64,000 nucleotides of DNA, from NCBI RefSeq assembly GCF_001677475.2, contig NZ_CP015229.1. One strand, given 5' to 3'. The notes beneath the pieces are model-generated. The model searched no databases. It saw nothing but the letters and a program-made list of their open reading frames with translations, and had not been told where the DNA came from. Both the position numbers and the translations under genes were made by a program. This DNA comes from Escherichia coli. Its GTDB lineage: Bacteria > Pseudomonadota > Gammaproteobacteria > Enterobacterales > Enterobacteriaceae. This document shows, piece after piece, positions 1 through 64,000 of the stretch; within the stretch, counting starts at the first letter, position 1, and every line of letters begins with the position of its first letter.

Positions 1-234
1 CTGGCCTGGGCCTCCAGCGCCGGGATCATCAGCCTGCTGTTTATTTTTGTCGCCTACCAGCCTGGCGTGGAAAACCAGACCGCCAGTTCGCTTGGCGGGA
101 TCGCGGCGATGGAAACATTACTGCCTGCGCTATTCCACCTGCTGCTGGCAGGGGCGATCCGCTTTTGCAAACTCAATAATCCTATGATGTCACGCATAGC
201 TACCGACCTGCGTCAGCGTCATGTACAGCCTTAA
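1..234 (+). CDS. 3' fragment (C-terminal 77 aa) of a membrane transporter, possibly a sugar:cation symporter; 5' end lies outside the window
   Basis: Open frame from position 1 to TAA at 232-234; translation is hydrophobic (…IISLLFIFVAYQP…LLPALFHLLLAGAIRF…) like a terminal TM helix pair; sits immediately upstream of a glycoside hydrolase gene. Family assignment is a guess. Confidence 0.45.
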   Translation: MAWASSAGIISLLFIFVAYQPGVENQTASSLGGIAAMETLLPALFHLLLAGAIRFCKLNNPMMSRIATDLRQRHVQP

Positions 235-244
235 GGAGCACAAG

Positions 245-2215
245 ATGAACATTTCGGAAGTCGATCTGCATAAACTGACGGTCAGCGATCCGTTCCTCGG
301 TCAGTACCAACAACTGGTCCGCGACGTGGTGATTCCTTATCAGTGGGATGCCTTGAACGATCGTATCCCAGAAGCGGAACCCAGCCATGCGATTGAAAAC
401 TTTCGCATTGCCGCCGGACTTCAGGAGGGTGAATTTTACGGGATGGTGTTTCAGGACAGCGACGTCGCCAAATGGCTGGAAGCGGTAGCCTGGTCGCTGT
501 GCCAGAAGCCGGACGCCGAACTGGAAAAAACCGCCGACGAGGTAATCGAACTGATCGCCTCCGCCCAATGCGAAGACGGCTATCTCAATACTTACTTTAC
601 GGTAAAAGTACCCGAAGAACGCTGGAGCAATCTGGCGGAGTGTCATGAACTTTACTGCGCCGGTCATCTGATTGAAGCCGGAGTCGCCTTCTTCCAGGCC
701 ACGGGCAAGCGGCGCTTGCTGGAAGTGGTTTGCCGTCTGGCCGATCATATCGACAGCGTATTTGGTCCAGATGAAAGTAAGTTACACGGTTACCCTGGTC
801 ACCCGGAAATTGAACTGGCACTGATGCGTCTGTATGAAGTGACCGAAGAGCCGCGCTACCTGGCACTGACGAACTATTTTGTCGAACAGCGTGGTGCGCA
901 ACCGCACTATTACGACCAGGAATATGAAAAGCGCGGGCAGACCTCGCACTGGCACACCTACGGCCCGGCGTGGATGGTGAAAGATAAAGCCTACAGCCAG
1001 GCGCATTTGCCCATCGCACAGCAACAAACCGCCATCGGACATGCAGTACGCTTTGTCTATCTGATGACCGGCGTCGCGCATCTCGCGCGTTTAAGTCACG
1101 ATGACAGCAAGCGTCAGGACTGCCTGCGGCTGTGGAACAATATGGCCCAGCGTCAGTTATATATTACCGGCGGCATTGGCTCGCAAAGCAGCGGCGAAGC
1201 GTTCACTAGCGATTACGATCTGCCGAATGACACGGTATACGCTGAAAGTTGCGCCTCCATCGGCCTGATGATGTTTGCCCGACGAATGCTGGAAATGGAA
1301 GGCGACAGTCAATATGCCGATGTGATGGAGCGCGCACTGTACAACACCGTGCTCGGCGGCATGGCGCTGGATGGCAAACATTTCTTCTATGTGAATCCGC
1401 TGGAAGTACATCCAAAATCGCTGAAATTCAACCATATCTACGATCACGTTAAACCGATCCGCCAGCGTTGGTTTGGCTGCGCTTGTTGTCCGCCAAATAT
1501 CGCCCGCGTGCTGACCTCGATTGGTCATTATCTCTACACGCCGCGTGAAGATGCGTTGTATATCAACATATACGCAGGAAACAGCATGGAAGTGCCGGTA
1601 GAAAATGGCACGCTGCGCCTGCGGGTTAGCGGGAACTATCCGTGGCAGGAGCAGGTGACGATTGCGGTTGAATCGCCCCAGCCGGTACGTCATACGCTGG
1701 CTTTACGTCTGCCGGACTGGTGCACACAGCCGCAGATCATATTGAATGGGGAAGAGGTCGAGCAGGATATTCGTAAAGGGTATTTGCACATTACCCGCGA
1801 ATGGCAGGAGGGCGATACGCTGAATCTGACTTTGCCGATGCCGGTACGCCGCGTTTACGGTAACCCGCTGGTGCGTCACGTCGCCGGAAAAGTGGCGATT
1901 CAGCGCGGCCCGCTGGTGTATTGCCTGGAACAGGCCGACAACGGCGAGTCACTGCATAATCTGTGGCTGCCCACCGATGCGCCATTTACGACATTTGAAG
2001 GCAAGGGATTGTTTAGCCATAAGATCTTAATCCAGGCACCGGGTTACCGGTATGAACAGAGCAATCCAGAGCAGCAACCGCTGTGGCATTACGACAGCGC
2101 GCCAGCCAAACGCCAGACGCAAACTCTGACCTTTATCCCGTGGTTTAGCTGGGCCAACCGGGGTGAAGGCGAAATGCGGATCTGGGTGAATGAGGAAAAG
2201 CATTGCCATCCGTAG
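245..2215 (+). CDS. Glycoside hydrolase family 127 (DUF1680) protein, beta-L-arabinofuranosidase-like
   Basis: ORF in track 221..2215; I place the start at ATG 245 (MNISEVDL…), 8 nt after AGGAG at 233-237. Contains the Cys-rich motif WFGCACCPPNIAR typical of HypBA1-type GH127 enzymes. Not part of K-12 gene order at this position as I recall it. Confidence 0.8.
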   Translation: MNISEVDLHKLTVSDPFLGQYQQLVRDVVIPYQWDALNDRIPEAEPSHAIENFRIAAGLQEGEFYGMVFQDSDVAKWLEAVAWSLCQKPDAELEKTADEVIELIASAQCEDGYLNTYFTVKVPEERWSNLAECHELYCAGHLIEAGVAFFQATGKRRLLEVVCRLADHIDSVFGPDESKLHGYPGHPEIELALMRLYEVTEEPRYLALTNYFVEQRGAQPHYYDQEYEKRGQTSHWHTYGPAWMVKDKAYSQAHLPIAQQQTAIGHAVRFVYLMTGVAHLARLSHDDSKRQDCLRLWNNMAQRQLYITGGIGSQSSGEAFTSDYDLPNDTVYAESCASIGLMMFARRMLEMEGDSQYADVMERALYNTVLGGMALDGKHFFYVNPLEVHPKSLKFNHIYDHVKPIRQRWFGCACCPPNIARVLTSIGHYLYTPREDALYINIYAGNSMEVPVENGTLRLRVSGNYPWQEQVTIAVESPQPVRHTLALRLPDWCTQPQIILNGEEVEQDIRKGYLHITREWQEGDTLNLTLPMPVRRVYGNPLVRHVAGKVAIQRGPLVYCLEQADNGESLHNLWLPTDAPFTTFEGKGLFSHKILIQAPGYRYEQSNPEQQPLWHYDSAPAKRQTQTLTFIPWFSWANRGEGEMRIWVNEEKHCHP

Positions 2216-2330
2216 GTTGGATAAGGCACTCGCGCCGCATCCAACGTAAGGAGCACATTGCCTGATGCGACGCTTAACACGTCTTATCAGGCATACAAGT
2301 CGGTGCGAGAGCGTAGGCCAGCCGCACCGA
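2216..2330. repeat. REP/BIME-like palindromic units between convergent GH127 gene and yiaT
   Basis: Palindromes gttggat…atccaac (2216-2245), gcctgatgcgacgc…gtcttatcaggc (2260-2292), cggtgcg…cgcaccg (2302-2330); the middle unit matches the canonical REP form. Confidence 0.6.
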
Positions 2331-2344
2331 CATCCACCGGTGAA

Positions 2345-3085
2345 TTAAAAACGCCAGCTCACGCCGGTGACAAAGGTAAAACTCTCATTACGATCAATCA
2401 TCGGGCTGTCGGTAATCTCTTCCGGCAGCTCGCTGTATCCTGCGCTCGCCATCAATACGACGTGCTCTCCTATCGGGTATTTTGCCGTCAGGCTGACATA
2501 GGGCACCCAGGAATCCTGCGCGGAATAACTTGCCAGACCGCTACGACGGGACTCACTCTCTGAAATGCCATAGTAATAGTCACTGAAATTCTCGTCATAA
2601 TAGAGAACGCCCAGCGCAGGTGTCAGCGACAGACGACCTATCTGCATTTTGTGGAATACCGATAGCTCCCCCACCCAGCCGTTGCTGTTATCCAGAACGT
2701 CCGCAGCTGCAGAGGCTTTCACGGTTCCCCAACGCTCGTGGTGATACCAGGCAACCCCCGCCATAGCCGTACTATCACGCTTATCAAGCTGTTGCATGGC
2801 ATAATCGTCATTATCGGCAGGGTCAAATTCCAGCGGCATCCAGGATGCGGTCAGGCTAAGTTCATTTTTTTCACTTTGCGACAGAATAAAACCTAACGTG
2901 GTCTGACGAACATAAAAAGAATCACCTTCATAACTAATCAGGGGAATTGCCTTTGTATTTTCATTATAACCGCGATAAGGCGATTCATTATAAGCCGCAC
3001 CGGCACCAATGGATAATTCAGAAGCAGTTGCGCTTGCCATAAAAGGCAACGCAAATAACGCCACAATATTGCGGTTAATTAACAT
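2345..3085 (-). CDS. yiaT: MipA/OmpV-family outer-membrane protein YiaT
   Basis: 246-aa ORF; sequence recognised as YiaT (MLINRNIVALFALPFMASA… signal peptide, ends …GVSWRF aromatic C-terminus typical of OM beta-barrels). Confidence 0.85.
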   Translation of the reverse strand: MLINRNIVALFALPFMASATASELSIGAGAAYNESPYRGYNENTKAIPLISYEGDSFYVRQTTLGFILSQSEKNELSLTASWMPLEFDPADNDDYAMQQLDKRDSTAMAGVAWYHHERWGTVKASAAADVLDNSNGWVGELSVFHKMQIGRLSLTPALGVLYYDENFSDYYYGISESESRRSGLASYSAQDSWVPYVSLTAKYPIGEHVVLMASAGYSELPEEITDSPMIDRNESFTFVTGVSWRF

Positions 3086-3208
3086 GTCCGGTATTCCATT
3101 TTAAAATAAGATAAAAAAGAGTCGGCATAGTAATGCTTACAATTTCTCCGGTGCAAGATTCATATTTATATAGTAATATATAAAATTATATATAATTGGG
3201 CTGTTGCG

Positions 3209-4183
3209 ATGACAAAATTACAACTTAAGTACCGGGAGTTAAAAATTATCTCGGTAATCGCTGCCAGTGAAAATATCAGCCATGCCGCGACTGTACTTGG
3301 CATCGCACAGGCCAACGTCAGCAAATATCTTGCTGATTTTGAATCAAAAGTAGGTTTAAAAGTCTTTGACCGAACCACCCGGCAACTGATGCTCACACCT
3401 TTTGGTACCGCGCTGTTGCCATACATCAATGACATGCTGGACAGAAACGAGCAGCTTAATAATTTTATTGCAGATTATAAGCATGAGAAACGTGGTCGGG
3501 TCACTATCTATGCACCAACCGGCATAATTACCTATTTATCCAAACATGTAATCGATAAAATTAAAGATATCGGTGATATCACCTTATCGCTAAAAACCTG
3601 CAATCTTGAGCGTAATGCCTTTTATGAAGGCGTCGAATTTCCCGATGATTGTGATGTTTTAATCAGCTACGCTCCACCAAAAGATGAATCGCTGGTTGCC
3701 AGTTTTATTACGCAATATGTCGTAACCGCTTATGCCAGCCAGCGCTATCTTGAGAAACATCACATTAGCCGTCCTGACGAACTCGAACATCACTCCTGTA
3801 TTTTGATCGACTCAATGATGATCGACGACGCGAATATCTGGCGCTTCAACGTCTCCGGGAGTAAAGAGGTGCGGGATTATCGTGTGAAGGGAAATTACGT
3901 TTGCGACAACACGCAATCGGCGCTGGAGCTGGCACGAAATCACCTGGGGATTGTGTTTGCGCCAGACAAAAGTGTGCAGAGCGATCTGCAAGACGGCACG
4001 CTGGTGCCCTGCTTTCAGCACCCGTATGAATGGTGGCTGGATCTGGTGGCTATCTTCCGTAAACGGGAATACCAGCCCTGGCGGGTCCAGTATGTGCTGG
4101 ATGAAATGCTGCGTGAAATTCGCCACCAGCTTGCTCAGTCGCAGCAACTGCGGCCTGAACAAGCGGCGGAAAGCGAAGATTAA
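3209..4183 (+). CDS. yiaU: LysR-family transcriptional regulator YiaU
   Basis: 324-aa ORF with N-terminal HTH (…[38 protein letters not shown]…); divergent from yiaT, ATG at 3209. Confidence 0.85.
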
Positions 4184-5316
4184 TGATCGAGATAAAGGTA
4201 ATGCACCCAGCTGGTCATGCGTAATAACACTTTGCGCATCACCGAGACATGGCTGAAATGATCGGAGTAGACCGCCACCTGGGCGTAAATACCGTCTGGT
4301 AAAGCGCTCAAATCAGTATGCTCATCCAGTTCAATGGTCGCGATAACGCCATCTGAACCCGGCGCTGTGTTTAACGTCTGTAAGGTACCGGTCGACTGAT
4401 AAGCTCCACCGGGAACAGCTGGACTAATGGCTGCCAGCTTACCGCTGAATACCTTACCTGGCAGAGCATTAAACACCACTTCCGCATCGTCACCAGGAGC
4501 CAGTCGCAGCAAGGAGTTCTGACGGAACTGCGCCACGATTTGTCGTTTCTGATCGGGTATAAACACCATCACCGGACGTAGCGGCAGCGACGCGGCATAG
4601 GTACCCGGACGAATCAGGACCTGGGCCACGTAACCATCGCTCGGCGCACGCACTATCGTCTGCTCAAGGTTATATTTTGCTTCCGCGAGCTGCGCTTTCA
4701 GGCTGGCGATTAGAGAATGTTCACCCAACACCAGGCTATCCAGCTGGCTCTGGACCTGTTTTTGTTCCGCCGCCGATGACTTTACGGAGGCTTCCTGCGC
4801 CAGATAATTTTGCCGCGCCACATCAATATCGCGTTCTGAAAACGGGTTTACTTTCGCCTGGCTGCCGCGTGCGTAACGCTGATACTCTTTAGCGAATTTA
4901 TCCCGCGTGGCCTTTGCCTGCTGAGTATTCGCCGCCATCTCATCTAACTCTGCGCCCAACGCCCGCTGTTTATGTTCTGCGGTAACGATATCCGCCATCA
5001 GCCGATCCACCCGCGCCTGATAACGCGTCGGGTCCAGTCGAAAAAGCACCTCGCCTTTTTTAATCAGCGTATTTTTCTTATCCGTCACTTCAATCACCAC
5101 GCCTGTCACCTGTGGGACAACAGGGATGGAAATAACCGCTTTTTGCGCTTTAAAGGTATACGGATGGTTATAGTTCATTAACAGAATTAAACCGCTGACA
5201 ATAAATATTCCCCCCAGGGCCGCTGTGGGAATGGTCCATTTATTTACAGGAATTTTGAAGATCTTAAACATTGCCCATGCGAAAGCCACATAGGTCAAGA
5301 TAATCAGTAAATCCAT
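4180..5316 (-). CDS. yiaV: HlyD-family periplasmic adaptor (membrane-fusion) protein YiaV
   Basis: 378-aa ORF; N-terminal TM helix, coiled-coil middle, barrel-sandwich/biotinyl-like C-terminal region; ATG at 5316 lies 5 nt after the yiaW stop. Confidence 0.85.
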
Positions 5317-5321
5317 AAGTA

Positions 5322-5645
5322 TTACTCGGCAGAAGAGGATTTGATGTCGGCGAGCTGTTTCTCCAGCCCGGCAATACGCTGTTGTAGTTGCACAACGGAG
5401 GAGTCATGGTTTTGCATTCCCCATCCCCGCTCCGGGCGGTAAAGCGTGGCCCAAATCCACAAAAATGGCCAGATAACATGCAGCGTAAAAAGACTCACCC
5501 AACCAGCGACATGAATGGCGTCGGCATGAGGATGATTACGTTTTTTAGCAATCAGGTAGGGAATATCATGTAAAATAATAATCCCATAGAATATCACCAG
5601 AAATACAAAAATAAGCACTCCCAGTGCAAAATAATCCAGGAACAT
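5322..5645 (-). CDS. yiaW: Small inner-membrane protein YiaW (DUF3302-like)
   Basis: Track ORF 5322..5675; I choose ATG at 5645 ([13 protein letters not shown]…, 107 aa) with GAGGG upstream; two predicted TM helices plus a C-terminal coiled-coil tail. Confidence 0.8.
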
Positions 5646-6066
5646 ATTTCCCTCAGAGAATATAAAAAAGAACAATTAACGCATATTATGAAATGCCATG
5701 ATGCAGTGCAATTTCCTTATTTATATAACGACATATTGTTTTTTATATACTTTCTGAAGTGTGCTGCCTGGCTTTTCAGCAGGTCGAGGCTTATCATATT
5801 GAAATAATGGAACTATTGACAAAACTAATGAATAACTCCAGTAAAACATCCACAGTACAGATAAAGCGTATTAAACCTTCAATTATCTACCGTTTATTGC
5901 TGATTGGCCTCGGAACACCAATGGTGATTTACGGCCTGGTTCGCCCGCTCACCATCGAAACGCGAGATTAAACTCCTGGCAAAACACGCCCCAGAAACGC
6001 ACTTCTGTTGGCGTAGTCTGGGTTATTGCGCACGTAGGTTTAAAACGTAAATTGTAACAAAGTGCG

Positions 6067-6148
6067 CTTTGTTTATGCCGGATGCGGCGTGTACGCCTTA
6101 TCCGGCCTACGGTCAGGTCCCCGTAGGCATGATAAGACGCGTAAGCGT
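6067..6148. repeat. REP pair (BIME) downstream of aldB
   Basis: gccggatgcggcgtgtacgccttatccggcctac and gtaggcatgataagacgcgtaagcgtcgcatcaggc: canonical inverted REP units. Confidence 0.65.
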
Positions 6149-6189
6149 CGCATCAGGCAATGAATACCCAATGCGACCAGCTTCTTATA

Positions 6190-7728
6190 TCAGAACAGCC
6201 CCAACGGTTTATCCGAGTAGCTCACCAGCAGACACTTGGTTTGCTGATAATGCTCCAGCATCATCTTATGGGTTTCGCGTCCGATGCCCGACTGTTTGTA
6301 GCCGCCAAACGCCGCATGTGCCGGGTAAGCGTGATAACAGTTGGTCCACACGCGCCCGGCCTGAATGCCGCGCCCCATCTTATAGGCCAGATTACCGTTG
6401 CGGCTCCAGACGCCCGCGCCCAGGCCATATTGCGTGTCATTCGCCAGCTCCAGCGCCTCTTCCATCGTTTTGAAGGTGGTCACCGCCAGCACCGGGCCAA
6501 ATATCTCTTCCTGGAACACACGCATATTGTTCTGACCAAACAGAATCGTCGGTTCGAGGTAGTAGCCGTCTTTCAGTTCGCCTTCCAGCAGCTTGCGCCG
6601 CCCGCCGGTAAGCACATCTGCGCCCTCTTTTTTGCCGATATCAATGTAATTGAGGATGGTTTCCAGTTGCCCGTGAGATACCTGCGCGCCCATTTGCGTC
6701 ACGCTGTCGAGCGGGTTACCGCTACGAATGCTTTCAACACGACGGATGGCGCGTTCCATAAAGCGTTCGTAGATAGACTCCTGCACTAAAGCACGGCTTG
6801 GACAGGTGCAAACTTCGCCCTGGTTGAAGGCGAACAATGCAAAGCCCTCCAGCGCCTTATCGAAGAAAGCATCTTCTTCATCCATCACATCGGCAAAGAA
6901 GATATTTGGCGACTTACCGCCCAACTCCAGCGTCACCGGAATAATATTTTGCGTGGCGTACTGCATAATCTGCTGACCGACTTCCGTTGAGCCGGTAAAC
7001 GCCACTTTGGCGATACGTTTTGAGGTCGCCAGATATTCACCTATTTCGCCGCCCGCACCGTTGACCACGTTCACCACGCCTGGCGGCAGTAAATCACCGA
7101 CGATCTCCATCAAAAGCAACACTGAAAGCGGGGTAAGTCGTGCGGGTTTTAGCACCACGCAGTTGCCCGCCGCCAGCGCGGGAGCCATTTTCCAGCTCGC
7201 CATCAGCAACGGGAAGTTCCACGGGATAATCTGCCCCACCACGCCTAACGGTTCGTGGAAGTGATAAGCCACAGTTTCGCTATCGACTTCACTGATCCCA
7301 CCTTCCTGCGCCCGAATACACGAGGCGAAATAGCGGAAATGGTCAATCGCCAGCGGCACATCGGCAGCACTGGTTTCGCGGATGGGCTTGCCGTTATCCC
7401 AGGTTTCTGCCGTCGCTAACAGTTCGAGGTTCTGCTCCATCCGATCGGCAATCTTAAACAGAATCGCCGCGCGATCCTGCACCGAGGTATGCGCCCATTT
7501 GTCTTTCACTTTATGCGCGGCATCCAGCGCCAGATCGATGTCGCGTTTGCCCGAAGACGCCACTTCGCACAGTAGCTGCCCGGTCACCGGCGTCAGGTTC
7601 TGGTAATACTCGCCGTCGGCGGGTGCTACCCATTCGCCGCCGATAAAGTTGTCATAGCGAGCTTTTAACTTGAGGGGGAAACCATACTCGCCGGGCTTAA
7701 TCTGTGCTGAAGGGGGATTGTTGGTCAT
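6190..7728 (-). CDS. aldB: Aldehyde dehydrogenase B
   Basis: Track ORF is 558 aa; conserved protein begins at [17 protein letters not shown]… (ATG 7728, AAGGAGACGATC upstream), giving 512 aa; classic ALDH motifs present. Confidence 0.95.
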
Positions 7729-7892
7729 GATCGTCTCCTTGCGGTGTGAGGTATAACAAGGGTAGACGTGACTGGCGAAATCTTCGCCAGCCGGTGACAG
7801 CTTTACGACGGCAATCACGAATTTACGGGCAAGGATTACAGAGATAATTGAAAAATCGGCTGACAATTTGCCAGCCGTTGTGGGAATGATGA

Positions 7893-9044
7893 TTACATCG
7901 CAGCGCGATAAATCGCCACAATTTCTTCGTGAGTTGCCTGAATCGGGTTAGTAAATCCGCAGGCATCTTTCAGAGCATTGGTCGCCAGTACCGCGAAATC
8001 TTCTTCTTTCACGTTCAGATCGCGCAGACCTGCCGGAATATCGACTTTCTTCGCCAGTTCACGGATAGCGTTAATGCAGGCTTCTGCACCTTCCGCGTCG
8101 TTTTTACCTGTCACGTTCACGCCCATTGCAGCAGCGCAGTCACGCAGACGTGCGGCAGCTACTTTGCTGTTGAATACCTGAACGTGCGGCAGCAGAACGG
8201 CGTTACATACACCGTGCGGCAGGTTGTAGAAACCGCCTAACTGGTGCGCCATCGCATGAACATAACCCAAAGACGCATTGTTGAACGCCATACCGGCGAG
8301 GAACTGGGCATAAGCCATCGCTTCACGCGCTTTCGCATTGCTGCCATCTTCTACGGCTAACGGCAGGTTTTCGGCAATCATGGTCACGGCTTTCAGTGCG
8401 CAAGCGTCAGTGATCGGCGTTGCGGCAATAGACACATACGCTTCGATAGCGTGTGTTAAGGCATCCATACCCGTTGCAGCGGTCAGTGACTTCGGCATAC
8501 CGATCATCAGAGAGGAGTCATTGACAGAAAGCAGCGGAGTCACGTGTTTATCCACAATCGCCATTTTGATGTGGCGCGCTTCGTCAGTGATAATGCAGAA
8601 ACGGGTCATTTCAGACGCAGTACCCGCCGTGGTGTTGATGGCGATCATCGGCAACTGCGGTTTTGCAGAGCGGTCAACGCCTTCGTAATCGCGAATATCA
8701 CCGCCGTTGGCTGCCACCAGCGCAATGCCTTTCGCACAATCGTGCGGAGAACCACCACCTAAGGAAATCACGCTATCGCAATTATTTTCTTTCAGCAGTT
8801 TGAGGCCTGCGGCGACGTTTTCCGTAGTTGGGTTAGGCTGGGTGCCATCATAAATAACGCTAAAAATATTGCGTTCTTCCAGTGCTTTTTGCACATCGCC
8901 CGCCATACCTAATTTCGTTAAAATATTGTCAGTAACAATTAATGTACGGGTAAAGCCATAGTCTGCCATCATATTCATTGCATCATTCAATGAATCAGCG
9001 CCGATGACATTCACTGAAGGAATAAAAAAGGTTGAAGCTGCCAT
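7893..9044 (-). CDS. yiaY: Iron-containing (group III) alcohol dehydrogenase YiaY
   Basis: 383-aa ORF with Fe-ADH signatures ([11 protein letters not shown]…, …HAMAHQLGG…). Confidence 0.9.
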
Positions 9045-9142
9045 AAAACACTCCTGGAAGAGTAAAAAGGGCTGGCAGATTACAAAGTATTTTCATTCGG
9101 AAATATGATCAACATTACCGTTTATCAAAATATTTTTAATAA

Positions 9143-9175
9143 AAAGCACGTTACATTCATCAAATAACGTGCTTC
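9143..9175 (-). terminator. Candidate stem-loop downstream of selB (possible selAB terminator)
   Basis: Inverted repeat aaagcacgtta / taacgtgctt with an 11-nt loop in an AT-rich spacer; no clean U-tract, so weak. Confidence 0.3.
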
Positions 9176-9232
9176 TTTAATATTAATAAGAATTTTGTAT
9201 TAATTCATATTTATTATGAATTAATCATTTCC

Positions 9233-11077
9233 TTATTTTTCGGGAAATAATAATGCATCGCGCAATAAATGATCATTTCCACGACGCCGCGTAAAGCCAA
9301 TGCGGTCAAAATATTCCAGAATCTGAATTGCCAGCTTTCGGCCTACACCTAAGCGATCGCGGAAATCCGCCGCGCAGGTTGAGCCACATTCCTGATCGAG
9401 ATCGCGGATCATATTGGCAAATTCAACAATCCGATCATTACGGTAATAACGATCTTTGACGATCGCCGTAATTATCCCCTGCTGTGCCGCCTGGCGTAGC
9501 GTCAAGCGCATTGCCTGCTCGTCGGTTCCCGTCTCTTTTGCCAGGTCACGCACCCACCACGGCTCGTCACCAAACAGCGGCTCTGCTTTTTGCCAGATGG
9601 CCTGCTGCTCTTCGCTGAAGCCCGCTTTGTGATCCGGCAGATGCAGCCAGCCGTGATGACTGAGGATGTCGCCGCTTTCGCGCATCTTTTCAATCAGCAA
9701 CAGTACCAGCGCTTCATCTTCCATTGGCAACGCCATACGTCGCAGACGTTCGCGCCCAGGACCAGGTTCATCGCGATGTTGCTCATGATAAGTCGCTAAT
9801 GTGTCGAGAATTTTCCGCTGCCAGCGGGCGGCAACCGGCGCATTCAACAAGCTATAACCAGCCTGAATATAGCCAGGCTGTTGCAATAGTTCGCGCATCC
9901 CTTCGCCGTTGAGCTGCCGTGCCCAGGCGAAATCGGCAAGGTTAACCGCGCCGCGTTCCAGATGAACAGATAACGCATCGGCATCGCTCTGCGCCCGTGC
10001 CAGTGACGCCAGCCATTGCAGATATTCCGGCTTACGTTTACCGCGACGCGGCGGGTTAAGCATCACCACACGCGCCCCCGCCAGCGTGTTGCGGGCCGAG
10101 ATATCGCGCAGCACTAAGCGATCGTTATCCGCCAGCCACAGCGGCGTGTCGAACACCAGCTCGGCAAGGTTATCTTCCAGCAGCGAAACGCGCCCCGTAA
10201 CATGGCTGGCGGCGTGGTGAATATGCAGCGGCTGCCACTGGGTCAGCGGTGTATGAGTTTGAAGCTCGACAATCACCCGTGTGAACGGCTCTGGCGGCAC
10301 ATCGGCAAGCAGCCAGTCGCCACGGTTAATCTGCTCTTTTTCCGCATCACCCGCGATGTTAAGTGCGATACGCTGCCCGGCATGGGCGGTTTCTGTTGGC
10401 TGGTTTTGCGCATGCAGCGCACGTACACGCATCGATTTATTTACACCAGTCAGCCATAGTGAATCGCCTACCTTCACTTCCCCGCTTAACGCCGTACCGG
10501 TGACGACCAGCCCGGCACCTTTTACAGTAAATGCGCGGTCGATCGCGAGGCGGAAACTATGTTGGCTGGCGTGTTCACGTTCTGGTAACTGAAGCAGATG
10601 CTCGCGCAGGGCATCAATTCCCCGACCTTCGGTTGCTGCGGTGATAAACAGTTTTGCCTCAGCAAAACCGTATTCCCGCAGCACCTCCTTTACCTGGCGT
10701 TCAACCTCATCAACACGCGCTTCGTCCACGCGATCGGCTTTGGTCAGCGCCACTGTCAGCATCGGGTTACCAGTCAGCTGCAAAATCGCCAGATGCTCAC
10801 GGGTCTGTGCCATCACGCCGTCATCGCACGCCACCACCAACAGCGCGTGATCGATACCACCAACGCCCGCCAGCATGTTGGAAAGAAACTTTTCATGACC
10901 GGGAACGTCGATAAAACCAGGCACGCGGCCATCCGGCTGCGGCCAGTAGGCATAACCGAGATCGATGGTCATGCCGCGCTTTTTTTCTTCCGGCAGACGG
11001 TCGGCATTTACGCCAGTAATCGCCTGCAATAAGGTTGTTTTGCCGTGGTCAACGTGTCCGGCAGTCGCAATAATCAT
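9233..11077 (-). CDS. selB: Selenocysteine-specific elongation factor SelB
   Basis: 614-aa ORF; N-terminal GTPase motifs ([24 protein letters not shown]); start overlaps selA stop. Confidence 0.95.
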
Positions 11078-12465
11078 TTCAACAACATCTCCAAAAACCG
11101 TTGCTCATCTTCAAGGCAGCGTAAATCCAGCCACAATCGTCCGTCATAAATACGACCAATCACCGGCACTGGCAATTCACGCCAGCGGGCGGCTAATGAC
11201 TCAAGGTGGCTACCGCGTCCATCATGGGGTGTAAACGTTAATGCCGCGCTCGGCAGGCGATCAACCGGCAGCGAACCACTGCCAATCTGCGAAAGACATG
11301 GCATAACCTGGACTGCAAACTCCGCGCCGTAATGTGCGGCAAGGGGAGCCTGTAAACGTTGTGCCTGGATTTGAATGACCTCTGCGCTGCGGGTAAGCAG
11401 GCGCAGGGTCGGTAATTTTTCACTCAGCGCCTCAGGGTGTAAATAAAGACGCAGCGTGGCTTCCAGCGCCGCGAGGGTCATTTTATCCGCGCGTAATGCA
11501 CGCTTCAGTGGATGGCTTTGCAGGCGGGCGATCATCTCTTTTTTACCAACGATAATCCCTGCCTGCGGCCCGCCTAACAACTTGTCGCCGGAGAAGCTCA
11601 CCAGGCTGACGCCCGCCGCAATCAACTCCTGCGGCATCGGCTCTTTCGGCAAACCGTACTGGCTAAGATCGACCAGCGAACCACTGCCTAAATCAGTCAC
11701 TACGGGAACATCCAGTTCTTTGCCAAGCGCCACCAGTTCAGCTTCATCTATCGCTTTGGTGAACCCCTGAATGCTGTAGTTACTGGTATGTACTTTCATC
11801 AACAGTGCGGTATTTTCATTCACCGCCTGACGATAATCATTCGCGTGCGTGCGGTTGGTGGTCCCCACTTCGTGCAGGGTACAGCCAGCCTGACGCATGA
11901 CGTCAGGGATACGAAACGCGCCGCCGATCTCCACCAGTTCGCCACGAGACACCACCACCTCTTTACCGCTGGCAGTGGCCGCCAACATCAATAACACCGC
12001 CGCCGCATTGTTATTAACGATACAGGCATCTTCCGCCCCCGTAATACGGCACAGCAGCTGCGCCAGCGCACGATCGCGATGTCCGCGTCCGGCGTCGTCC
12101 AGATCGTACTCCAGCGTCACCGGCGAACGCATAGCCTGCGCAACGGCTTCCACCGCGGCTTCTGCCTGTAAAGCTCGCCCAAGATTGGTATGCAGCACGG
12201 TTCCCGTCAGGTTGATCACCGGACGCAGCGCGCTCTGCGCTTCTTTCGTCAACCGGGCATCGACTTCTTGCGCCCAGTTCTCACACCACGCGGGCAGCGT
12301 CTGGCTGTCACGAATCACTTCTCGCGCTTCGTCAAGCATCTGACGCAGCAATTCCACCACGCGGGTGTGACCATAAGTATCACGCAAAGAAAGGAAGGAG
12401 CTATCGCGCAATAAGCGATCAATAGCCGGAAGTTGACTATAGAGGGAACGCGTTTCGGTTGTCAT
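11074..12465 (-). CDS. selA: L-seryl-tRNA(Sec) selenium transferase SelA
   Basis: 463-aa ORF recognised as SelA ([19 protein letters not shown]…), PLP-dependent fold. Confidence 0.95.
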
Positions 12466-12562
12466 AGGAAACCTGGCTAATCAAGGCTCTCTCACACGGA
12501 GAAGGGCGTTTAACATAACCACGGATTGTAACGTGAGATGGGTCAGGAGGACATATCGCGCA

Positions 12563-13171
12563 TCAAGCCTTTGGCGGTTCGGTGCGAGCAAAACTTTCGC
12601 GGCTAAACAGGTTTTCGACCAGTTTGACTAAGTGTGGGCGGTCGACACACCAGCCTGGCGCAACGCGGCGGAAATTGAGATATCCGACGGCACAGGCAAT
12701 GGCGATAGTCGCCAGATTGACCGTATCGGTTTTGAGTGTGCCATCGACCAGATATCCTTCCAGCACATCCAGACTGCGGTTGATTTTCTCCCGCTGGCGT
12801 AACAATTCATCTTCAGACTGCTGCGCCGCCGGACGCGCCTGTTCGCGCACCGACACCAGCCCGGCATCCATAATACCGTCGGCCAGCGCCTCAATTTTAC
12901 GCACTCGCAACGACTCCAGCGGATCGCGCGGCAACATCGCCGGAGCGACATTCATTAATTCAATATATTCGGCAATGATCGGCGAATCAAACCAACATTC
13001 GCCCTCTTCGGTCACCAGCACCGGCACTTTCCCTAACGGGTTAAATTGCGCCACGCCGTTGTCCGCGTTATAGGGCAGCTCATTAATAAATTCGAAAGTT
13101 ATGCCCTTTTCTAACAACAGAATAGAAAGTTTGCGTACAAACGGGCTGGTGTAGCTACCGACGAGTTTCAT
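12563..13171 (-). CDS. yibF: Glutathione S-transferase-like protein YibF
   Basis: 202-aa ORF with GST N-terminal thioredoxin-like fold ([24 protein letters not shown]…). Confidence 0.85.
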
Positions 13172-13241
13172 GCCGAGTCCTTTGTGCGAGGAAAAATATC
13201 AGTATGGCTCAGGCTCGCGCAAAACACAGGTGACATAAGTC

Positions 13242-14378
13242 TCAATGATCCAAATAAAGATAATGCATCCAACTGGTCATTCTCAGCAGCACCTTCCGCA
13301 TCACCGAAACATGGCTGAAATGGTCGGAGTAAACTGCTACCTGGGCGTAAATGCCGTCGGGTAAGGCATCGATATCATCGTTGGGGTCCAGTTCAATGGT
13401 TCCCAGCACACCGTCCGTGCCGGGCACGACCGTTAATGATTGCAATACCCCCTGCGCCTGATAAGAACCGCCTGGCACGACAGGTAAAATACTGGTCAGT
13501 TTGCCGTGGAACACCTGCCCAGGTAGCGCGTTAAACACCACTTCCGCATCATCGCCGGGTTTCAGACGTAACAGCGAGTTCTGCCGAAATTGGGCGACAA
13601 TTTGCCGTTTTTGCTCGGGGATGAAAACCATCACCGGACGTAGCGGCAAGGCAGCTGCGTATGTACCTGGGCGGATCAGTACCTGAGTAACGTAGCCATT
13701 GCTTGGTGCGCGAATGACAGTCTGCTCAAGGTTATATTTTGCTTCAGTAAGTTGCGCTCTTAAGCTCACAATCTGCGACTGCTCGCCGTTAACCATACTG
13801 TCGAGCTGGCTCTGGATCTGCGCCTGCTCCGCCACCGAGCCTTTCACCAGCGCGTCCTGCGCGAGGAAGTTTTGCCGCGCATCGTCGATGTCACGTTCCG
13901 AGAACGGATTCACCGCCGCCTGGCTACCTTTCAGGTAACGTTGATAATTTTTAAACAGACGGTCGCGCTCCGCTGAAACCTGGGTGGTGTTGGCCTGCGC
14001 TTCAGTGAGCTGGGCGCGCAGCGTCTTTATATTATGCGTCGCCGTCATCAGGTCAGCCTGAAGTCTGTCAACTCGCGCCTGGTAACGAACCGGGTCGAGT
14101 TTAAAAAGCACCTCGCCCTTTTGAATAAGCTGATTATTCTTGTCAGTGACTTCAGTAACAATTCCCGTCACCTGTGGCGTGATGGGGATCGCTATCACTG
14201 CCTTTTGCGCGGTAAAAGTGTAAGGATGGTTGTAGTTCATCAATAAAATCAAACCACTCACCAGAAATACGCCTCCCAACGCCGCCGTCGCCAGCGTCCA
14301 CTGATTCACCGGAATGCGGAAGATTTTAAATACTGCCCATGCCAGCGCCACGTAAGTTAAAACAATTAACAGATCCAT
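13242..14378 (-). CDS. yibH: HlyD-family periplasmic adaptor protein YibH (paralog of YiaV)
   Basis: 378 aa; co-linear with YiaV over its full length with identical C-terminus (…[33 protein letters not shown]). Confidence 0.85.
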
Positions 14379-14380
14379 AA

Positions 14381-14743
14381 TCAGATCTCCGGGAACGTGG
14401 AATAGTCACTCTTTTTTTCAGCTGCAAGTTGGTGCTCCAGCCGGGAAATACGGTCAGAAAGTGCGGCGATTTCCGGGTCAGTCACTTTCTCCTGCGACGC
14501 AACATGTGACTGCATGCCCCAGCCGCGCTCCGGTTGATAGAGCGTCGCCCAGATCCACAGAAACGGCCAGATAACATGCAGAGTAAACAGGCTAACCCAG
14601 CCCGCCGTATGAATAGCGTCGGCATGGGGATGGTTGCGCTTTTTGGCAATCAAATAAGGGATGTCATGTATCGCGATGATTCCATAAAAAATCACCAGAA
14701 AGACGAAGATCAGCACTCCCAACGCGAAGTAGTTTAGAAACAT
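14381..14743 (-). CDS. yibI: Small inner-membrane protein YibI (paralog of YiaW, DUF3302-like)
   Basis: 120 aa, [23 protein letters not shown]…; ATG at 14743 preceded by GAGG; stop 3 nt before the yibH start. Confidence 0.8.
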
Positions 14744-14959
14744 ATCTGCCTCGGATTCACGCTTATCAGTGTTGTTTTTTGGCTGGCAGCCGGAAGGGAG
14801 TCAGGCTGATACTTTGACATTAATCTGCGTTTGCCAATCTCGCCATCACACCGAAGGATAATTTTAAAAGGCGATGAGTTGCTCAGTTACAAAACTGTCT
14901 TAAGGCAAAGTCAGAACATGTTGCAGATCACATCAGGTGAATTACCGAAGAAAATATCT

Positions 14960-15136
14960 TGTGATTCAGATCACAAAAATCTAACAAACCATCAAAACAA
15001 AAATGTGACATTACTCACATTTAAATGCCATTTTTAGCGAAAATCGCCGCCTTGTTGCTTTTTTACACAAGCGTTTTGTGATGAACGTCACGCCAATTAC
15101 CTCTCTACCCCCTATATTTATGTGACTGATATCACA
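14960..15136 (+). promoter_or_regulatory. mtl operon control region with four CRP-consensus sites
   Basis: TGTGA-N6-TCACA matches at 14960-14975 (tgtgattcagatcaca), 15004-15019 (tgtgacattactcaca), 15077-15092 (tgtgatgaacgtcacg), 15121-15136 (tgtgactgatatcaca), all upstream of mtlA ATG 15280. Confidence 0.6.
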
Positions 15137-15279
15137 CAAAAGACCGTCGACTGGACAGTTAACCGATTCAGTGCCAGATTTCGCAGTATCTACAAGGTCC
15201 GGCTACCTCTGCCGCCACATTAACAAAAAACCTCGGGCTTCCAGCCTGCGCGACAGCAAACATAAGAAGGGGTGTTTTT

Positions 15280-17193
15280 ATGTCATCCGATATTAAGATC
15301 AAAGTGCAAAGCTTTGGTCGTTTCCTCAGCAACATGGTGATGCCAAATATCGGCGCGTTTATCGCGTGGGGTATCATCACCGCGTTATTTATTCCAACAG
15401 GGTGGTTACCGAACGAAACGCTGGCGAAGCTGGTCGGGCCGATGATCACTTATCTCCTGCCGCTGCTGATCGGTTATACCGGTGGTAAGCTGGTAGGCGG
15501 CGAACGTGGCGGCGTAGTCGGTGCCATTACCACCATGGGCGTTATCGTCGGCGCAGACATGCCGATGTTCCTCGGTTCTATGATTGCAGGTCCGCTGGGC
15601 GGCTGGTGCATTAAGCACTTCGACCGCTGGGTAGACGGTAAGATCAAATCCGGTTTTGAGATGCTGGTGAATAACTTCTCCGCAGGCATCATCGGGATGA
15701 TCCTCGCTATTCTGGCATTCCTCGGCATTGGCCCGATTGTTGAAGCCCTGTCCAAAATGCTGGCTGCGGGCGTTAACTTCATGGTTGTCCATGACATGCT
15801 GCCGCTGGCGTCTATCTTTGTTGAACCGGCGAAAATCCTGTTCCTCAACAACGCCATTAACCACGGTATCTTCTCGCCGCTGGGCATTCAGCAGTCCCAT
15901 GAACTGGGTAAATCCATCTTCTTCCTGATTGAAGCTAACCCAGGTCCAGGTATGGGCGTGCTGCTGGCGTACATGTTCTTTGGTCGTGGCAGTGCTAAAC
16001 AATCTGCGGGCGGTGCGGCAATCATCCACTTCCTGGGTGGTATCCACGAAATCTACTTCCCGTATGTGCTGATGAATCCGCGTCTGATTCTGGCCGTTAT
16101 TCTCGGCGGTATGACTGGCGTGTTCACGCTAACTATCCTGGGCGGTGGTCTGGTTTCTCCGGCATCTCCAGGTTCTATCCTTGCGGTACTGGCGATGACA
16201 CCAAAAGGTGCTTATTTCGCTAACATCGCGGGTGTGTGTGCGGCGATGGCTGTCTCCTTCGTTGTCTCTGCTATTTTGCTGAAAACCAGCAAAGTGAAAG
16301 AAGAAGATGATATTGAAGCAGCAACTCGTCGTATGCAGGACATGAAAGCTGAGTCTAAAGGTGCGTCTCCGCTGTCTGCGGGCGATGTGACTAACGACCT
16401 GAGCCACGTACGTAAAATCATCGTTGCCTGTGACGCCGGTATGGGTTCCAGTGCAATGGGCGCAGGCGTGCTGCGTAAGAAAATTCAGGATGCAGGTCTG
16501 TCGCAGATTTCGGTCACTAACAGCGCGATCAACAACCTGCCGCCAGATGTGGACCTGGTCATCACTCACCGTGACCTGACCGAACGCGCTATGCGCCAGG
16601 TTCCGCAGGCACAGCATATTTCGCTGACCAACTTCCTCGACAGCGGCTTGTACACCAGCCTGACCGAACGTCTGGTTGCTGCCCAGCGCCATACTGAAAA
16701 CGAAGTAAAAGTGAAAGACAGTCTGAAAGACAGCTTTGACGATTCCAGTGCTAACCTGTTCAAGCTAGGCGCGGAGAACATCTTCCTCGGTCGCAAAGCG
16801 GCCACCAAAGAAGAAGCGATTCGTTTTGCTGGCGAGCAACTGGTGAAAGGCGGTTACGTTGAGCCGGAATATGTTCAGGCGATGCTGGATCGTGAAAAAC
16901 TGACCCCGACTTATCTGGGTGAGTCTATCGCGGTGCCACACGGTACGGTTGAAGCGAAAGATCGCGTACTCAAAACGGGCGTCGTGTTCTGCCAGTACCC
17001 GGAAGGCGTACGCTTCGGTGAAGAAGAAGATGACATTGCCCGTCTGGTGATTGGTATTGCTGCCCGTAACAACGAGCACATTCAGGTTATAACCAGCCTG
17101 ACCAATGCACTGGATGATGAGACTGTCATCGAGCGTCTGGCACACACCACCAGCGTGGATGAAGTGCTGGAACTGCTGGCAGGTCGTAAGTAA
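15280..17193 (+). CDS. mtlA: PTS mannitol-specific EIICBA component
   Basis: 637-aa ORF; membrane EIIC domain followed by EIIB and EIIA domains. Confidence 0.95.
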   Translation: MSSDIKIKVQSFGRFLSNMVMPNIGAFIAWGIITALFIPTGWLPNETLAKLVGPMITYLLPLLIGYTGGKLVGGERGGVVGAITTMGVIVGADMPMFLGSMIAGPLGGWCIKHFDRWVDGKIKSGFEMLVNNFSAGIIGMILAILAFLGIGPIVEALSKMLAAGVNFMVVHDMLPLASIFVEPAKILFLNNAINHGIFSPLGIQQSHELGKSIFFLIEANPGPGMGVLLAYMFFGRGSAKQSAGGAAIIHFLGGIHEIYFPYVLMNPRLILAVILGGMTGVFTLTILGGGLVSPASPGSILAVLAMTPKGAYFANIAGVCAAMAVSFVVSAILLKTSKVKEEDDIEAATRRMQDMKAESKGASPLSAGDVTNDLSHVRKIIVACDAGMGSSAMGAGVLRKKIQDAGLSQISVTNSAINNLPPDVDLVITHRDLTERAMRQVPQAQHISLTNFLDSGLYTSLTERLVAAQRHTENEVKVKDSLKDSFDDSSANLFKLGAENIFLGRKAATKEEAIRFAGEQLVKGGYVEPEYVQAMLDREKLTPTYLGESIAVPHGTVEAKDRVLKTGVVFCQYPEGVRFGEEEDDIARLVIGIAARNNEHIQVITSLTNALDDETVIERLAHTTSVDEVLELLAGRK

Positions 17194-17199
17194 TCCAAT

Positions 17200-17385
<186 letters not shown>

Positions 17386-17421
17386 CCCTCTCGGGTAAAA
17401 ACATTGATGAAGGTTAATACT

Positions 17422-18570
17422 ATGAAAGCATTACATTTTGGCGCAGGTAATATCGGTCGTGGCTTTATCGGTAAACTGCTGGCAGACGCGGGTATCCAAC
17501 TGACGTTTGCCGATGTCAATCAGGTGGTACTTGATGCCCTGAATGCCCGTCATAGCTATCAGGTTCATGTGGTCGGTGAAACCGAGCAGGTAGATACCGT
17601 TTCCGGCGTCAATGCCGTCAGCAGCATTGGTGATGATGTCGTTGATCTGATTGCTCAGGTTGATTTAGTCACTACCGCCGTTGGTCCGGTTGTGCTGGAA
17701 CGTATTGCCCCGGCAATCGCCAAAGGGCTGGTGAAACGTAAAGAACAAGGTAATGAATCCCCGCTGAACATCATCGCTTGTGAAAACATGGTCCGCGGCA
17801 CCACACAGCTGAAAGGCCATGTGATGAACGCCCTGCCGGAAGATGCCAAAGCGTGGGTAGAAGAACACGTTGGCTTTGTTGATTCCGCCGTTGACCGCAT
17901 CGTGCCGCCTTCGGCTTCTGCAACCAACGATCCGCTGGAAGTGACGGTAGAAACATTCAGCGAATGGATTGTCGATAAAACTCAGTTCAAAGGCACGCTG
18001 CCAAACATTCCTGGTATGGAGTTAACCGACAACCTGATGGCGTTTGTCGAACGTAAACTCTTCACCCTGAACACGGGTCATGCTATAACCGCGTACCTCG
18101 GAAAACTGGCCGGTCATCAGACCATTCGTGACGCTATTCTCGACGAGAAAATCCGCGCGGTGGTTAAAGGTGCGATGGAAGAAAGTGGTGCAGTATTGAT
18201 CAAGCGCTACGGCTTTGACGCTGACAAGCATGCGGCGTACATCCAGAAAATCCTCGGCCGTTTCGAGAACCCGTATCTGAAAGATGATGTAGAGCGCGTA
18301 GGCCGTCAGCCGCTGCGTAAACTGAGTGCTGGCGACCGTCTGATCAAGCCACTGCTGGGTACGCTGGAATACGGCCTTCCGCACAAGAATCTGATTCAGG
18401 GGATTGCTGGTGCAATGCACTTCCGCAGTGAAGATGATCCGCAGGCTCAGGAGCTGGCAGCACTGATCGCTGACAAAGGCCCGCAGGCGGCGCTGGCACA
18501 GATTTCCGGTCTTGATGCCAACAGCGAGGTTGTATCCGAGGCGGTAACCGCTTATAAAGCAATGCAATAA
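17422..18570 (+). CDS. mtlD: Mannitol-1-phosphate 5-dehydrogenase
   Basis: Track ORF starts at 17239 inside the REP region; conserved start is ATG 17422 ([17 protein letters not shown]… NAD-binding motif), 382 aa. Confidence 0.95.
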
Positions 18571-19157
18571 TGGTGGACCAGGCGCAGGACACCCTGCGCC
18601 CGAATAACAGATTGTCAGATATGCAGGCAACAATGGAACAAACCCAGGCCTTTGAAAACCGTGTGCTTGAGCGTCTGAATGCTGGCAAAACCGTGCGAAG
18701 CTTTCTGATCACCGCCGTCGAGCTTTTGACCGAGGCGGTAAATCTTCTGGTGCTTCAGGTATTCCGCAAAGACGATTACGCGGTGAAGTATGCTGTAGAA
18801 CCGTTACTCGACGGCGACGGTCCGCTGGGCGATCTTTCTGTGCGTTTAAAACTCATTTACGGGTTGGGTGTCATTAACCGCCAGGAATACGAAGATGCGG
18901 AGCTACTGATGGCATTGCGTGAAGAGCTAAATCACGACGGCAACGAGTACGCGTTTACCGATGATGAAATCCTTGGACCCTTTGGTGAACTGCATTGCGT
19001 GGCGGCGTTACCACCGCCGCCACAGTTTGAACTTGCAGACGCCAGTTTGTATGCAATGCAAATTCAGCGTTACCAACAGGCTGTGCGATCAACAATGGTC
19101 CTTTCACTGACAGAGCTGATTTCCAAAATCAGCTTAAAAAAAGCCTTTCAAAAGTAA
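18570..19157 (+). CDS. mtlR: Mannitol operon repressor
   Basis: 195-aa ORF; ATG overlaps the mtlD TAA (taATGg). Confidence 0.9.
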   Translation: MVDQAQDTLRPNNRLSDMQATMEQTQAFENRVLERLNAGKTVRSFLITAVELLTEAVNLLVLQVFRKDDYAVKYAVEPLLDGDGPLGDLSVRLKLIYGLGVINRQEYEDAELLMALREELNHDGNEYAFTDDEILGPFGELHCVAALPPPPQFELADASLYAMQIQRYQQAVRSTMVLSLTELISKISLKKAFQK

Positions 19158-19167
19158 GTACTTTCGC

Positions 19168-19377
19168 TTACTTCTCCTCTACCTGTTTCGGCCGATAAAG
19201 CCGACGATAATACTCCAGACGTTGTAGATATAACGGCACGCTTTCATCAGGTATTCCGGACGGAATCGCGTTACGGGGAGGTAGTTTTTTCAGATACTCC
19301 CGGAACGCCTGGCTGGATGCCATGAAATCTACGGCTTTATCGATAAGAAGCGGAACGTTTTCACCTAATTTGCCCAT
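19168..19377 (-). CDS. yibT: Small protein YibT
   Basis: 69-aa ORF ([39 protein letters not shown]…) convergent with mtlR. Confidence 0.75.
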
Positions 19378-19660
19378 GATGATATCTCCGAATTACCCCG
19401 CGCCGGGAATGCGCGGCCGCCAATTTTAGTTTAGATCCCGGTATAAATGACATTAAGGAAAACGTGCTCAATCCTCAATAATCATCCGCTTCTGTTAATT
19501 ATCTTTTTTCTATAAATTTCTTAGTTAATCAACAAATTGCGTGCTTTTTAAGCAAGTTAATGATTACGTTATAGAACTATTGCAATGTCATCAGTTGTGA
19601 ACAAAGCACCTGGTCGCGCATACTAGGGGCTATAAATTTATCTTTATCAGAAGTCATCAC

Positions 19661-20023
19661 ATGAAAGAAGTCGAAAAAAACGAAATCAAACGTCTCAGCG
19701 ATCGTCTGGACGCCATCCGTCACCAGCAGGCCGATCTGTCGCTGGTTGAAGCCGCAGACAAATATGCCGAACTGGAAAAAGAGAAAGCTACGCTGGAAGC
19801 TGAAATTGCCCGCCTGCGTGAAGTTCATAGCCAGAAACTCAGCAAAGAAGCACAAAAGCTGATGAAGATGCCGTTCCAGCGTGCGATTACCAAAAAAGAA
19901 CAAGCCGATATGGGTAAGCTGAAGAAGAGTGTCCGTGGGTTAGTCGTAGTGCATCCGATGACCGCACTGGGTCGTGAAATGGGTCTGCAAGAGATGACCG
20001 GGTTCTCAAAGACAGCGTTTTAA
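19661..20023 (+). CDS. yibL: DUF2810-family protein YibL
   Basis: 120-aa ORF ([42 protein letters not shown]…). Confidence 0.85.
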
Positions 20024-20048
20024 CCCTCTTACCTGTATATCTCCCTCA

Positions 20049-20074
20049 CATCCCGCGTTTCTAAATGCGGGATG
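20049..20074 (+). terminator. Candidate stem-loop downstream of yibL
   Basis: Perfect 8-bp stem catcccgc/gcgggatg with a 10-nt loop, 26 nt after the yibL stop; T-rich stretch follows only after ~20 nt. Confidence 0.35.
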
Positions 20075-20513
20075 CAACAAATATCCTCCTCTTTTTCCTC
20101 TGTTACCTCGTAGAGTCTACTTTTTACCAATGGCACTAAATCTGAAAATGCATTCAGTAAAAGGTTTGGTTCGACGCCTAAAAATGGAAGATATCATTCA
20201 TAAAATAAAACTTTTGCCGTTATTTTTTCCATCTACATTCTAAAAACTCACCCAAAACATTTATTGTGTGAATATTAAATGAAAGCTATTTTTCTGCTTT
20301 AAATGCAGTGTTTGACATCTGATAACCCTCCTCATTAAAATCCGCCTCCCTAACACAATTAAACAATTTTAAAACTTAATAAATAATTTTCATAACAAAT
20401 ATATTCGCAACATTCATAAAGCCAGCCGTATAAATCGCAAAAGCATCAACCACAAATGGACACATCCCTTAGACCGCGTTGGTATCAGGGATGATATGTA
20501 AGGATAACTTTAT

Positions 20514-21197
20514 ATGAAAGTGAATAAATTATTGATAAGCGTCCTGGCGGCTTCGACAATACTGATGCTGTCAGGTTGTGATTACGTCGAAAAAACGAAA
20601 GTCGTTGATGAACTCACAAAACAACAAGAAGAACAAAAGGCCAGAATTGATCAACTCGAAAAACGATTAGAACAAGAAACCAAAAAGACAAACACCATTG
20701 AAAAACAAAGCATTAGTCTGATAAACAGTACAAAGCTGCTGGCTCAGGTAGTGAAAGAGATTAAGCATCAGCAAGATACATTTGTCTTTACTGAATTTAA
20801 CCCCGATCAAACAAAATATTTCATTTTAAATAACGGTTCGGTAGGTATTGCCGGCAGGGTGTTATCTGTTGAAGCAATAGAAAATGGCAGTGTTATTCAT
20901 ATGTCATTGGCCAATTTATTAAGTGTTCCCGTATCAAATATTGGTTTTCATGCCACCTGGGGCGGTGAAAGACCGGGTGATCAAAAAGAATATGCCAAAT
21001 GGCAACAACTGCTATTTAGCACCAACATGAACTCCACGCTGAAATTATTACCAGGTCAATGGCAAGACATTAACTTGACGTTAAAAGGGGTGTCTCCCAA
21101 CAACCTGAAATACCTGAAGTTGGCTATTAATATGCAGAATATCAACTTCGACAACCTTCCACCTGCTGATAACCGGCAGAAAAAAAGCAAAAAATAA
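20514..21197 (+). CDS. Inner-membrane lipoprotein, SadB-like putative helper of trimeric autotransporter biogenesis
   Basis: 227 aa; signal peptide with lipobox LSGC then Asp at +2 (C22-D23, inner-membrane retention); charged coiled-coil segment (QQEEQKARIDQLEKRLEQETKK); 43 bp upstream of the adhesin gene on the same strand; AAGGA 9 nt before the ATG. Function assigned by analogy with Salmonella sadB-sadA. Confidence 0.7.
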   Translation: MKVNKLLISVLAASTILMLSGCDYVEKTKVVDELTKQQEEQKARIDQLEKRLEQETKKTNTIEKQSISLINSTKLLAQVVKEIKHQQDTFVFTEFNPDQTKYFILNNGSVGIAGRVLSVEAIENGSVIHMSLANLLSVPVSNIGFHATWGGERPGDQKEYAKWQQLLFSTNMNSTLKLLPGQWQDINLTLKGVSPNNLKYLKLAINMQNINFDNLPPADNRQKKSKK

Positions 21198-21240
21198 ATG
21201 CAGTCATTGCACTTATATCAAGGAATAGAGAGCAACAACA

Positions 21241-24200
21241 ATGAACAAAATTTTTAAAGTTATCTGGAACCCTGCGACGGGAAGTTACAGCGTCGCCAGC
21301 GAAACGGCAAAAAGCCGTGGAAAGAAGAGCGGTCGCAGCAAGCTGTTAATTTCTGCGTTGGTTGCCGGTGGGTTGCTGTCGTCGTTCGGGGCGAGTGCTT
21401 CTGTCAGTCTTGATGGTGGTACATATTCTGATGGCACCGAACTTACTGATGCATGGATTGCTATTGGTAAAGGTGCGAAAGCTTCCTCTGTAGGCGGTAG
21501 CACAGCAAGTATTTCTATTGGGGTAAATGCAATCTCTGCTGCTGGGGCTACTGCAGTGGGTTATAACAGTAATGCTACTGGACAAAGTTCAGTATCAATG
21601 GGGCAGCTATCGAAAGCCACAGGGAGCAGGGGGGTTGCTATCGGCAGTGGAGCTAGTGCCATTGGCGACTATACAGTTGCATTAGCGGTTGGCTCCAGTG
21701 CTAGCGGTGAGAGTGCAGTGGCAATAGGTCAAGGTTCCGGAGCCAAAAATAAAGGTAGTGTTGCGTTAGGTAACAGAGCGTCATCATTAGGAGAAAAATC
21801 GGTAGCACTAGGGGTAGACAGTAAGGCCACTGGTGACGATAGCCTGGCATTAGGTAGAAACGCCTTGGGCAATAGCACAGGTTCCATTGCAATGGGTGCC
21901 GCAAGCGAAGCCAATGGATTATATAGTTTGGCATTAGGCGCAAGCAGCGTAGCTAACGCGGACAATACCGTTGCGCTCGGATATGGTGCCAATGCAGCCA
22001 AAGCTGGAGCAATGGCTTTCGGTCAGGCAGGAAAGGCAGATGGTGTAAATTCTATTGCGCTGGGTAATAAAAGTCAGTCAAGCGGCGAAAACAGTATTGT
22101 GCTTGGACAAGAAAGCTATGCTGGTAGTGAAAAAAGTATTGCGATTGGTAGCCTGTCCAACGTAACCGGTGTTAACTCCGTTGCTCTGGGCACAGAGTCT
22201 ACTGCCGTGGAAGATAATACTGTTTCAGTAGGTAACGACACGCTGCAGCGTAAAATTGTCCATATGGGAAAAGGCGATATTAGCAGTACCAGTACTGATG
22301 CCATCAATGGTTCACAGCTTTATGATATCAGTAAGTCAGTTGCAGACCGTCTGGGCGGCGGTGCCTCCGTGAGTACTGCCGGGGTTGTTAACGCCCCTAA
22401 CTACAAACTGCAAAGTGGTAACTTTAATAATGTTGGCGACGCATTAAAGGGTCTTGATGATAATACGTTGCAATGGGACTCGCTTAAAAAAGTCTACAGT
22501 GCAAAACACGGTTCCGATGCCACCAGCAAAATCACCAACGTTACGGCGGGTGAGCTGAACGCATCCAGTACCGACGCCGTTAACGGTTCTCAGTTGAAAA
22601 CCACTAACGACAATGTGGCAACCAACACCACTAATATCAGCAACCTGACCGGCGAAGTTGCTAACAACACCACCAATATCACTAACCTGACGAATGATGT
22701 TGCCGCCAACACCACCAGTATCACCAACCTGGCTGATACGGTGACTAACCTTGGTGAAGATGCGCTGAAATGGGATGACACCGCTGGCGTATTCACTGCT
22801 GCACACGGCACCGAAGCCACCAACAAAATCACCAATGTTACGGCAGGTGAGCTGACGGAGACCAGTACCGATGCGGTTAACGGTTCTCAGTTGAAAACCA
22901 CTAACGATAACGTGGCAACCAACACCACCAGTATCACCAACCTGACTGATACAGTGACTAACCTTGGTGCCGACGCGCTGGCATGGGATGACGCCTCAGG
23001 TGCATTCACCGCCAAACACGGCACCGAAGCCACCAACAAAATCACTAACGTTACGGCAGGTGAACTGACGGAGACCAGTACCGATGCCGTTAACGGTTCT
23101 CAGTTGAAAACCACTAACGATAACGTGGCAACCAACACCACCAATATCAGCAACCTGACCGGCGAAGTTGCTAACAACACCACCAACATCACTAACCTGA
23201 CGAATGATGTTGCCGCCAACACCACCAGTATCACCAACCTGGCTGATACGGTGACTAACCTTGGTGCCGACGCGCTGGCATGGGATGACGCCTCAGGTGC
23301 ATTCACCGCCAAACACGGCACCGAAGCCACCAACAAAATCACTAACGTTACGGCGGGTGAGCTGACGGAGACCAGTACTGATGCCGTTAACGGTTCTCAG
23401 TTAAAAACCACTAACGACAATGTGGCAACCAACACCACCAACATCACCAATCTGGCTGATACGGTGAACAACCTCGGTGAAGATGCGCTGAAATGGGATG
23501 ACGCCGCAAGCGCATTCACCGCTGCACACGGCACCGAAGCCACCAGCAAAATCACTAACGTCACCGCTGGAACAATCTCGTCTACCAGTACCGACGCTGT
23601 TAACGGTGGGCAACTCTTTAGCTTAAGTGATTCACTGGCAGACTATTTTGGCGGTAACGCCTCGGTTGATGAAAACGGTGTATTTACTGGCCCGTCCTAC
23701 ACCATCGGTAGCAACAGCTACGATAACGTAGGTGATGCGCTGGCGGCGATTAACACCTCCTTTAGCACTTCACTGGGCGACGCTCTGCTGTGGGATGAAA
23801 CGGCAAGTGCATTCAGCGCCGGCCACGGTGGCAATGCCAGCAAAATTACCAATGTCGCAAACGGTACTATTTCTGAAACCAGCACCGATGCCATCAATGG
23901 TGGGCAACTCTACGGTGTGAGCAACTCTGTTGTTGATGCCCTGGGCGGTGGCGCCGCAGTAAATGCTGACGGTAGCATCAGTGCGCCGACGTACTCCATT
24001 GCTGATACCGATTACAATAACGTCGGTGATGCTCTGGACGCGATCGACTCAACCCTGGATGATGCGCTGCTCTGGGACGCAACCGCCGGTGAAAATGGTG
24101 CGTTCAGCGCCAGCCGCGATGGCAAAGCCAGCGTAATCACTAATGTTGCTAATGGTGATATTTCTGAAACCAGTACTGATGCAATTAATGGTTCACAGTT

Positions 24201-25905
24201 GTTCGCCACCAACACGTTGATCAATCAGCAAAATGAGATCATCAACCAGATTGCCGGTAATACCAGCACAGACTACATCGAAGAGAACGGTGCGGGTCTG
24301 AACTATGCGCGTACTAATGACACCGGCTTAACCTTTATTGATGCGAGCGCATCAGGTACTGGCGCTACAGCGGTGGGTTATAACGCTGTCGCTTCCGGCG
24401 AAAGCAGTGTCGCAATTGGTCAGAATAGCAGCAGCAGCGTTGATACTGGTATCGCGCTGGGTAGCGAATCCGTCTCCAGCCGTGTGATTGTTAAAGGTTC
24501 TCGTAACACCAGCGTAACCGAAGAAGGCGTTGTGATTGGTTACGACACCACTGACGGCGAACTGCTTGGTGCATTGTCGATTGGCGATGATGGTAAGTAC
24601 CGTCAGATCATCAACGTTGCTGATGGTACTGAATCCCATGACGCCGTGACTGTACGCCAGTTGCAAAACGCCATTGGTGCGGTCGCCACTACGCCGACCA
24701 AGTACTACCATGCCAACTCAACGGAAGAAGATTCACTGGCGGTAGGTACTGACTCGCTGGCGATGGGCGCGAAAACTATCGTCAATGGTAATGCGGGTAT
24801 TGGTATCGGCCTGAATACTCTGGTTCTGGCAGATGCCATCAACGGTATTGCTATCGGTTCTAACGCACGCGCCAACCATGCAAACAGTATTGCAATGGGT
24901 AATGGTTCTCAGACCACTCGCGGCGCTCAGACTGGCTACACCGCCTACAACATGGACGCGCCGCAGAACTCTGTCGGTGAGTTCTCTGTCGGCAGTGAAG
25001 ACGGTCAACGTCAGATCACTAATGTCGCGGCGGGTTCGGCAGATACCGATGCCGTTAACGTTGGTCAGTTGAAAGTGACGGACGCACAGGTTTCCCAGAA
25101 CACCCAGAGCATTACTAACCTGAATACTCAGGTAACGAATCTGGATACCCGCGTCACCAATATCGAAAACGGTATTGGCGATATCGTAAGCACCGGTAGC
25201 ACCAAGTACTTCAAGACCAACACCGATGGCGTAGATGCTAACGCGCAGGGTAAAGACAGTGTTGCGATTGGCTCTGGCTCTATTGCTGCCGCTGATAACA
25301 GCGTTGCGCTGGGTACTGGCTCTGTGGCAAACGAAGAAAATACGATCTCCGTAGGTTCTTCCACTAACCAACGCCGTATCACCAACGTTGCCGCTGGTAA
25401 AAATGCTACTGACGCGGTTAACGTTGCGCAGTTGAAGTCTTCCGAAGCAGGCGGCGTGCGCTATGACACCAAAGCTGACGGTTCTGTTGATTACAGCAAC
25501 ATCACTCTCGGCGGTGGTAATGGCGGAACGACTCGCATCAGCAACGTTTCCGCTGGCGTTAACAACAACGACGCGGTGAACTACGCGCAGTTGAAGCAAA
25601 GCGTGCAGGAAACGAAGCAATACACCGATCAGCGCATGGTTGAGATGGATAACAAACTGTCCAAAACCGAAAGCAAGTTGAGCGGTGGTATCGCTTCTGC
25701 AATGGCGATGACCGGTCTGCCGCAGGCTTACACGCCAGGTGCCAGCATGGCCTCCATTGGTGGCGGTACATACAACGGTGAATCGGCTGTTGCTTTAGGT
25801 GTGTCGATGGTGAGCGCCAACGGTCGTTGGGTCTACAAATTACAAGGTAGTACCAATAGCCAGGGTGAATACTCCGCCGCACTTGGTGCCGGTATTCAGT
25901 GGTAA
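21241..25905 (+). CDS. upaG: Trimeric autotransporter adhesin (YadA-like), UpaG/EhaG family
   Basis: 1554-aa ORF; extended signal peptide [21 protein letters not shown]…; YadA-like head repeats (…SVALG.NS.A.G…); long Thr/Asn-rich repetitive stalk; C-terminal membrane-anchor domain ending …AALGAGIQW. Confidence 0.9.
22561..23580 (+). repeat. Intragenic tandem duplication in the adhesin stalk (2 x ~510 bp)
   Basis: 22561-23070 and 23071-23580 align co-linearly; the first ~300 bp of each copy differ at only a few positions, the remainder is ~85% similar. Further divergent stalk repeats with 210-300 bp spacing extend to ~24240. Confidence 0.7.
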
Positions 25906-25937
25906 TGACCCATTAACAAATGGGTAAACGCCAAATT

Positions 25938-26020
25938 GCCTGATGCGCTACGCTTATCAGGCCTACAGGGGATTCTGCACATTCCTGTAGGCCGGATAAG
26001 GCGTTCACGCCGCATCCGGC
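25938..26020. repeat. REP pair (BIME) downstream of the adhesin gene
   Basis: gcctgatgcgctacgcttatcaggcctac (25938-25966) and gtaggccggataaggcgttcacgccgcatccggc (25987-26020). Confidence 0.65.
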
Positions 26021-26106
26021 AAGATAAGACGCACCAGGTCAATGGTCTAAGGGCAATTCTCTGACGGGGATTGCCCTTTTCTTTACCAGACATCTCCCTA
26101 TCAAAA

Positions 26107-26249
26107 AATTGGCCCTACCAATTCTTCGCTTATCTGACCACTGGTTCACAGTTCCCCAATTAAAACTCACATTAACGTTGCCAATACAAAACATTTAGTT
26201 AACTATTCATTGTCATTATCCCTACACAACAAAATTGGCAGTGCCACTT
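26107..26249 (+). promoter_or_regulatory. lldPRD control region with two LldR-type operators
   Basis: Palindrome AATTGGccctaCCAATT at 26107-26123 and related AATTGGcagtgCCActT at 26233-26249, ~200 and ~75 bp upstream of lldP ATG 26322. Confidence 0.5.
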
Positions 26250-26321
26250 TTACACAACGTGTGACAAGGAGATGAGCAACAGACTCATTACACGATGTGC
26301 GTGGCCTCCAGGAGACCTGCA

Positions 26322-27977
26322 ATGAATCTCTGGCAACAAAACTACGATCCCGCCGGGAATATCTGGCTTTCCAGCCTGATAGCATCGCTTCCCATCCTGT
26401 TTTTTTTCTTTGCGCTTATTAAGCTCAAACTAAAAGGCTATGTCGCCGCTACATGGACAGTCGTTATCGCTCTGACTGTCGCGCTATTGTTCTACAAAAT
26501 GCCGGTCGCCAATGCGCTGGCCTCAGTGGTTTATGGCTTCTTCTACGGTTTGTGGCCCATCGCGTGGATCATTATTGCAGCGGTGTTCGTCTATAAGATC
26601 TCGGTGAAAACCGGACAGTTTGACATCATCCGCTCGTCTATTCTTTCAATAACCCCTGACCAGCGCCTGCAAATGCTGATCGTCGGTTTCTGTTTCGGCG
26701 CATTTCTCGAAGGTGCCGCAGGCTTTGGCGCACCGGTAGCAATTACCGCCGCATTGCTGGTCGGGCTGGGCTTTAAACCGCTGTACGCCGCCGGGCTGTG
26801 CCTGATTGTTAACACCGCGCCGGTGGCATTTGGCGCGATGGGTATTCCGATTCTGGTTGCCGGACAGGTAACAGGCATCGACAGCTTTGAGATTGGCCAG
26901 ATGGTGGGACGTCAGCTACCGTTTATGACCATTATCGTGCTGTTCTGGATCATGGCGATTATGGACGGCTGGCGGGGTATCAAAGAGACGTGGCCTGCGG
27001 TCGTGGTCGCGGGAGGCTCGTTTGCCATCGCACAGTACCTTAGCTCTAACTTTATTGGGCCGGAACTGCCGGACATTATCTCTTCGCTGGTATCGCTGCT
27101 CTGCCTGACACTGTTCCTCAAACGTTGGCAGCCGGTGCGCGTTTTCCGCTTCGGCGATCTGGGCGCATCGCAAGTTGATATGACGCTGGCTCATACCGGT
27201 TACACCGCAGGTCAGGTGTTACGCGCCTGGACACCGTTCCTGTTCCTGACCGCCACCGTAACGCTGTGGAGTATTCCGCCGTTTAAAGCCCTGTTCGCTT
27301 CGGGTGGTGCGCTGTATGAATGGGTGATCAATATTCCGGTGCCGTACCTCAATAAACTGGTTGCCCGTATGCCGCCAGTGGTCAGCGAAGCGACAGCGTA
27401 TGCCGCCGTGTTTAAGTTCGACTGGTTCTCTGCCACCGGTACCGCCATTCTTTTTGCTGCCCTGCTCTCGATTGTCTGGCTGAAGATGAAACCATCTGAC
27501 GCTATCAGCACCTTCGGCAGCACGCTGAAAGAACTGGCTCTGCCCATCTACTCCATCGGTATGGTGCTGGCGTTCGCCTTTATCTCGAACTATTCCGGAC
27601 TATCATCAACGCTGGCGCTGGCACTGGCGCACACCGGCCATGCATTCACCTTCTTCTCGCCGTTCCTCGGCTGGCTTGGTGTCTTCCTGACCGGATCGGA
27701 TACCTCATCTAACGCCCTGTTCGCCGCCCTGCAAGCCACTGCAGCACAACAAATTGGCGTTTCTGACCTGTTGTTGGTTGCCGCCAACACCACCGGTGGT
27801 GTCACCGGTAAGATGATCTCTCCGCAATCTATCGCTATCGCCTGTGCGGCGGTAGGCCTGGTAGGCAAAGAGTCAGATCTGTTCCGCTTTACCGTCAAAC
27901 ACAGCCTGATCTTCACCTGTATGGTGGGCGTGATTACCACGCTTCAGGCCTACGTCTTAACGTGGATGATTCCGTAA
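26322..27977 (+). CDS. lldP: L-lactate permease
   Basis: Track ORF from 26295; conserved start ATG 26322 ([15 protein letters not shown]…) after AGGAG; 551 aa, multi-TM. Confidence 0.95.
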
Positions 27978-28753
27978 TGATGGTTATACCCAGACGCCTG
28001 TCAGACGAGGTAGCTTCCCGTGTGCGGGCGCTGATTGAAGAACAAAATCTGGAACCGGGCATGAAGTTGCCCGCTGAACGCCAACTGGCGATGCAGCTCG
28101 GCGTGTCGCGTAATTCACTGCGCGAGGCGCTGGCGAAACTGGTGAGTGAAGGTGTGCTTCTTAGTCGTCGCGGTGGCGGGACGTTTATTCGCTGGCGCCA
28201 TGACGTGTGGTCGGAACAAAACATCGTCCAGCCGCTGAAAACGCTAATGGCCGATGATCCGGATTACAGCTTCGATATTCTGGAAGCCCGCTACGCCATT
28301 GAGGCCAGCACCGCCTGGCACGCAGCAATGCGTGCCACACAAGCCGATAAAGAAAAGATACAGCTCTGCTTTGAAGCGACGCTGAGTGAAGACCCGGATC
28401 TCGCCTCGCAAGCGGACGTTCGTTTTCATCTGGCAATTGCCGAAGCCTCACATAACATCGTGCTGCTGCAAACCATGCGCGGTTTCTTTGATGTCCTGCA
28501 ATCTTCAGTGATGCAAAGTCGTCAGCGGATGTATCTGGTGCCGCCCGTTTTTTCGCAACTGACTGAACAGCATCAGGCGGTCATTAACGCCATTTTTGCC
28601 GGTGATGCCGACGGTGCGCGTAAAGCAATGATGTCGCACCTCAGCTTTGTCCACACCACCATGAAACGATTCGATGAAGATCAGGCTCGCCGTGCACGCA
28701 TTACCCGCCTGCCCGGTGAGCATAATGAGCATTCGAGGGAGAAAAACGCATGA
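27977..28753 (+). CDS. lldR: GntR/FadR-family L-lactate regulator
   Basis: Start taken at ATG 27977 ([11 protein letters not shown]…), overlapping the lldP stop by 1 nt, 258 aa; N-terminal wHTH. Confidence 0.9.
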
Positions 28754-29940
28754 TTATTTCCGCAGCCAGCGATTATCGCGCCGCAGCGCAACGCATTTTG
28801 CCGCCGTTCCTGTTCCACTATATGGATGGTGGTGCATATTCTGAATACACGCTGCGCCGCAACGTGGAGGATTTGTCAGAAGTGGCGCTGCGCCAGCGTA
28901 TTCTGAAAAACATGTCCGACTTAAGCCTGGAAACGACGCTGTTTAATGAGAAATTGTCGATGCCAGTGGCGCTGGCTCCGGTGGGTTTGTGCGGCATGTA
29001 TGCGCGTCGCGGCGAAGTTCAGGCAGCCAAAGCGGCTGATGCGCATGGCATTCCGTTTACTCTCTCAACGGTTTCAGTTTGCCCGATTGAAGAAGTCGCT
29101 CCAGCTATCAAACGTCCGATGTGGTTCCAGCTTTATGTGCTGCGCGATCGCGGCTTTATGCGTAACGCACTGGAACGGGCAAAAGCGGCGGGCTGTTCGA
29201 CACTGGTTTTCACCGTGGATATGCCGACGCCAGGCGCACGTTATCGTGACGCACACTCCGGTATGAGCGGCCCGAATGCCGCAATGCGCCGCTACTTGCA
29301 GGCGGTGACGCATCCGCAATGGGCGTGGGATGTCGGCCTGAACGGTCGTCCACATGATTTAGGTAATATTTCGGCTTACCTCGGCAAACCGACCGGACTG
29401 GAAGATTACATCGGCTGGCTGGGGAATAACTTCGATCCGTCCATCTCATGGAAAGACCTTGAGTGGATCCGCGATTTCTGGGATGGCCCGATGGTGATCA
29501 AAGGGATCCTCGACCCGGAAGATGCGCGTGATGCAGTACGTTTTGGTGCTGACGGGATTGTGGTTTCTAACCACGGTGGCCGCCAGCTGGACGGTGTACT
29601 CTCTTCCGCTCGTGCGCTGCCCGCTATTGCGGATGCGGTAAAAGGTGATATCGCCATTCTGGCGGATAGCGGGATTCGTAACGGGCTTGATGTCGTGCGT
29701 ATGATTGCGCTCGGTGCCGACACCGTACTGCTGGGTCGTGCTTTCCTGTATGCGCTGGCAACAGCGGGCCAGGCGGGTGTAGCTAACCTGCTGAATCTGA
29801 TCGAAAAAGAGATGAAAGTGGCAATGACGCTGACTGGCGCGAAATCGATTAGCGAAATTACGCAAGATTCGCTGGTGCAGGGGCTGGATAAAGAGTTGCC
29901 TGCGGCACTGGCTCCGATGGCGAAAGGGAATGCGGCATAG
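28750..29940 (+). CDS. lldD: FMN-dependent L-lactate dehydrogenase
   Basis: 396-aa ORF, alpha-hydroxy acid oxidase family (…[10 protein letters not shown]…). Confidence 0.95.
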
Positions 29941-30011
29941 TTGGGGTGAGGGGAAAAGGCCGTACCAATCACCAATTTTCTGCTATCCTGCCCCCGCACT
30001 AAGGGGGCAGT

Positions 30012-30485
30012 ATGCTAAACATCGTACTTTACGAACCAGAAATTCCGCCAAATACTGGCAACATCATCCGTCTTTGCGCTAATACCGGCTTTCGTCTACA
30101 TATCATCGAACCGATGGGATTTGCCTGGGACGATAAGCGCCTGCGCCGCGCGGGGCTGGACTATCACGAGTTTACCGCCGTTACGCGTCATCATGACTAT
30201 CGCGCGTTCGTCGAAGCCGAAAATCCCCAGCGCCTGTTTGCCCTCACCACGAAAGGTACGCCTGCTCACAGCGCCGTAAGCTATCAGGATGGCGATTATC
30301 TGATGTTCGGCCCGGAAACGCGCGGCCTGCCAGCAAGCATTCTTGATGCCCTGCCCGCTGAACAAAAAATTCGCATTCCAATGGTGCCGGACAGCCGCAG
30401 CATGAACCTGTCCAATGCGGTGTCGGTCGTGGTGTATGAAGCCTGGCGGCAGTTGGGATATCCGGGAGCGGTGTTGAGAGATTAG
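30012..30485 (+). CDS. trmL: tRNA (cytidine/uridine-2'-O)-methyltransferase TrmL
   Basis: 157-aa SPOUT-family ORF ([26 protein letters not shown]…). Confidence 0.9.
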
Positions 30486-30494
30486 TTACGCCAT

Positions 30495-30532
30495 GCCGGA
30501 TAAGATGCGTTATGAACCGCATCGCATCCGGC
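30495..30532. repeat. REP-like hairpin between convergent trmL and cysE
   Basis: gccggataagatgcg…cgcatcgcatccggc imperfect palindrome. Confidence 0.5.
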
Positions 30533-30546
30533 ATAATCACAGGACA

Positions 30547-31368
30547 TCAGATCCCATCCCCATATTCAAACGTATGGTTAATACCGTTGAAATGCTGATC
30601 CATGTCCATTGACGGTTTATCGCTGTCTGGTTTACCGACAATGCGTGCCGGAACGCCAGCGGCGGTGGTATGCGGCGGCACCGGTTGCAGCACCACGGAA
30701 CCTGCGCCAATCTTCGCGCCGCGCCCAACTTCAATATTGCCGAGGATTTTCGCGCCCGCGCCAATCATCACACCTTCACGAATTTTCGGGTGACGGTCAC
30801 CACCAGATTTACCCGTACCGCCAAGCGTGACAGATTGCAGTATCGACACATCGTTTTCAATCACCGCCGTTTCACCAACGACGATGCCTGTCGCGTGGTC
30901 GAGCATGATACCGCGACCGATTTTTGCTGCCGGGTGAATATCCACCTGGAACGTCACAGAAACCTGGTTTTGCAGAAAGATTGCCAGTGCGCGGCGGCCC
31001 TGATTCCACAGCCAGTGACCGATGCGATAGGCCTGCAAGGCATGAAAACCTTTCAGGTATAACAGTGGGGTTGAGTATTTATCGACTGCCGGGTCGCGGG
31101 TACGTACGGCCTGAATATCGCAGGCCGCAGAAGCGATCATTTCCGGGTCGGCGGCGTAGGCTTCTTCAACCACTTCGCGGATAGCAATGGCAGGCATAAT
31201 TGGCGATGACAGCTTGTTCGCCAGCATGTAGCTCAGTGCACTGCCAAGGTTTTCGTGCTTGAGTAGCGTTGCGTGGTAAAAACTGGCCAGCATTGGCTCA
31301 CAGTCCGCCAGCGTTCTGGCTTCCGCTTTAATATTGTTCCAGACAATTTCCAGTTCTTCACACGACAT
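30547..31368 (-). CDS. cysE: Serine O-acetyltransferase
   Basis: 273-aa ORF with hexapeptide-repeat C-terminal region. Confidence 0.95.
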   Translation of the reverse strand: MSCEELEIVWNNIKAEARTLADCEPMLASFYHATLLKHENLGSALSYMLANKLSSPIMPAIAIREVVEEAYAADPEMIASAACDIQAVRTRDPAVDKYSTPLLYLKGFHALQAYRIGHWLWNQGRRALAIFLQNQVSVTFQVDIHPAAKIGRGIMLDHATGIVVGETAVIENDVSILQSVTLGGTGKSGGDRHPKIREGVMIGAGAKILGNIEVGRGAKIGAGSVVLQPVPPHTTAAGVPARIVGKPDSDKPSMDMDQHFNGINHTFEYGDGI

Positions 31369-31447
31369 TGCTTACTCCACACGATGAGATAATGACCGGC
31401 TCGTTCTGCGCGAGCCGGGTCATAGCGGTAACAAAGGTTCCCTGGGT

Positions 31448-32467
31448 TTAGTGGCTGCTTCGCTCGTCCTTGCGTGCACGACCTAATAACGTCAATGCTG
31501 CCTCGCGCGCGTTTTTTCCGCAATATAATACTTGATAAATTTCCTCGGTTATTGGCATTTCAACGCCGAAGCGATGCGCCAGTTCGCGGACTTCTTTCGT
31601 ATTGCGGTAGCCTTCCACCACCTGACCAATCTTCTCTTGCGCGCTTTGTACATCCATGCCCTGACCGAGCATCATGCCAAAACGGCGGTTACGCGACTGG
31701 TTGTCGGTACAGGTAAGCACCAGATCGCCCAGCCCCGCCATGCCCATAAAGGTGGCAGGATCGGCACCCAGCGCCGCGCCAAGACGCGACATTTCAGCCA
31801 GGCCACGGGTGATTAGCGCCGTACGCGCATTCGCGCCAAAACCGATACCGTCGGACATCCCCGCGCCAATGGCAATGACGTTTTTCACCGCGCCGCCAAG
31901 CTGCACGCCAATGAAATCCGGGTTACTGTAAACGCGGAAACTTTTACCGCAGTGCAGCAGCTGCTGAAGATCATCAGCAAAAGTTTGGTCGGTCGAGGCC
32001 AGCGAAATGGCTGTCGGTAAACCTGCCGCCAGTTCTTTCGCAAACGTTGGGCCAGAGATAACCGCCAGCGGAATTTGATCGCCTAACGCCTCGCGCGCCA
32101 CGTCCTGTAACAGACGTCCGGTTTCCGCTTCCAGCCCTTTGGTCGCCCACACCAGACGCGCATCAGGACGCATCAGCGGTTTAATCTGACGCAGCACTTC
32201 ACCAAAGACATGGCTGGGTACGACGACGAGAATATTACGGCTGGCTGCCAGCGCAGTGGCGAGATCGCTTTCAAGATGGAGCGTATCGGGAAAAGGCACA
32301 TCGGGGAGAAACGCGGCGTTACAGCGGTCGCGTTCAAGCGTTGCGATATGTTCAGGGTCATGGCCCCAGAGGACAACCTCGTGGCCATTTCTTGCCAGGG
32401 TGATGGCAAGAGCGGTGCCGTACGAGCCGGCACCGATCACAGTCATTGAAGCATTACGTTGGTTCAT
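31448..32467 (-). CDS. gpsA: NAD(P)H-dependent glycerol-3-phosphate dehydrogenase
   Basis: 339-aa ORF; N-terminal [10 protein letters not shown] Rossmann motif. Confidence 0.95.
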
Positions 32468-32934
32468 CAGGCATCCTGATGTTCTTCAGTACCTTCGCCA
32501 GCCTGCTGCTGCAAATAGTTCATGAACAGCGCATCGAAGTTAACCGGCGCAAGGTTCAGTTGCGGGAATGTACCGCGGGATACCATGCTGGTGATGCACT
32601 CACGAGCATACGGGAACAGAATGTTCGGGCAGTATGCGCCCAGGCAATGTGCCATCTGGGTGCCTTCGATACCCGCGATGGAGAAAATACCGCCCTGCTG
32701 AACTTCACACAGGAACGCGGTTTCTTCGCCCAGGGAGGCCGTTACGGTAACACGCAGTACCACTTCGTAAACGTCATCTGCCAGTTGAGTAGATGCCGTA
32801 TCCAGATCAAGTTTAACTTCTGGCTGCCAATCTTTCTGGAAAACGTGCGGCGCGTTCGGCGCTTCGAAAGAAATATCCTTGGTATAAATACGTTGGATCT
32901 GGAAAGTCATTTCGGTGTTGTTTTGTTCTGACAT
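32467..32934 (-). CDS. secB: Protein-export chaperone SecB
   Basis: 155-aa ORF ([29 protein letters not shown]…). Confidence 0.95.
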
Positions 32935-32996
32935 GTGTAGAAAACCCTTAAGTGTTGTCCTTAAATACTGCGCAATGTAATGCCAACGTTCGCACG

Positions 32997-33248
32997 TTAT
33001 TTCAGCAGGGGATCCAGTCCACCACGTGCATCCAATGCATACAAGTCATCACAGCCGCCAATGTGCTGTGCGTCAATAAAAATCTGGGGAACCGTGGTGC
33101 GACCGCTGCGTTTGATCATCTCTTCACGCTTAGCGGCGTTGCCATCGATCGGCAACTCCTGAAAACTCACACCCTTGCTGCTCAGCAGTGCTTTCGCACG
33201 ATGGCAATACGGGCAGGTTTCTTTGGTATAGATTTCAACATTGGCCAT
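32997..33248 (-). CDS. grxC: Glutaredoxin 3
   Basis: 83-aa ORF with CPYC active site. Confidence 0.95.
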
Positions 33249-33389
33249 AAATTAGCTCCTGTTTTTTTACCCTGAAATTTCATGTTGCAGGGCGGCAGCA
33301 AAATGGAGTGTCCCCAGAAGCTTATAACAATAAGTCGCTGGGGGCCTAATTGCAGCTAACGGCCTGCATCATGAAAGACGACAGGTAAA

Positions 33390-33821
33390 TTATTTGCCGC
33401 GCACCAAAGGCAAGTTTTCGCCAGCCCAGCCAGCAACGCCCTCTTTCAGCACGAATACTTGCGCAAAACCCGCTTTCGTCAGTGCGTTTGCAGGCTCCTG
33501 GCACTGCATGCCAGAACCGTCTACCACGATAACTGGTTTGTCTTTGTGCTTCTCAAGCTCACCAACATTGTTGGCTTTGATTTCGCTCGGCAACAGGTTG
33601 ATAGAACCTGCGATATGGCCTTTACGGAAGTCATCACGCTGACGTAAATCCACAACCACAGCATCTTCTTTGTTGATCAGACGCGTAGCTTCACCACGAG
33701 TAATCACCTTCACTTTCGAGGTCAGGCTCTTAAACGTAGTCACAATAACCGCCACCAGTAACGCGATCCAGGCGATACTCAGTATGGGATGACGGCCAAC
33801 AAATTGCATAATTTCTTGCAT
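33390..33821 (-). CDS. yibN: Rhodanese-domain inner-membrane protein YibN
   Basis: Start chosen at ATG 33821 ([12 protein letters not shown]…, 143 aa); the track's longer ORF begins at a TTG four codons upstream. Confidence 0.85.
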
Positions 33822-34063
33822 GGGGGGTAACAACTCCCGACGTAGTGATTAAAAACCAGGGAAGGAGTATACCTGCGCGTTGCGGCAAATACAGCCAGCG
33901 CGTGCACCGGAATGCAATTTTGCGGCACGCTACGAAAAAAAATCGCAAATCTGGCATCGGCTTGCCGCGAGCGGTCGTATATTTTGATCTTCAGAGGCTA
34001 TTTTATCGATTCAGCTGTAGTAAAATTACGCAAATTTTGACTCTTGAGTATGAGGTTGTCGCA

Positions 34064-35608
34064 ATGTCGGTTTCTAAAAAACCTATGGTACTGGTGATTC
34101 TGGATGGCTATGGCTATCGTGAAGAACAACAGGATAACGCCATTTTTAGTGCTAAAACCCCGGTAATGGATGCACTGTGGGCCAATCGTCCGCATACCCT
34201 GATCGACGCTTCCGGTCTGGAAGTCGGTCTGCCTGACCGTCAGATGGGTAACTCCGAAGTAGGCCACGTTAACCTGGGTGCCGGCCGCATCGTGTATCAG
34301 GACCTGACTCGTCTGGACGTTGAAATCAAAGATCGCGCTTTCTTTGCTAATCCGGTGCTGACTGGCGCGGTAGATAAAGCGAAAAACGCAGGCAAAGCAG
34401 TTCACATTATGGGTCTGCTCTCCGCAGGCGGCGTACACAGCCACGAAGATCACATCATGGCGATGGTAGAACTGGCAGCTGAACGCGGCGCAGAAAAAAT
34501 CTACCTGCACGCATTCCTTGACGGTCGCGACACTCCGCCGCGCAGTGCTGAATCCTCGCTGAAAAAATTCGAAGAGAAATTTGCCGCACTGGGCAAAGGC
34601 CGCGTAGCGTCCATCATTGGTCGTTACTACGCGATGGACCGCGATAACCGTTGGGATCGCGTTGAAAAAGCTTATGACCTGCTGACTCTGGCGCAGGGCG
34701 AGTTCCAGGCCGATACCGCCGTTGCTGGTTTGCAGGCTGCTTATGCTCGCGACGAAAACGACGAATTCGTGAAAGCGACCGTTATTCGTGCAGAAGGTCA
34801 GCCAGACGCGGCAATGGAAGACGGCGATGCGCTGATTTTCATGAACTTCCGTGCTGACCGCGCGCGTGAAATCACTCGTGCATTCGTGAACGCTGATTTC
34901 GATGGCTTCGCGCGTAAGAAAGTGGTTAACGTCGATTTCGTGATGCTGACCGAATACGCCGCTGACATCAAAACTGCGGTTGCTTACCCACCCGCTTCCC
35001 TGGTTAACACCTTCGGCGAGTGGATGGCGAAAAACGACAAAACTCAGCTGCGTATTTCCGAAACCGAAAAATATGCCCACGTCACTTTCTTCTTTAACGG
35101 TGGCGTAGAAGAGTCGTTCAAAGGCGAAGATCGCATTCTGATCAACTCACCGAAAGTGGCTACCTACGATCTGCAACCGGAAATGAGCTCCGCAGAGCTG
35201 ACCGAAAAACTGGTTGCGGCAATCAAGAGCGGCAAATACGACACCATTATCTGTAACTATCCGAACGGCGACATGGTAGGTCACACCGGGGTGATGGAAG
35301 CGGCGGTTAAAGCGGTTGAAGCGCTGGATCACTGCGTGGAAGAAGTCGCGAAAGCGGTTGAGTCCGTGGGTGGACAACTGCTGATCACCGCTGACCACGG
35401 TAACGCTGAGCAGATGCGCGATCCGGCAACGGGTCAGGCACACACGGCACACACCAACCTGCCAGTTCCGCTGATTTACGTTGGTGATAAGAACGTGAAA
35501 GCGGTTGAAGGCGGCAAACTTTCTGACATCGCGCCGACCATGTTGTCGCTGATGGGTATGGAAATCCCGCAAGAGATGACTGGTAAGCCGCTGTTCATCG
35601 TGGAATAA
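34064..35608 (+). CDS. gpmM: 2,3-bisphosphoglycerate-independent phosphoglycerate mutase
   Basis: Track ORF from 33845; conserved start ATG 34064 ([19 protein letters not shown]…) after GAGG; 514 aa. Confidence 0.95.
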
Positions 35609-35641
35609 TCCCTCCCCATGAGGGGAAAGGCGATTAATACC

Positions 35642-36901
35642 ATGACACGGGCCGTGAAACCGCGCAGGTTTGCAATCAGGCCCATCATCTACGCCAGCGT
35701 TCTGAGCGCTGGCGTATTGTTGTGCGCCTTTTCCGCCCACGCGGATGAGCGTGACCAACTCAAATCCATTCAGGCTGACATCGCCGCGAAAGAGCGCGCG
35801 GTACGCCAAAAGCAACAACAACGCGCAAGCCTGCTCGCACAATTGAAAAAGCAGGAAGAAGCGATCTCTGAAGCCACCCGTAAACTGCGCGAAACGCAAA
35901 ACACGCTCAATCAACTGAATAAACAGATTGATGAGATGAACGCGTCGATTGCCAAACTGGAGCAGCAAAAAGCCGCCCAGGAGCGCAGCCTCGCCGCACA
36001 ACTGGATGCCGCATTCCGTCAGGGCGAGCATACCGGTATTCAGCTAATTCTCAGCGGTGAAGAAAGCCAGCGTGGTCAGCGTTTACAGGCTTATTTCGGC
36101 TATCTCAACCAGGCGCGACAAGAAACCATTGCTCAGTTGAAACAAACGCGTGAAGAAGTCGCTATGCAGCGTGCCGAACTGGAAGAGAAACAGAGCGAGC
36201 AACAAACGCTTTTATATGAGCAGCGCGCCCAACAGGCGAAGCTGACCCAGGCGTTGAGCGAGCGTAAAAAGACGCTGGCAGGGCTGGAGTCTTCCATCCA
36301 GCAAGGTCAGCAACAGTTGAGCGAGCTGCGCGCCAACGAATCCCGTCTGCGTAACAGCATTGCCCGTGCGGAAGCCGCGGCGAAAGCGCGTGCTGAACGT
36401 GAAGCGCGCGAAGCCCAGGCGGTTCGCGACCGCCAGAAAGAAGCGACGCGCAAAGGCACCACCTACAAACCGACCGAAAGCGAAAAATCGCTGATGTCCC
36501 GAACTGGTGGCCTGGGTGCGCCGCGTGGTCAGGCATTCTGGCCGGTTCGCGGGCCGACGTTGCATCGCTATGGCGAGCAGCTACAGGGTGAATTACGCTG
36601 GAAAGGGATGGTTATCGGTGCCTCTGAAGGTACTGAAGTTAAAGCGATTGCCGACGGTCGGGTGATTCTGGCTGACTGGCTGCAAGGCTACGGTCTGGTG
36701 GTGGTGGTTGAGCATGGTAAAGGCGACATGAGTCTTTACGGCTATAATCAGAGCGCACTGGTGAGCGTTGGTTCGCAGGTTCGCGCGGGCCAGCCAATTG
36801 CACTGGTGGGCAGCAGTGGCGGTCAGGGTCGGCCTTCACTCTATTTCGAAATTCGCCGCCAGGGTCAGGCGGTCAATCCACAGCCGTGGTTGGGAAGATA
36901 A
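35642..36901 (+). CDS. envC: Murein hydrolase activator EnvC
   Basis: Start at ATG 35642 (MTRAVKPRRFAIRP…), 419 aa; signal peptide, long coiled coil, C-terminal LytM/M23 domain. Confidence 0.9.
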   Translation: MTRAVKPRRFAIRPIIYASVLSAGVLLCAFSAHADERDQLKSIQADIAAKERAVRQKQQQRASLLAQLKKQEEAISEATRKLRETQNTLNQLNKQIDEMNASIAKLEQQKAAQERSLAAQLDAAFRQGEHTGIQLILSGEESQRGQRLQAYFGYLNQARQETIAQLKQTREEVAMQRAELEEKQSEQQTLLYEQRAQQAKLTQALSERKKTLAGLESSIQQGQQQLSELRANESRLRNSIARAEAAAKARAEREAREAQAVRDRQKEATRKGTTYKPTESEKSLMSRTGGLGAPRGQAFWPVRGPTLHRYGEQLQGELRWKGMVIGASEGTEVKAIADGRVILADWLQGYGLVVVVEHGKGDMSLYGYNQSALVSVGSQVRAGQPIALVGSSGGQGRPSLYFEIRRQGQAVNPQPWLGR

Positions 36902-36904
36902 GTT

Positions 36905-37864
36905 TTGTTTCCATTTCGTCGTAACGTTCTTGCATTTGCCGCTCTGTTGGCGCTCTCCTCCCCCGTAATTGCTGGCAAACTTGCCATCGTCATTGATGAT
37001 TTTGGGTATCGCCCGCACAACGAAAACCAGGTGCTGGCGATGCCTTCCGCTATCTCCGTCGCTGTATTACCCGATTCACCGCACGCCAGAGAGATGGCAA
37101 CCAAAGCGCATAACAGCGGTCACGAAGTGTTGATTCATCTACCGATGGCACCACTGAGTAAACAGCCGCTGGAGAAAAATACGCTACGCCCGGAGATGAG
37201 CAGCGACGAAATTGAGCGCATTATTCGTAGTGCGGTCAATAATGTGCCCTATGCCGTGGGGATCAACAACCACATGGGCAGCAAGATGACCTCTAACCTG
37301 TTTGGTATGCAGAAAGTGATGCAGGCGCTGGAGCGTTACAATCTTTACTTCCTCGACAGCGTAACCATTGGTAATACCCAGGCGATGCGCGCCGCGCAAG
37401 GCACTGGCGTGAAGGTGATCAAACGGAAGGTGTTCCTCGACGATTCACAGAACGAAGCGGACATCCGTGTGCAGTTCAATCGCGCAATTGATCTGGCGCG
37501 TCGCAACGGTTCGACCATTGCCATTGGGCATCCTCACCCTTCCACGGTACGCGTGTTACAACAGATGGTTTATAACCTGCCGCCAGACATTACGCTGGTG
37601 AAAGCCAGCAGCTTGCTGAATGAACCGCAGGTTGATACGTCTACACCGCCGAAAAACACTGTGCCCGACACACCGCGTAATCCGTTCCGTGGCGTGAAGC
37701 TCTGCAAACCGAAGAAACCGATAGAACCTGTTTATGCTAATCGCTTCTTTGAAGTATTAAGCGAAAGCATCAGCCAGAGCACGCTGATCGTTTACTTCCA
37801 ACATCAGTGGCAAGGCTGGGGCAAACAGCCCGAAGCGGCAAAACTTAACGCTAGCGCAAATTAA
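36905..37864 (+). CDS. yibQ: Divergent polysaccharide deacetylase-family protein YibQ
   Basis: 319-aa ORF; first codon in the track is TTG at 36905, directly after the envC stop; start codon uncertain. Confidence 0.8.
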   Translation: MFPFRRNVLAFAALLALSSPVIAGKLAIVIDDFGYRPHNENQVLAMPSAISVAVLPDSPHAREMATKAHNSGHEVLIHLPMAPLSKQPLEKNTLRPEMSSDEIERIIRSAVNNVPYAVGINNHMGSKMTSNLFGMQKVMQALERYNLYFLDSVTIGNTQAMRAAQGTGVKVIKRKVFLDDSQNEADIRVQFNRAIDLARRNGSTIAIGHPHPSTVRVLQQMVYNLPPDITLVKASSLLNEPQVDTSTPPKNTVPDTPRNPFRGVKLCKPKKPIEPVYANRFFEVLSESISQSTLIVYFQHQWQGWGKQPEAAKLNASAN

Positions 37865-38885
37865 AGGCGCTGCGCGTAATGCGATGGTGCGACCGCGTTT
37901 TGTCGCGCCATTGCCATAAGCGGAAAGACCACAGTAACGCCTGATAACCCACCTTCACGCTGCGCACATTGGTAATCAGGCGCTTATACATACCGGAAGT
38001 AAATATCTCGGCAATCATCCGTTGGCGGGTAATAATATCCGGCTCTTTACGCACCGCATGGCAAACACGCAATGCTTCGTAAGTTATTTGCTGATGAAAT
38101 TCCGGGTAAATCGTAATTTTGTCGGCATAATTTCGATTTAATTTCTCCAGCAGGCGGGTAATCTTAATATAGTGACGTTGATAATTAAGGTTTTTATTCC
38201 CTTGTCTATTCAACCGACTCACTGACGTATTATGCAGATAATATTTATATAACGATTGCTCGGTATATCGCGCACGCAAAGCGTTAAACATGAATTCTGT
38301 TGTCCAGACAATATCCTGATGATGTAATCCGGCTATAAATTTAATGTTATTTTTAACAATAACATCGCGGCGATAAACCCCCATCCAGACAACGTGAGTC
38401 CAACGGCGCGAAGAAAGCCCCATCCGCAGCCAGTCCGGGCCGGTTAATACGCCGGTTGAGCGAAGGCGATCGGTGGGGATGGATTGCCAGGTTTCTCCCG
38501 TTTCACGAAAACACCAATCAGCGTTGCACTGCGCCACGTCGAGGTCGTCCTCTAACGCCATGGTCATCAGCGTTTCGTACATGGTGGGATAGACCTCATC
38601 GTCAGCATCGACAAAAGCGACATATTTTCCCGTTGCCACTTCAATCCCACGATTACGCGCCACCGATGCGCCAGCATTCGCCTGATGCAACAAACGAACG
38701 TGCGGATAGTTTTCTGCGTAATACTTTGCTATTTCAACAGAATTATCCGTTGAACCATCGTTAATAATAATGATTTCCAGAGCAGTCCAGGTTTGCGTAA
38801 TTAAAGATTCCATACAAGTGCGGAAATCATCGCCCGCATTATATAACGGAATAATAACACTAAGTTTATTGGTGCTGTTCATCAT
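37851..38885 (-). CDS. waaH: Family-2 glycosyltransferase WaaH (YibD)
   Basis: 344-aa ORF with GT-A motifs (…IIINDGSTDNS…, …DADD…); 3' end overlaps yibQ convergently. Confidence 0.85.
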   Translation of the reverse strand: MMNSTNKLSVIIPLYNAGDDFRTCMESLITQTWTALEIIIINDGSTDNSVEIAKYYAENYPHVRLLHQANAGASVARNRGIEVATGKYVAFVDADDEVYPTMYETLMTMALEDDLDVAQCNADWCFRETGETWQSIPTDRLRSTGVLTGPDWLRMGLSSRRWTHVVWMGVYRRDVIVKNNIKFIAGLHHQDIVWTTEFMFNALRARYTEQSLYKYYLHNTSVSRLNRQGNKNLNYQRHYIKITRLLEKLNRNYADKITIYPEFHQQITYEALRVCHAVRKEPDIITRQRMIAEIFTSGMYKRLITNVRSVKVGYQALLWSFRLWQWRDKTRSHHRITRSAFNLR

Positions 38886-39123
38886 AAATTACCGACGACC
38901 TCTGAAGTTATCCTGACGTTTTACAGGCTTTGTATTAAGAAACTATTAAGCCTGTGAGATATTATTTTTACAGGTGAGAGAGTCACTTCAGAGTAGAGAG
39001 ATAATGAGAGCAGCTATATAAGAGATCAGCGCAATTACGATATCTTTATTACACTGACAGGATTTTACATATTTAACGGATTATCCTCAGGCAAAAGGGC
39101 TGGAATACCAGCCCTTGTTCGTG

Positions 39124-40149
39124 TTAATCCCAGCTCAGAATAACTTTCCCGGACTGGCCCGAACGCATGGCGTCAAAGCCCTTCTGGAAATCATCGATAG
39201 AGAAACGATGGGTAATGATCGGCGAGAGATCGAGGCCAGACTGAATCAGCGCCGCCATCTTGTACCAGGTTTCAAACATCTCACGACCGTAAATACCTTT
39301 AATGAACAAGCCTTTAAAGATCACTTTGGTCCAGTCGATAGACATATCAGACGGTGGAATACCCAGCATCGCAATGCGACCGCCGTGGTTCATGGTGTCG
39401 AGCATGGTACGAAACGCTGGCGGCGCACCGGACATTTCCAGACCGACATCAAAGCCTTCGGTCATGCCTAGCTCCGCCATCACGTCATTGAGATTTTCTT
39501 TCGCGACGTTAACCGCACGGGTGATACCCATTTTGCGCGCCAGCTCAAGGCGGTATTCGTTAACATCAGTAATCACCACGTTACGTGCACCAACGTGTTT
39601 CGCCACCGCCGCCGCCATAATACCAATCGGGCCTGCACCAGAGACCAGCACATCCTCGCCCACCAGATCAAACGACAGCGCGGTATGCACGGCGTTACCG
39701 AAGGGATCAAAAATGGAAGCCAGATCATCGGAGATATTGTCGGGGATTTTGAAAGCGTTGAACGCCGGAATCACCAGATACTCGGCGAAGCAGCCCGGAC
39801 GGTTAACGCCGACGCCGATCGTGTTGCGGCACAGATGGGTACGACCGCCACGACAGTTGCGACAGTGACCGCAGGTGATATGGCCTTCGCCAGAAACGCG
39901 ATCGCCAATCTTGAAGCCTTTCACTTCCTGACCAATACCTACCACTTCACCGACATATTCATGGCCCACGACCATCGGCACCGGGATGGTTTTTTGCGAC
40001 CACTCATCCCAGTTATAGATGTGAACGTCAGTCCCGCAGATGGCTGTTTTACGGATTTTAATCAGCAGATCGTTATGCCCGAGTTCCGGTACAGGAACGT
40101 CGGTCATCCAGATGCCCTCTTCCGCTTTCAGTTTGGATAACGCTTTCAT
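39124..40149 (-). CDS. tdh: L-threonine 3-dehydrogenase
   Basis: 341-aa zinc-dependent MDR-family ORF. Confidence 0.95.
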
Positions 40150-40158
40150 CTCACATCC

Positions 40159-41355
40159 TCAGGCGATAACGCCCAGTTGTTTACCAATACGCGTGAATGC
40201 TTCTACTGCACGCGTAATTTGCTCAGGGGTATGCGCCGCAGACATCTGGGTACGAATACGCGCCTGACCTTTCGGAACGACCGGATAGAAGAAACCGGTG
40301 ACGTAAATGCCCTCTTTTTGCAGCTCACGGGCAAATTTCTGCGCCACTACTGCATCACCAAGCATGACCGGAATAATGGCGTGATCGGCTCCCGCCAGGG
40401 TAAAGCCCGCCGCCGACATTTGCTCACGGAACTGACGCGCGTTCGCCCAGAGACGGTCACGCAGCTCGCTACCCGCTTCAACCATCTCCAGCACTTTGAT
40501 GGACGCGGCAACAATGGCCGGTGCCAGCGAGTTGGAGAACAGGTACGGACGAGAACGCTGGCGCAGCCACTCAACCACTTCTTTGCGCGCCGCGGTATAA
40601 CCACCAGAAGCCCCGCCCAGCGCTTTACCGAGCGTGCCGGTGATAATATCGACCCGGCCCATCACATCGCAGTATTCATGGGAACCACGACCGTTTTCAC
40701 CGACAAAACCTACCGCGTGGGAGTCGTCTACCATCACCAGGGCATCATATTTATCTGCCAGATCGCAAACGCCCTTCAGGTTGGCAATCACGCCGTCCAT
40801 CGAGAACACACCATCGGTGGCAATCAGCACATGACGCGCACCGGCTTCACGCGCTTCTTTCAGACGTGCTTCCAGCTCCTGCATATCGTTGTTGGCATAG
40901 CGATAGCGTTTAGCTTTGCACAGACGCACACCATCAATAATAGACGCGTGGTTCAGTGCGTCGGAGATAATGGCGTCCTCCGCGCCTAACAGCGTTTCGA
41001 ACAGGCCACCGTTAGCATCAAAGCAGGAAGAGTAGAGAATCGCATCTTCCATCCCCAGGAAGGCCGCCAGTTTTTGTTCAAGCTCTTTATGGCTGTCCTG
41101 AGTGCCGCAAATAAAACGCACCGAAGCCATGCCGAAACCGTGAGAATCCATTCCCGCCTTTGCTGCCGCAATCAGATCCGGATGATTCGCCAGCCCGAGA
41201 TAGTTGTTGGCACAAAAGTTAATGACGTGGCTTCCATCAGCCACAGTGATATCTGCTTGCTGCGCAGACGTAATAATGCGCTCTTCTTTAAACAACCCTT
41301 CCGCCCGTGCGGTTTCCAGATCGTTGGTTAACTGCTGATAAAATTCTCCACGCAT
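40159..41355 (-). CDS. kbl: 2-amino-3-ketobutyrate CoA ligase (glycine C-acetyltransferase)
   Basis: 398-aa PLP-dependent ORF, immediately upstream of tdh. Confidence 0.95.
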
Positions 41356-41568
41356 TGCGATTCTCCAGACAGGGCAAATTCCAGCACATATTACCCAAAC
41401 TTATAGGTCGCGACGAGATGACGCGTTAACACTTCTGCAAAATTCAGGATAAATAACGTCCATCAATCTCACTTTTGGCGAATGGCTGAAGCCAACGCCG
41501 TGTAGTGATATGATAGAAGTATTCGTGTCTGAGATTGTCTCTGACTCCATAATTCGAAGGTTACAGTT

Positions 41569-42501
41569 ATGATCATCGTTACCGGCGGCGCGGGCTTTAT
41601 CGGCAGCAACATCGTTAAGGCCCTGAATGATAAAGGCATCACCGATATTCTGGTGGTGGACAACCTGAAAGACGGCACCAAGTTTGTGAACCTGGTGGAT
41701 CTGAATATCGCGGACTATATGGATAAGGAAGACTTCCTGATCCAGATTATGGCTGGCGAAGAGTTCGGTGATGTCGAAGCGATTTTCCACGAGGGCGCAT
41801 GCTCTTCCACCACCGAGTGGGATGGCAAGTATATGATGGATAACAACTATCAATACTCCAAAGAGCTGTTGCACTACTGTCTGGAGCGCGAAATCCCGTT
41901 CCTGTATGCCTCTTCCGCAGCCACCTACGGCGGACGCACCTCCGACTTTATTGAATCCCGCGAATACGAAAAACCACTGAACGTCTACGGTTACTCAAAA
42001 TTCCTGTTTGATGAATATGTTCGTCAAATTCTGCCGGAAGCAAACTCACAGATTGTTGGCTTCCGTTATTTCAACGTTTATGGACCGCGTGAAGGCCATA
42101 AAGGCAGCATGGCGAGCGTCGCTTTCCATCTCAACACCCAGCTTAACAACGGTGAATCGCCAAAACTGTTCGAAGGTAGCGAGAACTTCAAACGCGACTT
42201 CGTCTATGTGGGCGACGTGGCAGATGTAAACCTGTGGTTCCTGGAAAATGGCGTTTCCGGCATCTTCAACCTCGGCACCGGTCGTGCGGAATCCTTCCAG
42301 GCTGTAGCTGATGCTACGCTGGCTTATCACAAGAAAGGCCAGATCGAATACATTCCGTTCCCGGATAAGCTGAAAGGCCGCTACCAGGCGTTCACTCAGG
42401 CAGATCTGACAAATCTGCGCGCGGCGGGTTACGACAAACCGTTCAAAACCGTTGCTGAAGGTGTAACGGAATACATGGCCTGGCTGAATCGCGACGCGTA
42501 A
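41569..42501 (+). CDS. hldD: ADP-L-glycero-D-manno-heptose 6-epimerase
   Basis: 310-aa [23 protein letters not shown]… NAD-binding motif; ATG 41569. Confidence 0.95.
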
Positions 42502-42503
42502 CT

Positions 42504-43550
42504 ATGAAGATTTTGGTGATAGGCCCGTCTTGGGTTGGCGACATGATGATGTCGCAAAGTCTCTATCGCACGCTCCAGGCGCGCTATCCCCAGGCGATAA
42601 TCGACGTGATGGCACCGGCATGGTGCCGTCCGTTATTATCGCGGATGCCGGAAGTTAACGAAGCTATCCCTATGCCTCTCGGTCACGGAGCGCTGGAAAT
42701 CGGCGAACGCCGCAAACTGGGTCATAGTCTGCGTGAAAAGCGCTACGACCGCGCCTACGTCTTACCTAACTCCTTCAAATCCGCATTAGTGCCTTTCTTC
42801 GCGGGTATTCCTCATCGCACCGGCTGGCGCGGCGAGATGCGCTACGGTTTACTCAACGATGTACGCGTGCTCGATAAAGAAGCCTGGCCGCTAATGGTGG
42901 AACGCTATGTCGCGCTGGCCTATGACAAAGGCGTTATGCGTACCGCACAAGATCTGCCGCAACCATTGTTATGGCCGCAGTTGCAGGTGAGCGAAGGTGA
43001 AAAATCATATACCTGTAATCAATTTTCGCTTTCATCAGAACGTCCGATGATTGGTTTTTGCCCGGGGGCGGAGTTTGGTCCGGCAAAACGCTGGCCACAC
43101 TACCACTATGCTGAGCTGGCAAAGCAGCTGATTGATGAAGGTTATCAGGTGGTTCTGTTTGGTTCGGCGAAAGATCATGAGGCGGGCAATGAGATACTCG
43201 CCGCACTGAATACTGAGCAGCAGGCATGGTGTCGGAACCTGGCGGGGGAAACACAGCTTGATCAAGCGGTTATCCTGATTGCAGCCTGTAAAGCCATTGT
43301 CACTAACGATTCTGGCCTGATGCACGTTGCGGCGGCGCTCAATCGTCCGCTGGTTGCCCTGTATGGTCCGAGTAGCCCGGACTTCACACCGCCACTATCC
43401 CATAAAGCGCGCGTGATCCGCCTGATTACCGGCTATCACAAAGTGCGTAAAGGTGACGCTGCGGAGGGTTATCACCAGAGCTTGATCGACATTACTCCCC
43501 AGCGCGTACTGGAAGAACTCAACGCGCTATTGTTACAAGAGGAAGCCTGA
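42504..43550 (+). CDS. waaF: LPS heptosyltransferase II
   Basis: 348-aa GT9 ORF, ATG 3 nt after the hldD stop. Confidence 0.95.
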   Translation: MKILVIGPSWVGDMMMSQSLYRTLQARYPQAIIDVMAPAWCRPLLSRMPEVNEAIPMPLGHGALEIGERRKLGHSLREKRYDRAYVLPNSFKSALVPFFAGIPHRTGWRGEMRYGLLNDVRVLDKEAWPLMVERYVALAYDKGVMRTAQDLPQPLLWPQLQVSEGEKSYTCNQFSLSSERPMIGFCPGAEFGPAKRWPHYHYAELAKQLIDEGYQVVLFGSAKDHEAGNEILAALNTEQQAWCRNLAGETQLDQAVILIAACKAIVTNDSGLMHVAAALNRPLVALYGPSSPDFTPPLSHKARVIRLITGYHKVRKGDAAEGYHQSLIDITPQRVLEELNALLLQEEA

Positions 43551-43553
43551 CGG

Positions 43554-44513
43554 ATGCGGGTTTTGATCGTTAAAACATCGTCGATGGGCGATGTTCTCCA
43601 TACGTTGCCCGCACTCACTGATGCCCAGCAGGCAATCCCAGGGATTAAGTTTGACTGGGTGGTGGAAGAAGGGTTCGCACAGATTCCTTCCTGGCACGCC
43701 GCCGTTGAGCGAGTTATTCCTGTGGCAATACGTCGCTGGCGTAAAGCCTGGTTCTCGGCCCCCATAAAAGCTGAACGCAAAGCGTTTCGTGAAGCGCTAC
43801 AAGCAGAGAACTATGACGCAGTTATCGACGCTCAGGGGCTGGTAAAAAGCGCGGCGCTGGTGACGCGTCTGGCGCATGGCGTAAAGCATGGAATGGACTG
43901 GCAAACCGCTCGCGAACCTTTAGCCAGCCTGTTTTACAATCGTAAACATCATATTGCAAAACAGCAGCACGCCGTAGAACGCACCCGCGAACTGTTTGCC
44001 AAAAGTCTGGGCTATAGCAAACCGCAAACCCAGGGCGATTATGCTATTGCACAGCATTTCCTGACGAACCTGCCTACAGATGCTGGCGAATATGCCGTAT
44101 TTCTTCATGCGACGACCCGTGATGATAAACACTGGCCGGAAGAACACTGGCGAGAATTGATTGGTTTACTGGCTGATTCAGGAATACGGATTAAACTTCC
44201 GTGGGGCGCGCCGCATGAGGAAGAACGGGCGAAACGACTGGCGGAAGGATTTGCTTATGTTGAAGTATTGCCGAAGATGAGTCTGGAAGGCGTTGCCCGC
44301 GTGCTGGCCGGGGCTAAATTTGTAGTGTCGGTGGATACGGGGTTAAGCCATTTAACGGCGGCACTGGATAGACCGAATATCACGGTTTATGGACCAACCG
44401 ATCCGGGATTAATTGGTGGGTATGGGAAGAATCAGATGGTTTGTAGGGCTCCGGGGAAAAGTTTAAATAATCTCAACGGTCAAGCAGTTTTGGAAAAGTT
44501 ATCATCATTATAA
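43554..44513 (+). CDS. waaC: LPS heptosyltransferase I
   Basis: 319-aa GT9 ORF. Confidence 0.95.
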   Translation: MRVLIVKTSSMGDVLHTLPALTDAQQAIPGIKFDWVVEEGFAQIPSWHAAVERVIPVAIRRWRKAWFSAPIKAERKAFREALQAENYDAVIDAQGLVKSAALVTRLAHGVKHGMDWQTAREPLASLFYNRKHHIAKQQHAVERTRELFAKSLGYSKPQTQGDYAIAQHFLTNLPTDAGEYAVFLHATTRDDKHWPEEHWRELIGLLADSGIRIKLPWGAPHEEERAKRLAEGFAYVEVLPKMSLEGVARVLAGAKFVVSVDTGLSHLTAALDRPNITVYGPTDPGLIGGYGKNQMVCRAPGKSLNNLNGQAVLEKLSSL

Positions 44514-44522
44514 AGGTAAAAC

Positions 44523-45788
44523 ATGCCAACCTTCATTAAACTTCATTCATGGAAACCTTACACTCTGAAATCATCTATGATTTTAGAGATAATAACTTAT
44601 ATATTATGTTTTTTTTCATTAATAATTGCATTCGTCGATAACACATTCAGCATAAAGATGTATAACATCACTGCTATAACTTGCTTATTGGCGCTAATTT
44701 TACGTGGCAGACAAAAAAATTACAATATAAAAAATCTTATTCTGCCCCTTTCTATAATTATTATAGGCTTGCTTGATTTAATTTGGTATTCTATATTTAA
44801 AGTAGATAACTCGCCATTTCGTGCTACTTACCATAGTTATTTAAATACTGCCAAAATATTTATATTTGGTTCTTTTATTGTTTTTTTAGCACTAACTAGT
44901 CAGCTAAAATATAAAAAAGAGAGTGTATTATACATTTTATATTCTCTGTCATTTATAATTGCTGGATATGCAATGTATATTAATAGCATTCATGAATATG
45001 ACCGTATTTCTTTTGGTGTAGGAACGGCAACAGGAGCGGCATATTCAACAATGCTAATAGGGATAGTTAGTGGTGTTGCGATTCTTTATACTAAGAAAAA
45101 CCATCCTTTTTTATTTTTATTAAATAGTTGCGCGGTACTTTATATTCTGGCGCTGACACAAACCAGAGCAACACTACTCCTGTTTCCTGTAATTTGTGCT
45201 GTTACATTAATAGCTTATTATAATAAATCACCTAAGAAATATACTTCCACTATTGTTCTTCTAATTGCTATATTGGCTAGTATTGTAATTATATTTAATA
45301 AACCAATACAGAATCGCTATAATGAAGCATTAAATGATTTAAACAGTTATACCAATGCTAATAGCGTGACTTCCTTAGGTGCAAGGCTGGCAATGTACGA
45401 AATTGGTTTGGATATATTCAAAAAGTCACCTTTTTCATTTAGATCTGCAGAGTCGCGCGCTGAAAGTATGAATTTGTTAGTTGCAGAACACAACAGGCTA
45501 AGAGGGGCATTGGAGTTTTCTAACGTACACCTACATAATGAGATAATTGAAGCAGCGTCACTAAAAGGTCTGATGGGGATTTTTTCCACCATTTTCCTCT
45601 ATTTTTCACTATTTTATACAGCATATAAAAAACGCGCATTGGGTTTGTTGATATTAACGCTTGGCATAGTGGGGATTGGACTCAGTGATGTAATCATATG
45701 GGCACGCAGCATTCCAATTATCGTTATATCCTCTATAGTCCTCTTGCTTGTTATTAATAACCGCAACAATACTATTAATCAAGAATAG
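44523..45788 (+). CDS. waaL: O-antigen ligase (K-12 core-type WaaL)
   Basis: 421-aa polytopic membrane ORF, very AT-rich; sequence matches my recollection of the K-12 WaaL variant. Confidence 0.85.
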   Translation: MPTFIKLHSWKPYTLKSSMILEIITYILCFFSLIIAFVDNTFSIKMYNITAITCLLALILRGRQKNYNIKNLILPLSIIIIGLLDLIWYSIFKVDNSPFRATYHSYLNTAKIFIFGSFIVFLALTSQLKYKKESVLYILYSLSFIIAGYAMYINSIHEYDRISFGVGTATGAAYSTMLIGIVSGVAILYTKKNHPFLFLLNSCAVLYILALTQTRATLLLFPVICAVTLIAYYNKSPKKYTSTIVLLIAILASIVIIFNKPIQNRYNEALNDLNSYTNANSVTSLGARLAMYEIGLDIFKKSPFSFRSAESRAESMNLLVAEHNRLRGALEFSNVHLHNEIIEAASLKGLMGIFSTIFLYFSLFYTAYKKRALGLLILTLGIVGIGLSDVIIWARSIPIIVISSIVLLLVINNRNNTINQE

Positions 45789-45795
45789 ACAAGTT

Positions 45796-45822
45796 TAAGA
45801 AGTGAGTTTTAACTCACTTCTT
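45796..45822. terminator. Hairpin at the convergent waaL / waaU junction
   Basis: Inverted repeat aagaagtgagtt / aactcacttctt; overlaps the waaU stop, so acts for both converging operons if functional. Confidence 0.4.
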
Positions 45823-46887
45823 ATCTATACAAATTAATCTCTTTACTGAATCAGTTAAAATTTCAGTATCGATATCTTTTATCGTAAGTGTTGGAGATAC
45901 TATTTGTATAGATTGATGATTATTCGGGGCCCAAATTAAATGTGAGGGATATTCTGGTGTACGTGAATTAGGATAAAATGCAAGAGTTGGTTTATGATAA
46001 GCAGTAGCGATATGAACAAGAGCAGTATCAACAGAAATGACAAAATCACTATACTTAGTCAACGCGACAGTATAAATAAACTCGTCAAATGGTAGTGTTT
46101 CAATTTCAGGTATTGGTATTGTCAATAAATCTTGCGGTAACCCAGTAAATATCACTCGATAATTCTCAAACTGGACTTTCACTTCTTGATATATAACTTT
46201 TATTTGCTCAAACGTAAGTCGGCATATTTTTTTTGCACCTAATGGATTAATGATGACTATCCTTGTATTTCCAATAAAATCTATTATTTTATTTTCAACA
46301 TCTACAGGCAAATGCAAGTCGTAGTCGGTGGAAAATTCACCCTCACCATAAATATGCTTCAGTATTTCTATTGCTCGTGTACTCATATGTTCTTTTAAAC
46401 ATTCATCATGGGGATGGTAAAATGAATAGTAACGCTTATACCATTGATCAAAACCCAGAATGTAAGAATATTTTAAACTTGATAATATTAAACTATGCTT
46501 AAATGAGGGCATAGTTTCAAAGGGGTCTAATACAATATCGAACTGTAAATCCCGCAGATGCTTACATAGAGTAAGCATTTTAAGGGAACCTGTTGATTCT
46601 TTAATACAGAATCCAAATATATTTTTATTGTTAGAGAGAAACTCCCCACCCTTTCTATTTGTGAGAATAGTTATTTTAACTCCTTTACTATAAAGCTCAC
46701 GATAAATCGAACTTAATACAATTAAATCACCGAGTTTATTATTATCATGAATGATAAGGCATGATTTAACTTGTGCGAGATCTGTAACTTGATTATTGAT
46801 TTTTTTACGAAATAAAAAAGAAAGAAAATTAATCTTGATTTTGTTTATATAAAATCTTTTCTTTTTGTGAAAAGTTCCTAAACGCAT
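45814..46887 (-). CDS. waaU: LPS heptosyltransferase IV WaaU (WaaK)
   Basis: 357-aa GT9-like ORF, last gene of the long waaQ operon. Confidence 0.85.
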   Translation of the reverse strand: MRLGTFHKKKRFYINKIKINFLSFLFRKKINNQVTDLAQVKSCLIIHDNNKLGDLIVLSSIYRELYSKGVKITILTNRKGGEFLSNNKNIFGFCIKESTGSLKMLTLCKHLRDLQFDIVLDPFETMPSFKHSLILSSLKYSYILGFDQWYKRYYSFYHPHDECLKEHMSTRAIEILKHIYGEGEFSTDYDLHLPVDVENKIIDFIGNTRIVIINPLGAKKICRLTFEQIKVIYQEVKVQFENYRVIFTGLPQDLLTIPIPEIETLPFDEFIYTVALTKYSDFVISVDTALVHIATAYHKPTLAFYPNSRTPEYPSHLIWAPNNHQSIQIVSPTLTIKDIDTEILTDSVKRLICIDKK

Positions 46888-46966
46888 TTTTATACCATAA
46901 TATTTTAGTTTCAGGATGATTAATTAGCATAAGAATCAGTTGAAGCTTTATATTCCATTTTTTTTC

Positions 46967-47782
46967 TTATCTTATCTTATCCTGTGACTTTGACTCTTCT
47001 GAACTGATATCGAGAGGCTTAATAAATGGAATTACATCGTAAGAAATAGCCGTATCATCTGACAAATTATAAATATTAATATCTTCTACATTATCACGCA
47101 TAAAACGGAAAAATGGCAAGATTTTAAACAAATCCCTACTCAATTCCGAGGGCATAGGATTGTTACTTTCGTCATAGAAACGAGTACAACTACCAGTTAA
47201 ATCAAGACCAGAACAAATAATCCGCGCATACTTCAGCGAATAGGCTATTTGGATTGCAGCAAAGGCAACGGTATGGCATGAACAATAACCGAGATTAATA
47301 TCCTTGCAAAAGCCAACCAGACGACCTTTTTTAGAAAAAGGTACAGAAATCAGGAGCTCTTTATGAATTCGGCTCAAAATATTAAACTTAATCTTCTTAA
47401 TCAATCCACCTTTTTCTCTGCGGTAAAATGAACGTAGTACCAAGCAGTTTTGAAGGATGTACCGTTTATCTTCTTCAGAAGCATGTTCATAAACATCAAC
47501 ATTTACGATGGTATAACGACTTCTCTGGCTAAATTTATAAAAATCATCACGTCGTTGATGTAAAAAGCGAACATCAGTAAGTACATAAATATACGGAATA
47601 ATATTATGACTTAATAGATATTGCGCAGAACCATTGACAGCAATAACATCCCTTGTCTGCAGCACTGACAATGGTGTTTTTTGCGATGTGGGGCCGGAAA
47701 GAAAAATAATAACATCATCAGACGTTTTACTTTCTATCAGGTTCTCAACATCTTTTTTGCCAATGTATCTAATATTCTTCAT
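46967..47782 (-). CDS. waaZ: LPS core biosynthesis protein WaaZ
   Basis: 271-aa ORF in the K-12-type position between waaY and waaU; start codon not verified. Confidence 0.8.
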   Translation of the reverse strand: MKNIRYIGKKDVENLIESKTSDDVIIFLSGPTSQKTPLSVLQTRDVIAVNGSAQYLLSHNIIPYIYVLTDVRFLHQRRDDFYKFSQRSRYTIVNVDVYEHASEEDKRYILQNCLVLRSFYRREKGGLIKKIKFNILSRIHKELLISVPFSKKGRLVGFCKDINLGYCSCHTVAFAAIQIAYSLKYARIICSGLDLTGSCTRFYDESNNPMPSELSRDLFKILPFFRFMRDNVEDINIYNLSDDTAISYDVIPFIKPLDISSEESKSQDKIR

Positions 47783-47853
47783 GATAAACCTGTGAAATAA
47801 GAACTCCGCATAGAAATGTCCTGATGAAGACGTTTAAACGTAAGACGTTTACT

Positions 47854-48552
47854 TTATCGTGCTGGCTTCCCTTTCAAACGCCGCATAAGATTACGTATTT
47901 TTTTACGATAAACTAAAATATAATAACCGAGATCTTTAATCTCATTCTTAATACCATAATGTCGCTCTAAATCAATACGATCTTTCGCTTTACGTTGTGC
48001 AGATGCCCGTTTTCCTGAAAGATCAATAATGCGTACTTCACCATTTTCAATAATAAAATTACCACGGTGAGGATCACCAGATACCATACCATGTTCGTGC
48101 AATGAACGGATTGATTGTTGAATTTTATTTTTTAACGTTTCATCAATGTCGGGGATATCACACAACTCTACGCCATCGATATATTCGATAAGCATGATAT
48201 AAGTATGGACAAAACGTAATGTTTTCCGTTCTGCCAATAAATAAAAATCATTGAGTGTATTTAACCCTTCATTTCTTACTTTTTGGGTTTGCTCAAAAAG
48301 GCGTTCGTAATAATCACCTTTTAACAGAGACTTAAAGAAACGTTCGTTACGCTTAACTTTCGGAGAAAAAACCTTAAGAATCAATTTGCCGTAATCGGTA
48401 TCAATAAGCATAACTTTTGTATCATCAATAGAACGAAAAACCTTGATGATATTTATATTATAAGACAAGAAGTCATTTAATACATTGAGATACTTTGAAT
48501 TGTTTTCATCGGTAAAAACAACCAAGTCTTTGATCTTGCTCTTCTGAAACAT
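47854..48552 (-). CDS. waaY: LPS core heptose II kinase WaaY
   Basis: 232-aa kinase-like ORF. Confidence 0.85.
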   Translation of the reverse strand: MFQKSKIKDLVVFTDENNSKYLNVLNDFLSYNINIIKVFRSIDDTKVMLIDTDYGKLILKVFSPKVKRNERFFKSLLKGDYYERLFEQTQKVRNEGLNTLNDFYLLAERKTLRFVHTYIMLIEYIDGVELCDIPDIDETLKNKIQQSIRSLHEHGMVSGDPHRGNFIIENGEVRIIDLSGKRASAQRKAKDRIDLERHYGIKNEIKDLGYYILVYRKKIRNLMRRLKGKPAR

Positions 48553-48569
48553 AATAAACCAGTTAAGTG

Positions 48570-49586
48570 TTATTTACGGTAATATTTTCGGCAAAGATAA
48601 CAGACTCCTGCTATAATTCCTGAGATATAGTTATGCTGCACTAAAAGATGTTTATATCTTTTTTTAAATTCAATAATTGATTTTGCATCTCGTGGAGAGT
48701 CATCTTTCCATGGTGAATTTTCTAAAGCTATTTTATAGTATTTTACCGATGGATAAATTGCCCATTTGTGCCACGGTTTAGTTGCACCTGTATAATGAAT
48801 AAGCAGAGTACTTTCTGTAATCAGCTTTTTATAGTTTTGATGTGTTTTGTCTTTTAATTCACTTTTAATTGTATAAATTGTATTGTACTCACGAGGCAAA
48901 AATATTGTCATCCCTTTCAGTAAGACATTCATAACATCCTGATCAGGGTATTTATAAACATTATCTTTACTCATAAGAATAGACAACGCTTTTTCGGTTA
49001 GTTTTGCGTTAGCCCATTTTTTTAAATCTAAATAAACGACACCGGAATTAAAGTACTGCCCAAGTAATTCAGGATCAGACAACCTGGATGCCGCCTTTTC
49101 CTGCATTGGGTCAACATCTTTAACAACAGCAGCAACCGCTCCGTTTAAATCCAGATGCAATAGTTGGCTAATATCGCCTTTACAAACAACATCTGCATCA
49201 AGATAAAGCAAACGATTAAGCGTTAAACCCAATAATTGAAATGCAAATAAACGGAAGTACATTGCTCTTGACCAAACTTGTGTACAAGGCAAGCACTGAA
49301 GATTATCAGTATTTATTCTATAAAGTGTGATTCTTAATTGGTATTGCTCAGCAAGTTTTGCGACTTTTTGAAAGAAATCGTCGCTATAAACATCAGCAAT
49401 AATATAAAAATCAAGATTAACATGTCGATTATTGATGACAATTGAAGTAATGGATACACCTACAGCATCAAGATAATTTGCATCGACACCATAGGCAACA
49501 TTTAAACTTTCAGCAGTATTTTCATCAATAAGCCTAAAATCCCAAGCTTTAACTTTATCTATCTCTATGGCAGGAAATGAGTCCAC
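48570..49586 (-). CDS. waaJ: GT8 LPS alpha-1,2-glucosyltransferase WaaJ (WaaR)
   Basis: 338-aa family-8 glycosyltransferase. Confidence 0.85.
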   Translation of the reverse strand: MDSFPAIEIDKVKAWDFRLIDENTAESLNVAYGVDANYLDAVGVSITSIVINNRHVNLDFYIIADVYSDDFFQKVAKLAEQYQLRITLYRINTDNLQCLPCTQVWSRAMYFRLFAFQLLGLTLNRLLYLDADVVCKGDISQLLHLDLNGAVAAVVKDVDPMQEKAASRLSDPELLGQYFNSGVVYLDLKKWANAKLTEKALSILMSKDNVYKYPDQDVMNVLLKGMTIFLPREYNTIYTIKSELKDKTHQNYKKLITESTLLIHYTGATKPWHKWAIYPSVKYYKIALENSPWKDDSPRDAKSIIEFKKRYKHLLVQHNYISGIIAGVCYLCRKYYRK

Positions 49587-49625
49587 AAGGCTACCCTTAT
49601 ATCATTACTTTATAGTTTCCCAGTT

Positions 49626-50645
49626 TTAATTCTTTATCTTTTCAATAAAATAAAAAAGATAGTTGCTAAATCCTTTTAGATATCTATGCTTTTTAAGCAT
49701 ATGTTTTGCGCTATATCTTAATTGATTGCTATTATTCGGTTTCAGCAACGCCGTACTCTTCCATGGCGAAGCATTTTTTGCCTCCATAAAGGCTTGTGAT
49801 ACAGGATAATCCCAAGCCCAATCATGCCAGGGCTTGGTTGGACCGATATAGTGGATAAAAATAGTATCGTTGGTTACTGGGTTTGTAAAACTTTCTTTGA
49901 GTTGATAGTTTAAGCTAAACTGGGTGTTATATTTAATATCAGCAAAAATAAGTCTGTCTGCCAGCAACATATTTAATACATCCTGATCAGGATGTGTTAT
50001 TTTTTTGACTATTTCCGAATCATTTAGCATTGCAATGGCTCGTGCAGAAACCTGCTGAGCCGCCCATTGGTCAGTATTAATCAATAAAAAACCGGAGTTA
50101 AAGTAACCTTTAGCAATTCCCGCAACACCTAACGAATGTGCGCGTTTTTCCCACCAGTCAGCTTGCCCTTCTGTAACAACCATTGCGACTTTATCGTCAG
50201 GAAATGAGAATTTAATTAGGGGCTCAATAGTCCCCTGACAAATGATATCTGCATCCAGATAAAGGACTTTAGCCGCCTTATTAATAAAGTAATCTGCAAT
50301 AACAAAACGAAAATATATTGCATGAGTCCAGTTCTTTGTGCTAGGCAATGAGCGCAGTCGATCACCATTAATCAGATATATTTTAATTCTGGTTTTATAC
50401 TGCAACGCCAGTGCATCAAAATATTTACGATCATCATCACCAAAATAATCAGTAAAAATATGGAAGCACAATCGACTTCCTTCATTATACTTTAATATTG
50501 AAGCAATCGAAATTCCGCAACCAAATAGAAAATTTTTGTCAGTTCCATAAGCGATGTCCAGACAAAGATTTTCTGTTTCTACTTTATGATTATAATCAAT
50601 AACTGAATTAAGAAACTCAGTCTCCTGGAAAAACACCTGCTGCAT
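49626..50645 (-). CDS. waaO: GT8 LPS alpha-1,3-glucosyltransferase WaaO (WaaI)
   Basis: 339-aa family-8 glycosyltransferase, paralogous to the adjacent waaJ. Confidence 0.85.
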   Translation of the reverse strand: MQQVFFQETEFLNSVIDYNHKVETENLCLDIAYGTDKNFLFGCGISIASILKYNEGSRLCFHIFTDYFGDDDRKYFDALALQYKTRIKIYLINGDRLRSLPSTKNWTHAIYFRFVIADYFINKAAKVLYLDADIICQGTIEPLIKFSFPDDKVAMVVTEGQADWWEKRAHSLGVAGIAKGYFNSGFLLINTDQWAAQQVSARAIAMLNDSEIVKKITHPDQDVLNMLLADRLIFADIKYNTQFSLNYQLKESFTNPVTNDTIFIHYIGPTKPWHDWAWDYPVSQAFMEAKNASPWKSTALLKPNNSNQLRYSAKHMLKKHRYLKGFSNYLFYFIEKIKN

Positions 50646-51724
50646 TATTTCCTCCGGGAAATAGCAGAAATAATTATCTTATGTAATCTATCGTAATACT
50701 TCGATTTATAAAACTTATCGATCGACTCAGGAATTTTTTCATGTTCGATATGAATTTCACCTGCTATATATTTATTGAGAAGAGTTACAAAACCAGCAAT
50801 ATCTCCCGGTTGATACAGATGACCATTAACATCAGGTTGAATAATGTCAGCAGGCCCGGAGACACAATCGGCGCTGATGCAAGGAATTCCCCATGACAAG
50901 GCTTCAAGTAGGGTCATTGGGAAACCTTCAAAAGATGACGTGAGCAATAACGCACTCACTTTTTTAATATCTTGCTGGACCAATTCCCAGGGATGTTGTT
51001 GCCAACCATACCAGACAACTCGATCATCAATATTTAATTCTCTACCATAAGCCTGGCATTTTTCGAAATCGGAGCCATCTCCCAATACATGAAGTTTCCA
51101 GTCACCTTGCACTTGTGATAAGCCATCAAGGAGGTCTTTAACCCGCTTCTGGCCCTCGAATTTCATACGCCCAACATAAATGAACGTTGCCGTTTCACCT
51201 TCCTCAGGCCCAGGAATAACTGTGTCTTTAGCTTCGACTGGATTAAAAATAACATTTATCGTCGATTCTGGTACACCCCGATTAATCATTTGCTGTTTAA
51301 TGCCAGAGCTGATGGCTAAATGATAATCGGCACAGGTGATATATTCAGCATGTTTTTTGTGATCTAAAGAAAAATGCGGCCATGAAAATACAGGTACATC
51401 AATTCCCGATTTTTTACGAGCTTTGGCCGCATACAAACACGAGATCACGTCAATACAAATAACAACATCTGGCTGATAATCCTGAAGCCATTTGCTTAAA
51501 GCATGAATATGTTTCGCCCGACGCAAACAACCTAAGCGAATATTGGAAAATGAACACGAGTACTTAATACCGTCCAGCCATCCCTTATCCATTTTGTCAT
51601 TACGACAAAAGAAAAACATTTCACTATGGATATGTTGTTGCCTGAAGGTAGTAATAACATCACGAATGACTGTTTCCATGCCGCCAAATCCAGAAACAGC
51701 TTCGCCGATAAATGCTATTTTCAT
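50645..51724 (-). CDS. waaB: GT4 LPS alpha-1,6-galactosyltransferase WaaB
   Basis: Track ORF 369 aa; start taken at ATG 51724 (MKIAFIGEAVSGFGGMETV…, 359 aa); ATG 51736 and GTG 51754 are alternatives. Confidence 0.85.
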   Translation of the reverse strand: MKIAFIGEAVSGFGGMETVIRDVITTFRQQHIHSEMFFFCRNDKMDKGWLDGIKYSCSFSNIRLGCLRRAKHIHALSKWLQDYQPDVVICIDVISCLYAAKARKKSGIDVPVFSWPHFSLDHKKHAEYITCADYHLAISSGIKQQMINRGVPESTINVIFNPVEAKDTVIPGPEEGETATFIYVGRMKFEGQKRVKDLLDGLSQVQGDWKLHVLGDGSDFEKCQAYGRELNIDDRVVWYGWQQHPWELVQQDIKKVSALLLTSSFEGFPMTLLEALSWGIPCISADCVSGPADIIQPDVNGHLYQPGDIAGFVTLLNKYIAGEIHIEHEKIPESIDKFYKSKYYDRLHKIIISAISRRK

Positions 51725-51767
51725 TGAAACTCTCATTAATTGAGTAAAACTCACTGTTTTAATGGTT

Positions 51768-52692
51768 TTATTTTTCTATAAAATCAGAAACAATTGTTGA
51801 CATCATTTTATCAGGGCTGAATTTATATAAACTATCATAATCCATTGGTTTAACAGATGAGTTAATAAAATACTCTAACTTATCCCAATCATCATGCCCC
51901 ATTATAAAAAAGCGAGATTCACTATAGATTTCTGAACCAAGGATATTTATATTATTAGTAATTAATTTTTTATTGAAAAATAGTGCCTCAAGTATACGAA
52001 GAGTCCAGCCAGATTGGTTTTCTTTAGTTATATCAATAATTATATTAGCATTTAATATGCTCTTCATAAGGTAATTGCTTTTCAATCAAATACTTTGAAG
52101 TCGGAGATGATGTCTTATCTTTGACAACATTAAAATCTAGCTTACATCCTAGTGCTGTTAATCTATCGGCTAATTCATTAATTATTTGAAGACGTCCTTT
52201 ATCACGACCAAGAAAAAAACATATTGGCTGACTGTTATTTTTGTCAGATAAACTATAATTTATAATTTCATCCATTCCTATAGGAAAAAATCATTTTATT
52301 GCCTTGGTCTTTTCATTCCCTATAAATCTATGCTCAAAATTATAGATAATATCAAAATAATTAGAGTTATCAAAAATAAAATCTTCGCTGACAGTATTTC
52401 TTAGAAGTAATAGTTTACGATAATTAATATTTCTTAATATTTGCTTGTTAATACCTTTATTAATGACACTGTCATTAAAGATAATTATATCATCCTTTTT
52501 TACAGCATTTAGGTGATGTTTGATAAATAATCGCCCCAACCATGCATTATCCATCCCTAATTTCGAAATTTTCTTATTAACCCAGTTGTATTTGTTTGGT
52601 GTTGTTATATTTTTTATCTTGTACTTTTTTTTCAGGTACTGGATCATCTTTAATTCATAATCTGCAACCCAGTTTATAAAATAAATAGTCAT
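51768..52692 (-). pseudogene. waaS: waaS-like LPS core gene disrupted by an in-frame TGA and a frameshift
   Basis: Three consecutive minus-strand ORF fragments (52291..52692, 52045..52275, 51768..52085) together span 925 nt where one ~311-aa gene is expected. Fragments 1 and 2 share a frame and are separated by TGA (52291-52293); fragments 2 and 3 overlap in different frames. Confidence 0.6.
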
Positions 52693-52728
52693 AATGAAGT
52701 TAATTCCAGTACATACTGATAAATATTT

Positions 52729-53526
52729 TTATAATCCTTTGCGTTGTGTTCGCTCTTTAATATGCTCGGCCTTAACACTTGCCATGTTCAATAAATTCCG
52801 TTCAAGAGATAATATCTTACGTAAAGGCATCCCAAAATAAACCTTCATAAATCGCCAGATATCTCTCTGCGTTAGACCAATATTCATTGATGAGAAATAT
52901 AAACCAATCAAATCTTTATCCCGCCAACGACGTGGTACTTTTGCCCGTATCTGCGCGCGATGCAGGTCTATTACCGAAATTTTTAACCCATCTTCCCGGC
53001 CAGTAAATGGCAAATGGAGCAAAAAGTGGCAAATATAACAGTCGCGGTGATTTATCCCTGCGGCGTGCATTTTGTGCACCATGGTTGCCACACGCGCGAT
53101 CAGCATACGCTTAATATGTACATCAGGCGGGTTGACCGCCCAATCTGCACAATAATCTTCAAGGCTAATCGTGGGAGTGAGATCTTCGGTAATAATAAAT
53201 GATGTGCGAGTTAATGGATTTAACCCTTTTTCACCAAACCCTATTCCGTGCATCGTATCAACACCGACATCATGCAGTCGATGAATAGCGTGCCACTCTC
53301 TGTCTGCGCCTAAAACGGGCATCCGCAATGAGAGCAGGTTTTTTATAATTTCTTTTAAAGTCGTCCCTTTGTGCCACTTGAGGAAATAGCTTTTCCCGGC
53401 CAGTTCAAAGCGTAATGTGCGACGCGTCTCGAGTTCACGAAAGACCTCGCCATTCAGTTTTTTAACTTCTGCAAAGGCATCTTTACCACGCCAGAGTGTG
53501 GCAAGTGGCTCTTTTAATTCAACCAT
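52729..53526 (-). CDS. waaP: LPS core heptose I kinase WaaP
   Basis: 265-aa kinase-like ORF, overlaps the waaG 3' end by 8 nt. Confidence 0.9.
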
Positions 53527-54643
53527 CTAAACCACCAGTAATGATATCTGCCGCTTTCTCCGGCAAGCTATACAAATCCTGAGTATCGGCGTAATACCGA
53601 GCATTCTCCGCCCAAGCCATGCGCAATGGAGATTGAGTTAACGCTTTACGTAAAACGTCATTTAATTGTTCCTGGGAGAAAGGTTCAGCGATGACCGTTC
53701 CACAATTAGCATCCGCAATATAATGCGCGTACCCACATACCGCTGTTGTTAAAACAGGTAATCCAGCAGTGATCGCTTCAAGAAGAACGATACCCGCGGC
53801 TTCCTGATAAGCGGGATGCAGTAATAAATCAGCGGCTGCCATTAATTCTGACACATCATTGCGACCGGAGAAGAAATGCACATTGCTCCGCACGCCGAGT
53901 TTTTCTGCCAGCGCTTCAAACTTTCGCGGTTTATCCTGCCCAACAACAAATAACAGCGTATTGTGACGTAATGATTCCGGTAACGATGCCAAAGCTTCAA
54001 TTGAGCGATCCACACCCTTACGGCCAAAATCTGATCCAACCTGCAGTAATAAGTTTTGTTGTTCAGTGATGCCATTTTTCTGGCGATAAATTTCACGACT
54101 GTTTGGGATTTGCGCGCTGTATTTTCTGTCCGGGTAGATACCAGGAGGAAGAATTTGAAAACGTTCTGGTTCAGTTTGGTAATGCTTCTGGAAATCGGCG
54201 ATTTGCTTATCCGTCAGCATCATGAGTTTCGTCGGTTTACCATGCTCGAAAGTCGCTCGCTCAAATGCAGCATAATGGCGATAGCGTGATGTTAAACGAT
54301 AGAACAAGCCCTTTTCTTGCGCCACTTTCTCGGCATAACAGACATCAGCGGCAAAATAAACATCCAGCCCTGGCATCTTATTAAAGCCAACAACCCGATC
54401 AGCGGGATGTCCCTTCAGATGGTTTTGAACCCAGGCATAATATTCTGCATTACGTCCATGGTTAGTATGGGATTTAACCGGTACGCGAATAAGCTCAAAT
54501 GCATCCGGGCAATCGCCTTCCCACGACTGTGTATATACCCGAACATGGTGGCCCCGTGTGGCAACTGTTGAGGCAATACGCATAAAGTCACGCTGTAACC
54601 CACCAAATGGAAAATATTTATATAAGCAAAACGCCACGATCAT
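53519..54643 (-). CDS. waaG: GT4 LPS glucosyltransferase I WaaG
   Basis: 374-aa ORF recognised as WaaG. Confidence 0.95.
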
Positions 54644-55674
54644 AATTGTGCATTCCTGTCAGCTGAAGGGGCATCTTCTGGCAACAGCTTTTCCGTAGCG
54701 GCAATGACATCTTCCGCTGGAATAACAGAAAGATATTTTTTGTTGCGGTCAAGTTCGTGCCGGGTAGGCATTTTTTGATAATTCCCCGCCCAGAACTGAA
54801 TAATATTCTCGGTCCATGGACGCCAGAATACATGATCAGTAGCCCCAAACAGGCTAATAACTGGCGTGTTCACCGCCGCCGCAATATGCCCCGGCGCAGA
54901 ATCCACACCAATAAAGAGCACTGCATGATCAATTAATGCGCCCAGTTCAGGAAAACGTGTTTTACCGGCAAGGCCGGTAATAGGTTTTGTTTGGCAGCCT
55001 CGTGCAATTTCATCTACGCAAGCGAGATCATCTGCCGAAGGGCCACAAGTCAGCACAACCTGATAACCACGATGTTGCAACGCATCGATAACCATAGAAA
55101 ATTTATCGTTATCCCAGCACTTAAATAGCTGTCGGGCTGTCGGCTGGATGACGACATAATGATCTTTCACGCCCAGTGCATCTAATTCCTGGCGCATTTT
55201 CTTCCAGCAATCATCAGCATAACTCATTGTTGTTTCAGTATAAAAATCGGTAATACCTAATGACTCAAGGACCGACAAATTACGCTCAACAATATGTGTA
55301 CCGTGTATAGGCGCTAAGTGTGTAAAGCTTTTTTTCCAAATGCCATGCTGCCGATGAGCATAAAGCTGCGATATTTTCATCCGTGCAGGTAAACAACGTA
55401 CCAGCAGGGCCACCATCCACTGATCCGTAAGATTAATGACCAGGTCGTAATTATTCGCACGCAGAGTTTTTATCAGTGAAAGTGCATTTTTAATTTTATC
55501 GAATGTTCCCGCACCTTTATTGCTTATACCATAGAGTGCATTAATTTCTGGGTTTTCAGATAAAATCGGAATTGTATCCTGGTAAAGCAGCATATCGATT
55601 TTAGCATTGGGATAATTCTGCTTGAGTGTACTGATTACAGGAGTAGTTAATAACATATCTCCGTGATATCGCAT
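54640..55674 (-). CDS. waaQ: LPS heptosyltransferase III WaaQ
   Basis: Track ORF begins at GTG 55710 (356 aa); I choose ATG 55674 (MRYHGDMLL…, 344 aa); start not certain. Confidence 0.85.
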   Translation of the reverse strand: MRYHGDMLLTTPVISTLKQNYPNAKIDMLLYQDTIPILSENPEINALYGISNKGAGTFDKIKNALSLIKTLRANNYDLVINLTDQWMVALLVRCLPARMKISQLYAHRQHGIWKKSFTHLAPIHGTHIVERNLSVLESLGITDFYTETTMSYADDCWKKMRQELDALGVKDHYVVIQPTARQLFKCWDNDKFSMVIDALQHRGYQVVLTCGPSADDLACVDEIARGCQTKPITGLAGKTRFPELGALIDHAVLFIGVDSAPGHIAAAVNTPVISLFGATDHVFWRPWTENIIQFWAGNYQKMPTRHELDRNKKYLSVIPAEDVIAATEKLLPEDAPSADRNAQL

Positions 55675-55757
55675 CTTTATGACCAGGATTTTTCGAAATG
55701 GCTTTTCCACTAGCGACTCTTTTGTGTGATTGTCTGGTTAAGTTAAGCAGAAAAAAG

Positions 55758-55769
55758 CACGCTACCGCC
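55758..55769 (-). promoter_or_regulatory. ops element (RfaH recruitment site) in the waaQ operon leader
   Basis: Exact 12-mer GGCGGTAGCGTG on the transcribed (minus) orientation, reverse complement of cacgctaccgcc at 55758-55769, ~85 nt upstream of the waaQ start. Confidence 0.75.
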
Positions 55770-56114
55770 CCAGGCTCAACAGCTACCCGAATACTGATAA
55801 CGCACTTACTTTGACGCGCTAGTGTATCATTTCTTTCGCAGCAATCCGACCCGAATGATTTTTATACACAAAATATGATTTAACCATAAAAATCATATAG
55901 ATAAAATTTTGCATACAGAGAATCCAGATATTGTCTATGTAAAGTTGCAATCCTGGCTGAAATTCAATGAATCGCATAAAAATACAAAAAAATGAAGATT
56001 TAGCAGCAGATCAGCTCAAACAGAGACTATTTAAGTCAAAAACGGGAAAAGTAATGGTAAAGCCACAGCTAAATACATAGAATCCCCAGCACATCCATAA
56101 GTCAGCTATTTACT

Positions 56115-57879
<1,765 letters not shown>

Positions 57880-57886
57880 CGTTTAT

Positions 57887-57908
57887 GCCGGATGGTATGC
57901 CATCCGGC
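57887..57908. terminator. Hairpin between convergent coaD and mutM
   Basis: gccggatgg-tatg-ccatccggc, perfect 9-bp stem, 7 nt after the coaD TAG and 9 nt before the mutM stop. Confidence 0.45.
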
Positions 57909-57917
57909 TCGCATCAA

Positions 57918-58727
57918 TTACTTCTGGCACTGCCGACAATAAAACGTTGCCCGCTGCGCATGTTTAGTCGCCACAATCGGCGTACCGCACACCCGACACG
58001 GCTCGCCTTTTCGCCCGTAAACCTGCAATTCCTGCGCGAAATAGCCCGGTTTACCATCACTTTGCAGAAAATCTTTCAGAGTTGTACCACCCTGCTCAAT
58101 CGAACGCAGCAACACCGCTTTAATCACCCGAGCTAACAATTCACACTCTGCCAGCGACAGTGATGACGCCAGCCGATCCGGATGGATCCCCGCCGCAAAC
58201 AGTGATTCGCTGGCATAGATATTCCCTACCCCTACCACCAGCTTGTTATCCATCAGCCACGGTTTAATCGCCGTTTTTTTCTTCTCGCACTTCTGATGCA
58301 GGTACTCACCGTTGAAATCGTCGCTAAGCGGCTCCGGTCCAAGATGGGCCAGCACGTTGTGCCCTTCCAGCTCTTTGGTCCACAGCCAGGCACCAAAGCG
58401 GCGCGGATCGGTGTAGCGCAGCACTTTACCGTTGCTCATCACCAAATCAACATGGTCATGCTTTTCAGGGGGAAGTTCTTCTGGAAGGATGCGCAGGCTG
58501 CCAGACATCCCCAAATGAATGATAATCCAGCCCTCAGGCAGCTCCAGCAGCAGATATTTAGCCCGCCGCTGCACGCTAAGCACTGGTTGGTCGCTTAAAC
58601 GGTAGATCTCTTCTGAAACCGGCCAGCGCAAGCGTCCGTTGCGCACCACCGCATGAAGAATGGTTGCACCAACGAGATGCGGTTCTATGCCGCGACGGCT
58701 GGTTTCAACTTCGGGTAATTCAGGCAT
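57918..58727 (-). CDS. mutM: Formamidopyrimidine-DNA glycosylase
   Basis: 269-aa ORF starting [13 protein letters not shown]…; C-terminal zinc finger [25 protein letters not shown]. Confidence 0.95.
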
Positions 58728-58776
58728 AGCATCTCCAGGAATGAACAGATGCAGTCAATATGGGGGCAGGCAGATA

Positions 58777-58805
58777 ACAAAAAACCCCGCCGGGGCGAGG
58801 TTTTT
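58777..58805 (-). terminator. Intrinsic terminator downstream of rpmG (rpmBG operon)
   Basis: On the minus strand a GC-rich hairpin (plus-strand ccccgccggggcgagg, 58785-58800) is followed by a T-run (plus-strand aacaaaaaa, 58777-58784); located between rpmG stop and mutM start. Confidence 0.6.
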
Positions 58806-58824
58806 CGTTACATCAAAGCAAAAA

Positions 58825-58995
<171 letters not shown>

Positions 58996-59012
58996 TTATT
59001 TCCTCTAAGTAC

Positions 59013-59270
<258 letters not shown>

Positions 59271-59465
59271 TTAGCTCGAGCTTCGTATGGGGTATTGGCG
59301 CCTCGTCAGGCTTTACAGCCCGGTCATCGCAGTTCTATGTGAACTCTCGATTGCCAGGCCCAAATGCCAAACCCGAGATTCTCAAAGGTGGCGTAGTATA
59401 CGCTGACTCAGCGATGTGCTCAAGTCCCGAACAGACAAAGATCCCGAAGGATCGCGCATAGCGGG

Positions 59466-60140
59466 TTAAATCCAGCCGCGTTCGGCAAAAGAAACATACT
59501 CTCCACGCCCAATCACGATATGGTCGAGCACGCGTAAATCCATGAACTGACAACTCTTTATTATCCGTTCAGTAATGAGTTTATCCGCTTTACTGGGTTC
59601 AGCACAACCCGAAGGGTGATTATGTGCAAGGATCAGCGCCGAGGCGTTTATTTTTATCGCTTCGCGGATAATTTCCCGAGGATGGACTTCAACATGGTTT
59701 AGCGTGCCGGAAAAAAGACGGCTATGCGTTATAACCCGGTGTTGGGAGTCGAGAAAGATCACCATAAAGATCTCCCGCTCCTCGCCCGTAAGCTGGCTTT
59801 GTAAAAATTCCCTCGTCATCTCCGGGCTGAGTAAAGGGCTTTCTTCACGCATCCGCACGTTGTAGTAACGCCGCGCCAGTTCAGCAATCCCCTTTAACTG
59901 GGCAAATTTCGCCACGCCAATTCCATGAACGCCACTAAATTGTTCATATTCAGAGGTTAACAAGCCATAAAGAGAGCCGAAATTCTCCAGCATCTCTTTT
60001 GCCAGGGTTAATACATCTTTACCGCGCGTTCCGGTACGCAGAAATAGCGCCAGCAGCTCGACATCCGTTAAGGCGCTAATACCAAACTTCAGCATTTTTT
60101 CGCGCGGCATCAACAGCTGTGCATTATTTTTCACCTTCAC
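59466..60140 (-). CDS. yicR: UPF0758 / JAB-MPN domain protein YicR (formerly RadC)
   Basis: 224-aa ORF with the JAMM-like motif HNHPSG; track start is GTG 60140, with GTG 60134 and ATG 60110 as alternatives. Confidence 0.85.
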
Positions 60141-60305
60141 CTCCTTTGTGGTGCTCGCATCCTGTCATAGCCGTTCCGTTAAATCGACGGCCAGTTTTCA
60201 ATCCTGGAAAGCGCCTCGCAAAGTGATTCTCAGGTGAAGGCACGACAACAAAAGTATTGTGATAAAATCGCCAACTTCTGGTGTCACCCAACAGGAAAAA
60301 TCATC

Positions 60306-61526
60306 ATGAGCCTGGCCGGTAAAAAAATCGTTCTCGGCGTTAGCGGCGGTATTGCTGCCTATAAAACCCCTGAACTGGTGCGTCGTTTGCGCGATCGCGG
60401 GGCCGACGTCCGCGTAGCCATGACCGAAGCGGCAAAAGCCTTTATCACCCCACTTAGCTTGCAGGCGGTTTCTGGTTATCCCGTTTCCGACAGTCTGCTG
60501 GACCCGGCAGCCGAAGCCGCTATGGGCCATATTGAGCTGGGTAAATGGGCTGATTTAGTGATTCTCGCCCCTGCCACGGCAGATTTGATTGCCCGTGTTG
60601 CTGCCGGAATGGCGAATGATCTGGTATCGACGATTTGTCTGGCCACACCTGCGCCTGTAGCCGTGCTCCCCGCCATGAACCAGCAGATGTACCGTGCCGC
60701 TGCCACGCAGCATAATTTAGAGGTGCTTGCTTCCCGTGGTTTGCTCATCTGGGGGCCAGACAGTGGCAGTCAGGCTTGTGGTGATATCGGCCCTGGGCGA
60801 ATGCTCGATCCGTTAACCATTGTTGATATGGCGGTAGCGCATTTTTCGCCCGTCAACGACCTGAAACATCTGAACATTATGATTACCGCCGGCCCGACGC
60901 GTGAACCGCTCGATCCGGTGCGTTATATCTCTAATCACAGCTCAGGCAAGATGGGTTTTGCTATCGCCGCCGCCGCTGCCCGTCGTGGCGCGAACGTCAC
61001 GCTGGTATCAGGTCCGGTTTCACTACCGACGCCACCGTTTGTTAAACGTGTTGATGTGATGACTGCGCTGGAAATGGAAGCGGCCGTGAATGCTTCTGTA
61101 CAGCAGCAAAATATTTTTATCGGTTGCGCCGCCGTGGCGGATTATCGCGCAGCTACCGTGGCCCCAGAGAAAATCAAAAAGCAGGCCACGCAGGGTGATG
61201 AATTAACAATAAAAATGGTTAAAAACCCCGATATCGTCGCAGGCGTTGCCGCACTAAAAGACCATCGACCCTACGTCGTTGGATTTGCCGCCGAAACAAA
61301 TAATGTGGAAGAATACGCCCGGCAAAAACGTATCCGTAAAAACCTTGATCTGATCTGCGCGAACGATGTTTCCCAGCCAACTCAAGGATTTAACAGCGAC
61401 AACAACGCATTACACCTTTTCTGGCAGAACGGAGATAAAGTCTTACCGCTTGAGCGCAAAGAGCTCCTTGGCCAATTATTACTCGACGAGATCGTGACCC
61501 GTTATGATGAAAAAAATCGACGTTAA
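60306..61526 (+). CDS. coaBC: Bifunctional phosphopantothenoylcysteine decarboxylase / synthetase
   Basis: Conserved start ATG 60306 ([20 protein letters not shown]…), 406 aa; track ORF extends 24 codons upstream. Confidence 0.95.
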
Positions 61527-61962
61527 GATTCTGGACCCGCGCGTTGGGAAGGAATTTCCGCTCCCGACTTATGCCACCTCTGGCTCTGCCGGACTTGACC
61601 TGCGCGCCTGTCTCGACGACGCCGTAGAACTGGCTCCGGGTGACACTACGCTGGTTCCGACCGGGCTGGCGATTCATATTGCCGATCCTTCACTGGCGGC
61701 AATGATGCTGCCGCGCTCCGGATTGGGACATAAGCACGGTATCGTGCTTGGTAACCTGGTAGGATTGATCGATTCCGACTATCAGGGCCAGTTGATGATT
61801 TCCGTGTGGAACCGTGGTCAGGACAGCTTCACCATTCAACCTGGCGAACGCATCGCCCAGATGATTTTTGTTCCGGTAGTACAGGCTGAATTTAATCTGG
61901 TGGAAGATTTCGACGCCACCGACCGCGGTGAAGGCGGCTTTGGTCACTCTGGTCGTCAGTAA
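61504..61962 (+). CDS. dut: dUTP diphosphatase
   Basis: 152-aa ORF overlapping the coaBC 3' end. Confidence 0.95.
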
Positions 61963-62068
61963 CACATACGCATCCGAATAACGTCATAACATAGCCGCAA
62001 ACATTTCGTTTGCGGTCATAGCGTGGGTGCCGCCTGGCAAGTGCTTATTTTCAGGGGTATTTTGTAAC

Positions 62069-62665
62069 ATGGCAGAAAAACAAACTGCGAAAAGGAACCG
62101 TCGCGAGGAAATACTTCAGTCTCTGGCGCTGATGCTGGAATCCAGCGATGGAAGCCAACGTATCACGACGGCAAAACTGGCCGCCTCTGTCGGCGTTTCC
62201 GAAGCGGCACTGTATCGCCACTTCCCCAGTAAGACCCGCATGTTCGATAGCCTGATTGAGTTTATCGAAGATAGCCTGATTACTCGCATCAATCTGATTC
62301 TGAAAGATGAGAAGGACACCACAGCGCGCCTGCGTCTGATTGTGTTGCTGCTTCTCGGTTTTGGTGAGCGTAATCCTGGCCTGACCCGCATCCTCACTGG
62401 TCATGCACTAATGTTTGAACAGGATCGCCTGCAAGGGCGCATCAACCAGCTGTTCGAGCGTATTGAAGCGCAGTTGCGTCAGGTATTGCGCGAAAAGAGA
62501 ATGCGTGAGGGTGAAGGTTACACCACCGATGAAACCCTGCTGGCAAGCCAGATCCTGGCCTTCTGTGAAGGTATGCTGTCACGTTTTGTCCGCAGCGAGT
62601 TTAAATACCGCCCGACGGATGATTTTGACGCCCGCTGGCCGCTAATTGCCGCGCAGTTGCAGTAA
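62069..62665 (+). CDS. slmA: Nucleoid occlusion factor SlmA (TetR family)
   Basis: Conserved start ATG 62069 ([20 protein letters not shown]…), 198 aa. Confidence 0.9.
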
Positions 62666-62670
62666 TATGA

Positions 62671-62694
62671 CGCCGGATGACTTTTCATCCGGCG
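62671..62694. terminator. Hairpin between convergent slmA and pyrE
   Basis: cgccggatga-cttt-tcatccggcg, perfect 10-bp stem, 5 nt after the slmA stop and 7 nt before the pyrE stop. Confidence 0.5.
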
Positions 62695-62701
62695 AGTTTC
62701 T

Positions 62702-63343
62702 TTAAACGCCAAACTCTTCGCGATAGGCCTTAACCGCCGCCAGATGTTCCGCCATTTCCGGCTTCTCTTCCAGGTAAGCAATCAGGTCTTTCAGGGTGAT
62801 GATAGAGATCACTTTGCAGTTGTAATCACGCTCAACTTCCTGAATTGCCGAAATCTCGCCGCGCCCCCGTTCCTGACGATCGAGCGAAATCAATACGCCA
62901 GCAAGCGTCGCGCCATTGGCCTGAATAATTTCCATCGACTCGCGGATCGCCGTTCCGGCGGTGATCACATCATCCACCAGCATTACGCGTCCTTGTAACG
63001 CGCTACCGACCAGATTGCCACCTTCACCATGGTCTTTTGCTTCTTTGCGGTTAAAGCAGTACGGCAGGTCCAGGTAATGATGCTCCGCCAGCGCCACGGC
63101 AGTTGTGGTGGCAATCGGGATCCCTTTGTAAGCAGGGCCAAACAGCAGATCGAACTCAATGCCGGAATCCACCAATGCTTCAGCGTAAAAACGGCCTAAC
63201 AGTGCCAGATCGCGCCCGGTATTAAACAGCCCGGCGTTGAAGAAATAGGGGCTTTTGCGCCCGGACTTCAGCGTAAACTCGCCAAACTTTAACACCTGCT
63301 TGCTAAGCGCAAATTCAATAAACTGGCGCTGATATGGTTTCAT
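62702..63343 (-). CDS. pyrE: Orotate phosphoribosyltransferase
   Basis: Start ATG 63343 ([13 protein letters not shown]…) after GAGGAG; 213 aa. Confidence 0.95.
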
Positions 63344-63375
63344 GCCTTCGCTCCTCATCTTACTTTTCTACAGAC

Positions 63376-63403
63376 AAAAAAAAGGCGACTCATCAGTCGC
63401 CTT
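63376..63403 (-). terminator. pyrE attenuator (intrinsic terminator in the rph-pyrE intercistronic leader)
   Basis: Minus strand reads aaggcgactgatgagtcgcctt followed by 8 T (plus-strand A-run 63376-63383), between rph stop (63409-63411) and pyrE start. Confidence 0.75.
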
Positions 63404-63408
63404 AAAAA

Positions 63409-64000
63409 TCAGTTTGCCAGCGCCGCCTTCTGCGTCGCTACAATGGATTCGATTCCCCCTCGGGCCAGCGCCAACAAGGTGAGTAACTCTTCATGGGTGA
63501 ACGGCTCGCCTTCTGCCGTCCCCTGCACTTCAATGATGCGCCCGTCTTCGGTCATCACTACGTTCATGTCGGTCTCTGCGGCTGAGTCTTCAACGTATTC
63601 CAGATCGCAAACCGCTTCGCCGTTCACAATTCCGACAGAAACTGCGGCTACCATCCCTTTCATCGGGTTGGTTTTCAGCTTGCCGTTTTCCACCAGCTTC
63701 TGTAGCGCATCTGCCAGCGCCACGCAGGCACCCGTAATCGACGCGGTACGCGTGCCACCATCAGCCTGAAGCACGTCGCAGTCCAGCGTAATGGTGAACT
63801 CACCCAGCGCTTTCAAATCTACTGCCGCACGAAGAGCACGGGCGATCAGACGCTGGATTTCCATGGTGCGTCCACCCTGCTTACCTTTCGCCGCTTCACG
63901 CGCGTTACGGGTGTGGGTAGAACGTGGCAGCATGCCGTACTCTGCGGTGATCCAGCCCTGGCCCTGACCTTTCAGGAAGCGCGGCACGCCTTCTTCAATA
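63409..64000 (-). CDS. rph: Ribonuclease PH, 3' portion (5' end beyond window edge)
   Basis: ORF open to the window end; translation …[26 protein letters not shown]… ends …ATQKAALAN with stop 5 nt upstream of the attenuator hairpin. Confidence 0.9.

Follow-up and report, generated by a model that had tools for sequence, protein, structure and literature searches.

At 51768..52692 on the reverse strand of the window (the whole 64-kb stretch of Escherichia coli DNA analysed here) lies the pseudogene remnant of waaS (rfaS), a lipopolysaccharide (LPS) gene, which measures 925 nt as against 936 nt for the intact gene. The remnant is read as three reverse-strand ORFs: fragment 1 (52291-52692; 133 aa), closed by a TGA at 52291-52293; fragment 2 (52045-52275; 76 aa); and fragment 3 (51768-52085), which is 105 aa long from a TTG and 99 aa from its first ATG. 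An inactivated waaS in three ORFs of 133, 76, and 105 aa was the starting point of the original prediction, and the ORF list agrees with it exactly. The described layout likewise holds: fragments 1 and 2 share one frame, with the TGA followed by five sense codons (FFPIG) and then a Met, and fragments 2 and 3, in differing frames, share positions 52045-52085. The tblastn match to intact WaaS runs from 52692 to 52054 for residues 1-213 and from 52055 to 51771 for residues 217-311. Both neighbours are intact and on the same strand, namely waaP upstream (52729..53526; 265 aa, 100% identical to its 18KM2445 counterpart) and waaB downstream (50645..51724; 359 aa from the annotated ATG). In annotation, the three waaS ORF fragments should become one merged pseudogene.

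The surrounding cluster is of the K-12 core type, as had been proposed. Searches by tblastn with K-12 and 18KM2445 proteins recover a collinear waaQ-G-P-S-B-O-R-Y-Z-U, in which the gene for the GT9 heptosyltransferase WaaU stands last, and WaaU is 92% identical to that of K-12 over 357 aa.

To locate the lesions, we aligned the window with 18KM2445 (the closest record, with an intact rfaS), an ST131 strain, and K-12 MG1655, and the alignment bears out that waaS is broken by a nonsense change and a frameshift. The nonsense change is a premature TGA at codon 134 (52291..52293, reverse strand), where two adjacent transitions, C400T and A401G (nt 400-401), have replaced the ancestral CAA (Gln); codon 134 is CAA in 18KM2445, ST131, K-12, and every other allele compared. 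The frameshift stems from an 11-bp deletion (junction at 52052..52057, reverse strand), by which nt 637-647 of the intact gene, ATTAACAGAAC, were lost; the frame shifts at the junction and a stop then follows at 52045-52047. The deleted segment is flanked by 5-bp direct repeats, ATTAA, one copy of which is kept in the window, and in its sequence the lesion bears the signature of a slipped-strand or microhomology deletion, an irreversible event. Additionally, there are four derived, lineage-private missense changes (52059..52421, reverse strand), C91Y (52421), V94L (52413), D118N (52341), and N212H (52059). Every difference specific to the window's waaS is derived relative to the 18KM2445 allele.

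Intact waaS encodes 311 aa in K-12, in ST131, and in the six closest complete genomes, including 18KM2445. The K-12 gene (b3629) aligns as an uninterrupted 311-codon ORF, so the interruptions are not ones that K-12 also carries, an outcome that the original prediction had named as fatal to itself. By megablast, 1,030 of 5,426 complete E. coli genomes have the waaS locus (4396/5426 were without a waaS match), with a median of one copy per complete genome. The locus was fully covered in 1029/1030, over 1062 nt in every match listed and 1051 nt in the window. Because 1029 of the 1030 genomes align across the locus with 1062 nt rather than 1051 (among the matches listed), the state of the window's waaS is derived and not a matter of chance; its internal stop and frameshift are derived relative to intact orthologues, as those of a pseudogene should be. 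The broken allele itself occurs in no complete RefSeq E. coli (5,426 genomes), and the deletion junction has 0 matches among the GTDB species representatives. Exact look-ups of forms carrying only the stop, only the deletion, or only the missense changes returned no intermediate allele. A 172-aa ORF was considered as a candidate intermediate and set aside, the instances being contig-end truncations or other lesions instead.

What the gene once encoded is still legible. Conceptually repaired, the 311-aa WaaS matches the NCBIfam profile for the WaaS/CpsH glycosyltransferase (NF053598.1, 318 positions, cut-off of 60 bits) with 173.7 bits over positions 2-317 of 318; a match of this kind, obtained from a repaired translation, attests to ancestry and not to current function. 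Pfam yielded no significant family for WaaS, and a PDB sequence search yielded noise only. Coverage of NF053598.1 is divided among the fragments, with none for the 133-aa ORF, positions 155-226 for the 76-aa ORF, and positions 226-317 for the 99-aa ORF, so that three ORFs stand where a single uninterrupted one would be expected to hold the whole domain. Because no remaining ORF spans the glycosyltransferase domain, no active WaaS is expected.

The substitutions accumulated by the broken allele point in the same direction. We assessed purifying selection from dN/dS among intact waaS alleles and polarised the changes in the window against three sister alleles of the cluster. Among the intact alleles, dN/dS is 0.16 (18KM2445 vs K-12), 0.28 (18KM2445 vs ST131), and 0.08 (K-12 vs ST131), values that resemble those of waaR and waaU and indicate purifying selection. 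With the other ten waa genes as the baseline, 2.04 lineage-private substitutions would be expected in the window's waaS, and six are present (Poisson P=0.018, on small counts). All five changed codons (5/5, again a small count) are non-synonymous or nonsense and none is synonymous, an outcome with P=0.016 under the gene's usual mix of synonymous and non-synonymous changes and P=0.35 under neutrality. On these small counts a signature of relaxed constraint is present, and the excess of substitutions agrees with a waaS that would have drifted after its inactivation.

It is very improbable that waaS still works, whether by recoding (read-through of the TGA or selenocysteine insertion, together with frameshifting) or through assembly of the fragments into a split enzyme. 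Such a scheme could appeal to fragment 3, which by itself exceeds the NCBIfam cut-off (108 bits), and to the Met codon that comes five codons after the TGA, but it requires three separate polypeptides, of which the N-terminal one matches nothing and the others only positions 155-226 and 226-317. All intact alleles, moreover, have Gln at codon 134 and keep the 11 nt, and the sequence after the TGA, read directly and without structure prediction, holds no slippery heptamer or SECIS-like hairpin; the stop and shift are therefore neither conserved among orthologues nor accompanied by a nearby signal, as programmed recoding would have them. The excess of lineage-private missense changes also indicates that constraint has been lost. 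Phase variation of waaS was likewise considered and rejected, as the dinucleotide substitution and the direct-repeat deletion are both irreversible; a reversible change in a simple sequence repeat, such as marks phase-variable LPS genes, was not found in the waaS ORF.

The broken form recurs outside the window. The whole waaS region, with both lesions and the four missense changes, is base-identical in contigs from ERR3309125, SRR25942434, and SRR30944602, and the SRR25942434 waaS contig is found in 8 samples as well as in 16 further similar places. Contigs from SRR22006506 and GCA_025810455.1 start inside waaS, and the part that they cover, both lesions included, is base-identical too. In the NCBI and Logan collections, the exact 133-aa fragment is present in several NCBI E. 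coli accessions (24-30 contigs) and the 99-aa fragment on 14 contigs. Over 10.4 kb of the waa cluster, one carrier contig shows 0 differences from the window and ERR3309125 shows 3. As a side observation, ERR3309125 has T for G in radC/yicR (at the equivalent of window position 59690), which leads to a 148-aa radC call; radC is intact in the window. The allele is thus reproducible across independent isolates, and the broken form of waaS is an inherited allele of a lineage and not an artefact.

The remaining alternative of the original prediction, that sequencing or assembly errors in one assembly conceal an intact gene, has next to no chance of being right and we count it as excluded, since, although waaS is homopolymer-rich at 27% G+C and the ‘frameshifted’ waaS genes of the same family in AF40 (A8->A7) and O158:H23 (A6->A4, A6->A5) have all their indels in A-runs and could be long-read artefacts, the window's lesions are a dinucleotide substitution and an 11-bp deletion, neither a homopolymer change, and recur base for base in five or more data sets that different submitters generated independently, with the fragments on 14-30 contigs.

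The expectation that all flanking waa genes are of full length stood for every gene except one: the others are complete (99-100% protein identity to 18KM2445), whereas waaZ, which encodes the KdoIII transferase (46967..47782, reverse strand), is 271 aa long instead of 285. The cause is a 5-bp slippage, (GATAA)2->(GATAA)3, at 46967-46981, by which the frame shifts and the last TAA becomes the stop. The 14 terminal residues lost lie outside the conserved profile. The truncated and full proteins score 539.7 vs 539.4 bits against the NCBIfam WaaZ equivalog (profile positions 1-265 of 269), and tail length already differs between K-12 and 18KM2445. Given the unchanged equivalog score and the variable tail, the truncated WaaZ is probably still active. 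At least 14 contigs carry the 271-aa allele, among them a 5.50-Mb chromosome (ANO91574.1), and four contigs have it alongside the waaS fragments; it is absent from ERR3309125, which over 20.4 kb departs from the window at 4 SNPs. Because it is absent from so nearly identical a genome, the waaZ allele is younger than the waaS lesions. The (GATAA)2/3 polymorphism between near-identical strains is repeat slippage, confined to 2-3 units and to a tail outside the conserved core. An apparent second (GATAA)3 waaZ on an independent waaS-null background was discarded, the gene being merely cut by a contig end; one further contig is equally uninformative.

A JUMPstart element lies in the waaQ leader (55758..55796, reverse strand; Rfam RF01707, 53.1 bits vs a gathering score of 35), and within it an exact ops site, GGCGGTAG, occupies 55762-55769 on the same strand. 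This pair, as expected in the leader of an RfaH-dependent operon, is the putative RfaH loading site of the operon containing waaS. The untranslated 523 nt of waaS are 12% C. With an RfaH-modified polymerase expected to transcribe the operon, and with so little C in the untranslated stretch, waaB through waaU should experience only slight Rho-dependent polarity. The ops 8-mer occurs elsewhere in the window as well, its 6 copies (at 17672, 21493, 24738, 27848, 55762, and 60830) comparing with 1.4 expected, a number reached in 1/100 shuffles. Only the copy at 55762 sits in a JUMPstart element, and two copies, probably coding coincidences, lie inside the ORF of a 1554-aa YadA-like trimeric autotransporter adhesin (21241-25905, forward strand). 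At this locus 18KM2445 has a gene of 1808 aa, and the window's variant is shorter and strongly diverged from it (65-78% DNA identity).

The window is of uneven descent. Its backbone is at most 96.7% identical to any complete E. coli over positions 1-19000 and at most 97.1% over 26300-41300. Starting at ~44 kb, the waa block matches 18KM2445 at 99.1-99.9% identity; for the 56-64 kb flank the identity is 99.3%, to strains of which 042 is an example. Judged by these identities, recombination appears to have brought the K-12-type waa block into a divergent Escherichia background. A mosaic breakpoint is seen near waaC/waaL, at about 43-44 kb. The most divergent housekeeping stretch of the window is lldP-lldR-lldD (25000-31000), at 91-96% identity to 18KM2445.

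Taken together, we consider it very probable that the window's waaS is truly a pseudogene and has been inherited vertically. An ancestor's 311-codon waaS would have gained a stop at codon 134 and an 11-bp deletion at codons 213-216, in either order, and the broken gene would then have drifted without constraint in this Escherichia lineage. The case would be one of ordinary decay of a known and dispensable accessory LPS gene.

The function lost is known from K-12. WaaZ adds the third Kdo, and WaaS is a rhamnosyltransferase whose addition of rhamnose (Rha) needs prior KdoIII; the glycoforms concerned, IV, V, and VII, accumulate upon induction of RpoE, BasSR, or PhoBR, and the absence of WaaZ or WaaS induces neither the Rcs nor the RpoE stress response (PMC4651636, PMC6358824, two reviews from the same group that summarise Klein et al. 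2011). The ‘minor glycoforms’ that the original prediction expected to be altered are these rhamnose-bearing KdoIII glycoforms IV/V/VII (PMC4651636, PMC6358824). From K-12 genetics, we infer that in carriers the main core (glycoform I) would still be made and O-antigen still be attached, with transcription of waaB to waaU expected to go on and the third Kdo probably still added by WaaZ, and that rhamnose addition to KdoII/KdoIII would be lost in the glycoforms induced through RpoE, BasSR, or PhoBR. The predicted phenotype of carriers is therefore a normal glycoform I, a ligated O-antigen, and a Kdo region without rhamnose.

Despite typing as ‘K-12 core’, such strains should be scored WaaS-negative (no inner-core Kdo rhamnose). 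The WaaZ/WaaS glycoform pathway, which has been characterised in K-12 alone, would thus be dispensable and occasionally lost in nature, and natural waaS knock-outs are available for studying the role of the minor glycoforms.

Other disruptions of waaS exist. Two sequences with another, MEW-like allele, one a metagenome contig and the other from SRR12789775, carry a nonsense change, R54* (C160T); the SRR12789775 copy also has a 1-bp deletion. Among complete genomes, waaS is interrupted by IS1 in strains 1449 (at ~nt 666) and R3 (close to the 5' end) and by IS2 in strain TO6 (at ~nt 648); the alleles of these three strains are of the ST131 and K-12 types. Within the window's own allele family, two of eight complete genomes are annotated as frameshifted (AF40 and O158:H23 CFIAFB20140388), and their waaS indels, all in A-runs, may be assembly artefacts. 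In AF40 (11847-12909), whose waaS indel affects an A8 run, waaU is annotated as frameshifted as well, and homopolymer errors may account for this. Gross disruption affects <1% of the 1030 complete genomes holding the gene, among the matches inspected. Loss of waaS is thus recurrent but uncommon. A search of the literature brought up no relevant report of waaS pseudogenes.

Why selection on waaS was relaxed admits several answers, each held more loosely than the pseudogene reading itself. One possible answer, which we advance tentatively, is neutral loss in a lineage without a rhamnose donor, where the O-antigen cluster perhaps lacks rmlBDAC (for dTDP-L-rhamnose) and WaaS would be useless. The genes rmlC and rmlD, which dTDP-L-Rha synthesis requires, are known in E. 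coli only from the O-antigen clusters of serogroups that contain Rha; the rfb locus lies ~1.5 Mb from the window. The two disabling hits accumulated in waaS and the contrast between its relaxed-constraint signature and the purifying selection on intact alleles are consistent with neutral loss, but any other cause that relaxed or reversed selection would account for that signature just as well.

A broader proposal, which we regard as doubtful, is that waaS has been lost repeatedly and independently across natural Escherichia (Q134* with the 11-bp deletion, R54*, two IS1 insertions, and one IS2 insertion) under a definable cause. Candidate causes may be that O-serogroups without Rha lack the dTDP-rhamnose donor, or that a phage or host factor recognising the Rha-Kdo epitope exerts selection. 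Were the proposal true, the RpoE-controlled glycoform switch of K-12 would be a variable rather than a fixed trait in wild strains. Less probable still, and in our judgement unlikely, is adaptive loss, in which Rha-modified inner-core glycoforms are disfavoured (e.g. under pressure from phages or from host lectins or antibodies). It would explain the recurrent knock-outs, since the R54* null is on another allele background and the insertions (IS1 at two sites, in 1449 and R3, and IS2 in TO6) are independent, but it sits poorly with the rarity of gross disruptions and with the clear purifying selection on intact alleles, and in the literature searched no ligand or phage is known for the Rha-Kdo epitope.

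Whatever the cause, a vertically inherited pseudogene compares as follows with known systems. K-12 waaS/rfaS (b3629) occupies the same place, between waaP and waaB in waaQGPSBORYZU, at a DNA identity of 92%, but is an intact 311-aa ORF, whereas the window's allele has Q134*, the 11-bp deletion, and four extra missense changes. The closest intact allele, that of 18KM2445 (WP_089705666.1), belongs to the same family and the same cluster (99.4% identity over 9 kb); it differs in that its waaS is unbroken and in its backbone, which outside the waa block is ~3% different from that of the window. The waaS pseudogenes annotated by PGAP (1449, R3, TO6, AF40, and O158:H23) and the R54* allele resemble the window in that the same gene is hit while its neighbours are intact, but their lesions and allele backgrounds differ from those of the window, and they are therefore independent events. 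Salmonella Typhimurium LT2, reportedly in the work of Klena et al. in 1992, is without waaS. The core clusters of Salmonella and of E. coli R1/R3/R4 likewise specify a core without WaaS-dependent rhamnose; there waaS is absent, whereas in the window a decaying remnant of the gene is still present.

Follow-up and report, generated by a model that had tools for sequence, protein, structure and literature searches.

An exact ops element within a JUMPstart sequence in the divergent waaQ/waaA control region of an Escherichia coli strain, and its predicted role in RfaH-dependent antitermination

Is the ops-like sequence in the leader of the long waaQ operon a signal through which RfaH would be loaded onto RNA polymerase, or could it serve another function, or none? 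The question arises for a stretch of 64,000 nucleotides of an Escherichia coli contig (NZ_CP015229.1, assembly GCF_001677475.2; hereafter, the window), in which the waaQ operon, on the minus strand, and waaA and coaD, on the plus strand, diverge from a common intergenic spacer. A preliminary description of this DNA had predicted RfaH-dependent antitermination over the waaQ operon, and that prediction is supported here by an exact ops element within a JUMPstart sequence, by the near-identity of the leader to rirA and, by analogy, by published data on the orthologous rfa/waaQ loci. We consider it very probable that the spacer is the orthologue of the divergent waaA/waaQ control region of E. coli K-12, and that RfaH, recruited through ops, acts as an antiterminator over the waaQ operon.

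The preliminary description placed a 404-bp spacer (55711-56114) between a waaQ operon of about 9.9 kb and a waaA-coaD operon, and included a damaged waaS in the former. All of this holds: the spacer has the length given if waaQ starts with the GTG at 55710, the waaQ operon runs from 55710 to 45814, waaA and coaD correspond to the K-12 annotation, and waaS is disrupted by an 11-bp deletion and by an in-frame TGA resulting from a CA>TG change (Table 1). Further upstream, open reading frames and PGAP annotation reveal hldD-waaF-waaC-waaL. A head-to-head arrangement of waaA and waaQ, with divergent kdtA/rfaQ promoters in a spacer of about 400 bp, was reportedly described by Clementz in 1992, in the Journal of Bacteriology; the window shows the same arrangement, over 404 bp. 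Six small ORFs of 27-52 aa are found within the spacer and their sequences are poorly conserved or look non-coding.

Table 1. Features of the waaQ/waaA control region and of the flanking operons (positions refer to the window).
Feature	Position	Strand	Basis or remarks
waaQ-G-P-(S)-B-O-J-Y-Z-U operon, K-12-type core	45814..55710	-	9.9 kb; ORFs and PGAP annotation of two matching E. coli records
waaS pseudogene, within the operon	51768..52692	-	in-frame TGA at 52291-52293; 11-bp deletion near 52051
waaQ, heptosyltransferase III, first gene of the operon	54640..55710	-	356 aa from GTG
47-nt stretch from ops to the waaQ start	55711..55757	-	includes a weak Shine-Dalgarno-like AAGAG
rirA orthologue (first 73 nt of the waaQ transcript)	55742..55814	-	72/73 identity to K-12 rirA (b4760)
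U6 tract, starting 2 nt after ops	55751..55756	-	follows a predicted long hairpin with the ops RNA as 3' arm
ops element GGCGGTAGCGTG	55758..55769	-	exact 12/12 match to the consensus
JUMPstart, 39 nt	55758..55796	-	Rfam RF01707; GGTAGC...GGTAGC direct repeat, 5-bp hairpin, ops as 3' end
Candidate extended -10 promoter element TGATACACT	55821..55829	-	read from the sequence; hexamer at -12 to -7 relative to 55814
Block of about 80 nt adjoining waaA, nearly invariant across genera	56035..56114	+	conservation profile; candidate promoter and short 5'UTR
waaA, coaD	56115-57392, 57400-57879	+	divergent from waaQ; match the K-12 annotation

The length of the spacer depends on the start codon of waaQ, and becomes 440 bp with the ATG of NC_000913.3. 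In this curated K-12 record, waaQ begins at an ATG located 36 nt downstream of the GTG and codes for 344 aa, whereas PGAP puts the start at the GTG both in the K-12 record, for a spacer of 405 bp, and in DETEC-S792. The KILVI β-strand of WaaQ (residues 7-11) aligns to residues 2-6 of the paralogue WaaF; because of this match, the start of waaQ must lie upstream of the K-12 ATG. Codons 2-12 of waaQ show mostly synonymous or conservative changes between core types, and the GTG, the AAGAG preceding it and the KILVI strand are conserved across genera. AAGAG is found at 55717-55721 (minus strand), 6 nt before the GTG, and both are invariant in 28 Enterobacteriaceae spacers. Judging from these comparisons of sequence, the PGAP start, which gives 356 aa, appears correct and that of the K-12 reference too short; since the KILVI alignment, codons 2-12 and the invariant GTG and AAGAG all favor the GTG, 404 bp is the better figure for the spacer.

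The plus-strand letters at 55758-55769 are CACGCTACCGCC, the reverse complement of which, GGCGGTAGCGTG, matches the 12-nt ops consensus GGCGGTAGnnTG in full (55769..55758). This is the only exact copy of GGCGGTAGCGTG in the 64-kb window, for which 0.01 copies are expected from dinucleotide shuffles, and it confirms the 12-mer that the preliminary description had reported for the waaQ leader. The same account had singled out the orientation of the 12-mer relative to waaQ as the point on which the reading could fail. Both ops and waaQ are on the minus strand; the waaQ leader therefore carries ops on its non-template (sense) strand, as needed to recruit RfaH. The element lies 47 nt upstream of the GTG, outside the coding sequence, and 45 nt downstream of position 55814, the transcription start transferred from the K-12 rirA annotation, and hence at about +46 to +57. 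A scan for the wider JUMPstart sequence, also proposed in the preliminary description, returned a full-length match to Rfam RF01707 at 55796..55758 (minus strand; model positions 1-38 of 38); its score of 53.1 bits exceeds the gathering score of 35, and its E-value is 2.6e-9 for the whole window. No Rfam family other than JUMPstart scored above threshold in the 64-kb window, and a permissive scan (E up to 1) of positions 54500-57500 found JUMPstart alone. The pair at alignment columns 32/48, the second of the JUMPstart stem, covaries among the leaders compared (AU in 18, UA in 9, GU in 7 and GC in 1).

Shorter or imperfect ops-like sequences are also present in the window. The 8-mer GGCGGTAG occurs six times and is thus in excess over the 1.4 copies expected; the five occurrences outside the waaQ leader (17672-, 21493+, 24738+, 27848+ and 60830+) have no CGTG tail to complete the 12-mer and no JUMPstart, and were rejected as ops elements. 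Also rejected was GGCGATAGCGTG at 54277-54288 (plus strand), a 12-mer antisense to waaG with a single mismatch (G5A), a substitution that abolishes RfaH recruitment in published assays; it is probably a chance match.

The leader of waaQ corresponds to a known RNA. In NC_000913.3, the ncRNA rirA (b4760) is annotated at 3808166..3808238, and its alignment to positions 55814..55742 of the window is free of gaps and identical at 72 of 73 positions; the sole difference, an A>G change, converts an A-U pair of the JUMPstart stem into G.U. Because of this near-identity to the annotated K-12 rirA, the transcription start of waaQ is placed upstream of ops, and we infer that it lies near 55814. In K-12, RirA is an RNA of 73 nt that has its 5' end in common with the waaQ mRNA and holds ops and JUMPstart (PMC5736990; PMC6358824; PMC8745692). 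The window likewise has a 73-nt sequence which would share the 5' end of the waaQ mRNA, with both ops and JUMPstart inside. The presence of the RirA sRNA in the same leader is an addition to the preliminary description.

Just upstream of the predicted start, the candidate promoter has the extended -10 element TGATACACT and lacks a good -35. A scan of positions 55600-56250 for consensus σ70 promoters gave one promoter-like site, against 1.7 expected, on the plus strand and in the variable middle of the spacer. The extended -10 was missed by this generic scan because it has no credible -35, which the scan needs. At the same distance, a TGnTACA(C/A)T element is found in Escherichia, Citrobacter, Salmonella, Silvania, Cedecea, Shimwellia, Kosakonia, Pseudocitrobacter and Buttiauxella, so that the extended -10 keeps a fixed position across genera of the Enterobacteriaceae. 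No terminator was found by a terminator scan of the same interval (55600-56250). Farther upstream, at -41 to -82 of the waaQ start, we noted a perfect 11-nt inverted repeat, ATGATTTTTAT / ATAAAAATCAT (55855-55865 / 55886-55896, 20 nt apart), which is present in K-12, partial in R1/R3-type strains and without conservation across genera; the repeat may be the site of a regulator or an AT-rich coincidence.

On the opposite side of the spacer, the block of about 80 nt by waaA is more conserved than the rest of the spacer in the 28 Enterobacteriaceae sequences. A candidate waaA promoter can be read from it (TGGTAA at 56055-56060, a spacing of 17 nt and TAGAAT at 56078-56083), for which the leader would be of about 25 nt. 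The conservation of the block (56035-56114) exceeds what a promoter alone would need. In E. coli 99COLEC, an ISApl1 element (1973-3000 of that locus) interrupts the spacer between waaQ and waaA and ends 88 nt before waaA, at the equivalent of about 56027 in the window. The insertion parts the two promoters and leaves the conserved waaA-side block intact. As waaA is near-essential, the insertion is consistent with the block sufficing for waaA expression; alternatively, a promoter could be provided by the IS. An island of about 28 nt, TTTTTTGTATTTTTATGCGATTCATTGA (waaQ-sense strand; 55965-55993), also stands out in the middle of the spacer, which is variable otherwise; the island is invariant between the E. 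coli core types and partly conserved across genera, at roughly 60-95% per position.

A segment of 109 nt comprising the promoter and leader of waaQ is present with at least 90% identity in 5422 of the 5426 complete E. coli genomes, and a 651-nt query around the spacer finds a match in 5424 of the 5426. Over the 651 nt, identity is 99.7% to DETEC-S792 and 93.3% to K-12, with most strains at about 85%; the spacer differences relative to K-12 cluster in the middle (about 55880-56020), and both ends are conserved. Divergence from DETEC-S792 over positions 44600-64000 of the window is uneven, with 1-8 differences per kb from waaU to the spacer, waaS apart, and 10-17 per kb in waaA and beyond. This mosaic pattern suggests a recombination junction at or near the spacer.

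The comparison was extended to other species, mainly of the Enterobacterales, with one genome per species and a total of 43 WaaQ loci. In 34 of these, ops is found on the sense strand upstream of the WaaQ match, as GGCGGTAGCGTN, at a distance of 40-65 nt and in one case of 120 nt (40-52 nt in 28 of the 34); the exact 12-mer is present in 30 loci and the other four have GGCGGTAGCGT followed by A or T. Among the loci with no ops nearby, one is cut by a contig end and one is a distant Neisseria homologue. In a Brenneria, a Superficieibacter and UBA5654, an ops that is exact or has one mismatch lies about 1.3-1.5 kb upstream of waaQ; in the Superficieibacter and UBA5654 loci, what immediately precedes waaQ resembles the end of waaG. 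A second Superficieibacter locus, with upstream sequence resembling that of the first, has no sense-strand ops. Neither ops nor JUMPstart was found within 1.5 kb upstream of waaQ in Siccibacter turicensis and S. colletis; both leaders retain the divergent waaA and the TGGTACAAT promoter, and these are the only Enterobacteriaceae loci in the set with a divergent waaA and no ops in that interval. All 27 Enterobacteriaceae loci keep waaA in divergent orientation; the spacer measures about 380-412 bp in 26 loci and 320 bp in one. The sequence and orientation of ops, the match to JUMPstart, the identity to rirA and the conservation within E. coli and in other Enterobacterales are established directly.

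RfaH loading, antitermination and the function of RirA are transferred from published orthologous loci; rfaH itself is absent from the 64-kb window, and we assume that the genome has it. Annotated as ops, the 12-mer would be the cis-acting signal through which expression of the LPS outer-core operon depends on RfaH, an antiterminator linked to virulence. Transcription would start near 55814, from a minus-strand promoter with the extended -10 TGATACACT, and RNA polymerase, after transcribing JUMPstart and ops, would pause at U11 of ops, where the exposed non-template GGCGGTAGCGTG would form a small hairpin and recruit RfaH. In published work, polymerase pauses at U11 and the non-template hairpin presents G5 and T6 to RfaH; all positions of ops except G2 contribute, and recognition is of non-template DNA in the paused complex (PMC5995543). 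RfaH would then remain on the polymerase, exclude NusG, block both Rho-dependent termination and the backtracked pausing induced by H-NS/StpA filaments, and recruit the ribosome to the weak start 47 nt downstream. As a result, transcription would reach the end of the AT-rich string of genes from waaQ to waaU. The first 73 nt of this transcript would also constitute the sRNA RirA, reported in reviews of K-12 work to accumulate as a discrete RNA and to bind and damp RfaH (PMC5736990; PMC6358824; PMC8745692).

Several lines of published evidence bear on this sequence of events. RfaH loading and RfaH-dependent elongation at rfa/waaQ have been documented by ChIP-seq in CFT073 and K-12; in CFT073, the RfaH signal runs from the ops of the rfa leader onward along the operon and, in a ΔrfaH strain, the occupancy of RNA polymerase collapses along it (PMC9765446; see also the reviews PMC6358824; PMC8745692). 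All RfaH targets are coated by H-NS/StpA, with ops 40-67 nt from the start codon (PMC9765446), and the waa operons of K-12 are in a static region with extended protein occupancy, attributed largely to H-NS and StpA (bioRxiv 10.1101/2024.06.20.599902). The window fits this picture, with ops 47 nt from the start and ahead of a long envelope operon of 36.9% GC (the window as a whole has 49.1%), in which the segment from waaS to waaU has about 30%; this is the kind of A/T-rich DNA that H-NS favors, and H-NS binding is taken here from the literature. A preprint drawing on RegulonDB treats waaYZU as a separate operon (bioRxiv 10.1101/2024.06.20.599902), so that transcription of the whole 9.9 kb as a single unit may not be obligatory, and the distal genes may be expressed in part independently of RfaH and of read-through.

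The damage to waaS gives the question a further dimension. The TGA arises from the CA>TG change at 52292-52293, relative to K-12 and DETEC-S792, and waaS has in addition several private substitutions; it differs at about 20 positions per kb, compared to 1-8 in the remaining genes of the operon. No complete E. coli genome with a match shares the lesions; the best waaS match among these is 98.4% identical and spans 1042 bp, against 1031 in the window. Near the 3' end of waaZ, a third copy of an ATAAG repeat (46965-46969, minus strand), present twice otherwise, brings a stop into frame, and the product loses its last 14 residues (271 instead of 285 aa). WaaZ and WaaS both contribute to the Kdo(III)-rhamnose glycoform branch, and the lesions in the two genes may reflect the loss of one pathway. 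From the premature stop in waaS to waaB, about 570 nt of RNA would be untranslated; ops is named for the suppression of polarity such as that caused by an untranslated gap after a premature stop. The anti-polarity activity of RfaH would keep the genes downstream of the broken waaS expressed, and polymerase modified by RfaH is likely the reason why the intact genes past it can still be expressed. The ops element therefore offers an explanation of how expression could continue beyond a waaS with both a frameshift and a nonsense mutation.

Could the leader have a second function, as an attenuator sensitive to RfaH? In such an arrangement, which we regard as unlikely, a hairpin of about 50 nt would be followed by U6: the 3' part of ops would pair with nucleotides 9-22 of the leader, enclosing the JUMPstart hairpin, with the U tract at once after. 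Polymerases free of RfaH would terminate and release a short, RirA-like RNA, and those modified by RfaH would read through; the ratio of the short RNA to the operon mRNA would then report available RfaH. Folding of the 73-nt leader does pair ops with nucleotides 9-22 in a structure that ends 2 nt before U6 (-21.8 kcal/mol). In minimum-energy folds, at least four ops nucleotides are paired with the far 5' leader in 33 of 36 species' leaders. Across 35 distinct sequences, pairing amounts to 82.8% for the 13 outer pairs and to 86% for the whole structure, compared to 32-50% in controls with slid 3' partners. GC, AU and GU all occur at columns 14/63, and 24 of the 36 leaders have at least six T in the 8 nt after ops.

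The ops arm is, however, invariant for other reasons, so that the support consists nearly entirely of one-sided transitions, which keep G.U-type pairing by default. The z-score of the fold is only -1.64, the base of the outer stem is rich in G.U pairs, and the outer stem is not predicted by RNAalifold from the 36 leaders, which yields the Rfam hairpin and a 3-bp hairpin inside ops only. The terminator scan was negative at the U6 tract, the annotated 3' end of RirA (55742) is 9 nt past this tract, and a U tract directly after ops is absent in Kosakonia, Buttiauxella, Cedecea sulfonylureivorans, Pectobacterium and Affinibrenneria. The conserved long, imperfect hairpin predicted to form between the ops RNA and the 5' leader, and followed by U6, is the one mildly new lead, and might serve as an RfaH-sensitive attenuator giving rise to RirA. 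We hold still more doubtful the extension by which the RirA-like RNA released from an attenuator that senses RfaH acts as a decoy and binds RfaH, in a feedback between RfaH supply and LPS-core synthesis.

A role mainly in trans, with the leader serving to make the RirA sRNA and titrate RfaH, and not as a site of antitermination in cis, draws on the identity of the stretch to the annotated rirA at 72 of 73 positions. We find it improbable. The two roles are not mutually exclusive, and the phenotypes of RirA come from overexpression, whereas the role in cis rests on ChIP-seq and on the travelling ratios of RNA polymerase at rfa (PMC9765446). Moreover, RfaH recognizes ops as non-template DNA in a paused complex (PMC5995543), and all RfaH operons have their ops shortly before the first gene.

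That the 12-mer is a chance match or a functionless relic in this strain is exceedingly improbable: 8-mers such as the five other GGCGGTAG do arise by chance in coding sequence, but these have neither the CGTG tail nor a JUMPstart, ops-like sites within coding regions are unbound by RfaH (PMC9765446), and the 12-mer, with 0.01 exact copies expected, sits in a full JUMPstart (E 2.6e-9) at a position and in an orientation conserved across genera, data that effectively refute this reading.

The preferred reading, RfaH recruitment through ops at the head of the waaQ operon, is contradicted by nothing in the sequence and places the window among systems that are well described, and the JUMPstart/ops/RirA leader of the waaQ operon is textbook biology, not a discovery; nothing new is added to the biology of RfaH. 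Comparison across genera adds precision on three small points: the start of waaQ at the GTG, the conservation of the extended -10 promoter, and the possibility of a terminator-like fold around ops. The closest known system is the waaQ (rfaQ) leader of K-12, with the same locus, gene order and orientation, a spacer of 405 bp compared to 404 bp in the window, and a rirA that differs at one of 73 positions. The ops, extended -10, U6 tract, AAGAG and GTG are identical in the two strains, and JUMPstart differs by the single A>G. Unlike K-12, the window has a broken waaS and a shortened waaZ, and substitutions in the middle of the spacer that account for the 93.3% identity over 651 nt. With the other RfaH operons (rfb/wzx, kps, hly and tra), the waaQ operon shares a 12-nt non-template ops in the 5' leader, 40-67 nt before the start, ahead of a long, AT-rich, H-NS-bound envelope operon. 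An sRNA from the ops leader, RirA, has been reported for waaQ alone among the RfaH/ops operons, and a U6-U8 tract directly after ops is a feature of the waaQ leaders of many Enterobacteriaceae. As for the JUMPstart family itself, the waaQ leader is a full-length match to RF01707, with the 5-bp hairpin of the model and covariation at the second pair of its stem; in the model the first 7 nt and ops are unpaired, whereas in the waaQ leaders these segments, together with leader sequence further upstream, can form an outer stem.

Follow-up and report, generated by a model that had tools for sequence, protein, structure and literature searches.

The rph–pyrE junction of an Escherichia coli chromosome has the anatomy of the wild-type intercistronic attenuator

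Introduction

Ribosome position on a nascent transcript can decide whether a terminator hairpin forms, and several well-described attenuators exploit this. Those of the trp, his and leu operons sense charged tRNA: the ribosome stalls at regulatory codons, and the leader RNA switches between alternative hairpins. The pyrBI leader attenuator of E. coli relies on UTP-sensitive coupled transcription–translation, in which a close ribosome suppresses a Rho-independent terminator when low UTP slows the polymerase, with no antiterminator hairpin involved; the leader there is a dedicated short peptide, whose reading frame extends across the attenuator. The attenuator between rph and pyrE of E. coli (orfE–pyrE; Poulsen, Bonekamp and Jensen, 1984–1993) is close to pyrBI in its logic but uses the full-length rph gene, 238 codons long, as its leader. 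Unlike the trp, his and leu systems, it needs no alternative pairing, and what it senses is how fast RNA polymerase elongates.

PMC10087573 describes pyrE as controlled by transcriptional attenuation that tracks the UTP pool. According to PMC2784333 (citing Bonekamp 1984 and Jensen 1993), read-through in K-12 goes up when UTP falls and needs translation of the end of rph, and pyrE is properly regulated when the stop codon lies close to the attenuator loop. MG1655 carries a 1-bp deletion in rph–pyrE that lowers OPRTase (PMC2784333, PMC6941894, PMC5933015, PMC3071312). In evolution experiments, deletions that return the stop next to the loop recur (PMC2784333; PMC6941894; PMC5933015; PMC3071312); such a deletion of 82 bp, or intergenic point mutations, raise growth rate (PMC2784333, PMC6941894, PMC5933015, PMC3071312, PMC3203608).

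Here we analyze the rph–pyrE junction at the end of a 64,000-nucleotide stretch of E. coli DNA (hereafter, the window). We read it as the canonical wild-type rph–pyrE intercistronic attenuator of this species, at a probability of roughly 0.93, with UTP sensing taken from the literature. Such an attenuator is already known, textbook and ordinary. The window agrees with the described system in everything but the allele, carrying in rph the wild-type run of five G (G5) and not the four (G4; rph-1) of the laboratory references MG1655 and W3110.

Layout of the locus

In its last 4 kb the window has three plus-strand genes, coaBC, dut and slmA, and beyond them, on the minus strand, pyrE and the 3' part of rph (Table 1). 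Annotated homologous records and profile matches give the synteny as yicC-rph-pyrE-slmA-dut-coaBC. As in annotated E. coli records, rph lies directly upstream of pyrE, both on the minus strand. The two products were identified by NCBIfam profiles well above their cutoffs, namely TIGR01966 (RNasePH; 308 bits, cutoff 141.5) for rph and TIGR00336 (pyrE; 238.6 bits, cutoff 106.8) for pyrE. Of 5426 complete E. coli genomes, 5424 matched a 1311-nt stretch spanning rph and pyrE, at 90–99.8% identity, and the genes annotated under these 5424 matches were always rph and pyrE; for the rph part, identity to annotated rph in these genomes was 98–99.8%. Over 20 kb, the waa cluster included, natural isolates matched at up to 99.3%. 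These identities together therefore place the window on an E. coli chromosome that is identical to no complete genome in the collection.

Table 1. Coordinates of the features of the rph–pyrE junction in the window.
Feature	Position	Strand	Basis
rph (RNase PH), 3' 592 nt, codons 43-238 and stop	63409..64000	-	Open frame, no internal stop
G5 run, G4 in K-12 rph-1; single base separating rph+ from rph-1	63455..63459	-	Alignments
TAG triplet, premature stop of rph-1; here out of frame (ATT GTA GCG)	63438..63440	-	MG1655 translation
Wild-type rph stop TGA	63409..63411	-	Read from sequence, with translation
U spacer, 5 nt, from rph stop to stem	63404..63408	-	Read from sequence
Attenuator (intrinsic terminator) hairpin, AAGGCGACU-GAUG-AGUCGCCUU	63382..63403	-	RNAfold and terminator scan
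Hairpin 5' arm	63403-63395	-	
Hairpin loop	63394-63391	-	
Hairpin 3' arm	63390-63382	-	
U8 terminator tract; first two U stem-paired, six after the stem	63376..63383	-	Sequence read and terminator scan
pyrE Shine-Dalgarno sequence GAGGAG, 7 nt 5' of ATG	63351..63356	-	Sequence read directly
pyrE ATG	63343-63341	-	Annotation start
pyrE (orotate phosphoribosyltransferase), 213 codons and stop	62702..63343	-	NCBIfam and homologous annotation

The Shine-Dalgarno sequence of pyrE is kept as GAGGAG or AGGAG in other genera, among the loci listed. An in-frame ATG on the minus strand (63356-63358) would begin pyrE 15 nt earlier than annotated and extends the mechanically called reading frame to 218 aa; it overlaps the GAGGAG, annotations use the start at 63343 and none uses 63358, and translation very probably does not begin there. 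By consensus scan, a weak indicator, no sigma-70-like site was found on the minus strand between hairpin and pyrE ATG (63344-63381), and the sole promoter-like match of that scan on the same strand lies inside pyrE (62826-62799).

Anatomy of the junction

Read along the minus strand, the junction runs ...CTG GCA AAC TGA, TTTTT, AAGGCGACT GATG AGTCGCCTT, TTTTTT, and continues with GTCTGTAGAAAAGTAAGATGAGGAGCGAAGGC into the pyrE ATG. RNAfold and the terminator scan agree on a hairpin of 9 bp, five of them G-C, closed by a 4-nt loop, with a free energy of -14.2 kcal/mol when folded alone. The intercistronic region of 65 nt, identical to that of MG1655, thus holds a G+C-rich hairpin followed by a U tract, and rph ends so close to the 5' arm of the hairpin that a ribosome footprint spans the distance. 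The distance of 5 nt from stop to stem, which an initial sequence-only reading of this DNA had noted, proved exact; it counts the two basal A-U pairs and becomes 7 nt when measured to the G+C core. The range that this reading had marked, 63344-63420, begins at the base adjoining the pyrE ATG and reaches the third codon from the end of rph. Its further statement, that an rph frame ending immediately before the stem has the geometry for ribosome-coupled read-through into pyrE, agrees with the published model (PMC2784333, PMC6941894, PMC5933015).

On its own, the geometry of the junction does not stand out statistically: for the 77 nt at 63344-63420 the MFE z-score is a modest -1.64, and the terminator scan returned three terminator-like sites against an expected 1.6 ± 1.4. 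Nor is the 5-nt spacing special by itself, because the slmA terminator in the same window shares it: on the plus strand, the slmA stop TAA (62663-62665) is followed 5 nt later by a 10-bp, G+C-rich hairpin (62671-62694), situated between the convergent slmA and pyrE and 7 nt from the pyrE stop. The geometry owes its above-chance status to comparative evidence, namely constraint on the gap, covariation in the stem, and slmA as a control.

Some other assignments were considered and set aside. An Rfam scan of 63200-63600 at E<=10 found no family at or above its gathering score; the best match, RyhB, reached 24.5 bits against a gathering score of 55, and this hit, STnc240 and the others, all sub-threshold and driven by the terminator stem, carry no meaning as family identities. 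A bidirectional terminator was rejected, as the plus strand reads TTAAAAA after the stem and has no T run. An alternative antiterminator structure is neither evident nor needed.

Base pairing of the stem was assessed in an alignment of 83 distinct sequences reaching from the rph stop to the U tract. In these, 96.1% of stem cells are paired, and four of the nine stem pairs show changes on both sides that are compensatory. Compensatory cells number 40, a count that none of 500 shuffles reached (9.9 ± 2.6 in the shuffles). The exchanges go in both directions: in 18 sequences A-U has given way to G-C at columns 16/36, and in six the opposite has happened at columns 17/35. Sliding the 3' partner by 1–3 columns drops pairing to 28–69%. 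Covariation across these sequences thus supports base pairing of the attenuator stem.

Conservation of the stop-to-hairpin distance

To survey the junction beyond E. coli, we took the start of pyrE as an anchor that does not depend on the feature itself, using 12 back-translated residues and one genome per species. This yielded at least 120 loci from Enterobacterales, mostly Enterobacteriaceae with a few Budvicia and Limnobaculum; the sample consists of genomes sharing the 12-residue pyrE start and hence of fairly close relatives. For each locus, the rph stop was placed by C-terminus homology, and the best stem-loop was sought in the next 45 nt. The stop-to-terminator gap of slmA in the same loci served as the control for the rph gap.

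Among the matches listed, the gap from the rph stop to the first paired base is 2–7 nt in all 119 rph+ loci, being 4 nt in 58 and 5 nt in 40 of them; over 118 listed rph+ loci (one extra E. coli record dropped), it averages 4.33 nt with a standard deviation of 0.87. The stop codon itself varies at this same position (TGA in 66, TAA in 38 and TAG in 18 of the loci listed), and 31 to 171 nt separate the hairpin from the pyrE ATG among the matches listed. The distance between stop and hairpin is thus held at ~4–5 nt across the surveyed Enterobacterales while its surroundings drift, which lends the old model quantitative support derived from sequence.

These comparisons bear on whether the hairpin might be an ordinary leaky intrinsic terminator of rph, its nearness to the stop a by-product of compact gene ends. 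Terminators are commonly found a few nucleotides past stop codons, and the matching 5-nt spacing at slmA as well as the modest fold z-score would fit such an origin. However, across the same loci the slmA gap takes values between -3 and 24 nt, and the hairpins of slmA, non-homologous among the matches listed, have been replaced between genera (in nine of the listed loci, no slmA hairpin was found within 48 nt of the stop). Insertions point the same way: among the matches listed, long ones of up to ~140 nt are tolerated only downstream of the attenuator hairpin, and none falls between rph stop and stem. In K-12, moreover, pyrE expression falls when the stop is displaced 30 nt upstream, and growth is rescued once the stop is brought close again (PMC2784333, PMC6941894, PMC5933015), and read-through has already been reported there to shift with stop position. 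We consider a merely leaky rph terminator very improbable.

Slightly less probable still is that the hairpin acts mainly on a dicistronic mRNA, stabilizing the 3' end of its rph part or marking it for processing. Stable stem-loops can shield the 3' ends of cistrons from exonucleases, and a paper on the 'processing of the dicistronic mRNA' of rph–pyrE is on record (Andersen et al. 1992, listed in PMC10087573). Against this, a tract of 6–9 U immediately after the stem in 119 of the 121 loci listed is the signature of termination, and stabilization would leave the constraint on the stop-to-stem gap unexplained. A stabilizing or processing role may nonetheless co-exist with attenuation as a secondary function.

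Six survey loci from several genera (L025, L041, L069, L075, L053 and L084) have rph–pyrE spacers of 145–200 nt, owing to insertions of ~80–140 nt located between the attenuator and the pyrE Shine-Dalgarno sequence. These insertions contain long imperfect palindromes, which may resemble ERIC or REP-type elements. Budvicia diplopodorum D9 is the only locus of the 120 listed in which no attenuator could be recognized: GGCGAC...GTCGCC arms stand 17 nt apart, with no U tract after them, in a spacer of 164 nt. Its sister B. aquatica has kept a normal hairpin. One further locus, on contig CACSKA010000004.1, is labelled Chryseobacterium sp. 18061 (Bacteroidota) and has an enterobacterial rph–pyrE junction. 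It differs by one base in the 63-nt rph–pyrE spacer from Citrobacter sp. 18056, a genome of the same project, and shares with it an identical stop, hairpin and U tract. On this similarity, the Chryseobacterium assembly is probably mislabelled or contaminated.

Coupling of rph translation to pyrE transcription

By the attenuation model, rph and pyrE would form a single operon whose promoter lies ahead of rph, and the outcome at the Rho-independent terminator between them would be set by how closely the ribosome translating rph trails RNA polymerase. When UTP (and GTP) is scarce, the polymerase would slow, allowing the ribosome to catch up as far as the rph stop, 5 nt before the stem; its footprint there would cover the 5' arm, so that no hairpin could form and transcription would proceed into pyrE. 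With plentiful UTP, the polymerase would outrun the ribosome, the hairpin would form, and most transcripts would end before pyrE. In K-12 rph-1, the -1 frameshift would halt the ribosome 34 nt short of the stem.

A ribosome with a stop codon in its A site covers roughly 9–11 nt past that stop, as judged by toeprint and footprint geometry. Constrained folding with 9, 10, 11 or 12 nt past the rph stop occluded left a stem of -6.1, -4.1, -0.4 or 0 kcal/mol, respectively: occluding at least 10 nt leaves at most 4 bp, and at least 12 nt leaves nothing. With the ribosome placed at the rph-1 stop, the same calculation leaves the full hairpin free. From this folding model we infer that a ribosome halted at the wild-type stop would occlude much of the stem, whereas one at the rph-1 stop would not.

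The rph allele

The sequence-only reading had judged the strain to be rph+ and had proposed an alignment with the MG1655 rph region, expecting a single-base difference near the 3' end. Over 1311 nt, MG1655 (NC_000913.3) differs from the window by 25 substitutions and one indel, and this sole indel is the anticipated base, an extra G in the GGGGG run of the window (window GAGGGGGAA, MG1655 GAGGGGAA). Identity to the MG1655 rph-1 allele across the 3' end, which would have spoken against rph+, is therefore absent by one G.

The five G lie near codon 223, and the frame runs on from there to the wild-type end. Because the G5 run is intact, the window encodes the full wild-type C-terminus, identical to that of the annotated 238-aa RNase PH of strain 200164, and translation would therefore reach the natural rph stop. 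MG1655 rph, by comparison, has a G4 run and ends ...LALARGESNPL* after 228 aa, at a TAG that lies 34 nt before the stem as opposed to 5 nt for the stop in the window; it is annotated 'truncated RNase PH'. W3110 carries the same 65-nt allele, in keeping with the earlier attribution of the rph-1 frameshift and its premature stop to both strains. Operon, hairpin and intergenic sequence are all shared between the window and K-12 rph-1 strains (MG1655, W3110, BW25113, J53 and others). The claim that rph-1 lowers pyrE expression likewise finds its counterpart in the literature (PMC2784333, with reference to Jensen 1993 and Bonekamp et al. 1984).

Among complete E. coli genomes, the 81-nt junction of the window (last rph codons to pyrE ATG) recurs exactly in 4565 of 5424, and the 65-nt G4 allele of MG1655 in 168. 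The best 40 of these 168 carriers are nearly all MG1655, W3110, BW25113, J53 or other laboratory derivatives, and rph is annotated as intact in almost all of the 5424 genomes. Judged by these counts, rph+ is the species norm and not a distinguishing trait of the source strain.

The strain is rph+ over the visible codons 43-238, and to this extent the original assignment stands; the first 125 nt of rph (41.7 codons), together with the promoter, fall beyond base 64000 and thus outside the window, so that codons 1-42 are not part of the statement. A lesion in that outlying part, rendering the strain functionally not rph+, has room to occur in the 125 coding nucleotides and the promoter but is highly improbable, given that the 196 codons in view are all undamaged, that they agree fully with annotated full-length RNase PH, and that so few genomes of the species carry a defective rph annotation.

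The source strain thus appears to be a natural-type E. coli in which, as far as its sequence can tell, pyrE is normally regulated and the C-terminus of RNase PH is apparently functional. The rph-1 defect of MG1655 and W3110, by contrast, causes partial pyrimidine starvation in minimal medium. Beyond correct annotation of the locus, the significance of this finding is slight.

Natural variants of the attenuator

Two genomes outside the K-12 haplotype carry a G-run frameshift of the rph-1 kind. In E. coli 2015C-3101 (NZ_CP027221.1; human stool, USA), G5 has become G4 (positions 786-870 of the locus) and rph is annotated 'frameshifted'; it is the only G4 genome of non-K-12 haplotype among the 5424. 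Kluyvera genomosp. 3 YDC799 (CP022114.1, ~4083-4242) has the identical -1 frameshift in the G run, and its RNase PH ends ...ARGESNPL* at a stop 34 nt before the hairpin, while Kluyvera ascorbata has G5. Both frameshifts could represent either independent slippage or homopolymer sequencing errors.

Other variants affect the terminator itself. In E. coli CUVET16-819 (positions 878-947 of the locus; window 63384-63385), the 3' arm is without one C and reads AGTCGC-TTTTTTTT, so that G-U replaces one G-C pair and the free part of the U tract is shorter. This hairpin allele is found exactly in 486 of 5414 complete E. coli genomes (~9%), with carriers from humans, dogs, birds and water. The deleted base is probably the site of the pyrE[G-41 deletion] selected during laboratory evolution of MG1655 (PMC5933015). 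E. coli CX08 has a U tract of seven T where the window has eight (63376-63383). As their matches span 1310 nt, CUVET16-819 and CX08 were considered as possible rph-1 carriers and rejected: rph is intact in both, and the 1-nt deletion lies in the hairpin or the U tract.

Because G5 to G4 recurs outside K-12, the one-C deletion reaches ~9% of genomes and a mutation probably at its site has been selected in the laboratory, it is conceivable, though we think it unlikely, that stop–hairpin spacing and hairpin strength form a tuned set-point of pyrE expression that natural populations adjust. If so, lineages would differ heritably in their pyrimidine regulation. The window carries the majority hairpin allele.
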